Origin: Minutocellus sp. GHC0000111 | Taxonomy: Eukaryota | Assembly: GCA_977018835.1 (NCBI GenBank) | Contig: OZ361259.1 | Location: forward strand, 4,278,001-4,342,000 | Direction of reading: 5' to 3' | DNA: 64,000 bases | Part shown: positions 1 to 64,000 of the stretch, in pieces | How positions within the stretch are numbered: position 1 is the stretch's first letter | Layout of the letters: the number at the start of each line of letters is the position of its first letter | Translations under genes and position numbers: made by a program | Notes under the pieces: model-generated | Database searches by the model: none | Told to the model about the DNA's origin: nothing | What the model saw: the letters and a program-made list of their open reading frames with translations, nothing else

Positions 1-1819
1 CCTCCTGTAGTGCCATTGTCCACGTTGGGCATTGATTCCTTCTCCTCAGGACCATTCTCGTGCAAAGAGGACTTCGCCATTCTTCGTTCTGTATCTGTTG
101 TCCTCTGCCGACGAGCCTTTTCAGCTATCGCTCTTGCAGATACAACATCAGAAGAAAGGGCACGACAAGTGCATTCCAAATTCATAATATCGGGGCCAAT
201 ACCACCTGCACAACGGGAAGTTGTTGAAAACAGTGGAGCACAAACAACAACAAAATTGATGAGAAATGAGATCTTAGAATCTATACATTTGGCAAATAAT
301 GGATAAGGACTGCCCCAAATCAATACTGCAACTTACCACCCTCGCGTTCAATAAACTCGCAAACGGCACCCAACACACGTGCAGGAAGAATTAGCAACGG
401 AGAGATGCGAATATCGATCAGTGCCGATCCAAAGTAGTCTTTTTCATTGATAGCCCGCCTATTCGATACCGGCAACGACATCAACGCAGCCGCCTCGTGT
501 TGTGCAAAGGCACCTCCCAGCCGAAATGCTCTCATCAGGGCTCTGCCAGCCACCGACCAGGAATATCGAGGCAGATCAATAACGATTGGCGCTATTTCAG
601 GCTGCTGCGCACGCACCGATAGGTACCGTGGTACCTTGGTCACGCCCGACTGTGCCTGCAGCTCACGATAGGCCCGGACGATTGCTCGGTTCGGTGGGGA
701 ACCAGGAGGTAGACATTTCAGACCACTCTCGAGAGCATACCGCTCCAGTCGGTGATAGTCCAACAATGCGGGTGACGCCTCTTGGTTCGGGTAATAGTCA
801 TAATCAGGTTCAATGTCCATTTCGTCGTTGCTGACGTTGCCATCGTCGTTATTGTTGCTCCTTTGAAGCCTCTGGACCTTGTTGGCAAACACGATCCGTC
901 CCAGAGATCGAGCGGCACAGGCAATCTTGAGCCAAAGGGTCGGGTCGGATCGATCCAACTCCGAGGCATCGCAGTACGCGACCAGGGCTAGGCGCTTGGT
1001 ATCCTCCTCCGCCTCTCCACCCCAGCAGCAATTGAGGCACGTGGTGGTGCCGATGTCGGGTTCAGGAGGTCCAGACGCACCAGTCTTGAGAGCTGGCAGG
1101 ACCCGGACGGTACCCCGATCGAGCAGGGCAGCCGACTTATCGGTCACGGGTGGGGTGCAGCAGCATCCACAGGTGAGCAAATCGCCGTAGTTGACCAAGA
1201 CGAGGTATGTCAATTCCTTCACGGTTGACCGATGAGCCGCAGACGTCAGCGTGCTACTTGTACTACGACCAGCACCGGCGCTGGCATCGGCATGGGCCCC
1301 AACCTTGGCCAGACCCTGCGCCGTCTCGGTCCACGTCGGTGCGTACGGCCGAACGAGGGGGTCCATCAGGATGGACTCGGAGAGGGCAGTCCGGGCGGCC
1401 TTGGCAACTCGGCACATTGCCATTTCCTCGGTATCCTCAGCATCGGCATCGGCGGCGTCCTGGGCAGCATCGGCATCGGCACCGGCGGCGCCGGTCGCAG
1501 GCCCCAGGTTGCTCTTGCGGGCCCTGGCAATGGCAGCGCTGGCCCTGTGGAGAGCGCCGACGGCCGTCATGGCGGTATTGTACGATGCCGATAGGCGGGC
1601 AATGGCGGCCTCGGCGGTCTCGGCCGAGCGACGGCTCTTCTTGCGCTTGGCTTTGGTGCCGCTACTGCCAGCCTCGGCGGATGGATTGTGGTGCTGCTGC
1701 TCATCGGACGCATCGTATCCTCCGTCGTCACTTTCGTTGTCGCTGCTGCTGCCTCCTCGTCCCTGCTCGTCGGAGCGCCGCCGCTTGGCAACGTTCGCTG
1801 CTCGCCACCCTCCTGCCAT
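1..1819 (-). CDS. CABIN1/HIR3-like TPR protein, 5' part (exon 1819-337, intron 336-206, exon 205 to beyond the window edge)
   Basis: Segment ALVAYCDASELDRSDPTLWLKIACAARSLG...RLERYALESGLKC resembles the N-terminal TPRs of CABIN1. GTAAGT donor at 336 and TGCAG acceptor at 206 keep the frame open to position 1. Confidence 0.6.
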
Positions 1820-2494
1820 GATTGACCGAGCAGTGGGCCGGTGTGTGGTTGTCGGTTGTGGGGCCAGGGCAGGGGGCGGGCAGCAGCGGGAAGCAAAATC
1901 ACCACGTACTTCTGAGTCGAACAAGTCGAGACAAGGGGATGGGTCGATTGAGCCCTCATTTCTGTGCTCTGGCAACAAAGCAACATGAACGCCGTTGTGT
2001 CTCACGGACTGCGAGCTATTGCTAGGCACCAGAGACAGCTTGGTCGACCCACACCCTTTAGGTTGGCAAGTCGTTTGTCATCGACCAGCGCCCAAGATGT
2101 GTCGGCGACACTGAAGCAAGTCGAAGAGAGGGCGGCCAGCCAGCTGTCGGCATCGGCTGCCAAATCTCTGCTCACAAGCAGTAGAGGAGCTGCCAAAATA
2201 AGGCGGTGCACTTTATAAGGCGGAGCTACTTGTCATCCGCCAACCCTGACTGTAGCCACTAGGTAATTACTAGCAGAAGCTAGCGCCACTAGCAGGTGAC
2301 CACTGCCAAAACGCTCATCTGCCCCCCTTCGAGAGGGAGGCGGGAGACCAACATATTATTGTGCACCAGAACCAATAAATGTGCATTATGTGATGATTTT
2401 TTTCGACATTTGCATTCCTCACCCCGGGAAAAAACACATTTTTGGAAGCACCAAATCAAAATGTAATGAATAGAAATGGACATGCTATGATAAG

Positions 2495-4375
2495 TTATAG
2501 CAAATCAATGACTCCATCGTCTTCATCATTTTCATCTATGTCGTCCTCAATGTCATCATCTTCGCCGGGAGCATCAATTGGCCAGAGTGGTTCACCATCC
2601 TCTTCAGCTTCATCCTCGGCAATTTTTGCGAGACCAGCCTTTCCCCGTCTGGTCTCCACAAGATTGTTACCGCCACGACTTCTCTTGATGTTGTTATACA
2701 TCACTGGAAGTTTTCCAAATACATTGAGAAAGGCCTCTTTTGATGCGACATTGGCCCATACTTTCATCACAGTCTTGTCGAGAGCATTCGCATCATTCTT
2801 CTGACCGCGATGCTCCTTTTCGACTCCCAACTGCAAAGACATCCAGATGCCGAGATCAAGAACATTTGTCTCGGGCGACCGAGGAACCTGCTGGATTATC
2901 TCAATCTTATATTTGTTTTTGAGGTCCTCGGTGTACTTCTCAACTGCTTCATTGGACCCATGACCGCCGGCATTGTCCATCATAAGACACATAACATCAG
3001 ACTCCTGAATGTTTTGTGGATCCCACTTCACCCAATGATGTGCGTCTCGAATCGCCTTCCCGACCTCATTCATAGTCTCCAACATCCATTTGGAGTCGCA
3101 GCTACAGTCCTTGGTAACCTTATCGCCCCGTTGATACCGCACCCCGAGCTCAAGGTCGTCGATCTCAACCTTCACCTTCTCTCCATTGCTATCAGGAGTG
3201 TGTCGCTTGAGACTCGAGATCTTTTGATTGTAGCCAACAGCGGCATGCTTGCGACTTTTTGCCTGACCGTCGGATTTGTAGTCCTCGCATTGAAGTTCCA
3301 ATCGCTCTGTAACAAACTCAGAAAGGCCGTAGATTTCGGCAATGTGGTCGCAAAGATGGCCGGCGGTCATGTCAGCATTCTCGTCGTAAATGTCGCGCCA
3401 ATCTTTGTCATTTTTTAGCGCATCGTTGACCTTAGCATCTGGAGAGAAATTCTGATTACGCGTAAGCTTTTCCACCTTCTGCTCCCTGGCGACTCTCTTG
3501 ATCATGATGCGCCCATTGAAATCAACGTCTTTGGTTTCATCCTTCATTGGTCGGCCAACAACTCCAAGACACACAACTTTGACAGGGTGTCTTCTGGATC
3601 GAATTTTCGGGCTTGCCTCGGAAGCATGGATGGACGCGAGGTTCGGACTGCTTAGTTCTTCGTCAGAAAGTGGCAACATCTTGATCTTTCGTCGCCGAGT
3701 AGCAGTGTAAAACCACTTTTCATCAAGATGCGCTACAGGAATGTTGGGATCGGTCGTAATGTCCTCCCACTTTTCGATCCAATCAAGTCGCTTCCTGCAA
3801 CATTCGGGGGTGAGCCTCGGCTTCTCGATCGACGACTTCTCCTTGCCGCCTTGCTTTTTCCACCAGCGAAAAAGCTGAAGACGATGGAGACTAATTGTCA
3901 GCCTGTCTTCATCTGGAGTAGCTGATTTTGCGCTCATGCAGTCAGCTAGCTCCTTAAAGGTTGCCATCGCACCCTTCATCCGAGTGGCATGCCAACACAG
4001 CTCGCGGAGACATCCTGGCTCCTTCTCCTCGATCATGTCCGTGCATGCCTTCCTTCCACGAACCTCCTTTCTGCCGATGGGATTGCTGATGCCATCAGTA
4101 AGGCTTTTGTAGAGCTGGTCTCTCCACTTGTAAAGCTGAGAACCACCGGTTGACTTGGCACAACCGTGATCGCACGCAACTTGCCGACACGCGGCAGTTG
4201 CAATTTGTTGCCGGTCTTCATGCGTGCGAGTTGGGTCGCCGTATCCCCACCAATCCGCGAGAGCCACGGCGCTGAACCGCATTCTTTCATTCGCCTGCTT
4301 TTCTTTTCTGATTGGTGTTGGTTCGGTGACGGTTGCATTGGGACGAGGAGGACGGAGCATGTCATCGTTGGCCAT
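2495..4375 (-). CDS. Mariner-type DDD transposase; ORFs 4468-5013 and 5062-5385 are probably frameshifted N-terminal parts
   Basis: Motifs AHLDEKWFY, MMDNAGGHG and PRSPETNVLDLGIW, with 39 residues between the second and third Asp. Confidence 0.85.
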   Translation of the reverse strand: MANDDMLRPPRPNATVTEPTPIRKEKQANERMRFSAVALADWWGYGDPTRTHEDRQQIATAACRQVACDHGCAKSTGGSQLYKWRDQLYKSLTDGISNPIGRKEVRGRKACTDMIEEKEPGCLRELCWHATRMKGAMATFKELADCMSAKSATPDEDRLTISLHRLQLFRWWKKQGGKEKSSIEKPRLTPECCRKRLDWIEKWEDITTDPNIPVAHLDEKWFYTATRRRKIKMLPLSDEELSSPNLASIHASEASPKIRSRRHPVKVVCLGVVGRPMKDETKDVDFNGRIMIKRVAREQKVEKLTRNQNFSPDAKVNDALKNDKDWRDIYDENADMTAGHLCDHIAEIYGLSEFVTERLELQCEDYKSDGQAKSRKHAAVGYNQKISSLKRHTPDSNGEKVKVEIDDLELGVRYQRGDKVTKDCSCDSKWMLETMNEVGKAIRDAHHWVKWDPQNIQESDVMCLMMDNAGGHGSNEAVEKYTEDLKNKYKIEIIQQVPRSPETNVLDLGIWMSLQLGVEKEHRGQKNDANALDKTVMKVWANVASKEAFLNVFGKLPVMYNNIKRSRGGNNLVETRRGKAGLAKIAEDEAEEDGEPLWPIDAPGEDDDIEDDIDENDEDDGVIDLL

Positions 4376-5408
4376 CCGAACAACAACAAAGTCGAGGCCG
4401 AGAGCGACCTTTGCCTGTTCATCAATGTCACTGGAGGTGGCACAGACAACGGAAGCATCGGCTCCTCCTAAACCTTCATCATTGGGGAGGCTGCAGCTGC
4501 TTCAGTAGCGGAAGTATCACCAGTTCCCTTCAGTATGCTGAGGAGACTTGCTGGCATCCAACCCAGTTTCTTGGCCTCGTCGACTAGTGATTTTACTCTT
4601 GCTTCGCAATGCGCTGACTGCACCTCCTTTCTGTGAGCTGACAACCTCTCACCTAGCTTAGTAGCTAAGACAGTCGAGCGCCCAGAGAACAGAACTTCAT
4701 CGGGATTTCTTTTCTCGTGCACCTTCTGTCCCTCCGGTCCAGAGAATTTCGGGTGGTTGTCCTCCTTCTTTTTACGCAACCTGTGAGCACAAACATGAAG
4801 CGCCCTGCGTCTTGTCTTCCCTCTCGGCCGACACGTCGACAAGTGCAACTTCAAACTACAATGCTCCTTGAGATGTTGCTGCATATCCTTCCATTTTTCC
4901 TCGTTGTGCTGTAGCTCATACTTTCCTCCACCGACGGACTTGGAACGCAACAAGTCGGCCTCGATGAAAGCAGGGAGGACGTCTTCCCCCATTTCTGCCG
5001 AGAACCAACACAAATGTCATCTTTGCCGCAGGAATCGGGGGTTACTCTCCACCACAGATCCTTACCAGCCCTTCGAATGACATCTGCTGCAAGGAGAAAG
5101 GCCATGGGGATAGGAGGAGGGGCCGTCCTCTTCTTCGCCGACGACGGTGACGGTTTGGCGCGGGGGCGAATTTGACCGTGGCCGCTTCTTCGACGTGTTT
5201 GCGCTCGGCGATGGTGTTTTCGGCTCAGCTGCCGCCTTTGCCGCCTTCCTGGATGCCTTGGTGTTGCCTCTCTTGCTCCCTGAGAACGAAGTTCTGCTGC
5301 GTTTGTATTTTTTGGGCGTGGTCTGGTTGGTCGTCGTCATCGTCACAAAATTTGCGGGTTGCGGTGAGGGTGTGCGGGGGACCAAAAAATATGTGTGTTC
5401 CTGCCAGA

Positions 5409-5481
5409 ATCTACTGGACCTGCGAATTCAGTGGATACTACTGGTTGGTGGCAACCTACTGAATGAGCAGGTCCAGTAGAT
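5409..5481. repeat. Subterminal hairpin in transposon 1
   Basis: ATCTACTGGACCTGC (5409-5423) and GCAGGTCCAGTAGAT (5467-5481) form a perfect 15-bp inverted repeat, with an inner ATTCAGT/ACTGAAT pair. Confidence 0.85.
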
Positions 5482-6724
5482 ATCCACGAGTTGAGGAGTA
5501 TTTGCGTTCCTCACGAAGAGAATGTCGACTAACAAAACACGTGGTGGGAAATGAGAAATGGGTGCAAGAATGACCTTTTTTAGGGGTTATTGGTATACCC
5601 TCTACAAATCCTCTGAAACCGAAAGGTAGCAGTAGCAGTAGCAGTAGTAGCAAGGCATCATCGGATATGGATGCGCTGGAATCATTTGCAAATCCCGACC
5701 ACAAGCGCACGAAACGAACGGGATTTCCAGAGGCGGTATTTTCCGAGGGCAAGACGGCTGCCCAAATTCGAGACATTCTGGACGACATGGCTCACCACGT
5801 CAACAACGCGGTTGAGAATGGAGATGCCAGTGTGGCCGAGAAGGCCATCCTGGCAACTCGTGTCGACGGCAAGCTGTACGAGGAAATATCAGCAATGCCT
5901 CTGAAGAACGGAACAATCACATATCATGAGACTGCCAATTTGATATCCATGAGAGCATCGTCTCTGGAATCTGAAAAGGGTAGCGACAACGACAACAGTG
6001 CCGAGGCAAAGGAGCGCAACACAGTTGTTGTGGCCTGCGCTGGTACGACCGACTTGCCGGTTGCAGAAGAGGCGGCGCTTACCCTGGAGGCTGCTGGTTG
6101 CAAGGTTGAGCGTATTTATGATGTCGGCGTCGCTGGATTGCACAGAATTATCAATGCTTTGCCTCGACTTCGTGACCCCAACAACAGATGCGTCATTGTT
6201 GCTGCCGGTATGGACGGTGCGTTGCCCAGTGTGGTTGCTGGACTGGTTACGGTTCCAGTGGTTGCCGTTCCAACCAGTGTTGGCTACGGCGCTGCTTTTG
6301 GAGGTGTTAGCGCAATGTTGACGATGCTGAATTCGTGTGCGCCCGGAGTTGGCATCGTTAACATTGATAACGGCTTTGGTGCTGCGGCATTGGCCTTCAA
6401 GTTTGTGTACAATTAGGTACCGTAGATTATAATTCAAAAGCTAGCGATACAGCGAGATAACTTTGAATGTCAGAATGAAAGTATTTAAAGGACATCAGGG
6501 GCTCCTGAGGACATGAACTATGGCAGCAATGGAATGAATTCAAATACATGTATTATTTCCGGTCGGTACCGGTACGTACCGATAATTTCCCTCGCATTCT
6601 TTTGCGAGCCTTTCCGTGCCGTACCGTTAGGACCAATGACCCATAATTGAGATCGTTCCGTCCGATCCACTCATTTTTCTCCTCGCCTCATCAATGGAAT
6701 AGGAATTCCCAGTCGTAGCACGCC

Positions 6725-9466
6725 ATGGGAACGAATACAATTCCCACTGCAGAGAGTCCGATGGGCGAGGCGTCAACACCTGCTGCCGTTGTTGAAGCTT
6801 CTGCTGATGGTGGCAGGAGCAGTTCTACTGCTGCTACTACAGCTGTGCCAGCACATGCCGCCATGTACCACTCTTGGACCCAAGGCCATTGTCCGTTCGT
6901 ATTGCCAACACCGGCTGTACCACCAGCGGAAGAGTATGCACCGGTGGAAAAGTTTGTTGCTGGCTTTGTCGAGTCACTGTTCGCCCCTCCCACTTTGGCT
7001 GCGGCGGCTCAGCAACGTTCTCAGGGGATGCGGGCCATCGGCGGAGTGCTCAGAACGCGGGAGGACCCCGTCATGCTCTTCAAGGTTCTCCTCGCGCTTC
7101 GGACCGCAGGCCATGGAAGTGTTTTGAGATTGCTCGCATCGGATTCCCGAAAAGCCGACTCCCTTTTGCAGTTAATCTTCGCAGTGGATCCGTTTGTACC
7201 ACCAGACACGCTTGTGCAGACGATTGCCAAAGAAATTGAAGATGAAACCAAAGCGAGGTCAAAATCTCCGATTCGTTCTCGTTCCAAATCACCGCCCCCG
7301 ACAGAAACAACCCCAGCGAATGTTTTGATTGACCCCGAAAGACTCAAGAAAGACCCCCGGCTGCAGCCATTCTTTTCATTTCAGATTGCAGATGCCCACT
7401 TGCATCTATTGGTTGCCCTGGCCAGTGCAAATTCAATTCATGTAACCCACGCCGTCTCAGCTATTTGGAAGATGGCTACGCAAGGTCTAGCGGATTGTCC
7501 AACCGAGAGAATCACGAGAGTGCACGCAGCGCTGTACACACTTGTCCGGATATGCCCCAAGGCACAGTCCGAAATATTTCCAGCAATGGCTTCAAATTTC
7601 CCATTCAAGCTTCTGCCCTGCAACATCCATTTGTGGTATGTCCACCAGTGTCTTGCGGTTGTGAAATATGTTCCACAGCTACAGAAGGACGTATTGGAAT
7701 TGTACATCGATAGATGTCTGGAAATTGATGTTGAGATCAAAATCGAGGATAGTGGAGACGTGAAAATTGATGAAACGAAAGAGGAGAAGGAAGCTGATAC
7801 TACGGTAGACGAATCGGACATTTTTGGTATCGATCTTGATCCGTCCGACGAGACGAAGCAAGGAAAGAAGAATGAGGAGCCGGATCCAATGACAGAGGTT
7901 GTAAAGTCCGTGGACGAAATGGCAGACAAGGTGAGTATTTGTTGAGTTTTTGGTCATTTTATCCTCCGTACAGATGATATCGGTCTGTTGTTCTGCTTTT
8001 TTCACCCTAGAAGTTTCTATCTCTAAACTACAAATGAATTTTCCTCTCATTCTCCCTGAACCGGGCCTGGACAGCTCGATACACTCATGCTCATCATCTT
8101 TCAACACATCGCGATGCTCTCCAAGTCACAAGAAGGAGGGAAAACGCCACAGGAACTGTTTGATATGGTGATGCCAGTATTTGATACAACAATCATGACC
8201 ACGCATCGGTCTAAGTATGTCCAGTTCGTACTCTTCTTGCTTTGTGCTTTGGATTACGAGAAGAGAAAAAGCATAAGAGGCGAGACGACGCCGGACGTTC
8301 CCGATGACGACAGTCTGTATCGGATATTTACTGGAAAATTGATTGAGATTATGCTAGATCCATTACGAGCTACCACAATGAGACAGTCATCGGCATGTTA
8401 TTTGGCTTCATTTCTTAGTCGCTCGAATTATGTCTGCATTGGGACTGTGTGCGAGACTGTTTCGGCTCTCTTGAGCACCGCCGAAGCGTACATGCTCACC
8501 TTCCCTACAGAGAAATCGACCGTCACTGCCTTTCGTGGAATGATAACCCGCAATCAGTGTGAGGCCCATGGTCTCTTCTATACTGTTTGCCAGGCAGCAT
8601 TTTATATAATGTGCTTCCGAGGCGGCGAGGCGGTAAAGCACTATCGAGCAGCGGTCGCAAAGAACGCCGCCAGTAACGAGGATGCCACCGACGTGGAGGG
8701 GACCAATATTGGAATAGATCGCTGGTCCAAGTTGTGTAGTCACCACCTCAATCCTCTTCGATACTGTCTTGAAAGTGTACGAGGCGAGTTCCTTCATGTG
8801 GCAAGTGTTCTTGATCTGCTGAAGCCAGCCCTCTTGGAGTCCCTATCCGAAGAAGATAAGAAGCTATCAACAGGTTCGAAAAGACCTAAAAAGGCTCGCC
8901 GTTCTATCTTAACCCCAGCGCTAATGGCAAAAAAACGAGTCAAGGAGGGAGTCGGTGGCTTAGGCCGAGGATCCAACCCGCTGAATTCGTTTTTCCCATT
9001 CGATCCGTACCTTCTGCGACAGTCCAATATATTTATCGAAAGTTACTACCGGCACTGGAATGGCAGCATCGATGAAAGCTTTGATGAGAATGAGGATGAT
9101 GTTGATGATTCCTTAGAGACCGGTGGCAACGGATATGAGAGTGATGACAGCTCTGATAGCGACGATAGTGATAGCAGTAGCAGCGCGAGTGAAGGGGAAC
9201 GGATGGCAATGACTCCTGCAGACGATCAGGCTATGAGTTTAGCATCAGTAGTTTCTATGGCATCAGCAGCAGCGACGGGCAAGGTCAAAGTGATCGACCC
9301 ACGTGATCGCGCCGATAGCGAATTGTCCACAGTGAGCAGCATCAATATAAAGGCTTCTTCAATCCTGCTTCCACCCTCACAAAACAAAGCAGAGGGCACC
9401 GGTAGCGGAAAGAAGAAAAATTCAGGCAGGAGCCGTGCACAGAGTATGGGCACTGACGATTGGTAG
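6725..9466 (+). CDS. RRN3: RNA polymerase I transcription initiation factor RRN3/TIF-IA (exons 6725-7930, 8075-9466)
   Basis: Motifs IDRCLEIDVEI, MADK|LDTLM, THRSKYVQFVLF, RQSSACYLASFLSR, FYTVCQAAFYIMCFR, LNPLRYC and FFPFDPYLL. The GTGAGT...ACAG intron is in phase. Confidence 0.92.
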
Positions 9467-9933
9467 ATCTAGGTCTATCATAAGATGTTTCCTCAGGCTT
9501 TACGGCTGGATAGTTTTAAAATCATCAATATTTTGTCCTTTACCATTGGTACATGTCTCCTGCAATCCACCCCCTTGACGCGCTCTCCTCTTCTTTTGAG
9601 AGGAGGCCGGCCGTTTCCAGCGCCGCTCGCTTGGAGTTTCTTCACCGTCAGCATGATAGACCTGCGCGTCGCACAATCGATTTTTTCGCTCCTTCGATCG
9701 CACCTCCCAGCCAGAATGTCTGTGAGTGCTGGGTAATAAGTAATCGAACTGCCGATCCACCCCTCTCCCCCTTCGAGCCTTCGCGAGGGACCACGGGAAT
9801 CTCTAAATTATCAATCAATCATACGATTATTTCCAGATATATCTTTTGTTGTCGCAAGCCGCTGCGACGCAAAAAGATACTAATTCAAGCTCGACATTTT
9901 TAGGTGACGCCGATTCTACTACTTATGCTCAGT

Positions 9934-11750
9934 ATGCCCACATCGACTCAGGACAACGCCGCCAGCATGGCCTCTGGGCCGGTAAAGGAGCCGAAACCTA
10001 GTTACCAATCATCCATGGCACGCATTAAGAGCAAGGCGAGGCCGCGCACCCGTACTAATGAGGAACTGATGAAGCGCGCGAAGAGGATTATTGCCCTCCT
10101 CGAAAAGGACTCTCCATTCTTTGGATCCGGCGAAGATGAGGTGAACAGGTTACCAACATTTCAAGACCAGGAAATCGTTTGCGGCCACAAACTTGGAGAG
10201 GGAGAGTTCAGCAATGTACGCGAAATAGTTGAGTTCAGAGTTGAGGAGGCCTGTGGTTGTATCTTTCATGGTGGTGGAATTTCTGATGACATGCCAGGCC
10301 CAGAAACGAGCTCCACACACACTTCCACGCAAGGAGGTGGCGAAGAGCAAGGGCGTCAGGACCATAGCGGAAGTAATGGCGGGGCCAATGCCATAGAGGA
10401 CATGGGTACGTTGCAGGATTTCGGCTTGCTCAACATGAACACGAACGAAGAGTTCGATGCCGACGAGGCGCCTACTGCCCAAGACGAGGACCGCGGGTTT
10501 ATGAAGGACCACTGCTTCCGAGACGGTTCAGCGAGGTACGCCATCAAACAACTCAAATCCCACCGGACACCCGAGGAGTTATCCGAGGCCATCATAGATA
10601 TTGCCATGGAAGCAAAGTTCCTTGCCCGCCTTTCACACAGCAACATCATCAAGATGAGAGGTACCGGTGGCACTCCATGCCACCCGAAATTCTTTCTTGT
10701 CCTTGATCGTCTGTATGATACCCTCGAAGAGCGAATTGATAAATGGGCTGATGAGAAGAAACGTCTTAGGGGTATGATGGGCATTTTTGGCAAGAAAAAG
10801 TATGAACTTCGACACTTGTTTTCTGCTAGACTTCTTGCTGCGCTGGACATTGCCAGGGCTTTGAAGTATTTGCATGAGAAGAACATCATCTTCAGAGACT
10901 TGAAGCCGGAGGTGAGTTTTATTGTATTGCGCAAGTATGCGATAATGTTCAAAGCTGCTGTTTTCTCTTTCTTTTATGTGCCCAGCATCAAATTCGTCAA
11001 TAACTCATGCCTCTTGTGCTCCTCTCCTCTGCACTTACATGAACAGGTGCGGGGAGATGCGAAGATTTTTGACTTCGGACTCGCCAAGGAACTGCTCCCC
11101 AGAGATCGAGTTGGGCCTGGTGAATACAAGGCGTCTGGTCTAACCGGATCTCGGCGATGTAAGTGCTTGGTTGTTTGTTTGGTTGGTCTAAGTGTGATGT
11201 AGCCTACCGATTTATCTTACCTTGCCTTCGCTTTCGTCATTGACAACGAGCAGACATGGCTCCAGAAGTAGCCCTTTGTAAAAACTATGGCCTTAGTGCC
11301 GACGTTTTTTCCTACTCCATACTGCTATGGGAAATAATTTCGCTCAAAATTCCGTTTGCAGGTTTTGATGTGAGTGACCCCCTTCTTGCGAGCAGTGCTC
11401 AGCTTCTGGTATCTTTAAAAATCAACCAATAGCGAATAATCGCATTTCCGAACCTGTGCTTTTTCATCCTTCTATTTCACCTCTCTCTTTTATAGGTTGA
11501 GAAGCACGCAGCGGAAGTTGTAAACGGGGGGAAGCGGCCAAAGCTATCCAAGTCTTGGCCAATTTTCATCCGTAAATTGCTCGAATCATGTTGGTCACCT
11601 CTTCCATTTGAGCGGCCTGCATTTCCGAGTATCTGTGATCTGGTCCGAGGAGAGCTACTTGCCATAGAAGGATCCATATCCGGTAGAGATATCGCCGATC
11701 GATCGAAACATCTTCTAGATAGATCGCATTCTTCCCGGAATGGAGGCTAG
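9934..11750 (+). CDS. Diatom-type TKL/Ser-Thr protein kinase, multi-exon; catalytic loop appears defective
   Basis: [39 protein letters not shown] and DVFSYSIL motifs. Introns start near 10912, 11159 and 11369. A possible upstream exon begins at 9553. Confidence 0.8.
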
Positions 11751-11931
11751 CTCCAGGCGCGCGGAGCGGAGGACAAACAAAGTTTGTATAAAATTGAACA
11801 CACTTATGTCACTATACCATACTATACAGTATTGAATGGAGGCATAGCAATTTGATGTCAACAATAACAATGACTGAACTATAAAATGAATTGAGAGATG
11901 ATGAACGACAAAAATGCCCTTGAATTGTATA

Positions 11932-13959
11932 CTACAAATCCACAACTATCGACCTGGCTTCGGGCCGGTACTGTCTTGTCTTGACTCCAGCCATCTCAAA
12001 CATAATTCTACTAGCTCTGCAGCCATCAGTATCGTGGTAATAATCGTTGAGATACACAACTTCTCTAATGCCCGCCTGGATGATGACCTTGGCACAATCG
12101 TTGCACGGAAAAAGTGCGACATAAATGGTAGCACCTCGCACGTCTGCCGAACACTTATTCAGAATGGCATTGACCTCCGCGTGAGCCACGTAGCAATACT
12201 TTTTGTGAAGTTCTGATTTGGCCTTCCGCGACCAAGGCAGACATTCGTCAGAACATCCTCTACAGTCAGAACACGAGAAAGATATTAGATGAGACGGGTA
12301 AAAACACAATCATAACTTGGTAGGCATCTTTCACCACATACATCCAAGCATCAGATTGCAGTTAAAAAAGCTTAGAGTCCCATGATTTGGTCGACAAAAT
12401 AGTTGTTGTTGTTGAGCCGTGAGGCCATTCATCACATGCTTGAACGGGTACTAGTAGGAAAATGTAAAGACAAACATCAGCAAAAGAGCAGCTACGCACC
12501 TTGGAAAGCCGTTGTACCCAATGCCAATGATACACTTATTCCCGTCGACAATACACGCTCCAACTTGCGTATTTGGATCCTTGGAACGCTGTGCACTAAG
12601 GAATGAAACCGCCATGAAATAGGTGTCCCAGGACAAGTACCCTCCTCGTTTGGGAACCACCGACGGTCCTGTTGGATCGTATTTGGCTTCTCTCAATAAC
12701 AAATCCCTATACTTTGTCTGAGCGGCAGAGGCACAAGAGCTCTCATGATTATTGCCGCTACCATCCCCACCTTTCGTAATGTCGGAAATTTTAGACGACG
12801 GGGACTTTGCCTCACCCTCTTCTTGCGACGAAACCAGCGGACCAAAATCCAACGTGATGGAATTTCGTGTCGCGTTGTACTTCCTCATCGATACTCCAGC
12901 CATTTGAAACATAATTCGTGCGGCACGGTAGGCATCGTCATTTTCTGGCCCATTTTCCAAGTATACCACCTCTTGAATGCGCGACTGAATGATCACCTTC
13001 GCACATTCGTTGCAGGGGAATCGGGCGACATACATTCGCGACCCTGCGACGTCGGCGCTGCACTTGTTGAGAATGGCATTGACCTCGGCGTGGCACATGA
13101 ATGGGTCTCGGGTGTGGAGGATTGAGAGTGGCTGCTGTTTTGACGATGTGTTGTCATCGTCGTCGGTCTTCTTTTCTTCATTCTGGCCACTGCCGCTACC
13201 ATTGGATGAGAAACTATTAGATATTACATTTGCTGCCCATGGGAGACAATCATCGGGGCAACCCCTAGGGAAACCATTGTAACTTTGTGGTTGTAGCAGA
13301 GAAACACAACGGAATATCAGGTGAGAAAAAGAAATACAAGGGTATCATGCAGTCCACCGGCGCAGAAAAGATATCATAGATAGATAAACATACCCAATTC
13401 CCACGATGCGATTGTCTTCATCGACGATGCAGGCCCCAACCTGCGAATGCGGATCCTTGGACCGCTGCGCGCTCAAACTAGCGACGGCCATGAAGTAGTC
13501 ATCCCACGTGAGGTATCCCTCCCTCTTGGGCATGTTGTGAGGATCATCAATGTCATACCCTGCCTCTCTCTGCATCAGATTCCGGATTTCATTTTTGCTC
13601 ATGATACCTGCCGGAGATCGGCCGGAGTCGCAATTGTTGCTGAAACCAGCACCGCCACCGCCACCCCTGGGAGTTGTATATGCCTGTGATTGTGCCGCCT
13701 TGGGACTTCCGGACGCGGCATTGCTGCACAAATTGTCATGGGTGAGGACGGCATCCGTTGAGGACGATGGAAGCGGCGCAGGAATTGACGCCGACGTCGG
13801 AGGAGTGAGGAAGGCAGGGCGAGAAGAAGCCGATTGAGCAGCAGCACCCTGAGATGACTGGTCATCAACACCATCTTTGAAATCGGCAGGATTCATCCGC
13901 ACTCGTTTCGTTGGTGGAGAGGTATCCTCCGCTGTGCCTGTACCATCGGTGGTGGACAT
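11932..13959 (-). CDS. dCMP deaminase with two tandem deaminase domains (2 introns)
   Basis: Two copies of [23 protein letters not shown]...[20 protein letters not shown] and FPCN.CAKVIIQ. Confidence 0.9.
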
Positions 13960-14722
13960 GTTGGTGGTGGTTGTCGTCGTCAGGTGCTGCCGAGATTGGA
14001 TGAGGTTGTGCCGGGAACGGGAGGGATCAATTGACGCCGATACAAGTGCCCACACCAAGATGGAGGCAAGGGCAAACGAACGAGGAATGATGGCCGGTAT
14101 CGTGTTTGCGATGGTATAGAGGATTGAAGGATAAGCGAGCAAGAGCAAAGGGAGAGAGGTCAGGACGGTGCAATGGTTATCTTCCCTCGCAGGAAAGGCT
14201 TGCTTGGCTGCTTGGCTGCTACTAAGTACTAAGTATGCTGCTGCTGCTTGCTTTTGATCTCATTTTTCATGCTCGCTTTTGCTCTCCCTGTCAAATTCGT
14301 CTTTCCGTTTTTCGAGTGAGTTTCTAAGTTATTGACGCGGACAGAGGGAAAGACGATTTACTGGTTTTCGCTTACTACTAATACTAACTGTGCCCGATTT
14401 GTTCGTGCTCGTGATCTCATAATCATCGGCTGTCTGCTCCCTGGAAAGGTATGTGCAATTCGCCCAGCCAATCCCCGGCCGCTTGGCGGTATCCATCGGA
14501 AAGTTCCCGCAACTGTGTGGAAAGTCGATTGAAAGGCGTTCGTGGCGGTTCCGGCGGGCGGCGAAGATGGTCTGCGACCGAATTCGCGCTGTCACGACCC
14601 ATGACTCGACTGTTCTTTTCTCTCTTTCCATCGATCTCCTTTCTCACATCACACTTTTGTATCGCTCTCCCTCCTTTTGGACCAGGTTTGAGCAACCTGA
14701 GATTATACAAACAAACAGCAAC

Positions 14723-15010
14723 ATGCAGATTTTCATCAACTCCGACGCGTACACCGTCGAGGCCGACGCCTCGGTCGAGTCCGTCAAGGCCATGATCGAG
14801 AACAAGACCTTCGTCCCCGCCCACCTCATCCGCCTCGTCAACGGCGCCGAGGTCCTCGAGGGCGGCTCCCTCGCCGGCAACGGCGTCGAGGACGAGGACA
14901 CCCTCACCATGCTCCTCGACGTCAACGGCGGTATGCGCAAGAAGTGGAAGAAGAAGCGCATGCGTCGTCTCCGCCGCAAGCGCAGAAAGATGCGCCAACG
15001 TGCCCGCTAA
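14723..15010 (+). CDS. RPL41: Ubiquitin-like domain fused to ribosomal protein eL41
   Basis: MQIFIN...TLTMLLDVNGG (70-aa Ubl ending in di-Gly) followed by the 25-aa MRKKWKKKRMRRLRRKRRKMRQRAR, which matches eL41. Strong C-ending codon bias suggests high expression. Confidence 0.88.
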   Translation: MQIFINSDAYTVEADASVESVKAMIENKTFVPAHLIRLVNGAEVLEGGSLAGNGVEDEDTLTMLLDVNGGMRKKWKKKRMRRLRRKRRKMRQRAR

Positions 15011-15476
15011 GCACTCTCTCATCTTGAGAGTGTGTGCAGTGGATACATTGCCTTGGGGTGGAACGATGTGATGTGCGGGGGGAGGTTTCTCGAGGGATTT
15101 TTGTTGTGGCGGATTGTGGCCCAGACCAGACCTTGGCTGGCGTTGGTGACTTGAAGCGACGATGATTCTCTCTCTTCCTCCCTGCCGTTTTTTGCCTTTT
15201 TCAACTGCGACTTTGTTGTTGGCGAGAGGAATATGGGTCTTGTTTCTTTTGGTGCCGGGGATACTCTTGTTCTTCTTTCATTAGTACAGCTACTGAAAGG
15301 GGAAGTAGAATAACTTGTACTTATAGAACCAAATCTGTATAACCAACCTGGTCGTTGAAAGCATGAGATGATGCGACGGGAAAAGAGGCGTCGTTCAATC
15401 AGAGGGGGGCAAAATGGGATCCCCCCTCCTCGTCGATGATTCACTCATTATTATTATTCCAGCGGAGCCTCCCACC

Positions 15477-16148
15477 ATGTTCAGCAGATGCGCATCTCTA
15501 TCATCTGCGGCTCTACGCCGGCAATGCTTCTCGCCCAATAACAGCCTGCGGTTGCAACCGTTCTGCCATCAGTCGGCAGGAGCAGCTGCGAACAGAACCA
15601 CCGCAGCATCGCCTGCGACTTCGGCGGCAGGACCTTCCTGTCGTCATCGCATTGGGAACAATCTCACTGCCACCAAGTTATTGGGTAGATCACGGTCTCT
15701 GCTGCAAAGATCACGATACTTTTCAACCAGCGGCAATGGTGGAGGCGGGGCCAAGCCACCGTCGTCCAACCAAACGTTTCTGCAAAAATGGATGGCACCA
15801 AAGGAAATGCCGCCACGGTGGACCCTGCGATGGTACGGAGAGATGGCACTGCTATGTACCGTATTCGCCATCACGGGCACATCGACCATGGTCCTGGTGA
15901 GGCCGGCCGTATCGGACGTTTTGGGGTTGAAGGGCAGCTTGAAGGAGGGGCCGTGGAGCTATCGCATCTGTTCGCTGGTGATCATGACGCCCGTGTATGC
16001 TACACTTTTGGTGTTTGTTGGGACGCTCTTTGGGAGACATGCCTACTTCCGTTTCTTTGCAGTGAAGATGTTTAGTCGATTTGGTATCCCGCCGGAAATG
16101 ATGGACGAAACCTATCACATTACGAAGAAGACGTTCCGAAAGTACTGA
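15477..16148 (+). CDS. Putative mitochondrial membrane protein (DUF6787-like C-terminus)
   Basis: Arg/Ser-rich presequence-like N-terminus. C-terminal hydrophobic segments VFAITGTSTMVLVRP and PVYATLLVFVGTLFGRHAYFRFF. Confidence 0.6.
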   Translation: MFSRCASLSSAALRRQCFSPNNSLRLQPFCHQSAGAAANRTTAASPATSAAGPSCRHRIGNNLTATKLLGRSRSLLQRSRYFSTSGNGGGGAKPPSSNQTFLQKWMAPKEMPPRWTLRWYGEMALLCTVFAITGTSTMVLVRPAVSDVLGLKGSLKEGPWSYRICSLVIMTPVYATLLVFVGTLFGRHAYFRFFAVKMFSRFGIPPEMMDETYHITKKTFRKY

Positions 16149-16282
16149 GGAGAGATAAAATGATTGAGTTGGTGTTATGGATCGATCCGTACAAATTAAT
16201 TATTATTTAAATTTCAAACTCAACTGAATCAACTCGACTCATGTTTAGGATCCTAATTTCAAATTACTGCAACCGTTGGGCA

Positions 16283-17167
16283 ATGCGGCTTCCTCTCCTG
16301 CTCTCTTCCTCCATGTTGAGCCTCCTTCCGGCCGTCGGCGCATCGACGGTGGTCACCTGCATGGAGGATTGTGCGGCTGAGAATCGGGCGACAACGAGGC
16401 CTTGGCACGCAATTGACGCCCTTCACAATACACTCGGTCTCACCAGGCCCTACCCGTATTACCAGGCTGCTTACGATGCCGAGTATGGAGACAAGCTGCT
16501 GAAAAGTGGCGACGGCCAAGGCCCTTCTCCCTTTTCCGAGTTTTGCAATGTAGGATGTCGATTCTTCCATGCCTCCGAGGCGGAACCCACGCTCCTATCT
16601 GATTGTCTCGAGGTTTGTGATAGCCATTACTTTTACAATGTTAGCGTTGGGTACTCGGACCCGATGGAGGTGGCTCGGCTGGAATGCCGCGATGGATGCC
16701 AATATGCCCTACAGCGTTGCGAAGCAGGTCACTACTGCACGCAGGTTCGAGTGACATCAGCCAACACTACTCGTACGGTCGGTAATTCGACTGAGGTTAA
16801 ACAAGACGACGACAACGGTCTCACTTATACCGGTGGTGTCATGCGCCAGTGTCCTGCGGGGACTTATCGAGATGTCTCTTACGAGGCAGTGGAGAGCTGC
16901 ATTCCTTGTCCCCGAGGCCGATACAGGGAGAGGACTCGAGGCATTAATCTTGATAGCTGCGAGAAATGCCCCGTCGGAACGTACACCGAAACGGTTGGCT
17001 CATCCTCGAAGGAACTGTGTCTGCGTTGTCCGGCTGGAACGTTTACGACCGAGCCTGGTTCGGCGGAATGCAAATGTATTACCCCTGGCGCCTGTGCCGC
17101 GCACCAGCTTCCGTCGCCGGCCGATGCAGAGAAGCGTGATACGGTGCCATATGCTGGCAGGTGGTAA
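16283..17167 (+). CDS. Secreted Cys-rich protein with ephrin-receptor-like/GCC2-GCC3 repeats
   Basis: Signal peptide followed by repeated CPAGTY...C.PCP.G.Y motifs. Confidence 0.75.
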   Translation: MRLPLLLSSSMLSLLPAVGASTVVTCMEDCAAENRATTRPWHAIDALHNTLGLTRPYPYYQAAYDAEYGDKLLKSGDGQGPSPFSEFCNVGCRFFHASEAEPTLLSDCLEVCDSHYFYNVSVGYSDPMEVARLECRDGCQYALQRCEAGHYCTQVRVTSANTTRTVGNSTEVKQDDDNGLTYTGGVMRQCPAGTYRDVSYEAVESCIPCPRGRYRERTRGINLDSCEKCPVGTYTETVGSSSKELCLRCPAGTFTTEPGSAECKCITPGACAAHQLPSPADAEKRDTVPYAGRW

Positions 17168-17254
17168 ATGATGATGAATAATGCGAGCCTCATTTAAAAG
17201 GAAATCCCCAAATCGAACCTACATAGCACTGTTAGCCGCCCTACTCTAAACTAG

Positions 17255-17830
17255 CTAGTCCAAACCGTCATCTTCCTCTTCTGCCTCCTTCTCCAATCGT
17301 TCCTTTAGCAATTCGACCAGCGCTCGTTGCGTCCGGCGTTCTAACCGATCGAGCTTGCCCTTGATATCGCGCTTCAGATCGGCGTTGACCTTTTGAGGTG
17401 CCAGCGATGCCAAAGCACCGCCGGGCGCTCCTGCCCCGCCCATCCCATCTTCTCCACCGGTAAGGGCCGACGCCTCCGCCTTGGCCTGGAGCATCGCCTC
17501 CTCCAACGCGCTGATTGGCTTGTCGCCCTTCTTCAAAGGGATGGCGGTGGCGGCAGTATTCTCCGTCCGTTGCCGTTTGGTCACGGGCGCACCCGAATCC
17601 CCATCCACGTCCATCTTCTTGGAACTACTAGTATCCACGGCATCAACCTCCATCATCGCAGCACTCCCCTCGAGCGAGGCATCCTTCGGTGCGTAGTTGC
17701 GAAACCGCACCGCCGGTCGGTCGGCATCGGTGGTGGGGGTTGCATCTGCCGTTGGCTCTCCATCGGACTTGTTGTTCCGACCCGCCCGGGCCGCGAGCGC
17801 AGCGAGCCTTGCTTTCCGATCTTCTGCCAT
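17255..17830 (-). CDS. CWF18/CCDC12-like splicing factor
   Basis: RKARLAAL, VRFRNYAPKD and LAPQKVNADLKRDI..KLDRLERRTQRALVELL motifs. Confidence 0.85.
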   Translation of the reverse strand: MAEDRKARLAALAARAGRNNKSDGEPTADATPTTDADRPAVRFRNYAPKDASLEGSAAMMEVDAVDTSSSKKMDVDGDSGAPVTKRQRTENTAATAIPLKKGDKPISALEEAMLQAKAEASALTGGEDGMGGAGAPGGALASLAPQKVNADLKRDIKGKLDRLERRTQRALVELLKERLEKEAEEEDDGLD

Positions 17831-19103
17831 GGCTTCTTGGTTGGGGAATTGGGTGAACTGTGGTGGCTGGTTGTGGTTGTGGTTGCAAGGGCCGTCCCTT
17901 GGTGGTTGTGGTGGTTATTGGAGCAATGCACGATGGTGATGAGGGGGAATCCCAAGAATATTTGTGCTCCCCGTTCAAGCATTTCAGAAACTTGATCTGA
18001 TATTTGCTTCTTCTTTCATCTTCTCTCTCGCTTATCTATCGACGTACACAACCAGAATGCAACTTGAGAGTCAGTCGAGTATGGAAATGAATATGAAGTT
18101 TTCTATGTAATTGATACAGTTTTGTGCTTGAATTGTTGTCACGGGCTTGTATTTCTTTTCCGCCGAGTGATGGTCCAATGTCTCATTTTCGGCCTCTCTT
18201 TTTTTTACTGTGTTGTCAGTCGTTCCTCCTTCTCCTCTCCATCCGCTTCACCCTACCCATTGTCTAATTTTTCATATTGATACATATTATTGGTACATTG
18301 ACAAATGTATAGTCGCAGTTGCGTTTTTCCCAAACGAAGGAAGTCTACTGTCATGGGAAAACTTTGCATGCTGGGATCGATTTTTCTTTCTTCAGCATCA
18401 TCATCTCGCTTCATTTCATCATGCCCAATCATCTGTTCGATCCACAAGCGATGCCGCTTCTCCTTTTCGTGCCAACGGCTTTGCCCTTTGTATCCCTAAG
18501 AAGGACATTACATCGACTGGATGAGAAGTAAGAGGTAGCTTGAAGTCGTCTGGTATTTCACATTGCTGCATGAACACATGAAAAGGGTTTTCGGTTCGGT
18601 GGTGGCGGGGTTAGAGTGTTTTGATCGAAATTGCAGAAATATCGAAATATTTAGTATTGTTCTTATCAGAATGGTTGACATCAGGCCTCTCCCCCTGTCT
18701 GGCTTACCTCACAATCTTCCCGATTTTTGCAGACCTCCAGCTCCTCAGTCCAAAGACCGATTTGAATGCCCGCGCTGGTCGTTAAAAAGTTATCGGATAG
18801 GACGCTCGATCCTTCCTCCTTCGCCCGGATTCAAGAAAGGATTATACAATTACAGATTTTTTATTCTATACGCCACTGCTTCTCCCACAAATGTCTCTCA
18901 CCCTCGGGTCGAAGTTCATGGCATCAGTAGAAGCAGCCATGCCACCGCATAGATCTATTTCCAGGAAGACCTTCAAAAATCACTCTGTCATCGGTAAACA
19001 ACAGCAATCCATCAGATATTCTCAACCAATCATCTTACGACCCACACATGCACTCGATTCACACCTGCATGTACGTAGTAGATGTCAAGACCCAATATGA
19101 ACC

Positions 19104-19807
19104 TCAAGGCTTCTTCTCTTGCTCCGCGTGAATTGGCTTGGCGCGTTTGAGGTCGAGAAAGTTCATTACATCAACGTGGTCGATACCGGCTTCGTCCCTC
19201 GTACCTGGTGCCTTGAGATCCTCAGGGATGCAGTCCTCCTAAAGTTTCAAGTAAATGAAAATGAGAGAGATAGTATAAATGAAGAGTGAGCTACAACGAA
19301 ACAACACAAAATATATATTGGGATGGGCAAATAATTCCTCAATGAAACTCGATTGTGCCAAAAGATATTCCGTCCTTTTCCGACCATCTATGATATTGTG
19401 ATATCGGCAAAGTCGGCAGAGGGAACACAAAAAACCGTGGCCAAAGAGACACCAACGGCTATTGAATCCTGTTTAAGCGCTCTCAGTTGTCACTAACTCT
19501 GACTTAATCTTTGCCAAATTATCCCGACACCCACACTCACATCAAGATCGTGGCCACACGGCATGGATTTTATCCACTTCTCCGCGACAAACGACGACGA
19601 GTAAACGGTGCTCATTCCACAGTCATCGTCTCCATCGCCGTATACGTCTTGCCAACAGGGATTCTCGGTAGTTTCCAGCTCTTGATCGCTCATAAATATT
19701 CCCGTAGAAGAACTTGGACGAAAAGTTCTCATTGCATGGAAGGCGTTGACACCCATCGGAATTGCGGCAAGCAAAAGAAATGACGACGACGCAAAGGAGA
19801 CTTTCAT
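19104..19807 (-). CDS. Small plastid-targeted hypothetical protein (exons 19807-19541, 19238-19104)
   Basis: Signal peptide ending VNA-F. An in-phase GTGAGT...TTTAG intron joins to EDCIPEDLKAPG...KKP*. Confidence 0.7.
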
Positions 19808-20196
19808 GGTTGGTCTTGGGAGGAAATTGAAATATGACGCGATACGGGGCAGCGATGTTGGTGGAAACGGGGAAGTGGTGGAGTCAATGGCGATTCCTTC
19901 ACGACGGCTGAACAAGATCGAGCAGCATATTTATGCCGCGGGCCGCGGGACGGAGACGGAAACGCCATCAAGCAGATGGCAGTACCTAATCCCGATTGTA
20001 ATCCCGAAATTGATGTAGAGCTAGGTACATGTGCCATGTGTACATGTACTACCGATAAGTCTAGACTAGCTAGTAACTAGATTCTCTGGTCATAAAAATC
20101 TCATATGTGCACTAGGAATTCCTAGATCCAAGTTTTAGAAAGTTGCTTCTCTAGACAACGCGTAGATCTACATGCACCCGAACGATCGTTCATCAT

Positions 20197-21754
20197 TCAA
20201 CCAACCGCTGCTGTTCCCGATGAAGATGACGAACCAATGCCTGTAGATTGGGAACTGGATCTCTGATGTTCACCATCCTTTACTTCTTCTACAAGTCCAG
20301 TTTCGATGTCTCCTTCATCTTCATCTCCATTGGCGTCACCCTCTGATCCTGCGGAAGAATTTTCCTCATTTTGCTCTTCGAGAATCTTTGCGTTTGTAAA
20401 GAGGCAGCATGTGATGGAAAGTATGCATCAGTCAAGTATGCTTTAGGTAGCATCACCAAACGATGCAAATTGCCACCAATCAAGTAATTTCACGTACCTT
20501 GTTCAGTTCCTTCTTGGCGTAGAATGATACAACAACAATGGCAAGAACGCCAAAGACAACGCCCACGACAATGGTAACAATTGTAACGACTCCACTATCA
20601 CCACTGGCCCCACTATCGGCCAGACTGCCTGCCGTAGCTCCAAGGAAACAGAAAAGAATGGTACCAGGTAATATAAATTGATTCGCCCACGCGTATCTGG
20701 ATGAAAACAATGGAGCAAAGTTGAAGGACGGAAAAAAAGATGTTGAATAAGATCATATGTCTCGTCAATGAAAGGAAATTTCGCCGATAACATGGTATTT
20801 TACTTACGCCGAGAACGATATGGCAGTTACGCCAGCTATATAATTGATTGCATTGAAAGGAATCACGGGAGAAAGTCGGAGCAAACTCATGATCCGGAAT
20901 CCATTCGTTTCAAGAGCTACGATCAGAAATAAAGGCAAAGGCTTTAGGGATGAGATGCGTTGAAACTAAACATTTGACGCATCAGGCTCTTTGTGGACAG
21001 AAGGCCCATAATAATGCATCCCGTCTCACCTTTGTCAATTGCCTTGAAGAGCTTATACTTATCTGTCCATCCCATAACCCAATCGCGGAGCAGATAACGC
21101 CCGAGAAGGAACGCTGTGAGATCACCAGCGACAGCGCCACAAAAGACGGCAACGGTAGCGAGAAGAACTCCCCATCCCAAGCCGAATGCATTTGCAAACA
21201 CAAATCCAGCACCGAGGGTGAGGATGGAACCAGGAACGAACAACACTACAATTCGTTTGAAAGGAGGGCATGGGTGAGGTGAGGCAATGCAATCAGAGAC
21301 TGGTAAAATTTTTTTTGAAAGGTCCAAGTCAGTCACGCAGTTTGCACGATACGAAAGAAAACTCACCCGTAGCAAGAAAGTACACGCCCATGAAGGCAAA
21401 CAAACCAGCGACGGGATTGTCCTCGAACCATTTTAGGAATATTTGAATTCCCTGCGCGACGTATCGGTTTGTGGTGGAATCTACAATAATGTAGATGACA
21501 ATGCCAAGCAGGATGAGACCGATGACAATCTTCTTTATTCGCGCCTTCTTTCTGGCTGCTGCTGCCTCGGGGTCTTCGTCAACAATGCGATCATTTTCGC
21601 CACTGAAAGTGTTTGCATCTCGAACTGCAACCCCTGTGTCCTGTTCGGAGAAACGATCGCTATCAGAGGTGCTCGGCATCGATGCGACGGGTGGCGACGA
21701 AGCCTGATCAACAGGAATCGGCACGTCATCGACGGTCCCATACGTCAACGTCAT
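20197..21754 (-). CDS. TMEM64/TVP38 (SNARE-associated Golgi, VTT domain) membrane protein, multi-exon
   Basis: LFVPGSILTLGAGFVF, AFLLGRYLLRDWV and LLRLSPVIPFNAINY motifs, several GT-AG introns and an acidic tail. Confidence 0.8.
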
Positions 21755-22760
21755 ATTTGGCAGTCAAGAATGGAATGCGGCTGGATGAAATGTTTTGTTA
21801 ACACTTTGGTTTCATCGGTGTATTGGTCTGTGTTGGTGAAATACTGCCTAAGAAGGAAGAACGACAAAGGCGCGACGGCTTCAGGGATGGGCCCCATCGT
21901 CACGAGCGGAAAATGCTCAGGCGGTATCGACGAGCACCCCACTCCCTCTTCGCCAAATCGAAAGGTTTTGGCATCGATTTGCGACTGCGGAACGCCGGGC
22001 AGAATTCCCGATAACCAAGACGACCACGTCAACGCAACAGGGAAGGCCTAAGCAGTATCTAGCTAGGTAGCGTGGGTAATACTGCCGATGAAGTGACCAC
22101 CAGACCTTTTCGGCATCGAAAAGCACCACAGCATGAGCAGCACGAGAGCTGCATCCGCTGCGTCGTCTCGTCGGACCAAGCAAAGGCTCGTTCAGTTCCT
22201 CTTTGGTCCGAAGCATTCTGGGAAGGGAAGGGAGGCGCATACGAGGTCCGGGACAGCAATTGCGGGGACCCGGGTTTTTGGGTCTTTGGACTTTCCGACA
22301 CGGCGGTTTGCGCGCACTTTGAAAAACACGCGGCAAAGCAAGCAAATCAAAACACACCCGTCAACAACCACCGACCTCCAAGCAATTACCACAAATAGAC
22401 TGGGCAACTTCTGCCGACTGGCGCTTCAAGAAGCTTCCATACTCATGGATACTCCAAAGGGACACATCTTCAGTCCACCGCGTCCACCGAAACGCGCCGA
22501 GGCGACTGCATTCAGCCCCTCGCGCCATGAGAAGGAAACTTCCAACGAAACGCCGGAACATCCGCGGTATCGAGAGAACAAGGACAACGATGACGAGGAG
22601 GACAACCAAGGGGTCCCACCGGCATCGTCAGACCTCACATCTCCTCGTGTGTTGAAATATCGACGCGAGTACAACGAAGAGGATGGCTTCGCCGCCGAAC
22701 AAGCCCAAGCAAGGAAGTACTTGCATCATGACATATTGCGTGCCGACTTTCGCGGTACCG

Positions 22761-24515
22761 CTACCGTTTCATCTCATTCTGATGAAGATGATTCATTCTC
22801 AGAGATGAGCATAGCAGCCGCCGACGCCAAGCCAAGCGGCGAGAGGAGAAAGCCCGTGAGCTCATTCGACCTTCCCTCCGCCACGCCCATGGTAACAAGT
22901 CCAATGTCAGTTCATTGCTACCACCGGCCTTAATCACCAGGCCCATTATCCTCCAGTACTGAATGAAGGCCGAAGCAATTTTGCAGTTAGGCATGCTATC
23001 GTAAACGTCCTCGGCAGTGTCCCAGATCTGGTCGGTGGAAATGACGGAGGTGCCTACCATTTTTCGTGCCCATTCCGAGTGCCGCCGGCTCATCGCGGGG
23101 AACACGCTCAAGTCAAGGACGTTGGCATGAGGCATCTGCGATGCCTGTGGCAGCCACGTCCAGCCTTGCTCAGCACAGAAGTTAGTAACAAATTGCGTGA
23201 AGGTTCCGTCCTCGTGAGGCCCGGCCTGGTCGCCCTGGATAATAACATGGCAATCTTCGTATTGCTTGCCCGGACCGACAAGGTTGAGAATCGCTGGGAA
23301 AATAGTCTCCTTGAACACGAGGAGCAAAGAGCATTTCGGATCCTTTTTGGTGCCTTCGTTCGATCCAGTAACGCAACAATCAACAAGAAACGACTCTCCT
23401 TTCCGGCGAAGAGGTTCCTTTGGTGTCCCATCGGGGTTGGTATTTGGGTACCGTATTGAACCATCAGGCTGTGTTACTGCTTCGTGCTGAGCTCGCTCCG
23501 CTATTTTAGGAGCTTGAGCTCGTACCAGTGGCAGTTTTACAACCTCGCACCCATTCTCAAGAGAACCGTCAAAGACAGCGGCAACAAATGCAATGGCCAT
23601 GACCTTGTTGATGTGGCTCCTGTGAAAGGCCGCGTAATCTCGCTTTTTCACGCCGATTTCCTCGCAAGCCTTCGCAAAAGCTCGGAGGACGAGACCCCAG
23701 AACCATTTCTCATCGTAATGCACGAGGAGAACTCGCTTCTTTCCATTCGGTAAATTGCCGTTCTCATCCCGAATGTTCCAGAAATTCCGCACGAGCTGAG
23801 CAAAGGCCAGATGCTTAGCTTTTTGAGCCTCCGACAGGCGCGGCACCAGCCGCTCCTTGTAGAAAGTGAAGGTGTCGAATGACTTGAGCCACCGCTCAAT
23901 CGTCTTGTGCGAGCACCACAGACCAATGTCCTGCTCCAAACCACGGAACGATCGCTGAGGATTGCTGGAAAGGGCCGCAACAATGTCGTTCTGTATGTAC
24001 GGCTGCCTTGCCAAGTGCTCCCGCCTCTTCAGCTCCCACAGCTGCTTGTCATCGTCGCTGATGGTGTCGTACTCGGTCAGGTGCGTTTTGAGCAACTCAT
24101 TGTCAGCCTCCTTCGATGCAGAATCATAGCAGTCTTCCTTTGCCTCTCTGCACTTATTGATTGCATACAGGCGCTTAGCAGTAGAGCACTGCTCAGCCGT
24201 CTTGTAATCGTCAATGGCAGACTTTGGCCGAACCGACGAATCCTTGGGAGCGGGGGTGACAAATGCAAGCTCGGCCTGATCTGCTGGTGTGCCCCGGGCA
24301 ATGGCATTCTTCCGAGACTCGTTCTGGATGTCTCGCAGCCCATTCTTACCCTTCCCCCACGCTCTGCAGAGCTCACGAACAGTGACCCTCCCATCCGACT
24401 GAAACTTCTGCGATGAGCTGTTCCTGTTTGAGTGCTGCGTCCCTCCGGTGCTCTTCAAATGCACTTCCAGAAGCAATCCCTGGGCAAAAAGCATGCTCTT
24501 CTCCTCGTCGTTCAA
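22761..24515 (-). CDS. Mariner-type DD38D transposase, C-terminal part
   Basis: Motifs VHYDEKWFW, IQGDQAGPH and QMPHANVLDLSVF, with 38 residues between the second and third Asp. Confidence 0.85.
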   Translation of the reverse strand: MNDEEKSMLFAQGLLLEVHLKSTGGTQHSNRNSSSQKFQSDGRVTVRELCRAWGKGKNGLRDIQNESRKNAIARGTPADQAELAFVTPAPKDSSVRPKSAIDDYKTAEQCSTAKRLYAINKCREAKEDCYDSASKEADNELLKTHLTEYDTISDDDKQLWELKRREHLARQPYIQNDIVAALSSNPQRSFRGLEQDIGLWCSHKTIERWLKSFDTFTFYKERLVPRLSEAQKAKHLAFAQLVRNFWNIRDENGNLPNGKKRVLLVHYDEKWFWGLVLRAFAKACEEIGVKKRDYAAFHRSHINKVMAIAFVAAVFDGSLENGCEVVKLPLVRAQAPKIAERAQHEAVTQPDGSIRYPNTNPDGTPKEPLRRKGESFLVDCCVTGSNEGTKKDPKCSLLLVFKETIFPAILNLVGPGKQYEDCHVIIQGDQAGPHEDGTFTQFVTNFCAEQGWTWLPQASQMPHANVLDLSVFPAMSRRHSEWARKMVGTSVISTDQIWDTAEDVYDSMPNCKIASAFIQYWRIMGLVIKAGGSNELTLDLLPWAWRREGRMSSRAFSSRRLAWRRRLLCSSLRMNHLHQNEMKR

Positions 24516-25740
24516 TCCCTTCTTGCCTTTGGTTGCTCAATTCGCCTCCTTTCGAAGACATCCATCCTTCTTCCTGTGTCGCATGCCATGCAAAAGCTTT
24601 CCGACAAGAGTCTCCATCGGACTGCCATCGCTCTTTGCGCTTGTTGGCACCGGCGCTGTCAACACTATCCATCCCCGCCTGAGCAGCTACTGTCCGTTTG
24701 CGCCTGTCCTTGGCAATTGAATCGGTGTTGAGGCCGAGTGGGATCGGGGTGATGGCCTTGAGAGGCACATTCTTATGCATCATGCCACCAAAAGGCTTCT
24801 CATGCTGGACATCGCAAAGAGTGCCTCCACCGACACCTCGACTGACCACAACAAATCCCTTGCCCTCAGGCCGATTCATGTTGGGACTGAAGTCGGCAGA
24901 CACAAGGACACATTCCCCAGTGCTGATGGCAGGTCGCATGTTGTCTTCCATTCTCATTGCTTTCTTGCGTTCGGGTGGTGCATCCGTCGGCATCCTGTGC
25001 GACCGAAGATGTTCACGCATTTGTGCCCTCTGCTCCAAATGACGCATCGCCTCCTTCATTTTGTTCCTTTTCTTCTCGGCATCGGCCATGGCCTTTTCAT
25101 CCTTCCGCTTTTCTCGTTTCAAGGCATCCCTTAGCCCTTTCAAAGCCTCCTCTGCAGCTTTGTGTTGCGCTTCGGCCTCAACCAGCAGCACATCCAAATT
25201 CTCCTCGGTCGATCCACCAGAATTGGCGGTGCCGGCAGCAGAAACACCGACACTGGCAGGATTGCCAGACTCTTCACTGTTGCCGCTTCCATCCACCACC
25301 ATGGACTCGGCGATGCCCCCAGCTTCGATGTTGTCATCACCAGGACGAGCAGCGACACCAGCATTGTCCTCGACCGTCGGCTCAGGACTGGCATCGGCGT
25401 CATTGGATGACGAATTGCGCCGAGCAATTTGAATTTGAGAAATCGGCACATCTTGTGCCGGATCAGGACCGGTCTGGCTCGGACGACAGCACAGCTCCTC
25501 CTCTCGGGCTTGCTCCACAACATCCTGCTGTTTCTGAAGTGAGAGGCCCGCCCATGCCCGGTTCGCTGTGGTCTGGATCATCCCAGGAGACTTGCCACGA
25601 ATCGTAGAGGCATCGATGGTGCCGCTCCGATGGACAAAATGATCAAAGCATGGGATGGAGCTGCCGGACCGACGGGAGCGGCGACATGCTGGCGCATCAG
25701 CTGCGGTGGCAGCAGCAGCAACAGCCATTTGCATTAACAT
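24373..25740 (-). pseudogene. N-terminal extension of the transposase, left-arm copy (2-bp deletion near 24640)
   Basis: Identical to the right-arm ORF up to SAGANKR, then frameshifted. Confidence 0.65.
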
Positions 25741-28041
25741 GGTGTTGGATGCAGTGCTTTGTGGCAGCAGAGCAACAGTTTGTGTGTCGGGTGGGTTGGA
25801 AATGAGGAAGGTTTCATTGAGTGGCGGGCGCGCCGGGCGGGTGATGATTTTTTTGGCCCGCTCGATTTTGGCGCGGGGTCACCCGGACCGCACAAGATGC
25901 GCCATTGTGGGGACCATGGAGACCGATGTCGGAGCTCAAACCATGTGGCTACTTGAATCAATGCATTTGGGAGGTGGTGGTGGGGTCGGGAGGTGGAGGA
26001 GGTGACCGGTTGTCATCGGAAAAACTGGCAGAAGTCGGGAGGGGCGATGGATGGGGTGAATCGGCCAGACGCTGGCATGGGAAGATGAAGTCGATGTCTC
26101 CGAGTCGGTCCAAGGTCAAGGACCAACCCGTTCTGGAGACACCACGCTCATCCCTTGCGTGAAGCGGATGCCGTCGGCACTGCCATCTTGAAGACAGGAT
26201 GATGGCAAATAAATGCTGCTACGAGGTCATTTGCTGTCGTCCTGTCTTCAAGATGGCGGTGACGTCCGCGACCTCGTAGCAGCATTTATTTGCCATCATC
26301 CTGTCTTCAAGATGGCAGTGCCGACGGCATCCGCTTCACGCAAGGGATGAGCGTGGTGTCTCCAGAACGGGTTGGTCCTTGACCTTGGACCGACTCGGAG
26401 ACATCGACTTCATCTTCCCATGCCAGCGTCTGGCCGATTCACCCCATCCATCGCCCCTCCCGACTTCTGCCAGTTTTTCCGATGACAACCGGTCACCTCC
26501 TCCACCTCCCGACCCCACCACCACCTCCCAAATGCATTGATTCAAGTAGCCACATGGTTTGAGCTCCGACATCGGTCTCCATGGTCCCCACAATGGCGCA
26601 TCTTGTGCGGTCCGGGTGACCCCGCGCCAAAATCGAGCGGGCCAAAAAAATCATCACCCGCCCGGCGCGCCCGCCACTCAATGAAACCTTCCTCATTTCC
26701 AACCCACCCGACACACAAACTGTTGCTCTGCTGCCACAAAGCACTGCATCCAACACCATGTTAATGCAAATGGCTGTTGCTGCTGCTGCCACCGCAGCTG
26801 ATGCGCCAGCATGTCGCCGCTCCCGTCGGTCCGGCAGCTCCATCCCATGCTTTGATCATTTTGTCCATCGGAGCGGCACCATCGATGCCTCTACGATTCG
26901 TGGCAAGTCTCCTGGGATGATCCAGACCACAGCGAACCGGGCATGGGCGGGCCTCTCACTTCAGAAACAGCAGGATGTTGTGGAGCAAGCCCGAGAGGAG
27001 GAGCTGTGCTGTCGTCCGAGCCAGACCGGTCCTGATCCGGCACAAGATGTGCCGATTTCTCAAATTCAAATTGCTCGGCGCAATTCGTCATCCAATGACG
27101 CCGATGCCAGTCCTGAGCCGACGGTCGAGGACAATGCTGGTGTCGCTGCTCGTCCTGGTGATGACAACATCGAAGCTGGGGGCATCGCCGAGTCCATGGT
27201 GGTGGATGGAAGCGGCAACAGTGAAGAGTCTGGCAATCCTGCCAGTGTCGGTGTTTCTGCTGCCGGCACCGCCAATTCTGGTGGATCGACCGAGGAGAAT
27301 TTGGATGTGCTGCTGGTTGAGGCCGAAGCGCAACACAAAGCTGCAGAGGAGGCTTTGAAAGGGCTAAGGGATGCCTTGAAACGAGAAAAGCGGAAGGATG
27401 AAAAGGCCATGGCCGATGCCGAGAAGAAAAGGAACAAAATGAAGGAGGCGATGCGTCATTTGGAGCAGAGGGCACAAATGCGTGAACATCTTCGGTCGCA
27501 CAGGATGCCGACGGATGCACCACCCGAACGCAAGAAAGCAATGAGAATGGAAGACAACATGCGACCTGCCATCAGCACTGGGGAATGTGTCCTTGTGTCT
27601 GCCGACTTCAGTCCCAACATGAATCGGCCTGAGGGCAAGGGATTTGTTGTGGTCAGTCGAGGTGTCGGTGGAGGCACTCTTTGCGATGTCCAGCATGAGA
27701 AGCCTTTTGGTGGCATGATGCATAAGAATGTGCCTCTCAAGGCCATCACCCCGATCCCACTCGGCCTCAACACCGATTCAATTGCCAAGGACAGGCGCAA
27801 ACGGACAGTAGCTGCTCAGGCGGGGATGGATAGTGTTGACAGCGCCGGTGCCAACAAGCGTGCAAAGAGCGATGGCAGTCCGATGGAGACTCTTGTCGGA
27901 AAGCTTTTGCATGGCATGCGACACAGGAAGAAGGATGGATGTCTTCGAAAGGAGGCGAATTGAGCAACCAAAGGCAAGAAGGGATTGAACGACGAGGAGA
28001 AGAGCATGCTTTTTGCCCAGGGATTGCTTCTGGAAGTGCAT
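24459..28041. repeat. About 1.77-kb near-perfect inverted repeat with a 41-nt spacer (26229-26269)
   Basis: Mirror-image ORFs about a centre near 26249 (e.g. 25740 pairs with 26758). The only arm difference I noticed is a 2-bp indel. Confidence 0.95.
26758..28041 (+). pseudogene. N-terminal extension of the transposase, right-arm copy
   Basis: After the TGA at 27961 the frame continues ATKGKKGLNDEEKSMLFAQGLLLEVH, which is the start of the transposase ORF, and is then cut by a deletion. Confidence 0.7.
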
Positions 28042-29113
28042 ACCGCGGATGTTCCGGCGTTTCGTTGGAAGTTTCCTTCTCATGGCGCGAGGGGCTGAAT
28101 GCAGTCGCCTCGGCGCGTTTCGGTGGACGCGGTGGACTGAAGATGTGTCCCTTTGGAGTATCCATGAGTATGGAAGCTTCTTGAAGCGCCAGTCGGCAGA
28201 AGTTGCCCAGTCTATTTGTGGTAATTGCTTGGAGGTCGGTGGTTGTTGACGGGTGTGTTTTGATTTGCTTGCTTTGCCGCGTGTTTTTCAAGGTGCGCGC
28301 AAACCGCCGTGTCGGAAAGTCCAAAGACCCAAAAACCCGGGTCCCCGAAATTGCTGTCCCGGACCTCGTAAGAAGCTTGACCATGCTTCGTATTCCTTTG
28401 ATGAACTCAGGGCGGCGTTTTTGGAGAGAGTGCATGAAATACATCCGGACAAGCGAAGGGGGGATACCACCGAGACCGACACTTCTGGACACCATGAATT
28501 TGTGGAGTTACAATCTGCCTGGGCCGAGTATGAAAAGCTGGCGAAAATGATGATGACCAAAGTGGGAAGTGGTAGCTCAGATGCAAACTTTACTCTCTTT
28601 GGTGTGGGCTGCTCCTTCTCGGATAACGAATCGGTCTCAAATAATGGACGAGGCGGCCAGAGGGTGGTTTACCTCTGGGATAATTACTGAAACAGCAACG
28701 AGCTCAAATGAAAGTGGCGGTACTTCAAATGTGCCAATGAGAGAAGCTTCTATTGTGGACGATGACCTGTTTGTTTCGATTTCAAATGATCAAAAATCGA
28801 AAGAGCAGAAGGATGACATGCTTTCCAAAAAACCACAAAGAAAGGCATTGGTTGACATACCGAAGTACCTACAAAAGCGAGCAGAAAGGTGAAACGATTA
28901 CCCTCCCCCATTGGTGATATTACTAGTAATCACATGTACAAAAATGTGTAATGTTGTCAGTGTAAATATTGTTGAATTTTCTACCGCAATTATTGAATAT
29001 ATATCTTTTGCCTGGCATTGCTATCACATGAACTTTTCTTGTCCTCGGAGTTTCATGCCAGATCAAATCTTTGATTGATATCGACATCTAGTCTAGTAGC
29101 TAGTTGAAGAATC

Positions 29114-29954
29114 TCAAGCCGCGCATTTTTCCGGCTCATTTTCGAGGATAGTCCCTTTTTGCTGGGCAACAGCTGCTGGTCTTCCGTTGCCATCCACAGT
29201 GACAATAATGTCTTGAAAGATGGATTTCACTGTGTTCACATGAGAGTGGAATTGCGACAGTCGGCTCTTTGCCTTTTCCTCCGTGTCGTCACTTACTTCT
29301 TGTAATGAGCCTTTCCATCATCTCCTCTGGCGGTGGCTTAAACTTGAGATGATAGATTGACCCATCAACAGGATCTATGCGACGACCAACTATCCTCTCC
29401 ACAAGAGCGTCGTCGTCAACGTCTATGAAGAGAAATGTATCGGGCTCGATTCCCATTGTTTTCAGTGCTAATGCCTGCTGACGAGTTCTCGGAAAGCCGT
29501 CAAGCAAATAACCTCGCTCCTGACAATCTGGCTGGTTTATTCTATCTCTGACTAGCTTCACTATTACATCGTCAGGCACAAGCCGTCCTGAGTCCATGTA
29601 CTCTTTCGCAAGCAGTCCAACCTCGGTTCGATCGGCGACCGCCGATCGCAGCATGTCTCCAGTTGACAAGTGAACAAGGCCAAATCGGTCTTTGATCATT
29701 TCGCATTGCGTTCCCTTCACGCTCGCAGGAGGACCCATGACGATTACTCTTCGTGGCTGCCGCCGATCATCGGAGAGACGGCTTCTTCGTTTGTTTGATG
29801 GCAGCACGCCGAATGGTTTTTGTAGGAAATGCGATGCTGTCTCGCTACGGGATTTGACTGCGGTTGCCGAGGCAGCGGCAGCGGCCGACACATGATGATG
29901 ACAACTTGCGGCCAGGCATGCTGCAATCAGTAGAAAGGATCTTGCGTGATGCAT
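29114..29954 (-). pseudogene. Adenylate kinase (signal peptide; probably plastid-type) with a P-loop G->V change and a 4-bp duplication frameshift
   Basis: GPPASVKGTQC, HLSTGDMLR, GYLLDGFPRT and GRRIDP motifs. The duplicated AAGT near 29290 separates ITRS from DDTEEKAKSRL. Confidence 0.8.
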
Positions 29955-30380
29955 GTTGTTGGATACTTTTGAGAAGTAAATGGATCGGATTGTCCGCATG
30001 AGTTGCACTTCCAGCAAGAAAGAACGTGCATTCGCTCGTGCGTTCTCGTTCGAAAAACATCGCACGTGCAGAATGGCTCGGCCGACTTTCGAGATGCGAC
30101 TTTGGCATGCGGTCGTCATATTCAACTCGAGGCCAGCCAGCCAGCCAGACCACCAGCCAGCAGGCACGACGCTGGCGGCATGGCTGGCGCTCGTGATCCC
30201 CCGCTAAAGACTCTGCGCGCCAATTTGTCTCATAATACAGTCCAATGGATCTCATCAATTGGACTCTACAGATTATAAGTAATTATATACATGATAAGTC
30301 CTTTAGATCTATCGGTATTCACCTCTTTCTCAAGCGGAGAAAATTTTAATTTCTCGTCATAGAGAGTCTACAACCAATCA

Positions 30381-31352
30381 TCATCCCACAACTCCACGCA
30401 CCGAGTAAAGGAGCAAGCTCCAAAGATATAATTTGCATTCCAATTTGGCCACCAAATCTTCTTCCTCCAATGAATCGTGTGCCAAGTTGTCACCCCGACT
30501 CTCCTCTTCTACTGATCCATAATCTTCTCCCATATTATTGAAGGGCATAAGCATGCCTCTTAATGTGTCATCCTCTCCACCAACAAAGCTCTTTTCGCCC
30601 AAAACCTCCTTGTATATGCTGCGCAGTTCCTTCAGTTTGGAGTTTAATGCATCGATAAGAGGCTGGTATGGCTCGGCAACCAATTCAGTGTCCTTTTGAG
30701 TTGTCGCATTCTTCCGGCCCAATAATTTGGTGACTAGAGTCCATGAATTCACATTTCGATTCTGCGGCATATGACCATGCTGATGATCCTTCCGACTCAT
30801 CGGCATATCTACCGGAGTATTAGTGCCGACACCAACGGATCTTGCCGGGCTCAACTTTCCAGTGCGCAAGAGTGGAGTCGACGGTACTGGTGAGGATTGC
30901 CCGCTGCGAATGCCGTTACTACTGCTCGATGGCTTCATTCCGATTCCGCCGATGCCTTCGTTGAGAATGTGCTCTGCAGACTCGTAGACAGCTTGGGATT
31001 TGGTTGCTTTATCTCTGGCCGTGGCCAGATCGCCACGATTGGTCAAGAAGACATTTATCAGATGCCACACCTCCTCCCTCACCTTATTGTCGACGGAGGC
31101 TGTTGTTGCCGAAGGTTCGGCAGCTGAGTTTCCCACCGTGCTTGCATCGTTGTCGGCCGCATACAACGACCGAAGCATCACGAGATGGCATGGAAGAAAT
31201 CGACCGGGGAGGACTGATTTGTTGGCATCTACACGAGCTCTCTTTGTGGCTGGTGGTTGCGGTAACGCAGAACTGCCGAGTTGCTGTGCATGAGGAGTCG
31301 CCGTCGCACGCTTGGAGCTCATGGTGTCCGCCGTAGCAGAACGAGTGGTCAT
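30381..31352 (-). CDS. Hypothetical protein
   Basis: Long single ORF with coding-like composition and no recognised domain. Confidence 0.6.
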   Translation of the reverse strand: MTTRSATADTMSSKRATATPHAQQLGSSALPQPPATKRARVDANKSVLPGRFLPCHLVMLRSLYAADNDASTVGNSAAEPSATTASVDNKVREEVWHLINVFLTNRGDLATARDKATKSQAVYESAEHILNEGIGGIGMKPSSSSNGIRSGQSSPVPSTPLLRTGKLSPARSVGVGTNTPVDMPMSRKDHQHGHMPQNRNVNSWTLVTKLLGRKNATTQKDTELVAEPYQPLIDALNSKLKELRSIYKEVLGEKSFVGGEDDTLRGMLMPFNNMGEDYGSVEEESRGDNLAHDSLEEEDLVAKLECKLYLWSLLLYSVRGVVG

Positions 31353-31586
31353 CGCGGTCGCACAAAAAGGTAAGTGAGTGGCTGGTGGTTTTATTTGAGC
31401 GTTGGTATCCAAAGCTGATGTGTGTAAACGTGTGGTTATTATTGTTGTTGTGGTGGTGGTGGTATCGGTATCCAGTTGCCCGCCCGCGCGGCCCTTCTTG
31501 AGGTAGCTGATCCCGTTTTTCGTTTCGTTCGTGCTCTAAAGCAAGTCGGGTGGTTCATAAATCAACTGATTCAATATCAAAGCAAT

Positions 31587-32200
31587 ATGGGACATACGAA
31601 GCAATCACAGAAAATAACACGGGCGGAGCTCGATGAGAAGCTTTCCCTATCGATCCCTTCGCGCGAGCTCCTCGAGGAGCTCGCAGTCGCGTGTGCGGAG
31701 GACCCGACGCCAGATAAAACGTTCCAATATGCATTCTGCCTCTCAAAGTCCAGGCAAGAAAGCGAGCTGAGATATGCTGTCACCATCCTGGACAGTCTCG
31801 TCAAGGAGGGATATGAACATCAGATCGACTGTATGATTGGATCCGCGACTGCGTTGTATCTGCTCGGAGATTTTGAGGAGGGGCAGTGAGTCAAAAGTCG
31901 AGTGTTGGCTTGGTGGATGTTTCGTTCGTGCATTCGTGCGTCATGAAGTTAATCCGCACATCTACAGCCTGTGACTAACCCACTTGTTCTTTGCCATTCC
32001 ATGTTTACAGACGAAGATGTGAGGCCATTTTGCGGAGCAAACCAGATAGTCGGGCGGCGGCTGAATTGCATCTGGCATGCATCGACGGAAAGGAGGAGAG
32101 AGAACAACGGCTAGCGAAGAAGGCAGCTGCCGGGACTGTCGCAGTTGCAGCTCTTGGGGCTGCGGTTGCGATCGGTGGTATGCTCATGAGCAAGCGGTGA
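31587..32200 (+). CDS. FIS1: Mitochondrial fission protein FIS1-like (exons 31587-31885, 32011-32200)
   Basis: FQYAFCLSKS...AVTILDSL and ALYLLGDFEE TPR-like segments, a C-terminal tail anchor ending in basic residues, and an in-phase intron. Confidence 0.75.
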
Positions 32201-32632
32201 GGCTATTCGACAGCGGTGTCAGTTGAGTCCAGATGCTACCCACATACGCGATGGAGTTTGTAAATTTGAAAGGGTTTCTGCCAGTACTGGCTAGAGACTA
32301 AGAGAGAATGGATTGGTTATTTTATCGGCCAAGGCAATAAGACAACCGAGATACCGAGCATTCCTCACCAATCTTGACTGGCACAACAGAAGGAATTGCG
32401 CACTCAATATTCCGGTAATACCCAATAGGTTGTGCGTGCGTTATCGTTATTTGCTTAAGTTATATAGCCTTCCCACGATCCATCTTGCAATTTGTAATTC
32501 CATTGCTTATCCTTTGCTTGGGCGGGGCTTTCTCTCTCTTTATGGGAAAGTTCTTGTCCGTTACTTGGCCATGGTACAGGAGCGCTCCCAAACCTCCCAT
32601 TAGACATTTTTTCGATTCCATCTTCGACTCTA

Positions 32633-33829
32633 TTAAACAATGTGAGTCGCATCATCTATGGAATTCTGAAGCCACAACATCACCAACAGTGAGATGCTGG
32701 AAATGACACCAGTGGTAGTTGTCGACTTGGTAACTTAGAACGCCTCCGATAGCAGCTCAAAAATCGCAACCCACGCCATGGCACCACCAGCGAAACCCAG
32801 TCCAACAGGCAAGATCGGGATGAAGTAATGCACAAAGATGAATGCCGGTACAGCCATCAATGGTTGCGGAATACTAGTGCCGATGCACCACAGAGCCGCC
32901 GTAAGCAAATGTACCCTCTGGGGCAAGAGAGCGACTGCCACAGCCAATCCCTCGGGGACGTTGTGCACTGCAAGACTTGCCGATATGAAAACACCAAGCT
33001 CGCTGCCATTCTCACCGCCGAAGCTCACACCGATACCAACGCCTTCCGAAAAGGAATGCAGAGTCATTACAAAGATGATGAGCATGATGCGACGGAAGTC
33101 AGCACCGGCGAGGTCACCGATGTGATACTCCTCATGCTGTTCCAAAAATCGCTTAGTGCCCACAATGAAGCACAGGCCAAGGACGCCGCCAATAAGAGTG
33201 CGCATCGAACTTGAAATTTCGGAAGTATCTTCCGGCTCCTCAAAGGTGCAACCCTCCGCTATGAGAGAGTAACTGGCGGCAATCATCATACCAGCAGCGA
33301 CAGCTACGAATTTGTAAAACGTTGAGGGGCGCATTATATCAGAATGCGCGAGGATTACACATAACATAGCCCCACACGAGCCAGAGATGAAGCGATTTGC
33401 AATACAATACACAACAAGCACATAAGTGCACAACTACGCTCCTGGTCAAAAGTACTCACCATTCGAAACTCCCACCCAGAACTTATCGAGATCAGGAGCG
33501 AAGATAAGGGGAACAACGCCCAGGCCAGTGCTGAGTGCTGAAATCCAGCCGTAGTACCAAACATGCTGAAGCGTCGGCCGACCAACAGGTTGCAGCGAGT
33601 CGGGAAGAGTAAAGTAACTGATGAGAGCGACAACGACGGCGCCGATTATGGTTGACTTGGATGTCGTTTGGGGCTGCTTCGGCGATTCCACCACTTCATC
33701 GGTCTTCTTACTGGTCACATTTTCCGTGCCATTTTTTGCGGCCCTTTTAGCGGCGCTTCGCGTTTGAGGAGCCGACCTTGGCTGTCTCTGCGGCGTATTG
33801 CCAGCCCTTTGAGCTCTTGTTTGGACCAT
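32633..33829 (-). pseudogene. ZIP-family (ZIP11/GufA) metal transporter with a premature TAA at 32735 before the last transmembrane helix
   Basis: LHSFSEGVGIGV, HNVPEGLAV and GFAGGAM motifs; intron 33459-33304. The frame continues past the stop as VTKSTTTTGVISSISLLVMLWLQ. Confidence 0.8.
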
Positions 33830-34294
33830 TTCCTTCAATTAATTGATGTGATTATGGGGGTGGGGGGGTCAAGACAAATGACGTTTTTGGTGAATGTTTT
33901 GCCGTTTGCGCTGTGGTGAACTTCTTCCGGCGGCAGGGATACAGAAATCTTCCCAGACTTTTACAAGATATATATGTTCGGATTGAAAAGCTGATTCTGG
34001 CGCTTCACTTCGAGAGGATGTGCCAGCGAACGCTCTTATTCGATGTTATCGGAGGAAGCGAAGGCGATGTCAAGCCGTCAAAAAGCATCGCAACGTGGAA
34101 CAACAAGCACACGCACGAAGCGAAGTTGAGACGGGTGCGGACGACGGGAAGACCATCGACGTATGTACTCTACTAGTACGTACGGCCTACGGCCAGCCAG
34201 GAACACGTCACAGGCTGATTTGACGCAGACATCGATCGGTCCTCCTCTTGATGCCCTTGTCATTGATTCCAGAGTACTCCCTCCCCTCACCAAA

Positions 34295-34893
34295 ATGATC
34301 GGCCGCCGTCTTGCTACCATCGCCACCGTAGTGTGCGCTTCGTCCGTGTCTGCATTTGCCCCCGCACAGCAGCACTCCTCCTCCAGAATTGCCTCCACCG
34401 AGCTCAACATCTTTGGTGGCCTAAAGGATGCCTTCTCGAATGACGATTCCCTCGGCAAAGTCCAGAACGCTGGTCTTACCGGTGGGCCCAAGGTCAACGA
34501 GAATGTGTCGATCAATGGAAAGCCCGTAAATGCCGTCGTCGGCCAAAAAGTCAGCCAAGTAGCAGTGAGTTTTGGTTTTCGGTCACACGTATACGATTCC
34601 ATGCTCTTTTGTACGTTGTTTTGTTCAAGAATTCTCACACTCGTTCATGGTTCGTGACACCAACCTGATGATCTGGCTTGTATCCTCCTTGTCGCTGTTA
34701 GGCATCCGCCCGAGTCAAGATTCCCTATTCATGCAAAAATGGAGATTGTGGGACGTGCATGGTAAAGATTAATGGACGCAACAAGAAGGCTTGCCAGGCT
34801 ACTATTCCCAATGGAAAATGCGCCATTTCTGTGAATTTGGAGGACTGCTATAGATCCCAGGCAGAGCCAACTACTTGCCGTGGAGTCAGCTGA
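34295..34893 (+). CDS. Plastid-targeted 2Fe-2S ferredoxin-like protein (intron 34565-34701)
   Basis: VSA-FAP presequence and IPYSCKNGDCGTC...KACQ cysteine motif. Confidence 0.8.
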
Positions 34894-35140
34894 GACATAC
34901 AGTAAATAAATCTGGATTTGATGTTTCTATTCTTCCGCCGGTGCAATCAACAGTAAGTCCCGCTGGGAAATGACTTTGGTATATTTGATGACGAATGATA
35001 AAGGTGTGTGGCGGCGGTAGAATTCGAAGCCTGGTGATTCGAAAAGGCATAGTAAAGCGAGAGACAGGTTCGCAGCTACGTAACCAGCGTATAATAGACA
35101 TTCCGCGATGCATTAATCCATTACGATCGCACCGGTGTAT

Positions 35141-37516
35141 TCATGCTAGCTTTACGATACAAAAAGCTCTATGAGCTTCGAAATCAAATGAGACTTTTCC
35201 TTCCGCAGCTTCTCCAGATTGAACCTGACGAAGTAATTTGTGTAGGAAAAGAGAATTGCCAATGCAAACTTTGGCAAGACTTTTCAGCTCGGCTCTCCGA
35301 ATCGGCAGATAACAGTTGTCGCCGTCGGCTTCGTCTCCAATATCTGATAGCAACTTATCGACTACTGTCTTGCTAGCTTTGAAACAATCCATCGCCGATG
35401 CAATGAGCGTTTGCTGGCTGACATCTGCATGCGAATATCCTTGTTCAAAGTCATCATACGTCAATGTTGGCGGAGTCGAAATCCCTGCAAAAGCCTCATA
35501 ACGTTTAGAGAAACGTTTTCGCTGAGATGTGAACTCATAGCTTGGTGTTTTCACCAGACCAGCCTGATCCAATGCCGCAATAAATTGCACAATGCCCCGA
35601 CATAATGTCCGCTTCAGATTATTCAGCATCAGCTCAACGCCGTCTTCCATGTCCTCCTTGCTCTCCCTAAGGGCGTCCATTTTAGCAGACGTTTGGGCGC
35701 GCTTACTATTTGCACCGCCCTTCTTCCCCTTCTTCTTGGAGCGGCCATTGCCCGCGACCTTCGATTCTGACGCGGCCCGAGTCGCCTCCTCTTCAAGTGC
35801 GGCCACTCTTGCCGCCAGTACCTTTTGTTGGACTTTCGCCTTGCGCATAAACGTAGACGCACTCAATTGTGCAGAGAGCACAAAGGCTCGGTACCAGAAG
35901 GCTATCGCCAGATCATGGTGACTCCAAAGAAGTCCGAGCTCCACTTGAAGGCTGAGATAATGAGCCATGATTGCGGTTGTGAGTGAGGCTGTATAATTTG
36001 CTAGATAGGCTGACATTTGATCCATTTCGCCGATATCTAACTCTTGGTGAAAGAAATAGTCAAGCGACACTGCCTCCTGCTGAAGAAGAGGCCACTCCTT
36101 TATGACCAATACATCCATGTACACATGCTGACGATTTCGATTCAGAGCCAATAGCTTGAGTGTGTCGTAGATAGGCTTTCCCAAACGCATCACGAACGCT
36201 TGGCATTGCTGGGTCTCCGTTATCGCTGTTGGGATCCCACCAAGTTGGCGCATGTGCTCAATGACAAGCAACTTGATGTCATATTGGCCCAGGATCAGAT
36301 CATCAAAGTACAAGCTGAGAACAATGAGGGATCGATTCAAAATGTTGACCGTAGACTTCGATACATGCTCAAGCATCCGCTTGATCCGGCCGAGGGTCGA
36401 CCCTTTCAGGAGCAGGTCGCAAACAGCCCAATCCATCTCCGCGATAATATCTATCAAACCCGAAAGAGCAACTACCGGTGTCTTGAACTTCACCTTGCGG
36501 ACTGGCGTGTTGCCCATTAGACTCCTACAAAGGTAGGGATCAAATGCGGAATCGATAATTCGTTTGGAATGGCTGCTACCAGCACCGCCATCTGATGCGC
36601 TGTCCTTAGCTGCCGCTTGCATCGTTGTGAGCAACTCTTTCCCTCGCTTCAGACATTTCACCAACAGACCAGATTTGACGTCCTCAACTATCGACCTCAC
36701 ACTTTCCGATTTAAGTGTCGACATCGTCGCACAGATGTCGAAAAGAGTAAGCTGGAATTGAAGCAGCAGGATCAAGGCCTTGGCATCATCCTTGTCGGGG
36801 GCATTGCTCGGGACTTTCCTGAGCGCATCGATTGCCGAATTGATCACATTGGCCATGGCGATTAGGTTCACCCGAGGAGCGAACAAGAATCCCTGAGTGT
36901 TGAGAGTAAAATCCTCTTCCTCGTATATATCTGCACTCATCGCAATGGTCCGGATGGAATCATTGAGCTTGACCAAAACAAGTGCCGATGCGTACACTGC
37001 ATGCTTTGCTGCATGGACTGAGGATGAAATAGCATCGGCATCTGCATTACCAGTAGCAGCTTCCACCAATTCCGTGGCCATGTCCGCCAGCACATCATCG
37101 TGCGCGTAGAGGTAGGAATATGTCGACTCGGCGGCTCCTGCTCCGTCGAGGACGGCATACAGGCGTGTAAGGGCCTCGAGTGCAATGATCCGTGCATCCG
37201 ACAGAGTGAGGTCGTCCCAAAGGAGGGTGGAGGAGACCAGCGGGTGACGGAGGCCAGTTGGCAGCCTCCGGGGAGGGACAGTCTTTCGGAAACTCTGACT
37301 TCCGTCGTTATTGGTGCCAGCGACGGTCAATTCACAGCAGTCCATCTTGGCATCGGTCACCTCAAGTGCCGACATGGACTCTTGGAGGCTGAAGGTGGCG
37401 GCATCGCGAAGGATGGGGTCGTCGTGGGTGAGGGATGAGGCCGCCCTCTCGACGAGTGATGTAATGTCAAGCAACAACGGCGCTTCGGCGCTTGCCCGGT
37501 GGTCGGAGGACGACAT
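35141..37516 (-). CDS. NAA35: NatC auxiliary subunit NAA35/MAK10
   Basis: FSLQESMSALEVTDAKMD, ADIYEEEDF, NRNRQ and RFSKRYEAF motifs in a 791-aa ORF. Confidence 0.85.
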   Translation of the reverse strand: MSSSDHRASAEAPLLLDITSLVERAASSLTHDDPILRDAATFSLQESMSALEVTDAKMDCCELTVAGTNNDGSQSFRKTVPPRRLPTGLRHPLVSSTLLWDDLTLSDARIIALEALTRLYAVLDGAGAAESTYSYLYAHDDVLADMATELVEAATGNADADAISSSVHAAKHAVYASALVLVKLNDSIRTIAMSADIYEEEDFTLNTQGFLFAPRVNLIAMANVINSAIDALRKVPSNAPDKDDAKALILLLQFQLTLFDICATMSTLKSESVRSIVEDVKSGLLVKCLKRGKELLTTMQAAAKDSASDGGAGSSHSKRIIDSAFDPYLCRSLMGNTPVRKVKFKTPVVALSGLIDIIAEMDWAVCDLLLKGSTLGRIKRMLEHVSKSTVNILNRSLIVLSLYFDDLILGQYDIKLLVIEHMRQLGGIPTAITETQQCQAFVMRLGKPIYDTLKLLALNRNRQHVYMDVLVIKEWPLLQQEAVSLDYFFHQELDIGEMDQMSAYLANYTASLTTAIMAHYLSLQVELGLLWSHHDLAIAFWYRAFVLSAQLSASTFMRKAKVQQKVLAARVAALEEEATRAASESKVAGNGRSKKKGKKGGANSKRAQTSAKMDALRESKEDMEDGVELMLNNLKRTLCRGIVQFIAALDQAGLVKTPSYEFTSQRKRFSKRYEAFAGISTPPTLTYDDFEQGYSHADVSQQTLIASAMDCFKASKTVVDKLLSDIGDEADGDNCYLPIRRAELKSLAKVCIGNSLFLHKLLRQVQSGEAAEGKVSFDFEAHRAFCIVKLA

Positions 37517-37789
37517 ACCGGGAGTATCTGCCGATGCGAATCGTTTCTATCGGAGAGTTGTGGCGGGTCGGTCGGGTGGTCGCCTGTGTGGTTGGCGTGT
37601 GGTTAGGGTTGTCCGGTGCGGTGGCGATTGCGCGCGGCAGCTGTGTGTACCTAGGTAATACGTAGGCCTACCGTATTTTCAATACGTAGCGTGAAAGGTC
37701 TTTTCGATCCCACCAATTTCTGCTGTTTGGAGATGCATTAGTTCATATCTTGTTGCGATATTCGTTCAAATACATTGCAGGCAAGAAAG

Positions 37790-38877
37790 ATGGATGACAG
37801 TCAGCCAATCAACGCTCTCGAGAAGTACGATGAAGATTCTTCGTCGTCGCCATCCGCCTCAGAGCCAATTCCGCGTCTGGCAAGCTCTCCAGATGCCGAA
37901 GATAATGAGACACGAAAAGATCAAAATACAGACAACGACGAAGACAACAATGGCCCTTTGCCTTCTCCTACGTCAGACACTAAACCTCCAAAGGTGTGCG
38001 ATCATCGTTCATACAATCAGACATTTGCAAGTTCTGGTTACCTATTCGAGGAGATCGAGAGGGCGTATTCTCTCTCGGACCTTGATCCCCTGCGTCCCCC
38101 CTCGAAAAAATGAGGGATTGGTGGTTACGATTCCTCGGTGGTAAAGTCCACTTCTGGATAGGAGTTGTTGTGATGATTTTCATCATTGCTGATGGTGCAT
38201 TCTTTTTCTTTCTTTTGGTTGGTGCACATGGATTGTGTCGGCCACGAACAGATTGTGACCCTAGAAACTGGTGGTACAATTTCAGCATACAGTTTCTGAA
38301 TGTTTTGTTCACATATCTGGCAACGATCACCTTGCCCTGGAGGATCTCGAATGCAGTGCACTTATTTGGTAAAAGGAGGTCATCGAAACCTGGCCTTGAC
38401 CTGTATGGTCAGCCAACAGAAGAAATATGGTATCACTGCCGGCGAGCCAAACGCAAGGTTGTTGTAGTGCTCCTTCTGCTCAACAGTGGCACGAAGTGGG
38501 CTAATCAGGCAAGTAGGATTGTATTCTACAGTTACGAGCTGCAAGATAGCTTCCCTGGATCGCTTTGGACGAATATTTTCTTCGTATCATCGATGCTCTG
38601 CGCTGGTATTGCCGGCTTTGCCCAGCTACACGAAGAAATGAAGGTTCGACGAGAGCACCAGGATAGATTTCCACCTGGCCTTGTTGACATCGTAAAACAC
38701 TATCTGAAGGTTGTTTGCTGTCAAAAGAAGCAGTGCAATAGTGAGGAATGCGAGGGAGATGTTGAAGATCAGCGACCGCTTCCTGAGAGAGAAGAGAGTG
38801 AACGGAAGCGTTGTTTGCATGGCCTTCGGAAATTGCTGGTGAATGATAAGACCAGTTTGGATCTTTGGGGATTGTAA
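37790..38877 (+). CDS. DUF2985-like membrane protein with a frameshift in the A-run near 38105
   Basis: WWYNFSIQFLNVLFTY...LPWR motif and transmembrane segments. Two ORFs overlap at CGAAAAAATGAGG. Confidence 0.55.
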
Positions 38878-39151
38878 TGTTGGGGTCTACTAGCTAGACC
38901 TACCACATAACTGTAGTTAGATTCCATTTGTCGCCTATATAGGCCGTGGAATATTCCCACCTTCAATCTTCACGGACCAGTGCGTCGATCTTCTCGCTCG
39001 CACCGTAGATTGTACGAGTTTTTGTCGAACGAGTCCAAAATCATCAGACAGAAGAGGCGGCCGAAGATCCATCCAACCAAAATCCTGACCACCAATTTTG
39101 AATACTAGTACCCCCAAATTGCCGCCACGTACCTCTGTCTCCTTGCGAACA

Positions 39152-40801
39152 ATGAAGGTTCCTGCTGATGAGACCAGCCCGTTGTTGGTCACAAACATCC
39201 AAAATAATGAGAATGCTTCAAACAGCAGAAATTCCGGTGAGCGTGTGCCTTTGCTTCCTGTTGTGGTGGCTCTCGTCGCTGCTTTAGGTTTCGTGGGCTA
39301 CTACCAAAGATTCACTGCTTTAGGTTTCGTGGGCTACTACCAAAGATTCACTCCTCGGCGAGTCCAGTTGCAGCAAACAGAAAGAATCATCGAGACAATA
39401 TCACTGGGTGACGCCGATACAATGTTTCCAGACAACTTTATATGGGGATCGGCAACGTCAGCATATCAGATAGAAGGTTCAACTCACAAAGATGGAAGAG
39501 GTACATCTATTTGGGACACGTGGTGCGATGATCCAAACAATTGTGCAGGGGACACAGCTGATGTTGCCTGCGACCATTACCACAAAATAAAGGAGGATGT
39601 AAGTTTGATGAAAGATATCGGGCTCCAGGCATATCGGTTCTCTATATCTTGGCCAAGAATATTTCCTATGGGCAACGATCGTCAGCCAAATCGCAAAGGA
39701 ATCCGGTTCTACAACATGCTGATTGACGAGCTGGTGGCAAATGGCATCACCCCTTGGGTTACACTTTATCACTGGGACCTTCCACAAAACTTGGAGGATC
39801 AATACGGTGGATGGCTTGGTCCGCAGATTATAGATGATTTTTCTCGGTATGCCAGCACTTGTTTTGAAGTATTTGGTGATCGAGTCAAGCATTGGATCAC
39901 AATAAATGAAGCATGGACTGTAGCAGTGCACGGGTATGATCAAGGAGTAAAAGCGCCAGGACATGTGAGTTCGACAGAGCCATATTTAGTTGCTCATAAT
40001 TTACTCCTGGCGCATGCAAAAGCTGTTAAGAGATATAGGGATGAATATGCAGAAGTCCAGGGCGGAATAATTGGGATAAGCAATTCGGGAGATTATCGCT
40101 ATCCACTAGATGCTGACAGTGCTGCCGACACTGCAGCCGCAAATCGTGCAATCGAGTGGCAGCTTGCATGGTTCACTGATCCTATTTTTGCCGATTGAGA
40201 TTATCCTCAATCAATGAAAGCAATTCTGGGCAGGCGCCTTCCGACATTTACAGAACAAGAACGCAGGGAAGTAGTGGGATCCGCCGATTTCTTCGGTTTG
40301 AATCATTACTCGTCGGCTCTGTCATCTGAACCCACGACCAAGGCAACATTTTCAGGAGAATACTGGGTAGATCAGCAAGTCGATTACAGCTCCGATCGCA
40401 TTTGGAAGAAAAACTGTATGGGATGGAATATAGTCCCTGATGGTGGCAGAAAACTTCTCCTTTGGATCAAAGACCGCTACGATAATCCTCCAATATACAT
40501 TACTGAAAACGGAAGCTGTGAAGATGAGCCAACTCTTGCATCATCTCAGAATGATACTGGCCGCCGTGACTATCTTGAAGGGTACATTCGAGCCTTTGGA
40601 AAAGCGATACAAGAAGGGGTAAGTCTTCGAGGATATTTTGCTTGGAGCCTGATGGATAATTTTGAGTGGAGTTTTGGGCTGAAGAAGCGATTCGGTATCG
40701 TTCGAGTTGACTTTGATACCTTGGAACGCCACCTCAAGCTGTCTGCCCGGTGGTACAATGACACTATTCGATCCAATGGGCGTAACATTGGTGCCTATTA
40801 G
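39152..40801 (+). pseudogene. Glycoside hydrolase family 1 beta-glucosidase with an in-frame TGA at 40196-40198
   Basis: FIWGSATSAYQIEG, YRFSISWPR, TINE, ITENG and WSLMDNFEW motifs. PIFAD*DYP stands where GDYP is expected. Confidence 0.88.
39280..39351 (+). repeat. 36-bp perfect tandem duplication (ALGFVGYYQRFT x2)
   Basis: TGCTTTAGGTTTCGTGGGCTACTACCAAAGATTCAC occurs twice in tandem. Confidence 0.9.
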
Positions 40802-40853
40802 CTAGTTTCAAAGATAAAGTTTCCAAGAAGTACCTAGCTAGGTAATATTATGT

Positions 40854-42314
40854 TTAGGCAGATACTGCCATTCGCGGCCGGTGTAAGGGGCCAGCTACCC
40901 TCGCCCTCTTTGGCCGGTGGTGACTTGTGCTCTCGTCATTATCAAGAACTTTGGTGATATTGATATGCTGACGCTTGGCATGATGATGTCCGTGGCAAAG
41001 ATTTTTCCTTGGTGGCCGATTCGGTGGTGGTGGCATCATTTTGCGATCCAAATCTTCGTTGGTCTCAAAGGTTGGGGTAATGTTGGACACACCCTCTGGT
41101 CCCTGTTGAGGATAGTGCTCATTATCGGTGCTCTCTTCGTCATCCTCCGAGGCAGATGAAGAACTGTCGTCAACGCTGATAGATCGCGTGGGAGCAGGCG
41201 TCCGCGTGGGGTGGTGATGGCCGACGACGATCGCTGTGCGGGAGTATGCCATCTTTACAATCTCCTGCACAACTTCACGGACCTTGGCACTTAGGACAGC
41301 TCGTAGATCACTCGATTCAATATTGATGGCCACTGTCTCTATGCGAGATGTGAAGCGCGAGAAGATGGCGGTGATGCTACCTGGAACACTCAGGCGGAGA
41401 GTCGTCTTATCAGTTGAATCGAGGAGAGAAAGGTCCAGCACCGCTTCAAAGACAATGGGTTGGGTGACGGTAGTCTTCTTGCTGGACTGCGATGGTGGTT
41501 GTGCCTTGTTGTTGGAAGCGGTCGATGACGAGGCTTCGTCCGTTGACTCCTTTGGTGGGCACGTTACCAAGTTTGTCACCGATGCCAGGATGGCGTACGG
41601 CTTCTCCTCGACTTTGTCCTCTTCGTCGCTACTGCTGTCGCTGGAGCTGCCGCTGAGATCTTCTAGAATGTTGGGAAAGAGGCTACGAATGGCGTTGGCG
41701 TGGGCCAGGGCGGTGGCTTCGTCCATGCGCCCCCCCGATTCGGCGTTCCCTGCCTCTCGGGAGGCCATCAGCGATCGCTGGAGGAGGGCCAGTGCGGTCC
41801 TTCTCAACTCGGCGTCAAGAAGCGATTGAAATGCGGAGAGGAAGTTGGTGTGGGCCGTCGGCGATGCCTGGGAGATGTCGAGCTTGTTGAAACGCATGTT
41901 CCGGACGAGATTGTCGAAGGGATGACTATTGTTGTAGTTTTGGTGACGCACATGTTCGTTGAGAGGGAACGTCGAGTTGTCGCTAGAGTCACCGGTGGTA
42001 GACGATGGTGTCAAGAATGAGAATTTGTTCTTTCGCTCGGTAAAGTCAAGGCAGGGCAACGAGAAGGTTGCAACCTTGCATCCTGAGCCGGAGGACTCGA
42101 GGAAGCACGACAACTGCTTGGCACCGGGACAGATGACTTCATGGTGGTCGTTCCTTGGGCTGCTGCCGGAGGACGATGTTCGGATTCGCTTCGTGCCGGC
42201 TTTACGACCAGACGACGACTGCTGGGCGACGCCGTCGACACTGCTGCACGAGGCGAGGCGCGAGACGAAGGCGTGCAGGACCTGGGTTGAGTCGAGCTGC
42301 TGCTTGGGACCCAT
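40854..42314 (-). CDS. Hypothetical protein
   Basis: Long ORF with Ser-rich linkers and a structured core (IVFEAVLDL...VPGSITAIF). Confidence 0.65.
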   Translation of the reverse strand: MGPKQQLDSTQVLHAFVSRLASCSSVDGVAQQSSSGRKAGTKRIRTSSSGSSPRNDHHEVICPGAKQLSCFLESSGSGCKVATFSLPCLDFTERKNKFSFLTPSSTTGDSSDNSTFPLNEHVRHQNYNNSHPFDNLVRNMRFNKLDISQASPTAHTNFLSAFQSLLDAELRRTALALLQRSLMASREAGNAESGGRMDEATALAHANAIRSLFPNILEDLSGSSSDSSSDEEDKVEEKPYAILASVTNLVTCPPKESTDEASSSTASNNKAQPPSQSSKKTTVTQPIVFEAVLDLSLLDSTDKTTLRLSVPGSITAIFSRFTSRIETVAINIESSDLRAVLSAKVREVVQEIVKMAYSRTAIVVGHHHPTRTPAPTRSISVDDSSSSASEDDEESTDNEHYPQQGPEGVSNITPTFETNEDLDRKMMPPPPNRPPRKNLCHGHHHAKRQHINITKVLDNDESTSHHRPKRARVAGPLHRPRMAVSA

Positions 42315-43032
42315 GGTTGAAGGTTGAATTGAGACGAGTGGTGGATGGTATTGCGAGCATGTATCCCTTGCTTCAACGAGACAGCGAATTGGGCATTCTT
42401 TTCTGTCTGGTCGTGATGGCGATTGCAAGCGCCGCCGAAATGCGGTGTCAATATTGCCGCGGTAAAGAACATGTGACACTCAAAGAGGCCTTTTTAGCCT
42501 TTTCAGAAATCTGCGACCTTCGGTGACATTTTGTGCTCGTTGATGTGACTGGAATCCGAATCATTACAACGAAAAGAGCCTTAGTGAGGCCTGGTTTCAG
42601 TTTTTTCCCGAGGCGGGGTTTCTGAAAAGTAAAGAAAAAAAGAGAGGGAAAGTTTTGCGAAAGAGCGGAGGAGGGTGATGGCTTGATTTTCATCTTGCTC
42701 TCATTCACCAACTCGCCTCGACATGCTCTGCGCGCACCCATTTTTGTGAGTTGATACTATCCCCCTCGGAGTTAGCGCGCAAATGGTTGAAAGATAGCAT
42801 CAGATTGGGCTATCGAGTTGTTGGATAGGTGTGCGCAAGTGCTTTCTCTTCTGGACCAAGCTTTCATATCACCTCTCACCAAGTGACCGTCCCACGCTGG
42901 AATCGGGCATAATAATTGCTTCCAACATAAATTATTGCAGCAAGCGAATCACCGGCAATTGAGCGTGCGCGAATCTGCAGACCAATATTCTAATACCAGC
43001 CAGACAGCCCCTCATCTCAAAATATTCCCAGA

Positions 43033-43839
43033 ATGAGCACACGGTTGAGACGGAGGGGTATCCTCCGGCAAGACGATGCCGCCAATGGCGATAACGGGCC
43101 AGATGATGATGAACAATATTCCGGTGACCATGCACAAAGCTGGGAGACCAGCCAAAATCAGGCACTGGCCCAGCAGGAGGCACAAGAAGAGGAGGAGGCC
43201 AGATTGTGCGTTGAGGCGTATATCAATGATCTGGAGGAGGAGCTGGCAGAACTTCGGGTCAAGGTGGATGGGAGGGAGATGGCCATGCAAACTCTGGAAA
43301 CCACAGTTTCGATGCAAAGCAATACCATACAAGAGCTGCAAGAGGAGCTGGAAGATGCTCGAAAGACTGCACTTGCGGCGGCCGAGAAGGCGGCGGCGGC
43401 AACAGAGGTGGCGGCGACGGCCGAGGCAGCGACGGAGGCGGCACTGGCCGCGAGCAATAATTCTCTCCCCAATGCAAACGAAGAAGCGCAGGAGGAGCAA
43501 ATCAAGATGCTCCGTATGGAGATGGAGGACATGTACAACCAGCATCAAGAATCGGAAGAACGATTACAGTCCACCATAGATCGGTTGGAAGGGGAAACAG
43601 AGAGGACGAAATCGGAACGTGAACGTTTGAAATCGGACAAGTCGGACCTCAAATCGGACAATGAACGGCTAAAGAAGAAGGTCCACGAAAAGAAGAAGCT
43701 GGTGGTCAGCCTAACGAAAAAGCTCACCGAATGCCAGATGTACATCAAGGAGCTAACGGATGAGCTGGAACGGTTGTACAAGGAGTGCGGTACCCCAGAC
43801 ACGGCCAAATCCAGCCACCAATCGAATGGTACACGATAA
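43033..43839 (+). CDS. Coiled-coil hypothetical protein
   Basis: 268-aa Glu/Lys/Leu-rich ORF with a heptad pattern. Confidence 0.7.
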   Translation: MSTRLRRRGILRQDDAANGDNGPDDDEQYSGDHAQSWETSQNQALAQQEAQEEEEARLCVEAYINDLEEELAELRVKVDGREMAMQTLETTVSMQSNTIQELQEELEDARKTALAAAEKAAAATEVAATAEAATEAALAASNNSLPNANEEAQEEQIKMLRMEMEDMYNQHQESEERLQSTIDRLEGETERTKSERERLKSDKSDLKSDNERLKKKVHEKKKLVVSLTKKLTECQMYIKELTDELERLYKECGTPDTAKSSHQSNGTR

Positions 43840-44269
43840 ATATGCTTATTGTAATCGAACTTCCCTTTGGCATCGTCGTCGGGTCGATTGGCTTGGATTT
43901 TCAGTTGTTCATCTTTCATTTTTGGCTCTTTCTTCATTCGACCGGGATTGCGAATGTGAAGGAGACGGACAAAGATATAGCGATACTATTTCGATATCTG
44001 CGGTAATTAACTTAGTCTACTGATTACTAGTAGATCTTTAAAGACTCTACACGTACCGGTACCGATGGTAGTCTACCGGTAACATCATGGAGTGGGGTGA
44101 TCTCTCCGGTGGGGTGATCTCTCCGTGGGGTGATGGCGTGAGATGGCAGTGATAGCATGCCCAATATCCGGGTTATCTTGTGGTGTTCGGCGAGGCTCGG
44201 TGAGCTTTTCCCACCAGCGTCGTGCGCATGCGTCATTTACCGTGCTCGCTTGCTCCATTGCTCCATGCC

Positions 44270-45583
44270 ATGATGAAGATCTACGTGCCGGTCCTTGCCA
44301 CCGCCGTCTTGGCGGCGGCCTCTTCAGTGTCTGCGTTTCATGTACACCGCCAGTCGCCTCGACCCTCCTTTTCCAAGCTCTCGGTATACGTCAACGTCGC
44401 AGAAGATGCACCGAGATCTGTGCAGCCGTTCGACGAATGGGCGACGGCATGCGGTGTGCAGCGATGCGGGGGTTTCCAGCTAACAAGTGAAGACGAATAC
44501 GGACAAAATATTGGCGTGATGACTACCGAAGACTTGCCGGCGGGAAGTCCTGTCTTGTTCGTTCCCGGCAATATGATACTCAGTAGCTATCAGGCGGCCG
44601 CAGAAGTCGGGCGGATCGATGCTGCCGAGAAGCGACTTGTATCAGCGAAGGCGGCCGACCACGTCCCTCAGTTCTATTTATTTCTCAAGATTCTATACGA
44701 ATACGAACAAGGCGATGCAAGTCCATACTACCCATGGTTTGACTCTTTGCCGAGGTACTTCAGCTCTGGTTCGTCGATGACTCCCTTCTGTTTCGAATGC
44801 CTGCCGCCTCTTGCAGGTTATTTGGCAATGAACGAGCGAGTCAGATACATTCAATTCTTCCAGGCATTGCTATATGTTGAATTTCTCAGTGAGGAAACAA
44901 AAAAGAACAAAGATCTGACGAGATGGGCATTTGCTCTCATTTATACTCGCGGCCTCACTGCCCCGGATGGCGATGTTCGGATTGTACCTATGGCCGACTA
45001 CTTTAATCATGGCACAGAGACAGAGGTTGAAATCAGCTTCACAGATGAGGGGGACTGTGTTGCCTACGCCTCGAGAGACGTTCCCGCGGGCTCGCCCTTG
45101 CGCATTTCCTATGGAGACCCGACAAACCCCTCTGCGCTCTTTGCCAAGTACGGGTTTCTGGATGAGTCGTCGTCGGCCACATTCTGCAAAATCATGATCA
45201 AACGTCCCTCGAAGGAATTGGTAGATATGGGCTACGACCATTCCAAGATGGTCTTTTATAAAGACACGGGCGAGGTGAGTCAAGAAGTCTGGGATGTTCT
45301 ATTGTATCAGATTCTGCAAGAGATCAATCCGACTGATATGCAAAGGCTATACGAGGCACAAGTGCGGGGTGATATAGCAAGCAAGCAGGCCATCCACCAA
45401 CAATATTATCCCCAAACTGCAGCTGCATTGGTCAAGCACGTCAATGGATTTTTAAACGATCTGAACACTCTCAAGAGCAAGAGTGTTGGCAAGGACCCAG
45501 CTCAGCACCCGAGGCTGCCTCTCATAATGGCCCATAATGAGTTCGTCAGGGAGACCTTCGAAAGAGTCAGTGCAAACTTATAA
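44270..45583 (+). CDS. Plastid-targeted SET-domain (Rubisco LSMT-like) methyltransferase
   Basis: VSA-FHV presequence; IVPMADYFNHG and LRISYG...LFAKYGF motifs. Confidence 0.85.
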   Translation: MMKIYVPVLATAVLAAASSVSAFHVHRQSPRPSFSKLSVYVNVAEDAPRSVQPFDEWATACGVQRCGGFQLTSEDEYGQNIGVMTTEDLPAGSPVLFVPGNMILSSYQAAAEVGRIDAAEKRLVSAKAADHVPQFYLFLKILYEYEQGDASPYYPWFDSLPRYFSSGSSMTPFCFECLPPLAGYLAMNERVRYIQFFQALLYVEFLSEETKKNKDLTRWAFALIYTRGLTAPDGDVRIVPMADYFNHGTETEVEISFTDEGDCVAYASRDVPAGSPLRISYGDPTNPSALFAKYGFLDESSSATFCKIMIKRPSKELVDMGYDHSKMVFYKDTGEVSQEVWDVLLYQILQEINPTDMQRLYEAQVRGDIASKQAIHQQYYPQTAAALVKHVNGFLNDLNTLKSKSVGKDPAQHPRLPLIMAHNEFVRETFERVSANL

Positions 45584-45708
45584 CAGAGCGTCTTCCTACA
45601 CGTAATATACAAACTTAGTAGAGTATATACATTGCAGCGATCTATCTACTTGTATGCATAGCTAGCCTCTATTCGATTTTTGCACAATATGTACGATAGC
45701 ACAGTGTT

Positions 45709-47093
45709 CTAGTGTTGCTCTTCCTCGTTCTGAGCGGTCTGCTCACCAGACTCGATATCACTTCCGCTGGTGTTGGAGGAATCAATGTTGTCCTCGTTCT
45801 GCTGAGTTTCCTCGAGCTTGTCGGCGGGAGCCTCCTCACCATCTCCAATATCCTTGCCGGTAGCAAGCTCCTCCTCGGCGAGGGCCTGGGCCTCGAAGAT
45901 CTTCTTGGAGGAGTACCACTTCCAGAAGTGAAGGATGATCGTGAGGGTGAACCAAGACCAGAAGCAGGCAATCTGAAGCTGGGTGCGCTTGGACGAGTAA
46001 CCAAAGGGCTTGAGAAGGGCCATGGGCAATCTCTTGTGCGACCAGAAGGAGTCGGAGGAACCACCGTCAATCTTCCAAACGTAAGGAGTCTCGCCCAAGG
46101 CCTCCTCGAACTCGTGGCAACCACCGGTGAAAAGACCAACGGAAAGCATACCAAGGACAGCAGCCATGAAGAAGGCAAGCCACTTCTTGTTGTCGAGCTT
46201 ACGGTTGCCCCAGTACAGGGCAAGGCCGATGGCAAGGCCCAAGATGATACCAATGACGGCGGAAAGGGGGATAGCGATGGCACCCTCGCCAAGGAAGAAG
46301 GGGATGAGGAAGACACCGCACTCGGCGACCTCACGCCAGATGTTCCAGGCAACGTTGAAGCCGATGGACTTGAGAGAAAGGCCAACAACGACGCCGTCGG
46401 CGCCCATCTTCTTGCTGGCGTAGACGCCGAGCCACTTGGGGATCTTGAGCGAGAGCTGGAGGATGCAGATGGCGGCAACGATCTTGCTCACGCCCTCGAT
46501 GATGTCGGCGGTCTTCTCGTCGAGGTCCTGAGAGAGGACGGCGAGGGGGACGGCGACGGCGATGACGACCAGGATGGCCACGAGGGTGGCCAAGAGGGCG
46601 GCGTTGGTGATGCACTTGAGGCCGGACTTGAGCTTCTCCTCATCGTTGTTCCATTCGGGAGACTTTTGGAGGATGGTGCTGTGGAGGTGGTATGAGTGGG
46701 GGGGGTGATCAATAACGAGAGGTGAGTGATTGATTGACTCAGGTGAGTGATTGATTGACTGACGCACTTGCTACAATTGCAAATAGACATTGGCATTTCA
46801 GTTGCTGATAGTTGAATATTGGAGCACGTCTTGTGCTGCAATCAGTTGGAGCCCAGCAAATACATGGCGTTGTTGGCTGACAACTTGCCACTACGTAGTA
46901 GAGCTGAACTACGTAGCTAGACTTCGTTGTCACCACTCAATCAACTGATCGGTTGCGATTGTTGTTCTCTACAAATTGATCGATCGATCGAATTCGAGAC
47001 TCACCGGTACTGGCCAATGATGATGGCACCCTCGAGGAATTCTCGGGCGAAGATGGTGCAGATGGCAACGTCGAAGATCCTGTTACCGCTCAT
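45709..47093 (-). CDS. FTR1: High-affinity iron permease, FTR1 family (exons 47093-47005, 46678-45709)
   Basis: Two RExxE motifs (REFLE, REVAE), about 7 hydrophobic segments, an in-phase GTGAGT...ACAG intron and strong codon bias. Confidence 0.9.
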
Positions 47094-47642
47094 GGTTGCA
47101 ACGATTTTGGTGGTGACACGTTCGTTGAAGTTGGGTCGACGAAAAGTGGATTGAGGTTGGTGAGGGCGTGTCGACCTTTTTGTCCAGAAGATTTTGTGGC
47201 TGTAAAAGTGCCACACAACCGCCACGCGTATGGATGGGGAATACTAGAGCTTTTGGTTTCATTGATTATACAAGAACTCTGTACATGATACCAGATACAA
47301 GTGTTATGACAAAAATTTGTTTTTAGGAAACAGTTCTTGGTAATCAAACCTCATCAAAACACCCTATATCTCCTTTGTTCGATTTTTTTAGCCCGAAAAA
47401 GGTTTGTACGTACGAGTTCGTGGCGTACTACTACGTACGTAGTAGGAAATCAACGCATTCGGTCTCGCTCGCAACCATGCTCATCATCATTTCTCGGACC
47501 TCGGACCGACCACGAGCTAGTTCATGCAGTAGCGATTGATGTGCCGTTGGAATTGGCCCTGACCTCTACTAGCCCTTGGATAGCACATTGCATAGCATAT
47601 ATAAAGAGTCGCAACACTGAAACAAATACAATCAACCGCAAC

Positions 47643-50327
47643 ATGACCAGCACAACATCATCATCCCGGAAGCTCAGCAACGCCGACGCGGCTCTGGCCC
47701 TCGAGCAGGAGGCGGCCGAGGAGGCCGACAAGCGCCGCCGCCGACGGGCTCAGTTCGGAGACTGCGCCCTCGTGGAGATCGTTCATTTGCATGACTGCCT
47801 CCGCGGTGCCCTCGGCGCCCTCCAGCGCGACGTCAACGATCTGAGCGCCACCCTCTCCGCTCAGCAGCAGCAAGACGGAAAAGCAGCACATGTTACGGCC
47901 GATGCCGATGCCGACGCCGGCAACGAGGCTGCTGCTGCCGCTACTGATAATACCGACGCCTCCATCGATCGGATTGCCGACATTGAACGTCGCGTCGCCG
48001 GCCGCTTCAAGGTCATCTGGTCCGTCTTCCAGGCCCACAGCGCGGCCGAGGACGAGTTCATCTGGCCGGCCCTCCAGAAGAAGCAGGCCAGCCTCGACGC
48101 CGCCGCGGACGGGGAATCAGGCGCGGCGAATGATGCGGTTGCTGCCGCCGCTGGTGGTGAGGAGAATAATAATAATGACAATAACGGCAACCGGCAACAA
48201 TATCTTCCGGCTCCGGTGGATGTAGCGGCGGCAGCCGGCGCAGCAGCAGGTGCTGCCGCCGGAGCCAGCGGTCCTTCCTCGCCGTGCATCATCGAGCAAG
48301 AGGAGTACGAGGAGGATCATGCCAACGAGGAGCGCATGTTTGAGACGATGGACTCGCTCCTCACCCGTCTGCGCAAGGGCCTGTCCGAGCAGCGTCGCCG
48401 GTCGTCGTCCATGGCCAAGGCAGCAGCCGAAAATGCCAATGCTCCCTCTTCCGTTTCCACCGCAGTAGAGGCCGACGCCAGCCCCAGCACAGCTGTCGAA
48501 GGTACCGATATTGAGGTTCACGAGATGGCGCAAAAGATCGATGAGATCACCCACCACCTCAAGGAGCATTTGTTTTCCCACCTCGACAAGGAGGAGACCC
48601 ACTGCATGCCCCTGGTCGTCAAGCATTTGAACAAGGAGGAGATTCACGAGCTGGTGGGCAAAATTATGGGCAAACGGTCCAGTGATCAGATGTACAACAT
48701 TATGGACATGGCGGTCCAGAATCTAAGTCCGGAAGATCGGGAGGAGATGGTCCGCTACATGAAACAGGCCATGTATGGGACGTTCTTCGAACGTTGGTTG
48801 ACCATGAGTGGATGGGGTAAGGAAGAGGAGGAAGGTAGTGAGGATGAAAAGGACAACAAGTCCGATGATGGCGATGACGAGCGCACCGATGGAGATAAAA
48901 AGCCCGCGGCCAAGTCTGAAGAAGAGCTCCGCAGGGCAAGGTCAGAAAGTTCGACCGACGGTGGTGATGCCAACGCCACCAACGCATGCCCTATCGCGTC
49001 GGGCGACGCAACTTCCTTGGCCGAGCTATGCCCTACCTGCGCCCCTGCTGGACAGTGTCTTGGTCAGGCCAACTCCGCCGCTGCCGCTACTACTGCCGGC
49101 GATACTGCAGCAGCTGCTGCCGCCGCTGCTTCTGCCCAAGAGCAAGATGACGATCTACCGGAACCCACATCGCAGGAAGAGCTCGAAAAGCTTATTCGAG
49201 CCGTCGCTACCAATCCGAGCCTTACTGCCATCCAAAAGAGTACCACTATCCAAGGCCTACGCGATTCGGTCCACAAAAGCCAATTGGAGCGCAAAAGGAA
49301 GCTGGAAGAAATGAGCAACGAAACGTCAGCGGCGGCCGCTCACTTGGCTCGCGCCAGACGGGTAACTCCTCCGTCGTCGTACTGGAAGAAGAAGCGAGAT
49401 GGTACAATTGAATTGATCTGGAGCAGCGATTCTCCCAATGCCAGATTCCCACCCGATGAGCTATCTGTACCGCTTTTTTCGGCTTCGGAGCTTGCCCCGA
49501 CATACTTTGATGGAGCCACTTCGGCCGTCTTGGGATGTCCACATTATGCCCGAAGCTGCAAGGTCCGCCACCCCGCCTCGGGTCGGCTCTACACCTGCCG
49601 TCACTGCTGTGAACAGGATAGGGAGATGCCGATGAAGGAGCAAGATTCTCCCCTGGACCGTTATGAAGTGAAGGAAATCTTTTGCATGAAATGCAACGCA
49701 CTGCAGCCAGTTGGTGAGAAGTGTTGCAACCCCAAGTGCGGTACCAAGTTCGCCCGGTGGTTTTGCAAGTACTGCAATCTATTTGACGATAGTCCTTCGA
49801 AGCAAATCTATCACTGCCCATTCTGCAACGTCTGTCGCGCTGGAAGAGGACTCGGTATCGATTACCGCCACTGCATGCGTTGCAATGCGTGCGTATCTAT
49901 GGCCGAGAAGCACGAGAAACGACACAATTGCATCTCTCAAAAGCTACAGGGCAATTGCCCCATCTGCCACGAGGGCATGTTCCAGACTATCAAACCCCTA
50001 CGAGCACTTCGTTGCGGACATGTCATGCATTTGCAGTGCTTTTCCATGCACGTCCGATCGGGACAATGGACCTGCCCACTCTGCAAAAAGAGCGTCGAAG
50101 ATATGAGTGAATACTTTGCCCAGATCGATGCCGCCGTGCGTATGCAGCCCATGCCCGCGTCCTATGCCGGCACCATGAGCAACATCTATTGTCAGGATTG
50201 CTGCAAATCTTGCGTTGTTCCGTACCACTTCGTTGGCATCAAGTGTTCTCATTGTGGAAGCTACAACACCAGAGAGCTCAGCCGAGGAGTAGAGAGTGCT
50301 GGAGGGGCGTCAAGTCAATCTTCATAG
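47643..50327 (+). CDS. Hemerythrin + CHY zinc finger + RING + zinc-ribbon E3 ligase (BRUTUS/HRZ-like)
   Basis: HHE motifs HDCLR, HSAAEDEFIWPAL, EEDHANEE and HLDKEETHCMPL; GCPHYARSC; IYHCPFCNVCR; CPICHE..CGHVMHLQC..CPLC; CQDC..CSHCGSYNT. Confidence 0.9.
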   Translation: MTSTTSSSRKLSNADAALALEQEAAEEADKRRRRRAQFGDCALVEIVHLHDCLRGALGALQRDVNDLSATLSAQQQQDGKAAHVTADADADAGNEAAAAATDNTDASIDRIADIERRVAGRFKVIWSVFQAHSAAEDEFIWPALQKKQASLDAAADGESGAANDAVAAAAGGEENNNNDNNGNRQQYLPAPVDVAAAAGAAAGAAAGASGPSSPCIIEQEEYEEDHANEERMFETMDSLLTRLRKGLSEQRRRSSSMAKAAAENANAPSSVSTAVEADASPSTAVEGTDIEVHEMAQKIDEITHHLKEHLFSHLDKEETHCMPLVVKHLNKEEIHELVGKIMGKRSSDQMYNIMDMAVQNLSPEDREEMVRYMKQAMYGTFFERWLTMSGWGKEEEEGSEDEKDNKSDDGDDERTDGDKKPAAKSEEELRRARSESSTDGGDANATNACPIASGDATSLAELCPTCAPAGQCLGQANSAAAATTAGDTAAAAAAAASAQEQDDDLPEPTSQEELEKLIRAVATNPSLTAIQKSTTIQGLRDSVHKSQLERKRKLEEMSNETSAAAAHLARARRVTPPSSYWKKKRDGTIELIWSSDSPNARFPPDELSVPLFSASELAPTYFDGATSAVLGCPHYARSCKVRHPASGRLYTCRHCCEQDREMPMKEQDSPLDRYEVKEIFCMKCNALQPVGEKCCNPKCGTKFARWFCKYCNLFDDSPSKQIYHCPFCNVCRAGRGLGIDYRHCMRCNACVSMAEKHEKRHNCISQKLQGNCPICHEGMFQTIKPLRALRCGHVMHLQCFSMHVRSGQWTCPLCKKSVEDMSEYFAQIDAAVRMQPMPASYAGTMSNIYCQDCCKSCVVPYHFVGIKCSHCGSYNTRELSRGVESAGGASSQSS

Positions 50328-50391
50328 AATTGCGAGAAGCACAAAATACCTACTAGTATTTACTACATTAGAGATTATTTTCATGCATGAA

Positions 50392-51996
50392 CACATGTAG
50401 CCAGGGTTACTGGTAAGTACTTTTGGCCGGCCGGCCGGGCGGACTATGAAAAAATGAACTGATTTTTTTCAGTACAAAAACTCCAGCCAACGGGGCGCTT
50501 CCCCTGAAACAGAACGTGAACGGTAGAACAGCAGGCAGAAGCACAGAGTCAACTTTGATGATACCCCCACATGCATGTACTCCAGTTGCTGGGCTGTCTC
50601 GTCGTGGTGTTTCGCACGGTAAAAAATTCAAAAAATTGAGGGAGAAAGGCCGTCAAAATCTCCCTACGGGAAACCTGCAACAGATTGGTAGTGTAATGAA
50701 TCTTATAAAGAACGCAGAAGTCCGATCGCATCTTCTTACCTACAGTCCGTCCCCGAAAATCGTGCTAGAGTAATTCTCGTAAGTTGCGCAACAACCAAAG
50801 CAAAAGCACTGCATGTTTGGTAAGCAAGTGCATCGACGATGTCAAAAATCAAGAAAATGTTGGAATGTGACATGTCAATGTGCTCCCCATGACTAGCACA
50901 TGTAGAACACAAATCCATGCTGTTTGGTTACATGCCTTCTCATGGAGCGGCGTAATTGAGGTCACCATTTTGGAGGCACATTTGCGGGACCAAATGACTT
51001 TGTCACGTGAAAGCATGAGGGGTTTGGTCCCGAAAACCAAATGTGACTCAATCGACCCAAACCCACACGACGACTTTTTCCCGTTTGCTCCTTGTGGGCG
51101 GTCACATTTTGAGAGAACGGAAAAGAACTGGAAAGCTAAACTCAACAGGCACACAGCAGACCCCCGCCCGCGTGTGCCTAAAAAAGAGCTCCAAAAACTC
51201 CGAAAACTGAATGAGACATAAAACCGCCCAGCGACGGCAGTCAGTGCCTTTTTTTAGCAACCGCACAGTAAAATTAATGCAGGCCTCAATCTTTTGGGGT
51301 GCCCCTTTTGAGGCCGGATTTGGACAGATCTCGTCATCCTGTGTCAGAGAAAACTTGGTCCGGTCGAAAACATTTATCGGGAAGTTGAGATGTCTAGCTA
51401 GGAAAAACTGAGTCAAGGGTGTCGGGTTGAATTTTAATTCATGCATGCTCACAAGTTGCGCAACGCATTTTTACGCGGTGAAAGCTAGCAGTAGCGTAGT
51501 AGCTGACGTTTGCTGTTCGGAAGGAATCAAAAAAGGAAAACAAGAACGCGCGAAAGCCGAAAAGCGTGTTGAGCTCTCGGCTTCAAGCGGCTGATCGATT
51601 ATTTTCCCTGAGTGACACCTTACTGATCAATTATTTCACTGGCTGATCCAACATTTTCAGCTGCCTTTGAAGCCAATCTCGACACGATTTTCGACTTTGG
51701 CTCTTTTTGTTTTCGTTTTTCGATTCCTTCCGAGGTTGGTCTAGTGGCGGGCGTTGTCGGCGGGCCGGTTGGTCTTGTGGGAGCAGTGCACAATGCGCAT
51801 CTTGCACATGGCAAAAGTAAGAGGGAAATGTTCTTTCCTTAGCATTTTTACATCACGTGCTGCCCAGTTTCTACCCCTTTTGAAAGTAGTCGAAGGTCCG
51901 GAAAAACACCCCTTTCTGCGAAAAAAAAAATTGCCGTTCCGTCGTTGGCCAACTGGCGTGTGAGGGGTCACTTCAGTACCAGCCTGGCTACACGTG
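50392..51996. mobile_element. Putative non-autonomous DNA transposon, about 1.6 kb
   Basis: Terminal inverted repeat CACATGTAGCCAGG / CCTGGCTACACGTG (13 of 14 match), AA on both flanks, and no long ORF inside. Confidence 0.6.
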
Positions 51997-52075
51997 AATA
52001 GAAATGATCGCATGCATTCCCTCTTCTAGCTACGTAGCTTCAACATAGTAAAATTAAGAAAGTTAGTTACGTATC

Positions 52076-54824
52076 TTACATGTCGTCGTCATCAGGCCCT
52101 GCCATGACAATGCCGGGCATTTCGCCAAGAGAGTCTGAGTCGGAGTCGTCTCTTCCCATCTTAGCAAACGAATTTGCCTCAGCTATAGTACTTGAAGGTT
52201 TGGGATCGCTCTCTCTTTTGGGCGCACTTGGCTTATGATCTTTGGCCTCAGTATTCTCAGCCTCCTTCTTGTTGTCGTTGACATTGCCATTATTTTCTAC
52301 CTCCATCGATTCAAGCCCACTTTCTTTCGCCGAATCTGCAGTTTTGTCCTTGCGAACGTCTTCCTCATCGATGGTTTCTTCAGGACTATCTTCGGCAGGA
52401 TTGTTATTATCGTTTGCCTTGACTGTTCCTTCGGCTTCGGATTCTTCTCGCCGAGACTCTCCTTTCTTCTGCTTCTTCGGATCTCTGAGTTCGATTGCTT
52501 TTGGAGCAAGATCGGTGGGCTTGGATTTGCGTTTTTCGCCTGATTTGGCTTTTTCTTGGTCGGCAGATTCGTCTGTGGGGATGGTAGTGGCCGACCGAAC
52601 CTCTTTCTTCGCAGCCTCGATGCCTCCCAAAATATCAGAAGCTGTGAACGCCGACTGAACGGGTTTCCCTTCTTGTGCCATGTAAGCATAACCATCGTCA
52701 ACTCCACTACTCCTTGTGATGACGGCCATTGGGGGCGCCCGGGGAACTGCGATAGCGTCACAAAGGCATATGGCAGAGTATGCTGCGGCGGCGACTTCGC
52801 TGTCGTTGTCTCGCTTGAGTGATTCAGCAGTCCTTCTCAACGACCCGATGAGACTGCTCCCGGCGCCATCAGACCACGGTGCACAGATGGAGGTACTGGC
52901 AAATTTAATCAAAGAACACTTTGCCGATGAGTAGGATAATGCTGGCCCAGCGGTACTACTGATAGATTTGTCTGACAGAGCAGTGAGGCAGGTTCCAGCG
53001 ACAGATTCAATAGTGGATCTGGTATTGACGTCAAGATAAGGTCCAGCCACTGAAAGGGCAGTTTCAAGGGCCTTGGCACATTCACAAACCTGCCCAATTC
53101 TATCGGAAAGAGTTCCCCAGTCGGCTTCGGGGGGTGCATCATGTGCGTTTGTCTGTTCAAGAAGGCAACCAGAAACAAAGATCAGACTCTTTGCGAAAAA
53201 AACTGCCCTCTGAAGACAAGGCAATGCTCGGACCTGTCCTCAGCATGGCATTTCCAAAGGATCTAATTGACATTTTTCGAAGACGAAGAGAGTCGTGGAG
53301 CCATCTTCGCCCTCGCTTTCCATCTGCACGCATCGCTGGTGTACCGACCGGGTCAATGCTTCGCTTTAATGCGTACGAGCAACTGGATTGCAGAGAGCTG
53401 GAAGCCAGACGCATGATACGCCCACCATGAATGATGCCAGAGCTACTAGCCGACGATACAATTCGATCGAATAGGTCTAATCCATCGCCTTTGACGCCAT
53501 TTGCGACCGCCATGGCCGAGCTTGGACTCAAGACACCATTCTCGATGGAAATGTCGCGCAACTTCGATTTGGTTGATAGGTAGCGGGCTTCGGCAGCCGA
53601 CGGGAACGCCAACATGAGCTCGACTAGATCCAATAAGCCTCCAATGGGAATGGAAGCACAAGATACCGAGCCTTCGGATGGGCAACCGTCACACCCCTCG
53701 AGATCCAAGAGGCTTTTTAGGATAGAAGAATAACCGTCAATTCGCCGGAGGAATTCGTTCGTCCGGTCCTCTTGGCTTGCCATTGATTTATCGACAAGAT
53801 CCACCCAAGCCTGATCATTAGAATCCACATATTGCCTCGCCTTGGACGCTGATTTATGCATTGGAAAGAATATGCTCAATACAAGAGTCAAAGACTTCGT
53901 TGCTTTCACGATAGCGTCGGTCCACAATATTCCTGGCGATGTTCCATCTGCATTGCCTGCCAAAGGTGTCGCGGCCAATAATGTCGCAGCTGCTTGGATG
54001 CTGTGCTTCGCTTTTGTTGTTCCATCTGCTCCGAAATTAAACATTGCCTCAGTGGCAGTCGATACAATCTTTTCCGTCGTTGCCGTGCTTCTAGATAGGC
54101 GTGTCCCCATCAAGATGATGATAGACGATGCAGCTCGATGACACGATGCAAGTGCCTCCATCGAGCCACTTTCAAGCAGTTGTGATGCAATATTGCCGAG
54201 ACCGCTCAACAGCTGGGGACATGCCACCAGTAGCAACTCGCATTCTGCATTGATGCAGGACGAACCACTGGACGAGTAGGTGGTAACGTGCCGACAGATT
54301 GCCAGCAAAACTTCGGCAGCTTGCTGAACAGCTCCATCGGGCAAGGTATTGGCGGCAGCTGCCGACTTGCCCGCTTTGAGGATGCGGCCCAGACCAATAA
54401 GTAGCAGGACCTCATCATCGAGGATGCCCTTCCCAATGTGAGAGGGTGATCCGTCAACAAAGTTGGATGTTTTGCTGGACGATGCGCCACCGCCGCCACC
54501 TCCCTTCTTGCGTCTCTTGCCACCTCCTCCATCATTCTGCCCAACGCCGCCGTTTCCTCCTCCGTTGCTGCCGACTTCCGATAGCTTGGTCAAATATGCC
54601 TCGGCACGGGACGTATCACCTCGGAGCAATCCTCGTCGCGACACAATCAATCGAAGGTCGGTAAGCGCCGACAGGAGATCGCTGGCTGCATGTTGGGAGT
54701 CCTTCTCGTTCGATGCCTTTTGTGCCAGTGACAGCTTCGATACCAGAGCTCGACCGATGAGGGGACCGTCAGCCGTAGCCGTCGCCTTTCCGCTTGGGGG
54801 CTTCGGTGGGGTGAGAACATTCAT
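52076..54824 (-). CDS. RIX1/PELP1-like pre-rRNA processing protein with a +1 frameshift in the A7 run at 53196-53202
   Basis: Two overlapping helical-repeat ORFs join if one base is removed. AIAVPRAPP motif and an acidic tail ending MPGIVMAGPDDDDM. Confidence 0.6.
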
Positions 54825-55046
54825 GGTTGCTGATACCAACCAAGGTATTTGTGTGGAAGATTACTTTGCAGGCAATTGTGGCAGACCAGGGAGCACGCAG
54901 CGAGTCAGACCGCCCTCGAAAATAAGCCCTTCAACCTTCAATCGATTGTGGCGACGCGCCCGAAGCAAAAAGCCGAGCAAAAGCAAAAACTTGGGCGGTT
55001 CGCAGCGTCTCTGTGGTCTTTCCGTCGCTCGCTACTTGGCCCGGCC

Positions 55047-58042
55047 ATGTAATTCTCAAAAATCACAAATTGCTAGTTTATTTTCACAAGTGTTCTCGCG
55101 AACACCCTTCATCATGTGAAAGAAGCACATGAGAAACCGCACCGTTCGGCGAGTGGGAGCATCTTCGTCTCCATCTCCAGCATCATCTCCAGCATCACAT
55201 GCGTCGGCCGTGGTCATGTTGGTCATCGATGACACCAAAACATTCTGCAGGACAGCAAGAAGACAGAGCGGCGAGATGAAAGTGAGACATCAGCAATGAG
55301 ATGGCACAAACGTTCAGTGGCTTAATCGCCAAGTGCAGCTTGCCAGAGCCTCGCCTTCCGTGTCAAGTGATTCGGCCACAATTTCAATGTTTGCAAGGGG
55401 ATGGTCATTGAGATGAGAAGCCTTTGTCGCACACTCGTCGTCATAGTCACCAAACACAAATTCAAATTCGACTCCGCCGTCTTCACTGCCATCATCGTCC
55501 TGGTCGCCGTCGTCACTGTCACTGTCCTGGTCGTAATCGCCATGAAGGTAACCACCGGTGCTGCTGGTCTCGGTCAAACCGGCAGAAGTAGCTTCGTCAT
55601 CATCGCAATTGTTCTGCAGGCCATCTCCGTGGTGATTCCCAGCCTCGCCACTTTTCCTCCTTGATTTCTTGGAAGCAACGACGCCGCCCGCACGGCGCTT
55701 ACCAGTAGGAGTTCGACGCTTACCAGTAGGAGCAGGGTTACCAGTGCGAGCAGGAGTTCGACGCTTACCAGCAGAATTAGTTCGACGCTTACCAGCAGGA
55801 TTAGTTCGACGCTTCACGGCCACATCCATGCCGTTCCGAATTGCGGGGGCGGCATCTGCCATGAGGTGCATCTCCTTGGGCACAGTAGGAGCAGATTTCT
55901 CCTGGGCCTCAACCACGTACTGAAAATCCTTAGCTAACGGTTATTATTAGAAGCATGTAACAAGTAAAGAAGTGGCATGGTGAGATCTACATGTAGACAC
56001 ACAGATAAAGAATAAAGAAGAATCCGCAGTAATAAAGCACCGACCTTGCTCCGTTGCCGTCAGAGACAAGATGCTGGGGTGGTAAACCCTGTTGGCATCA
56101 TCTACTCCCATGACGATGACTGGGTGCCCGGATTTCAGGAGCTTGTACATGCCATCGACGTTTCGGCGGATGGTTACCGAAAAAAGCTTGAGCAGCCTTT
56201 TGGTTGACATGACAATGTTGAAGTCGTCCGGGGAGATGATTTGGTAGGATATCACATGTGGTTCATCCTCATCCTGTGGTACCGAGGATATCTCTTGACA
56301 AAGACCCCTGATTACGCCCACTGTGTTTCGCTCATGTTCGCTTTCTCGGTGATAGTTCTTCTTGTACGTTTGAATCTGCTCAAGGGACGGGAAGCTGCCA
56401 TCGGAGAAGCAAAGGTTAAGAGACGGGTCAGACTCATTGACTATGGATCGATGAACATCTTGAGGGCTGGACCCTTTCGCAAATAAATTTTTGCAATAGT
56501 CCTTCTGCTGCGTAGTCAAACCTTCACGCTTGACACTAAAGTCGTGGCCCTGGATGCAGGATTCATGATGGGCATGGCGTATTTTCACTGTAACTTTAGC
56601 TATTCAAGAGAAGAGTAATAATTTGTTCGTTGGAGGTTCAAAAATCACACAACATGAGACTACAGGATCACATCAAAGATCACACCATGTATCAAATTGA
56701 AAAATAAATGGAATGCACGCAATGAAACATGCAGCTGTACATGTACATGTACTTACGCTCCTCCTCCAGAGTTGCAGACACTTCGACCTGGAGATTGCAT
56801 TTGTGGTGAGAGTATCCCTTGCAGCGCAGCAGGAAATATGCCTCCTTCAAGCCACTGGTGTGTCCACCTTTTGATTTCCGGAGGTTTGGAGGTCCATTCT
56901 TATTCAGCTGAGCACCAAGTTTGAGTTCAAGTATCTTCAAATTCTTTTCTCGCTCGCCGTCCGCAAACGCCATTTCTATTCTATCAACTTGGACTTGATG
57001 ACCATCCAAACCTCCTTCTAAAACTTTCCATTGGGTACCACCTTCGATGCGAGGTCCAGGCCGAAACGCCGGTACCGGTAAATCCTGCTTTCGATGATGG
57101 GCGATTGCTACGGGTGCCGGTTCTGACTTGGTGGCCGCCGTGGCCGCCGTAGCCATAGCCGTAGCACTAGGACGAACAAACATGTCGGCCAGAGTTAGTC
57201 CATCCTGCCAGGTACCACCACGCTCAATGTACCCCAACACTGCAGTGAACCGATTTTTTACATCAAAGGACGGGAGCATGTCCAGGGCCTCCGTGCGGAC
57301 AGCTTGGTTGACATCCAGGTGAGCATGGCCGACCAATTCGCCATACGACGGAAACATGACCAACAGTTTATCACGCACTTTATCGTCTGCCACTGCCACT
57401 AAAGACAAAAATCCCATAAGACGGGGATCGACGGTTGGTCTGGGCGGAACCGATTCCACGGGGATATCTTCCGGTAGCGAAACCGCAATAGCGGCGGCAG
57501 TTGCAACTGGATCGACATTACCTTCCAGATCCAAAGTGGCACCAACTTTGATCGCCGATACAAGCGCATGAGCAGACGCCACGACCTCATCGGAGCCAGG
57601 AATTCCATCGGAGTTGCCGATTTTGCTTTCCATTGCACGGCGGCGGTATTCGTTTCGAAGGGCGGGCGGAGACAATCAAAGTAACGACCGCAACGAGAGT
57701 TGGCTCGGCAGATACGACGTTGCCAGTATTATGCCGACGCGGTGCCCACCGCTGATTCGATATTGTTGGGTCGGCAACGACCGGCAACGTCAACGGCATA
57801 CATGTCCCTGACAACATCATCACCTTGATCGCGATAAAGAGAGGAAAGCGGCAAGCTTTACTGAAGCCAAAGAGGGACGCATGAATGATGTGCTCTTTTT
57901 GGGCCGGTGGGCCGGTGGGCTGTTTCGCGTCCCAGCAGCACCCTTGGACCCGTTCGACCGTATTGCCCTTACTTCCACGTGTCGACCATCTGTGGACTCT
58001 TGTGATAATTGAGATTTTCTTGGTGAAAATTGAAGCATATAT
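55047..58042 (-). mobile_element. Defective Mutator-like (MULE) element, about 3 kb
   Basis: Flanked by the direct repeat CTTGGCCCGGCC (55035-55046 and 58043-58054). ORF 55947-56588 has the MULE motif DGMYKL..GHPVIVMGVDD....HP....TATE, with an upstream CKGYSHHKC...HAH zinc-finger-like segment. Confidence 0.75.
55696..55815. repeat. Degenerate minisatellite built on (GTTCGA)CGCTTACCAG, encoding GKRRT repeats
   Basis: About 5 imperfect copies within ORF 55314-55916. Confidence 0.75.
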
Positions 58043-58131
58043 CTTGGCCCGGCCGGCTCGCGCTCGCGCGCGAGCAAACTCGCACAAATAAATTCAAATC
58101 AATCATTTCTAGAAGCCAAAATAATAATACA

Positions 58132-58463
58132 ATGCAACGCACTGCCAAGTCGGTCCCAGGCGCATTGAAACGCGTCAATAAGAAGGAGGACAACGCGGGA
58201 GGTACCTCTACCAAAGCGTCGGCAAACAGCAGCAATGCTGGAGTGACGATCATGCCTCAGCGTCCGCCGGCGTACGGCAGTCGGTGCGCTGACTCCGTCC
58301 AGTGCTGGGCCCATTCCAAGACGGGGACGCGATGCACTCGCATGGTCAAATCGCGCGAGGGAGAGCCAGTGCCCATCCCCTACTGCGATGCCCACCTTGA
58401 CAGTGGCGATGGTGCCCTCAAAGTCGTCAACCATCCGTTCGCCGGGAAGGCATTGGTTGCCAG
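58132..58463 (+). pseudogene. Orphan first exon of a Cys/His-motif protein (possibly SET-like)
   Basis: QCWAHSKTGTRC...PYCDAH...ALVAR followed by a GTAAAT donor, with no convincing downstream exon before the next gene. Confidence 0.45.
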
Positions 58464-58692
58464 GTAAATGCTTCTTTCTATGTAATGTATTCAATCTGCC
58501 CATCCCTCAGTGACCTCTCATGTATCCATATTTTCTAATACACCCTGTGCTTGCAAACTCTTGGTCGATCCTCATTCTCCTTCAACAATGAGGGATTTGT
58601 GCCGTGGATTCTTGCCATCGTCATTTGCCTCGGACGACATATTCTGCCACTGCTTTCACAGCCATTCCTCTCACCATTCAAATAGTAGTGTA

Positions 58693-59772
58693 ATGTGTTT
58701 GGTGTTCATTCATTCGTTGTTGTTTGCGGCGTTTCTGATTCAGCAGGGATGTGCCTTTTCGCCGTTTTGTCCTTTTGGTGGCGTCGAGACTCCTACTTTC
58801 TCAAGTAGAATCGCCAGATACGCCTCATCTTCTTCTTCGGAAGGTGAAGGAGATGAAGACGCAACGCCTTTCTTCGCGAGAGTACAGGATACTGAGGCAA
58901 CTGGCAAAGCGACGCCTTCAACAGTTCCAAAGATACCGCAGGCTCTAAAGACACCACCTCCCGTCGAGAAGAAACCGAAATCGTTGGAGCGAGGTTCGAC
59001 AATACAGCTCGTTCAGGGTGCGGTCAATGAAACTTTTACAGGCATCGAGAATGAGATTGAGAGACAAATAACAAGCGTCGAAAATGAAATCGAGAAGAGA
59101 ATAACTTCCGCCGAAGAGGAGGTGGAAAAGACGAGGCGGCAAGTTCTGGATAATATTGATCGAACCAAAGCCGAGGTAGAACGGCGGAAGCAAGAAGTAG
59201 AAAGAACAGTTGAAGACATCAAGGCTATCCCATCCAAAGTGAAGGTAAGCGTTGACGAGACAAAGAGAAAGGTCGATGAAACTGTGGAGACTATCGATCG
59301 AACAGCGAAGGAGATTCAAGCAATCCCAGGCAAAGCAAAACAATCGTATTTCGAGACTAGAGATCAGGCCTATGCGATTTATGACGAGCTGGTTGAAATT
59401 CCAGGAAAGGTCGAGAAAACTGTGGAAGAAACTAAAATGAAGGTTGATAATACGGTTGCAACAATCAAGGCTATTCCAGATAATGTCAAGAGGAGTATTG
59501 ATGCTGTAATCGACACAGCAAATGCTTTTAAGGATTTCACCTCGGGACTTGCAGGCGATAAGGCCAATCCTAAGAATGCGCCGAAGTCGAAGCCGAAGCC
59601 GAAGCCAAAGGTGGAGGCTCCAGCAGTGCCTGGGAAACCGGTTGAGGCTTCCGAAACCAGCACCAAAGGGGGTATTGATATCAACGACGAGATCAATGAT
59701 ATCTTGAAGCTGGCGGAGGAAGCGATACAAGGAGCTGATGATGTCTTGAGCGAATCAATCACCAAGAAGTGA
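58693..59772 (+). CDS. Plastid-targeted coiled-coil/amphipathic-repeat protein
   Basis: Signal peptide ending GCA-FSP and four I.AIP.KV repeats. Confidence 0.7.
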   Translation: MCLVFIHSLLFAAFLIQQGCAFSPFCPFGGVETPTFSSRIARYASSSSSEGEGDEDATPFFARVQDTEATGKATPSTVPKIPQALKTPPPVEKKPKSLERGSTIQLVQGAVNETFTGIENEIERQITSVENEIEKRITSAEEEVEKTRRQVLDNIDRTKAEVERRKQEVERTVEDIKAIPSKVKVSVDETKRKVDETVETIDRTAKEIQAIPGKAKQSYFETRDQAYAIYDELVEIPGKVEKTVEETKMKVDNTVATIKAIPDNVKRSIDAVIDTANAFKDFTSGLAGDKANPKNAPKSKPKPKPKVEAPAVPGKPVEASETSTKGGIDINDEINDILKLAEEAIQGADDVLSESITKK

Positions 59773-59865
59773 ATGTGAGGAAGGAGGTTATATATAATGT
59801 ATACTATTTATCGCTCAAATACTTCTTGTGGCGTTAAAGTTATCGCTATCTCGATTGTGCTGTAT

Positions 59866-62575
59866 CTACAACCACAAGCCGCCAAACATTGGCGAAGGAT
59901 GATGCACATCCGACATAATTTCGCCTTGGCCCAATCTCCCGCTCATTCGACCACAGGACAGGACATCACCAGCTTCTGCATGAAATACGGTATTGTCAAA
60001 ACCCGCACACGCATTTACCAGGCCCGATACACTTTCGTGAAAATGAATCTTTCTTGGAGACCAAATGATCCGCCTTCTCTTGTCGGACTTACTCTCTTTG
60101 CCTTTCTTTTCGATTTGTTTGAGTATCTTTACACCTTTAAGAAGGTCTTGACCCTGAGGTCTGTATCCAAGGCGACCGTGATCAGAAAGTCCCCATGAAA
60201 ATGCTGATCCATCCTTTGCGATTGCAATTGCATGTCGCGATCCGTGGCTAATTTTTGCGATTGAGGTTGGAATATTAGATGATGAAGAGTCCCCAAATGT
60301 GATTTCTGTTGGCTCAATCATCGTTTCGATATCTTTACCCAAACCAAGCAAGCCGTCAGAACTGGAACCAAAAGTGATGACCCTCCCATTGCTCATCAGC
60401 ACAGCGGTGCACTCTGGTCCGAGAGATATTGAGGATGGATATGGTTTCCTTCCATCTATCGGCCGTTTGGATAGCGACTGGATAATATTTGGGATGGCCA
60501 CAGCTCGCGGTAAGGCAGATACTCGCTTCTTGATTGTAGGCTTGGCAACTTTGTCGGTTCCATTCGCCACAGCACGGCTTGGATCGCGACCGCCAACCTC
60601 CCTTACATGCGATCCAAGACCAAGGGCTCCTCGACTTGCTTTTCCCCATGTATAAAGCTCAATAACATCGGCATCGGTACGGACCAATGCGGCCGAGTGA
60701 TGATCCGATGCTGCAATGGCAAAAATTCCTCGTCTGGGCAGATTCAGGCCCTCATTCGCATTCTCCCCATCCTGTGGGCATGGAGTAAATGTAACACCAA
60801 GTCGAACAGAGCGAGGAAGAAGAACATCATCTTCTAACCCTGTGCCTTCGTCTACGAGATTAGATTGTGTGGTGGAAGCATTGCCATTCTTTCTACTGGA
60901 TCGTTGCTTTGGTGAAGCGGCAGAAGGAGCAGAAGGATCAGACGATGGGTCATTTAAACCAAGCTTCATGTAATCATTTCTGCCAAAGGCGTACACTTGA
61001 TGATGCGTCAATGCTGGTGAGGTCGACTCATCCGACAAGGAAGAGGAGGACTGTAGACCCACTCGATCACCGATAGTTTGAACAATCACAAGTGAATGGT
61101 TTACTCCGGCGGCACAATCGATTGTCTTACCTCCCCTTTCCAGTAGGGGTGTAACAATAGCTGGGTTTCGAACAAAATCGTCCTCTTGGCGTCCGTTGCC
61201 AAGCTGCCCGTGACGATTTCTGCCGTACGAAAACAGTAGTGCTTCTCTGGATATTAGCAATACATGAGATCCCGATGGATGTGCTGAAACCTTGGTAACG
61301 AACACCGTCGATAAAGCGGAAACGAAGGTAGGTATTCCATGCAAAAGTGCTGGTGAATCGGGCGCCTCGGGCGGTATGGATATCGATTCCTCTGCTTCTA
61401 GCATGTCCTTTCCATGGCAGGCATCATCAAACGATGTCATGGAGTGCAAGCCTCCGCACGACATGTCCACAGTATCACAAGTTGGGACCACGGCATTGTC
61501 ATCGTCACAAATGCCTCGTCTTTGAGGTGCAGCAGCCTTGCTAGGACTACCACCGGCAGCGCCCGTGGCGACCAGATTGGCCCAGCTAGTTTCTGTTGGC
61601 CGATCTTCGTGCAGAGGTTCCAATTGGCCCACCGAGCTATGAGGGCTCGCCGCAGCGACACGGCTTTCATCTTCGACGGCATAGTGCGAATAATCAAAGC
61701 TGGGGAGGAGATTGATGCCATCTTCACCACCTACTGTTGATGCACCAATAGAATCGTCCTGGGATGGGTTGATCATCAAGTCTGGGACCACAGTGCCTGA
61801 ATTGTCCTCCTTGGATTTATTAGTATGAGTGTGTCCATTGCTTGTCCCATCAGGATTGTGTCCATGTCCATGGCCATTCTCCTTCCCGCCACCATTTTCC
61901 ATTCCGCCACCGAGGAGGCCACCACGTCTCGTCAATGGATCGGTGTTTTCAGGTCGCTGTCTTGTGGCAGTGCCGTTTCCGATAACTTGCCGTTCAGGCC
62001 GGCCCCAGCTGTACGGTTGTTCCTCGTGTTGAGCCTGTATTATGTGCTGAGATTGGTGCTGTTGCCCATACACAATATCTTGCTGAGCATGTTCTGATCC
62101 ACCCAGCAAGCCTCTACCACCACCTCCTCCGCCGCTGCTGCTACCACGATTTTGTCTCCAGTGACCACTGCTCGACTCGAGTATTTCTTCATCATCTTCG
62201 CCACCGCCCCTGTTCGCCGTTCCGCATAGTTGTGAAGGTGAGGAGGAGGCTGCCCCGTCTGCACCGCACGGTCCGTATATTTTACAGTTGGTCTCGGCCA
62301 GCTCAGCCGTCCACTGCTGGCATTGGAATGCCCCCTCCTCCAACTGAGACTGAGGCCGATACGGATTGATCGTCATTTGGCGTACTCGAAGGTCCACAAT
62401 ACCCAGCTGCATTGGACGGGGAAGACGACGTGCGTTGCGACTTCTTCGGGCTTCTCAACGATTCCTTTGCATTCGGACTTGGGAAGAACTTGGCCTCATC
62501 CGCGCGGTCGCGGCAGGCAAGGACATCTCCAGTGCTTGGAGAGAGTAGCAGGGTTTCTATTCGGGAGCATGCCAT
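59866..62575 (-). CDS. RCC1-repeat protein with a frameshift near 62311
   Basis: FSYGRNRHGQLG, AAGVNHSL, YAFGRNDYMKLG, YTWGKASRGALG and FSWGLSDHGRLG repeats. The N-terminus MACSRIETLLL... is in another frame. Confidence 0.8.
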
Positions 62576-62760
62576 TTTGGTGGAACGTCGTACAACTGAA
62601 CAACCGCTTCTTCTTCCTCTTTTGGGTTGGGCCGGCCAAGAGCACATAACAAAACACGTGTTTTGTTATGTGCTCTTGGGGCTGGCTGGCCGTTGTGGGT
62701 ACCGCACGGTGGGGATGAGCTGGCGACGGTGGTTAGCAGCAGGCACTAAAACTGCATTCC

Positions 62761-64000
62761 TGTAGTGCCCAGTTTTTCTGCTGACCACCACCTTCGCCTC
62801 CTCTCGTCTCAACTGACCAAGCCACAACCATCTGCGATTGCTGCCGTTGCAATTGCTAAGTCAGCTTACAGTACCGGCTCCCAGAGCCTGTCTCTCTCTC
62901 TCTCTCAGCAGTTAGTTAGTTTTAGCACTAGGTTGGTGCTACTCTACGAGTTCGTAATTATTGGCCGACGACACACCACCACTGCTGCTGTTGTTAGTTA
63001 GTCCAGAGACCGCAGTCGACTCCGGAGTCAAACGGCCACGGCTCAGCTCCGTTGATAGTGCACGTAGATCCGATACCAGTCTCTACGACGGCAGAACAGT
63101 GCATGGCCGAACCAGATCGACCGGAACTGGATCACGTGTTGTTCGGAGTGGCAAGAGACCTCATCGTCCGAGGAGACTCTCTCCTGACCTACCTTCCACG
63201 AGGCTGGGACGACAGACTCAGACGTCAGATTCGGCCCGGGCGCAGAAGTTTCTTCACAGCCAGGGCGTCGTCCGAGAGACTGACCACAGACGCACTGGAT
63301 TGGTGGAGAAGTTTTGCCGAGGGCCGAATCGACGTTACCGAGCACCTCACCGATCTCGTCGAGCGCGCCACAGGCTACCTCTCCCATCGAGAGCCACGGG
63401 GTACCAGCCATCCCCAGCAGCAGCCGTTTCACACCTTACTCCAGTAGCGCACGGTCTGGTCGCCGAGTACCTCGAGCAACAAGCCTTCTTGGTGTCACCG
63501 GACTGGCCCACGCACCTCGTCAACATCTGGCTGACAGCCACGCGCCTTACCGAGCCTGAGATCCGCCGGGCACACGAGACGGCAACTGAGTTGGACCTGA
63601 GCAGTGCACTGTACCGACTACCACGGGCAGACGGAGGCGTCGTGGTTCAACAGTATCGGGGGCGAAGGTTCCGGAGGCATCGGTAGCAGCAGCGCGGCAA
63701 CACCATTGCATCTGGCCCCAGCTCTGCCGGCTCTCGCAGTGCATCCTCCACTACCAGGCCGACCGAAAAGAAAGACGGCGCATCGCGGCCAGAGAGGGCA
63801 GACCTCTAGAGCCGACACCGCACGCTTGCATAGGTTCACGGGGGAGCGAGCTTCCACCAACGCTGCCGCTCACTTATTTCGAGTGGGAGGTAAGGCCACT
63901 CTTCTACCCACGTGACGCACACGACCGAACCGAGCGGGCTGGCGTCAGTGTGGCATTGGAGCGAGGAGATCTCATCGGCCCTTTCGCCCTGATCACCCAG
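62761..64000 (+). other. Degenerate coding-like sequence, possibly the 5' part of a retroelement
   Basis: GC-rich reading frames broken by stops and frameshifts, no recognisable domain, running off the window edge. Confidence 0.3.

What the first reader, a model, noticed from the sequence alone, without database searches (positions are those of the whole stretch)
24459..28041. TpA dinucleotides are largely erased in the duplicated arms: candidate 'reverse-RIP' genome-defence process
Seen: by hand count there are about 8 TpA in 26281-28040 (1760 nt, duplicated arm) versus about 47 in 22561-24460 (1900 nt, single-copy part of the same element and same ancestral ORF). The arm ORF has 0 Tyr in 401 codons but 19 Met and many Cys/His (IPCFDHFVHR, GECVLV, LCDVQHEK), whereas the single-copy transposase ORF has 12 Tyr in 584. 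TAY->TGY/CAY and ATA->ATG are the changes that A->G / T->C transitions at TpA would produce. Known: fungal RIP (CpA->TpA) and CpG deamination do not remove TpA. Inference: a homology- or heterochromatin-directed mutator acting on the A of TpA (e.g. adenine deamination or modification). I know of no described mechanism for this, but have not searched the literature. The near-identity of the arms implies mutation before duplication or later homogenisation.
Basis: partly seen in the sequence, partly recalled or inferred. Interest (0 to 1): 0.9.

Follow-up and report, generated by a model that had tools for sequence, protein, structure and literature searches.

The report
TA-erasing mutator hits diatom transposons
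In this likely diatom genome, copies of two jumping-gene families have had many TA steps rewritten to TG or CA while neighbouring genes keep normal TA levels, the same signature recently reported in another alga and likely caused by a still unidentified enzyme that deaminates adenine in DNA.

Summary
The counts are exact: 8 TpA in 26281-28040 against 47 in 22561-24460 (o/e 0.10 vs 0.46; window 0.56). The region is a palindromic composite of a high-copy Tc1/mariner-type transposon in a likely diatom. The loss is real mutation, TpA>TpG/CpA. Across 63 protein copies Tyr>Cys/His fills 93 of 433 cells, Tyr transversions 1 of 433, and the matched second-position A>G changes in other contexts at most 0.7%. 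Relatives keep Tyr. A second family in the window behaves alike. The process prefers palindromic RTAY (median 0.62 mutated vs 0.07 at YTAY), hits both strands without coordination, and weakens from 5' to 3' in both families. It is not arm-specific: other copies show the same contrast, and the arms are identical at every TA-derived site, so mutation preceded duplication or was homogenised. The signature is already in print for integrated viral DNA of Bigelowiella natans (bioRxiv 10.64898/2026.01.13.699255). My nine searches found no diatom report, but this scan noted it earlier in other diatom genomes. Best mechanism, inferred: a host ADAT2/TadA-type DNA adenine deaminase (about 0.5). Verdict: new member of a recently described, mechanistically open kind.

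The parts
22242..28368 (.). Palindromic composite of a Tc1/mariner-type DNA transposon: a near-complete copy (left, minus strand) and an internally deleted copy (right, plus strand), head to head; both outer ends are element 3' ends
   Evidence: 3' end matches the 3' end of relatives L001/L003 at 85%
22240..22241 (.). Left TA target-site duplication, followed by the terminal repeat CGAGGTC
28369..28370 (.). Right TA target-site duplication, preceded by the terminal repeat
24459..26228 (-). Left arm: 5' half of the element; 8 TpA in 24459-26219, 0 RTAY against 80 RCAY/RTGY; carries a private 2-nt deletion after 24637
   Evidence: other copies have the 2 nt
26270..28041 (+). Right arm, same TG/CA state as the left arm at every site
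26222..26276 (.). 55-nt centre piece with the family's terminal repeat at both ends and TA on each side (26220, 26277); axis of the palindrome; other copies continue differently beyond 26220
   Evidence: loose ends
26758..27960 (+). N-terminal 401 codons of the transposase ORF, 0 Tyr; all 6 Tyr-type columns read His or Cys; ends at an in-frame TGA that both arms share and that other copies read as Arg (CpG-type change)
   Evidence: row 24539
22761..24536 (-). C-terminal transposase ORF (HTH_Tnp_Tc3_2, E 8.8e-8; D,D38D triad in family copy P0080); mostly single-copy here and less mutated; the window copy departs from other copies at 22912-22915 and lacks their C-terminus
22242..22570 (-). 3' end of the element, repeated at 28040-28368; TA sites retained, 2 non-TA differences between the two copies
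28370..28687 (+). Downstream part of a host ORF with a weak DnaJ match (E 0.0011, 19.4 bits, below the 27.8 cut-off); its frame continues that of 22136-22240 across a single TA, so the composite sits in one TA site of this gene (inferred)
2495..5336 (-). Second Tc1/mariner-like family (D,D39D spacing in relative P0250; one cluster has 275 members) with the same Tyr>Cys/His decay; RTAY 7 vs 70 in 2495-4501

Best explanation
Copies of this transposon family, and of a second one in the window, carry TpA>TpG and TpA>CpA transitions far above background, on both strands, mostly at RTAY and more in the 5' half, likely because a host adenine deaminase of the ADAT2/TadA type converts A to inosine in transposon DNA. 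Shown: the spectrum, its direction (TA ancestral), the RTAY preference, the 5'-to-3' decline, the lack of strand coordination, and many different site patterns among copies. Inferred: that the lesion is on A (A>I>G, read as TG on one strand and CA on the other); that hits accumulate one at a time in each inserted copy, each hit destroying its own target; that the gradient reflects access near the element's 5' end (transcription, R-loops or chromatin); and that the effect is defensive, since it strips Tyr, Ile and Val codons from the transposase. The window's arms are the 5' half of a copy that was more mutated than average and was then duplicated as a palindrome (or kept identical by conversion); the duplication is not the trigger.
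For: DNA: 21 of the 28 listed C/T and G/A rows where the window has C or G restore a TA in other copies (chance 0.28, p=3.7e-7); 15 of them lie in the arm. Outgroup L001: 0 of 35 aligned TA kept in the arm (13 CA, 11 TG), while the other 15 dinucleotides are kept at 0.44-0.63. Proteins, family 1 (63 rows): Y>C 41/433, Y>H 52/433, Y>F/S/N/D 1/433; H>R 4/570, D>G 2/1432, N>S 4/1117, K>R 2/1618, F>L/S 1/866; Arg CpG-type changes 4/1441 (majority-polarised). Family 2 (26 rows, against relative P0250): Y>C 98/417, Y>H 126/417. Both Cys and His occur at 29 of 46 Tyr columns, and Y>R double hits in 0 of 497 cells. RTAY 328/587 mutated vs YTAY 26/308; site medians 0.62 vs 0.07, p=7e-6. Gradient: Spearman -0.79 (14 RTAY sites) and -0.75 (17 sites). 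Same-strand pairs 101/197 and 454/906, equal to permutations. Same signature and an ADAT2 candidate in B. natans; amphioxus ADAT2/3 deaminates A in DNA in vitro (PMC10354150, passages).
Against: No enzyme, modified base or de novo mutation was observed; no genome was held, so no proteome search was possible. A>G on one strand cannot be told from T>C on the other by sequence. The need for a purine before and a pyrimidine after TA makes the motif palindromic, which fits a double-strand-reading enzyme or a symmetric mark at least as well as a single-strand deaminase. Amphioxus ADAT2 also deaminates C and prefers hairpin loops, whereas no matching C>T excess is seen here. The B. natans target is described as transcriptionally silent, which sits poorly with a transcription-linked gradient. 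Cells are not independent events, and only sites that change an amino acid are visible in the protein data. Non-RTAY sites are also lost in the arm (50/198 cells in other copies, summed), and one GTAA site in the 3' half is hot (21/44).
Confidence: 0.5

Rival explanations
1. A symmetric epigenetic mark at RTAY in transposons (a modified thymine such as 5-hydroxymethyl- or 5-formyluracil, or N6-methyladenine at TpA) decays or mis-pairs to give the transitions, as 5mCpG decays to TpG/CpA. The mutation would be a by-product of silencing.
For: The hot motif is a palindrome and both flanks matter; hits are strand-uncoordinated and, in the 3' half of family 1, Poisson-like (mean 1.15, variance 1.16 in 34 copies), as for slow decay of a mark. 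5-formyluracil mis-pairing with G is recalled, not from a call.
Against: No such mark is reported for diatoms in the 19 listings (listings and abstract starts only). In B. natans the process ran in only 11 of 15 lines at about 1000 times background, which suggests a switched enzyme. 6mA sites are not known for pure A>G transitions (recalled).
Confidence: 0.27
2. A homology-sensing 'reverse RIP': pairing of repeats, here the inverted arms, directs the mutator.
For: Both affected families are high-copy (clusters of 69, 74, 35, 22 and 275 members). The window arm is above the family mean (16/22 sites lost vs 135/350 cells). Diatoms have RID-like DNMT4 of unknown function (PMC9998398, passages).
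Against: The arms are identical at all TA-derived sites, and the 3 differences since duplication are not at TA. The window's single-copy part is also above the family mean (7/45 vs 146/1347). The 3' part of the element has the highest summed contig depth yet the least mutation. The duplicated 331-nt 3' ends keep their TA sites. The B. natans target is single-copy. RID-type enzymes act on C (recalled).
Confidence: 0.1
3. Error-prone repair synthesis (Pol eta or iota type) or GC-biased conversion among copies removes TA.
For: Both would give A>G/T>C on both strands (recalled); conversion could explain the identity of the arms.
Against: A>G in AA context is 4/1117 (N>S) and 2/1618 (K>R) against 41/433 in TA, far more specific than the WA motif of Pol eta (recalled). 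Conversion spreads variants but would not create both TG and CA at 26 of 31 RTAY columns, and 16 site patterns in 34 copies argue for separate events.
Confidence: 0.08
4. Composition, codon bias, selection against self-insertion at TA, or an assembly or base-calling artefact.
For: TpA is low in all coding DNA here (window o/e 0.56). The palindrome junctions were not confirmed by reads.
Against: Related elements in 46 metagenome loci have TpA o/e 0.37-0.90 over the match and the closest 0.51-0.54. The changes hit conserved Tyr in broken, non-autonomous copies. They appear in many separate records and in four independent runs. An artefact of the palindrome would change the arm count, not the spectrum.
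Confidence: 0.03

Closest known systems
TpA-specific hypermutation of integrated NCLDV and virophage DNA in Bigelowiella natans (Mettrop et al., bioRxiv 10.64898/2026.01.13.699255; parts 1-4 of 5 of the main text read; supplements not seen)
   Same: Almost only TpA>TpG and TpA>CpA transitions, on both strands, localised to foreign DNA, enzyme unknown, ADAT2 proposed; low-TpA coding sequences there are enriched for DDE endonuclease and reverse transcriptase domains.
   Different: Here the host is a likely diatom (stramenopile, not Rhizaria); the targets are high-copy DNA transposons, not a single-copy silent viral insert; depletion reaches o/e 0.10 against 0.45; copy-level data give an RTAY preference, a 5'-to-3' decline and no strand coordination. 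The main text has no hit for diatom, stramenopile, flanking, trinucleotide or palindrom; its Table S2 may bear on the flanking preference.
Repeat-induced point mutation (RIP) of Pezizomycotina (search listings and abstract starts; details recalled)
   Same: Dinucleotide-specific transition hypermutation concentrated in transposons, degrading their ORFs.
   Different: Opposite chemistry and direction (C>T at CpA creates TpA; here TpA is destroyed); no sign that local duplication triggers it; sexual-cycle timing and RID dependence untested.
Amphioxus ADAT2/ADAT3 DNA deamination (PMC10354150; passages)
   Same: A natural eukaryotic enzyme able to deaminate A in DNA, giving A:T>G:C.
   Different: It also deaminates C and prefers hairpin loops; no TpA or repeat targeting appears in the passages seen.
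AID somatic hypermutation (recalled, no call)
   Same: Palindromic-leaning hot motif, both strands, load falling with distance from the 5' end.
   Different: AID acts on C; a promoter link is only inferred here.
IS630-Tc1-mariner DNA transposons
   Same: TA target duplication, terminal inverted repeats, Tc3-type HTH, DDD triad.
   Different: Long (about 900-1000 aa) transposase, and here a head-to-head composite with two 3' ends outside.

Membership tests
B. natans-type TpA hypermutation | Changes are almost only TpA>TpG / TpA>CpA transitions | tested here: met
   Y>C/H 93/433 vs Y transversions 1/433 and matched other-context transitions at most 0.7%; 21 of 28 DNA rows; 24 of 35 outgroup TA become TG/CA
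B. natans-type TpA hypermutation | Both strands affected | tested here: met
   Cys 149, His 179 at RTAY Tyr columns; window TG 10, CA 11
B. natans-type TpA hypermutation | Confined to foreign or mobile DNA, host genes spared | tested here: inconclusive
   Composition fits (RTAY share 0.28 in the rest of the window, 0.00 in arms, 0.09 in family 2), but no host-gene polymorphism was examined, and the likely MULE-type ORFs at 55947-57675 are not depleted (0.21, 0.30)
B. natans-type TpA hypermutation | About 1000-fold raised de novo rate in some clonal lines | not testable with these tools
   needs mutation-accumulation lines
B. natans-type TpA hypermutation | ADAT2-like candidate enzyme in the genome | not testable with these tools
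   no genome held; the only deaminase seen in the window is a dCMP deaminase
Fungal RIP | C>T transitions, mainly CpA>TpA | tested here: not met
   C>Y 0/462 and H>Y 0/547 when polarised on relatives; relatives keep Tyr
Fungal RIP | Triggered by duplication, partners mutated independently | tested here: not met
   arms identical at all TA-derived sites; contrast is family-wide. Genome-wide copy-number dependence was not testable
Fungal RIP | Premeiotic timing and dependence on RID | not testable with these tools
   needs crosses and mutants
IS630-Tc1-mariner transposon | TA target-site duplication and terminal inverted repeats | tested here: met
   TA plus CGAGGTC at 22240 and mirrored at 28370; same ends in L001-L003
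IS630-Tc1-mariner transposon | Tc3-type HTH and DDD/E catalytic triad | tested here: met
   PF01498 above cut-off; D,D38D spacing in P0080

The most novel reading that the evidence does not exclude
Diatoms run an AID-like, 5'-anchored adenine hypermutation system that reads the palindrome RTAY on both strands and wears down transposase genes from the promoter end; with Bigelowiella it would be an ancient SAR-wide DNA-editing defence and a natural source of a DNA adenine deaminase.
Probability: 0.3. Interest if true: 0.88.

Novelty: new member of a known kind. Interest (0 to 1): 0.62.

Why it matters
Targeted adenine mutation of chromosomal DNA is known from one preprint in one rhizarian alga, with no enzyme. 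Seeing it, copy by copy, on DNA transposons of a likely diatom extends it to a second SAR branch and to a group where gene knock-outs are routine. The RTAY motif, the 5'-to-3' decline and the lack of strand coordination are concrete fingerprints for finding the enzyme. A natural DNA adenine deaminase would also matter for base editing. Practically, repeat ages and transposase annotations in such genomes are distorted by this process.

Tried and rejected
No whole genome was held, so genome-wide TpA against copy number and a proteome search for deaminases could not be run. A search for longer fused homologues found none (weak evidence). Nine clusters of related transposases from short contigs gave 5 Y>C/H in 1622 Tyr cells; such contigs collapse copies, so this does not show absence in those organisms; cluster P0270 shows CpG-type Arg changes instead (21/871). 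None of 46 metagenome loci shows arm-like depletion over the match (o/e 0.37-0.90), with the same limit. Read support for the centre and deletion junctions of the palindrome was not obtained, so an assembly origin of the palindrome is not excluded; the matching TA duplication and the continuous host reading frame argue against it. Rfam: 0 matches in 22000-28700. The window's deaminase gene is a dCMP deaminase, rejected as candidate. RNA editing as the source was rejected: the window is genomic, and RNA-run contigs mostly carry the TA state. CpG decay was rejected as the cause (4/1441 Arg cells), although CpG o/e in the arm is mildly low (0.79-0.80), partly an arithmetic effect of added C and G. 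The host ORF row 44204-45583 was read on the wrong strand and is not used. Literature: nine searches; two searches returned 0 papers; only, then 54 and 62, returned the Bigelowiella preprint. PMC6604790 (passages) has 0 hits for TpA and reports CG as the most mutable dinucleotide in Phaeodactylum.
Full report
Observation. The hand counts are exact: 8 TpA in 26281-28040 and 47 in 22561-24460, o/e 0.10 and 0.46, against 0.56 for the window; TG and CA are raised in the arm. The difference is far beyond chance (Fisher p=1.9e-7), and the lowest of 986 other 1760-nt windows, taken outside the two transposons, has 34 TpA. The arm ORF has 0 Tyr and 19 Met in 401 codons, the transposase ORF 12 Tyr. The low zone runs about 250 nt past the arm edge into sequence that is single-copy here (1 TpA in 24207-24458).

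Host and element. A host SET-domain protein of the window falls nearest to clusters whose commonest taxon is Bacillariophyta (scores 0.97-0.98), so the host is likely a diatom; no genome was held. The region 22242-28368 is bounded by TA and the terminal repeat CGAGGTC on both sides, as in relatives L001-L003. It encodes a Tc3-type HTH (PF01498) and, in family copy P0080, a D,D38D triad. It is a head-to-head composite: a near-complete copy on the left, a copy lacking 22571-24458 on the right, and a 55-nt piece with terminal repeats at the axis. The flanks read as one small ORF with a weak DnaJ match interrupted at a single TA, which suggests one real insertion; read support for the inner junctions was not obtained. 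The family is abundant: clusters of 69, 22, 35 and 74 proteins, mostly on megabase contigs. That these records are the same species as the window is inferred from 90-98% identity, not shown.

Mutation spectrum, DNA. Contigs of four runs were laid on 22100-26300; 40 of 66 difference rows were shown. Of the 28 rows where the window has G or C and the copies have A or T, 21 restore a TpA (10 TG, 11 CA; chance 0.28, p=3.7e-7), and 2 more rows are window TpA with TG in part of the copies. Fifteen of the 21 lie in the arm, where 8 TpA remain; six lie in the single-copy part, where 45 remain (p=6e-6). Against the metagenome relative L001 (71% identical), 0 of 35 aligned TpA are kept in the arm (13 CA, 11 TG, 11 other), while the other 15 dinucleotides are kept at 0.44-0.63; in the single-copy part 17 of 49 are kept.

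Mutation spectrum, proteins. The tool listed 15 members for each large cluster; 63 of 64 family-1 proteins aligned, and cells near gaps or under 72% local identity were masked. Polarised on the family majority: Y>C 41/433, Y>H 52/433, Y>F/S/N/D 1/433. The matched changes in other contexts are H>R 4/570, D>G 2/1432, N>S 4/1117, K>R 2/1618, E>G 1/1708, C>R 1/490, F>L/S 1/866, and CpG-type Arg changes are 4/1441. Relatives have Tyr at these columns, both Cys and His occur at 29 of 46 Tyr columns, and the double hit Y>R is 0 of 497 cells. TA is therefore ancestral, and each hit removes its own target. A second Tc1/mariner-like family at 2495-5336 (26 proteins examined; its largest cluster has 275) gives Y>C 98/417 and Y>H 126/417 against relative P0250, and Y>C/H 39/208 on the majority. 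Cells count copies, not independent events.

Fingerprint. Tyr codons after a purine (RTAY) are mutated in 328 of 587 cells, after a pyrimidine (YTAY) in 26 of 308; site medians 0.62 (31 sites) and 0.07 (15 sites), p=7e-6. Since Y>H at YTAY is the same event as A>G at RTAR on the other strand, both flanks matter and the hot motif is a palindrome. Each arm has 0 RTAY against 80 RCAY/RTGY; the rest of the window has a share of 0.28. Among RTAY columns the mutated share falls along the ORF in both families (Spearman -0.79, p=0.0009; -0.75, p=0.0006). Pairs of hits within a copy are on the same strand no more often than in permutations (101/197; 454/906), and load differs among copies more than site rates predict (chi2 65.8 for 37 copies, 83.9 for 24), although the 3' half of family 1 alone is Poisson-like.

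Is it the duplication? No. After dropping 3 arm sites and 4 single-copy sites at which 90% or more of copies carry the window state (likely lone back-changes), the window has lost 16 of 22 detectable sites in the arm and 7 of 45 in the single-copy part; other copies have lost 135 of 350 and 146 of 1347 cells (68 proteins offered). Before dropping, the figures were 19/25, 11/49, 202/420 and 279/1484. The contrast is thus family-wide, and it remains within RTAY sites (85/152 vs 111/414). The window copy is simply more mutated than average in both parts, and site selection from the window's own state inflates its value. The arms share the same TG or CA at every site; their 3 differences (one 2-nt deletion, two substitutions in the 331-nt ends) are not at TA. 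Mutation came before the duplication, or conversion has kept the arms equal.

Mechanism. Most likely (0.5) a host adenine deaminase acting on transposon DNA: A>I>G reads as TG on one strand and CA on the other and yields only transitions. This step is inferred. The main rival (0.27) is decay of a symmetric mark on T or A at RTAY, which the palindromic motif favours. Homology-directed mutation (0.10), error-prone synthesis or biased conversion (0.08) and artefact or composition (0.03) fit worse for the reasons given in the rival list. The existence, direction and context of the process itself I put above 0.95. What sets the 5'-to-3' decline is open; access linked to the element's promoter is my guess.

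Known systems. Mettrop et al. (bioRxiv 10.64898/2026.01.13.699255; parts 1-4 of 5 read, supplements not seen) measured in mutation-accumulation lines of Bigelowiella natans 231 mutations in two integrated viral regions, nearly all A>G or T>C at TpA, about 1000 times background, in 11 of 15 lines; they propose ADAT2 and note DDE endonuclease domains among low-TpA coding sequences. This window shows the same kind of process. The preprint's main text does not mention diatoms or a flanking preference. Amphioxus ADAT2/3 deaminates A and C in DNA hairpins (PMC10354150, passages). Diatom DNMT4 is RID-like and of unknown function (PMC9998398, passages), but RIP makes TpA, and its defining features fail here. 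Nine searches of the held library gave no diatom report; subscription journals are not covered. This scan's own notes record the process, the RTAY rule and gradients in other diatom genomes; they are unchecked and not counted as support. I obtained the RTAY result before seeing those RTAY notes, and the preprint came up in the same turn as notes naming it.

Verdict. Real and striking, but neither arm-specific nor undescribed: a new member, in a second SAR lineage and on DNA transposons, of a hypermutation process first reported in 2026 whose enzyme is unknown. Interest 0.62.

Noticed in passing
window 50900-52000: Intergenic tract with RTAY 1 against 45 RCAY/RTGY (p=4e-6 against the rest of the window); holds an imperfect inverted element at 51517-51733. 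Likely non-autonomous elements hit by the same process.
   Followed up: partly
window 55040-55940: RTAY 1 against 32 (p=2e-4) at the 3' side of ORFs 55314-57675 that look MULE-like (recalled likeness; no convincing Pfam hit); the ORFs at 55947-57675 themselves are not depleted. Short direct repeats at 55690-55815.
   Followed up: partly
window 22136-22241 and 28370-28687: The composite interrupts a small host ORF with a weak DnaJ match; contigs of runs X2 and X5 cover the left flank, stop matching at 22241 and run on, which may be the empty allele.
   Followed up: partly
window 26219-26220: Other copies continue beyond the centre with either TT or AA where the window has TA (loose ends): transversion-type variants at this one site, unexplained.
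   Followed up: no
window 23766-25052: Many family copies lack this stretch (joints; proteins P0006, P0007), a common in-frame deletion derivative.
   Followed up: partly
window 12053-14259: dCMP deaminase gene with repeated deaminase segments (best PDB match 2w4l_A, E 9.8e-48); not an ADAT.
   Followed up: partly
window 62636-62679: Perfect 44-nt palindrome, next to a GC-rich, low-AT stretch at 63000-64000; RTAY mildly low in 62600-64000 (7 vs 43, p=0.014).
   Followed up: no
window 41001-42000: RTAY 3 against 30 (p=0.007, one of 64 bins) inside an apparent host ORF; may be chance.
   Followed up: no
L002:1-220: The contig of the closest relative starts with what reads like the 3' end of a family-2-type element, so the two families sit side by side there too.
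   Followed up: no
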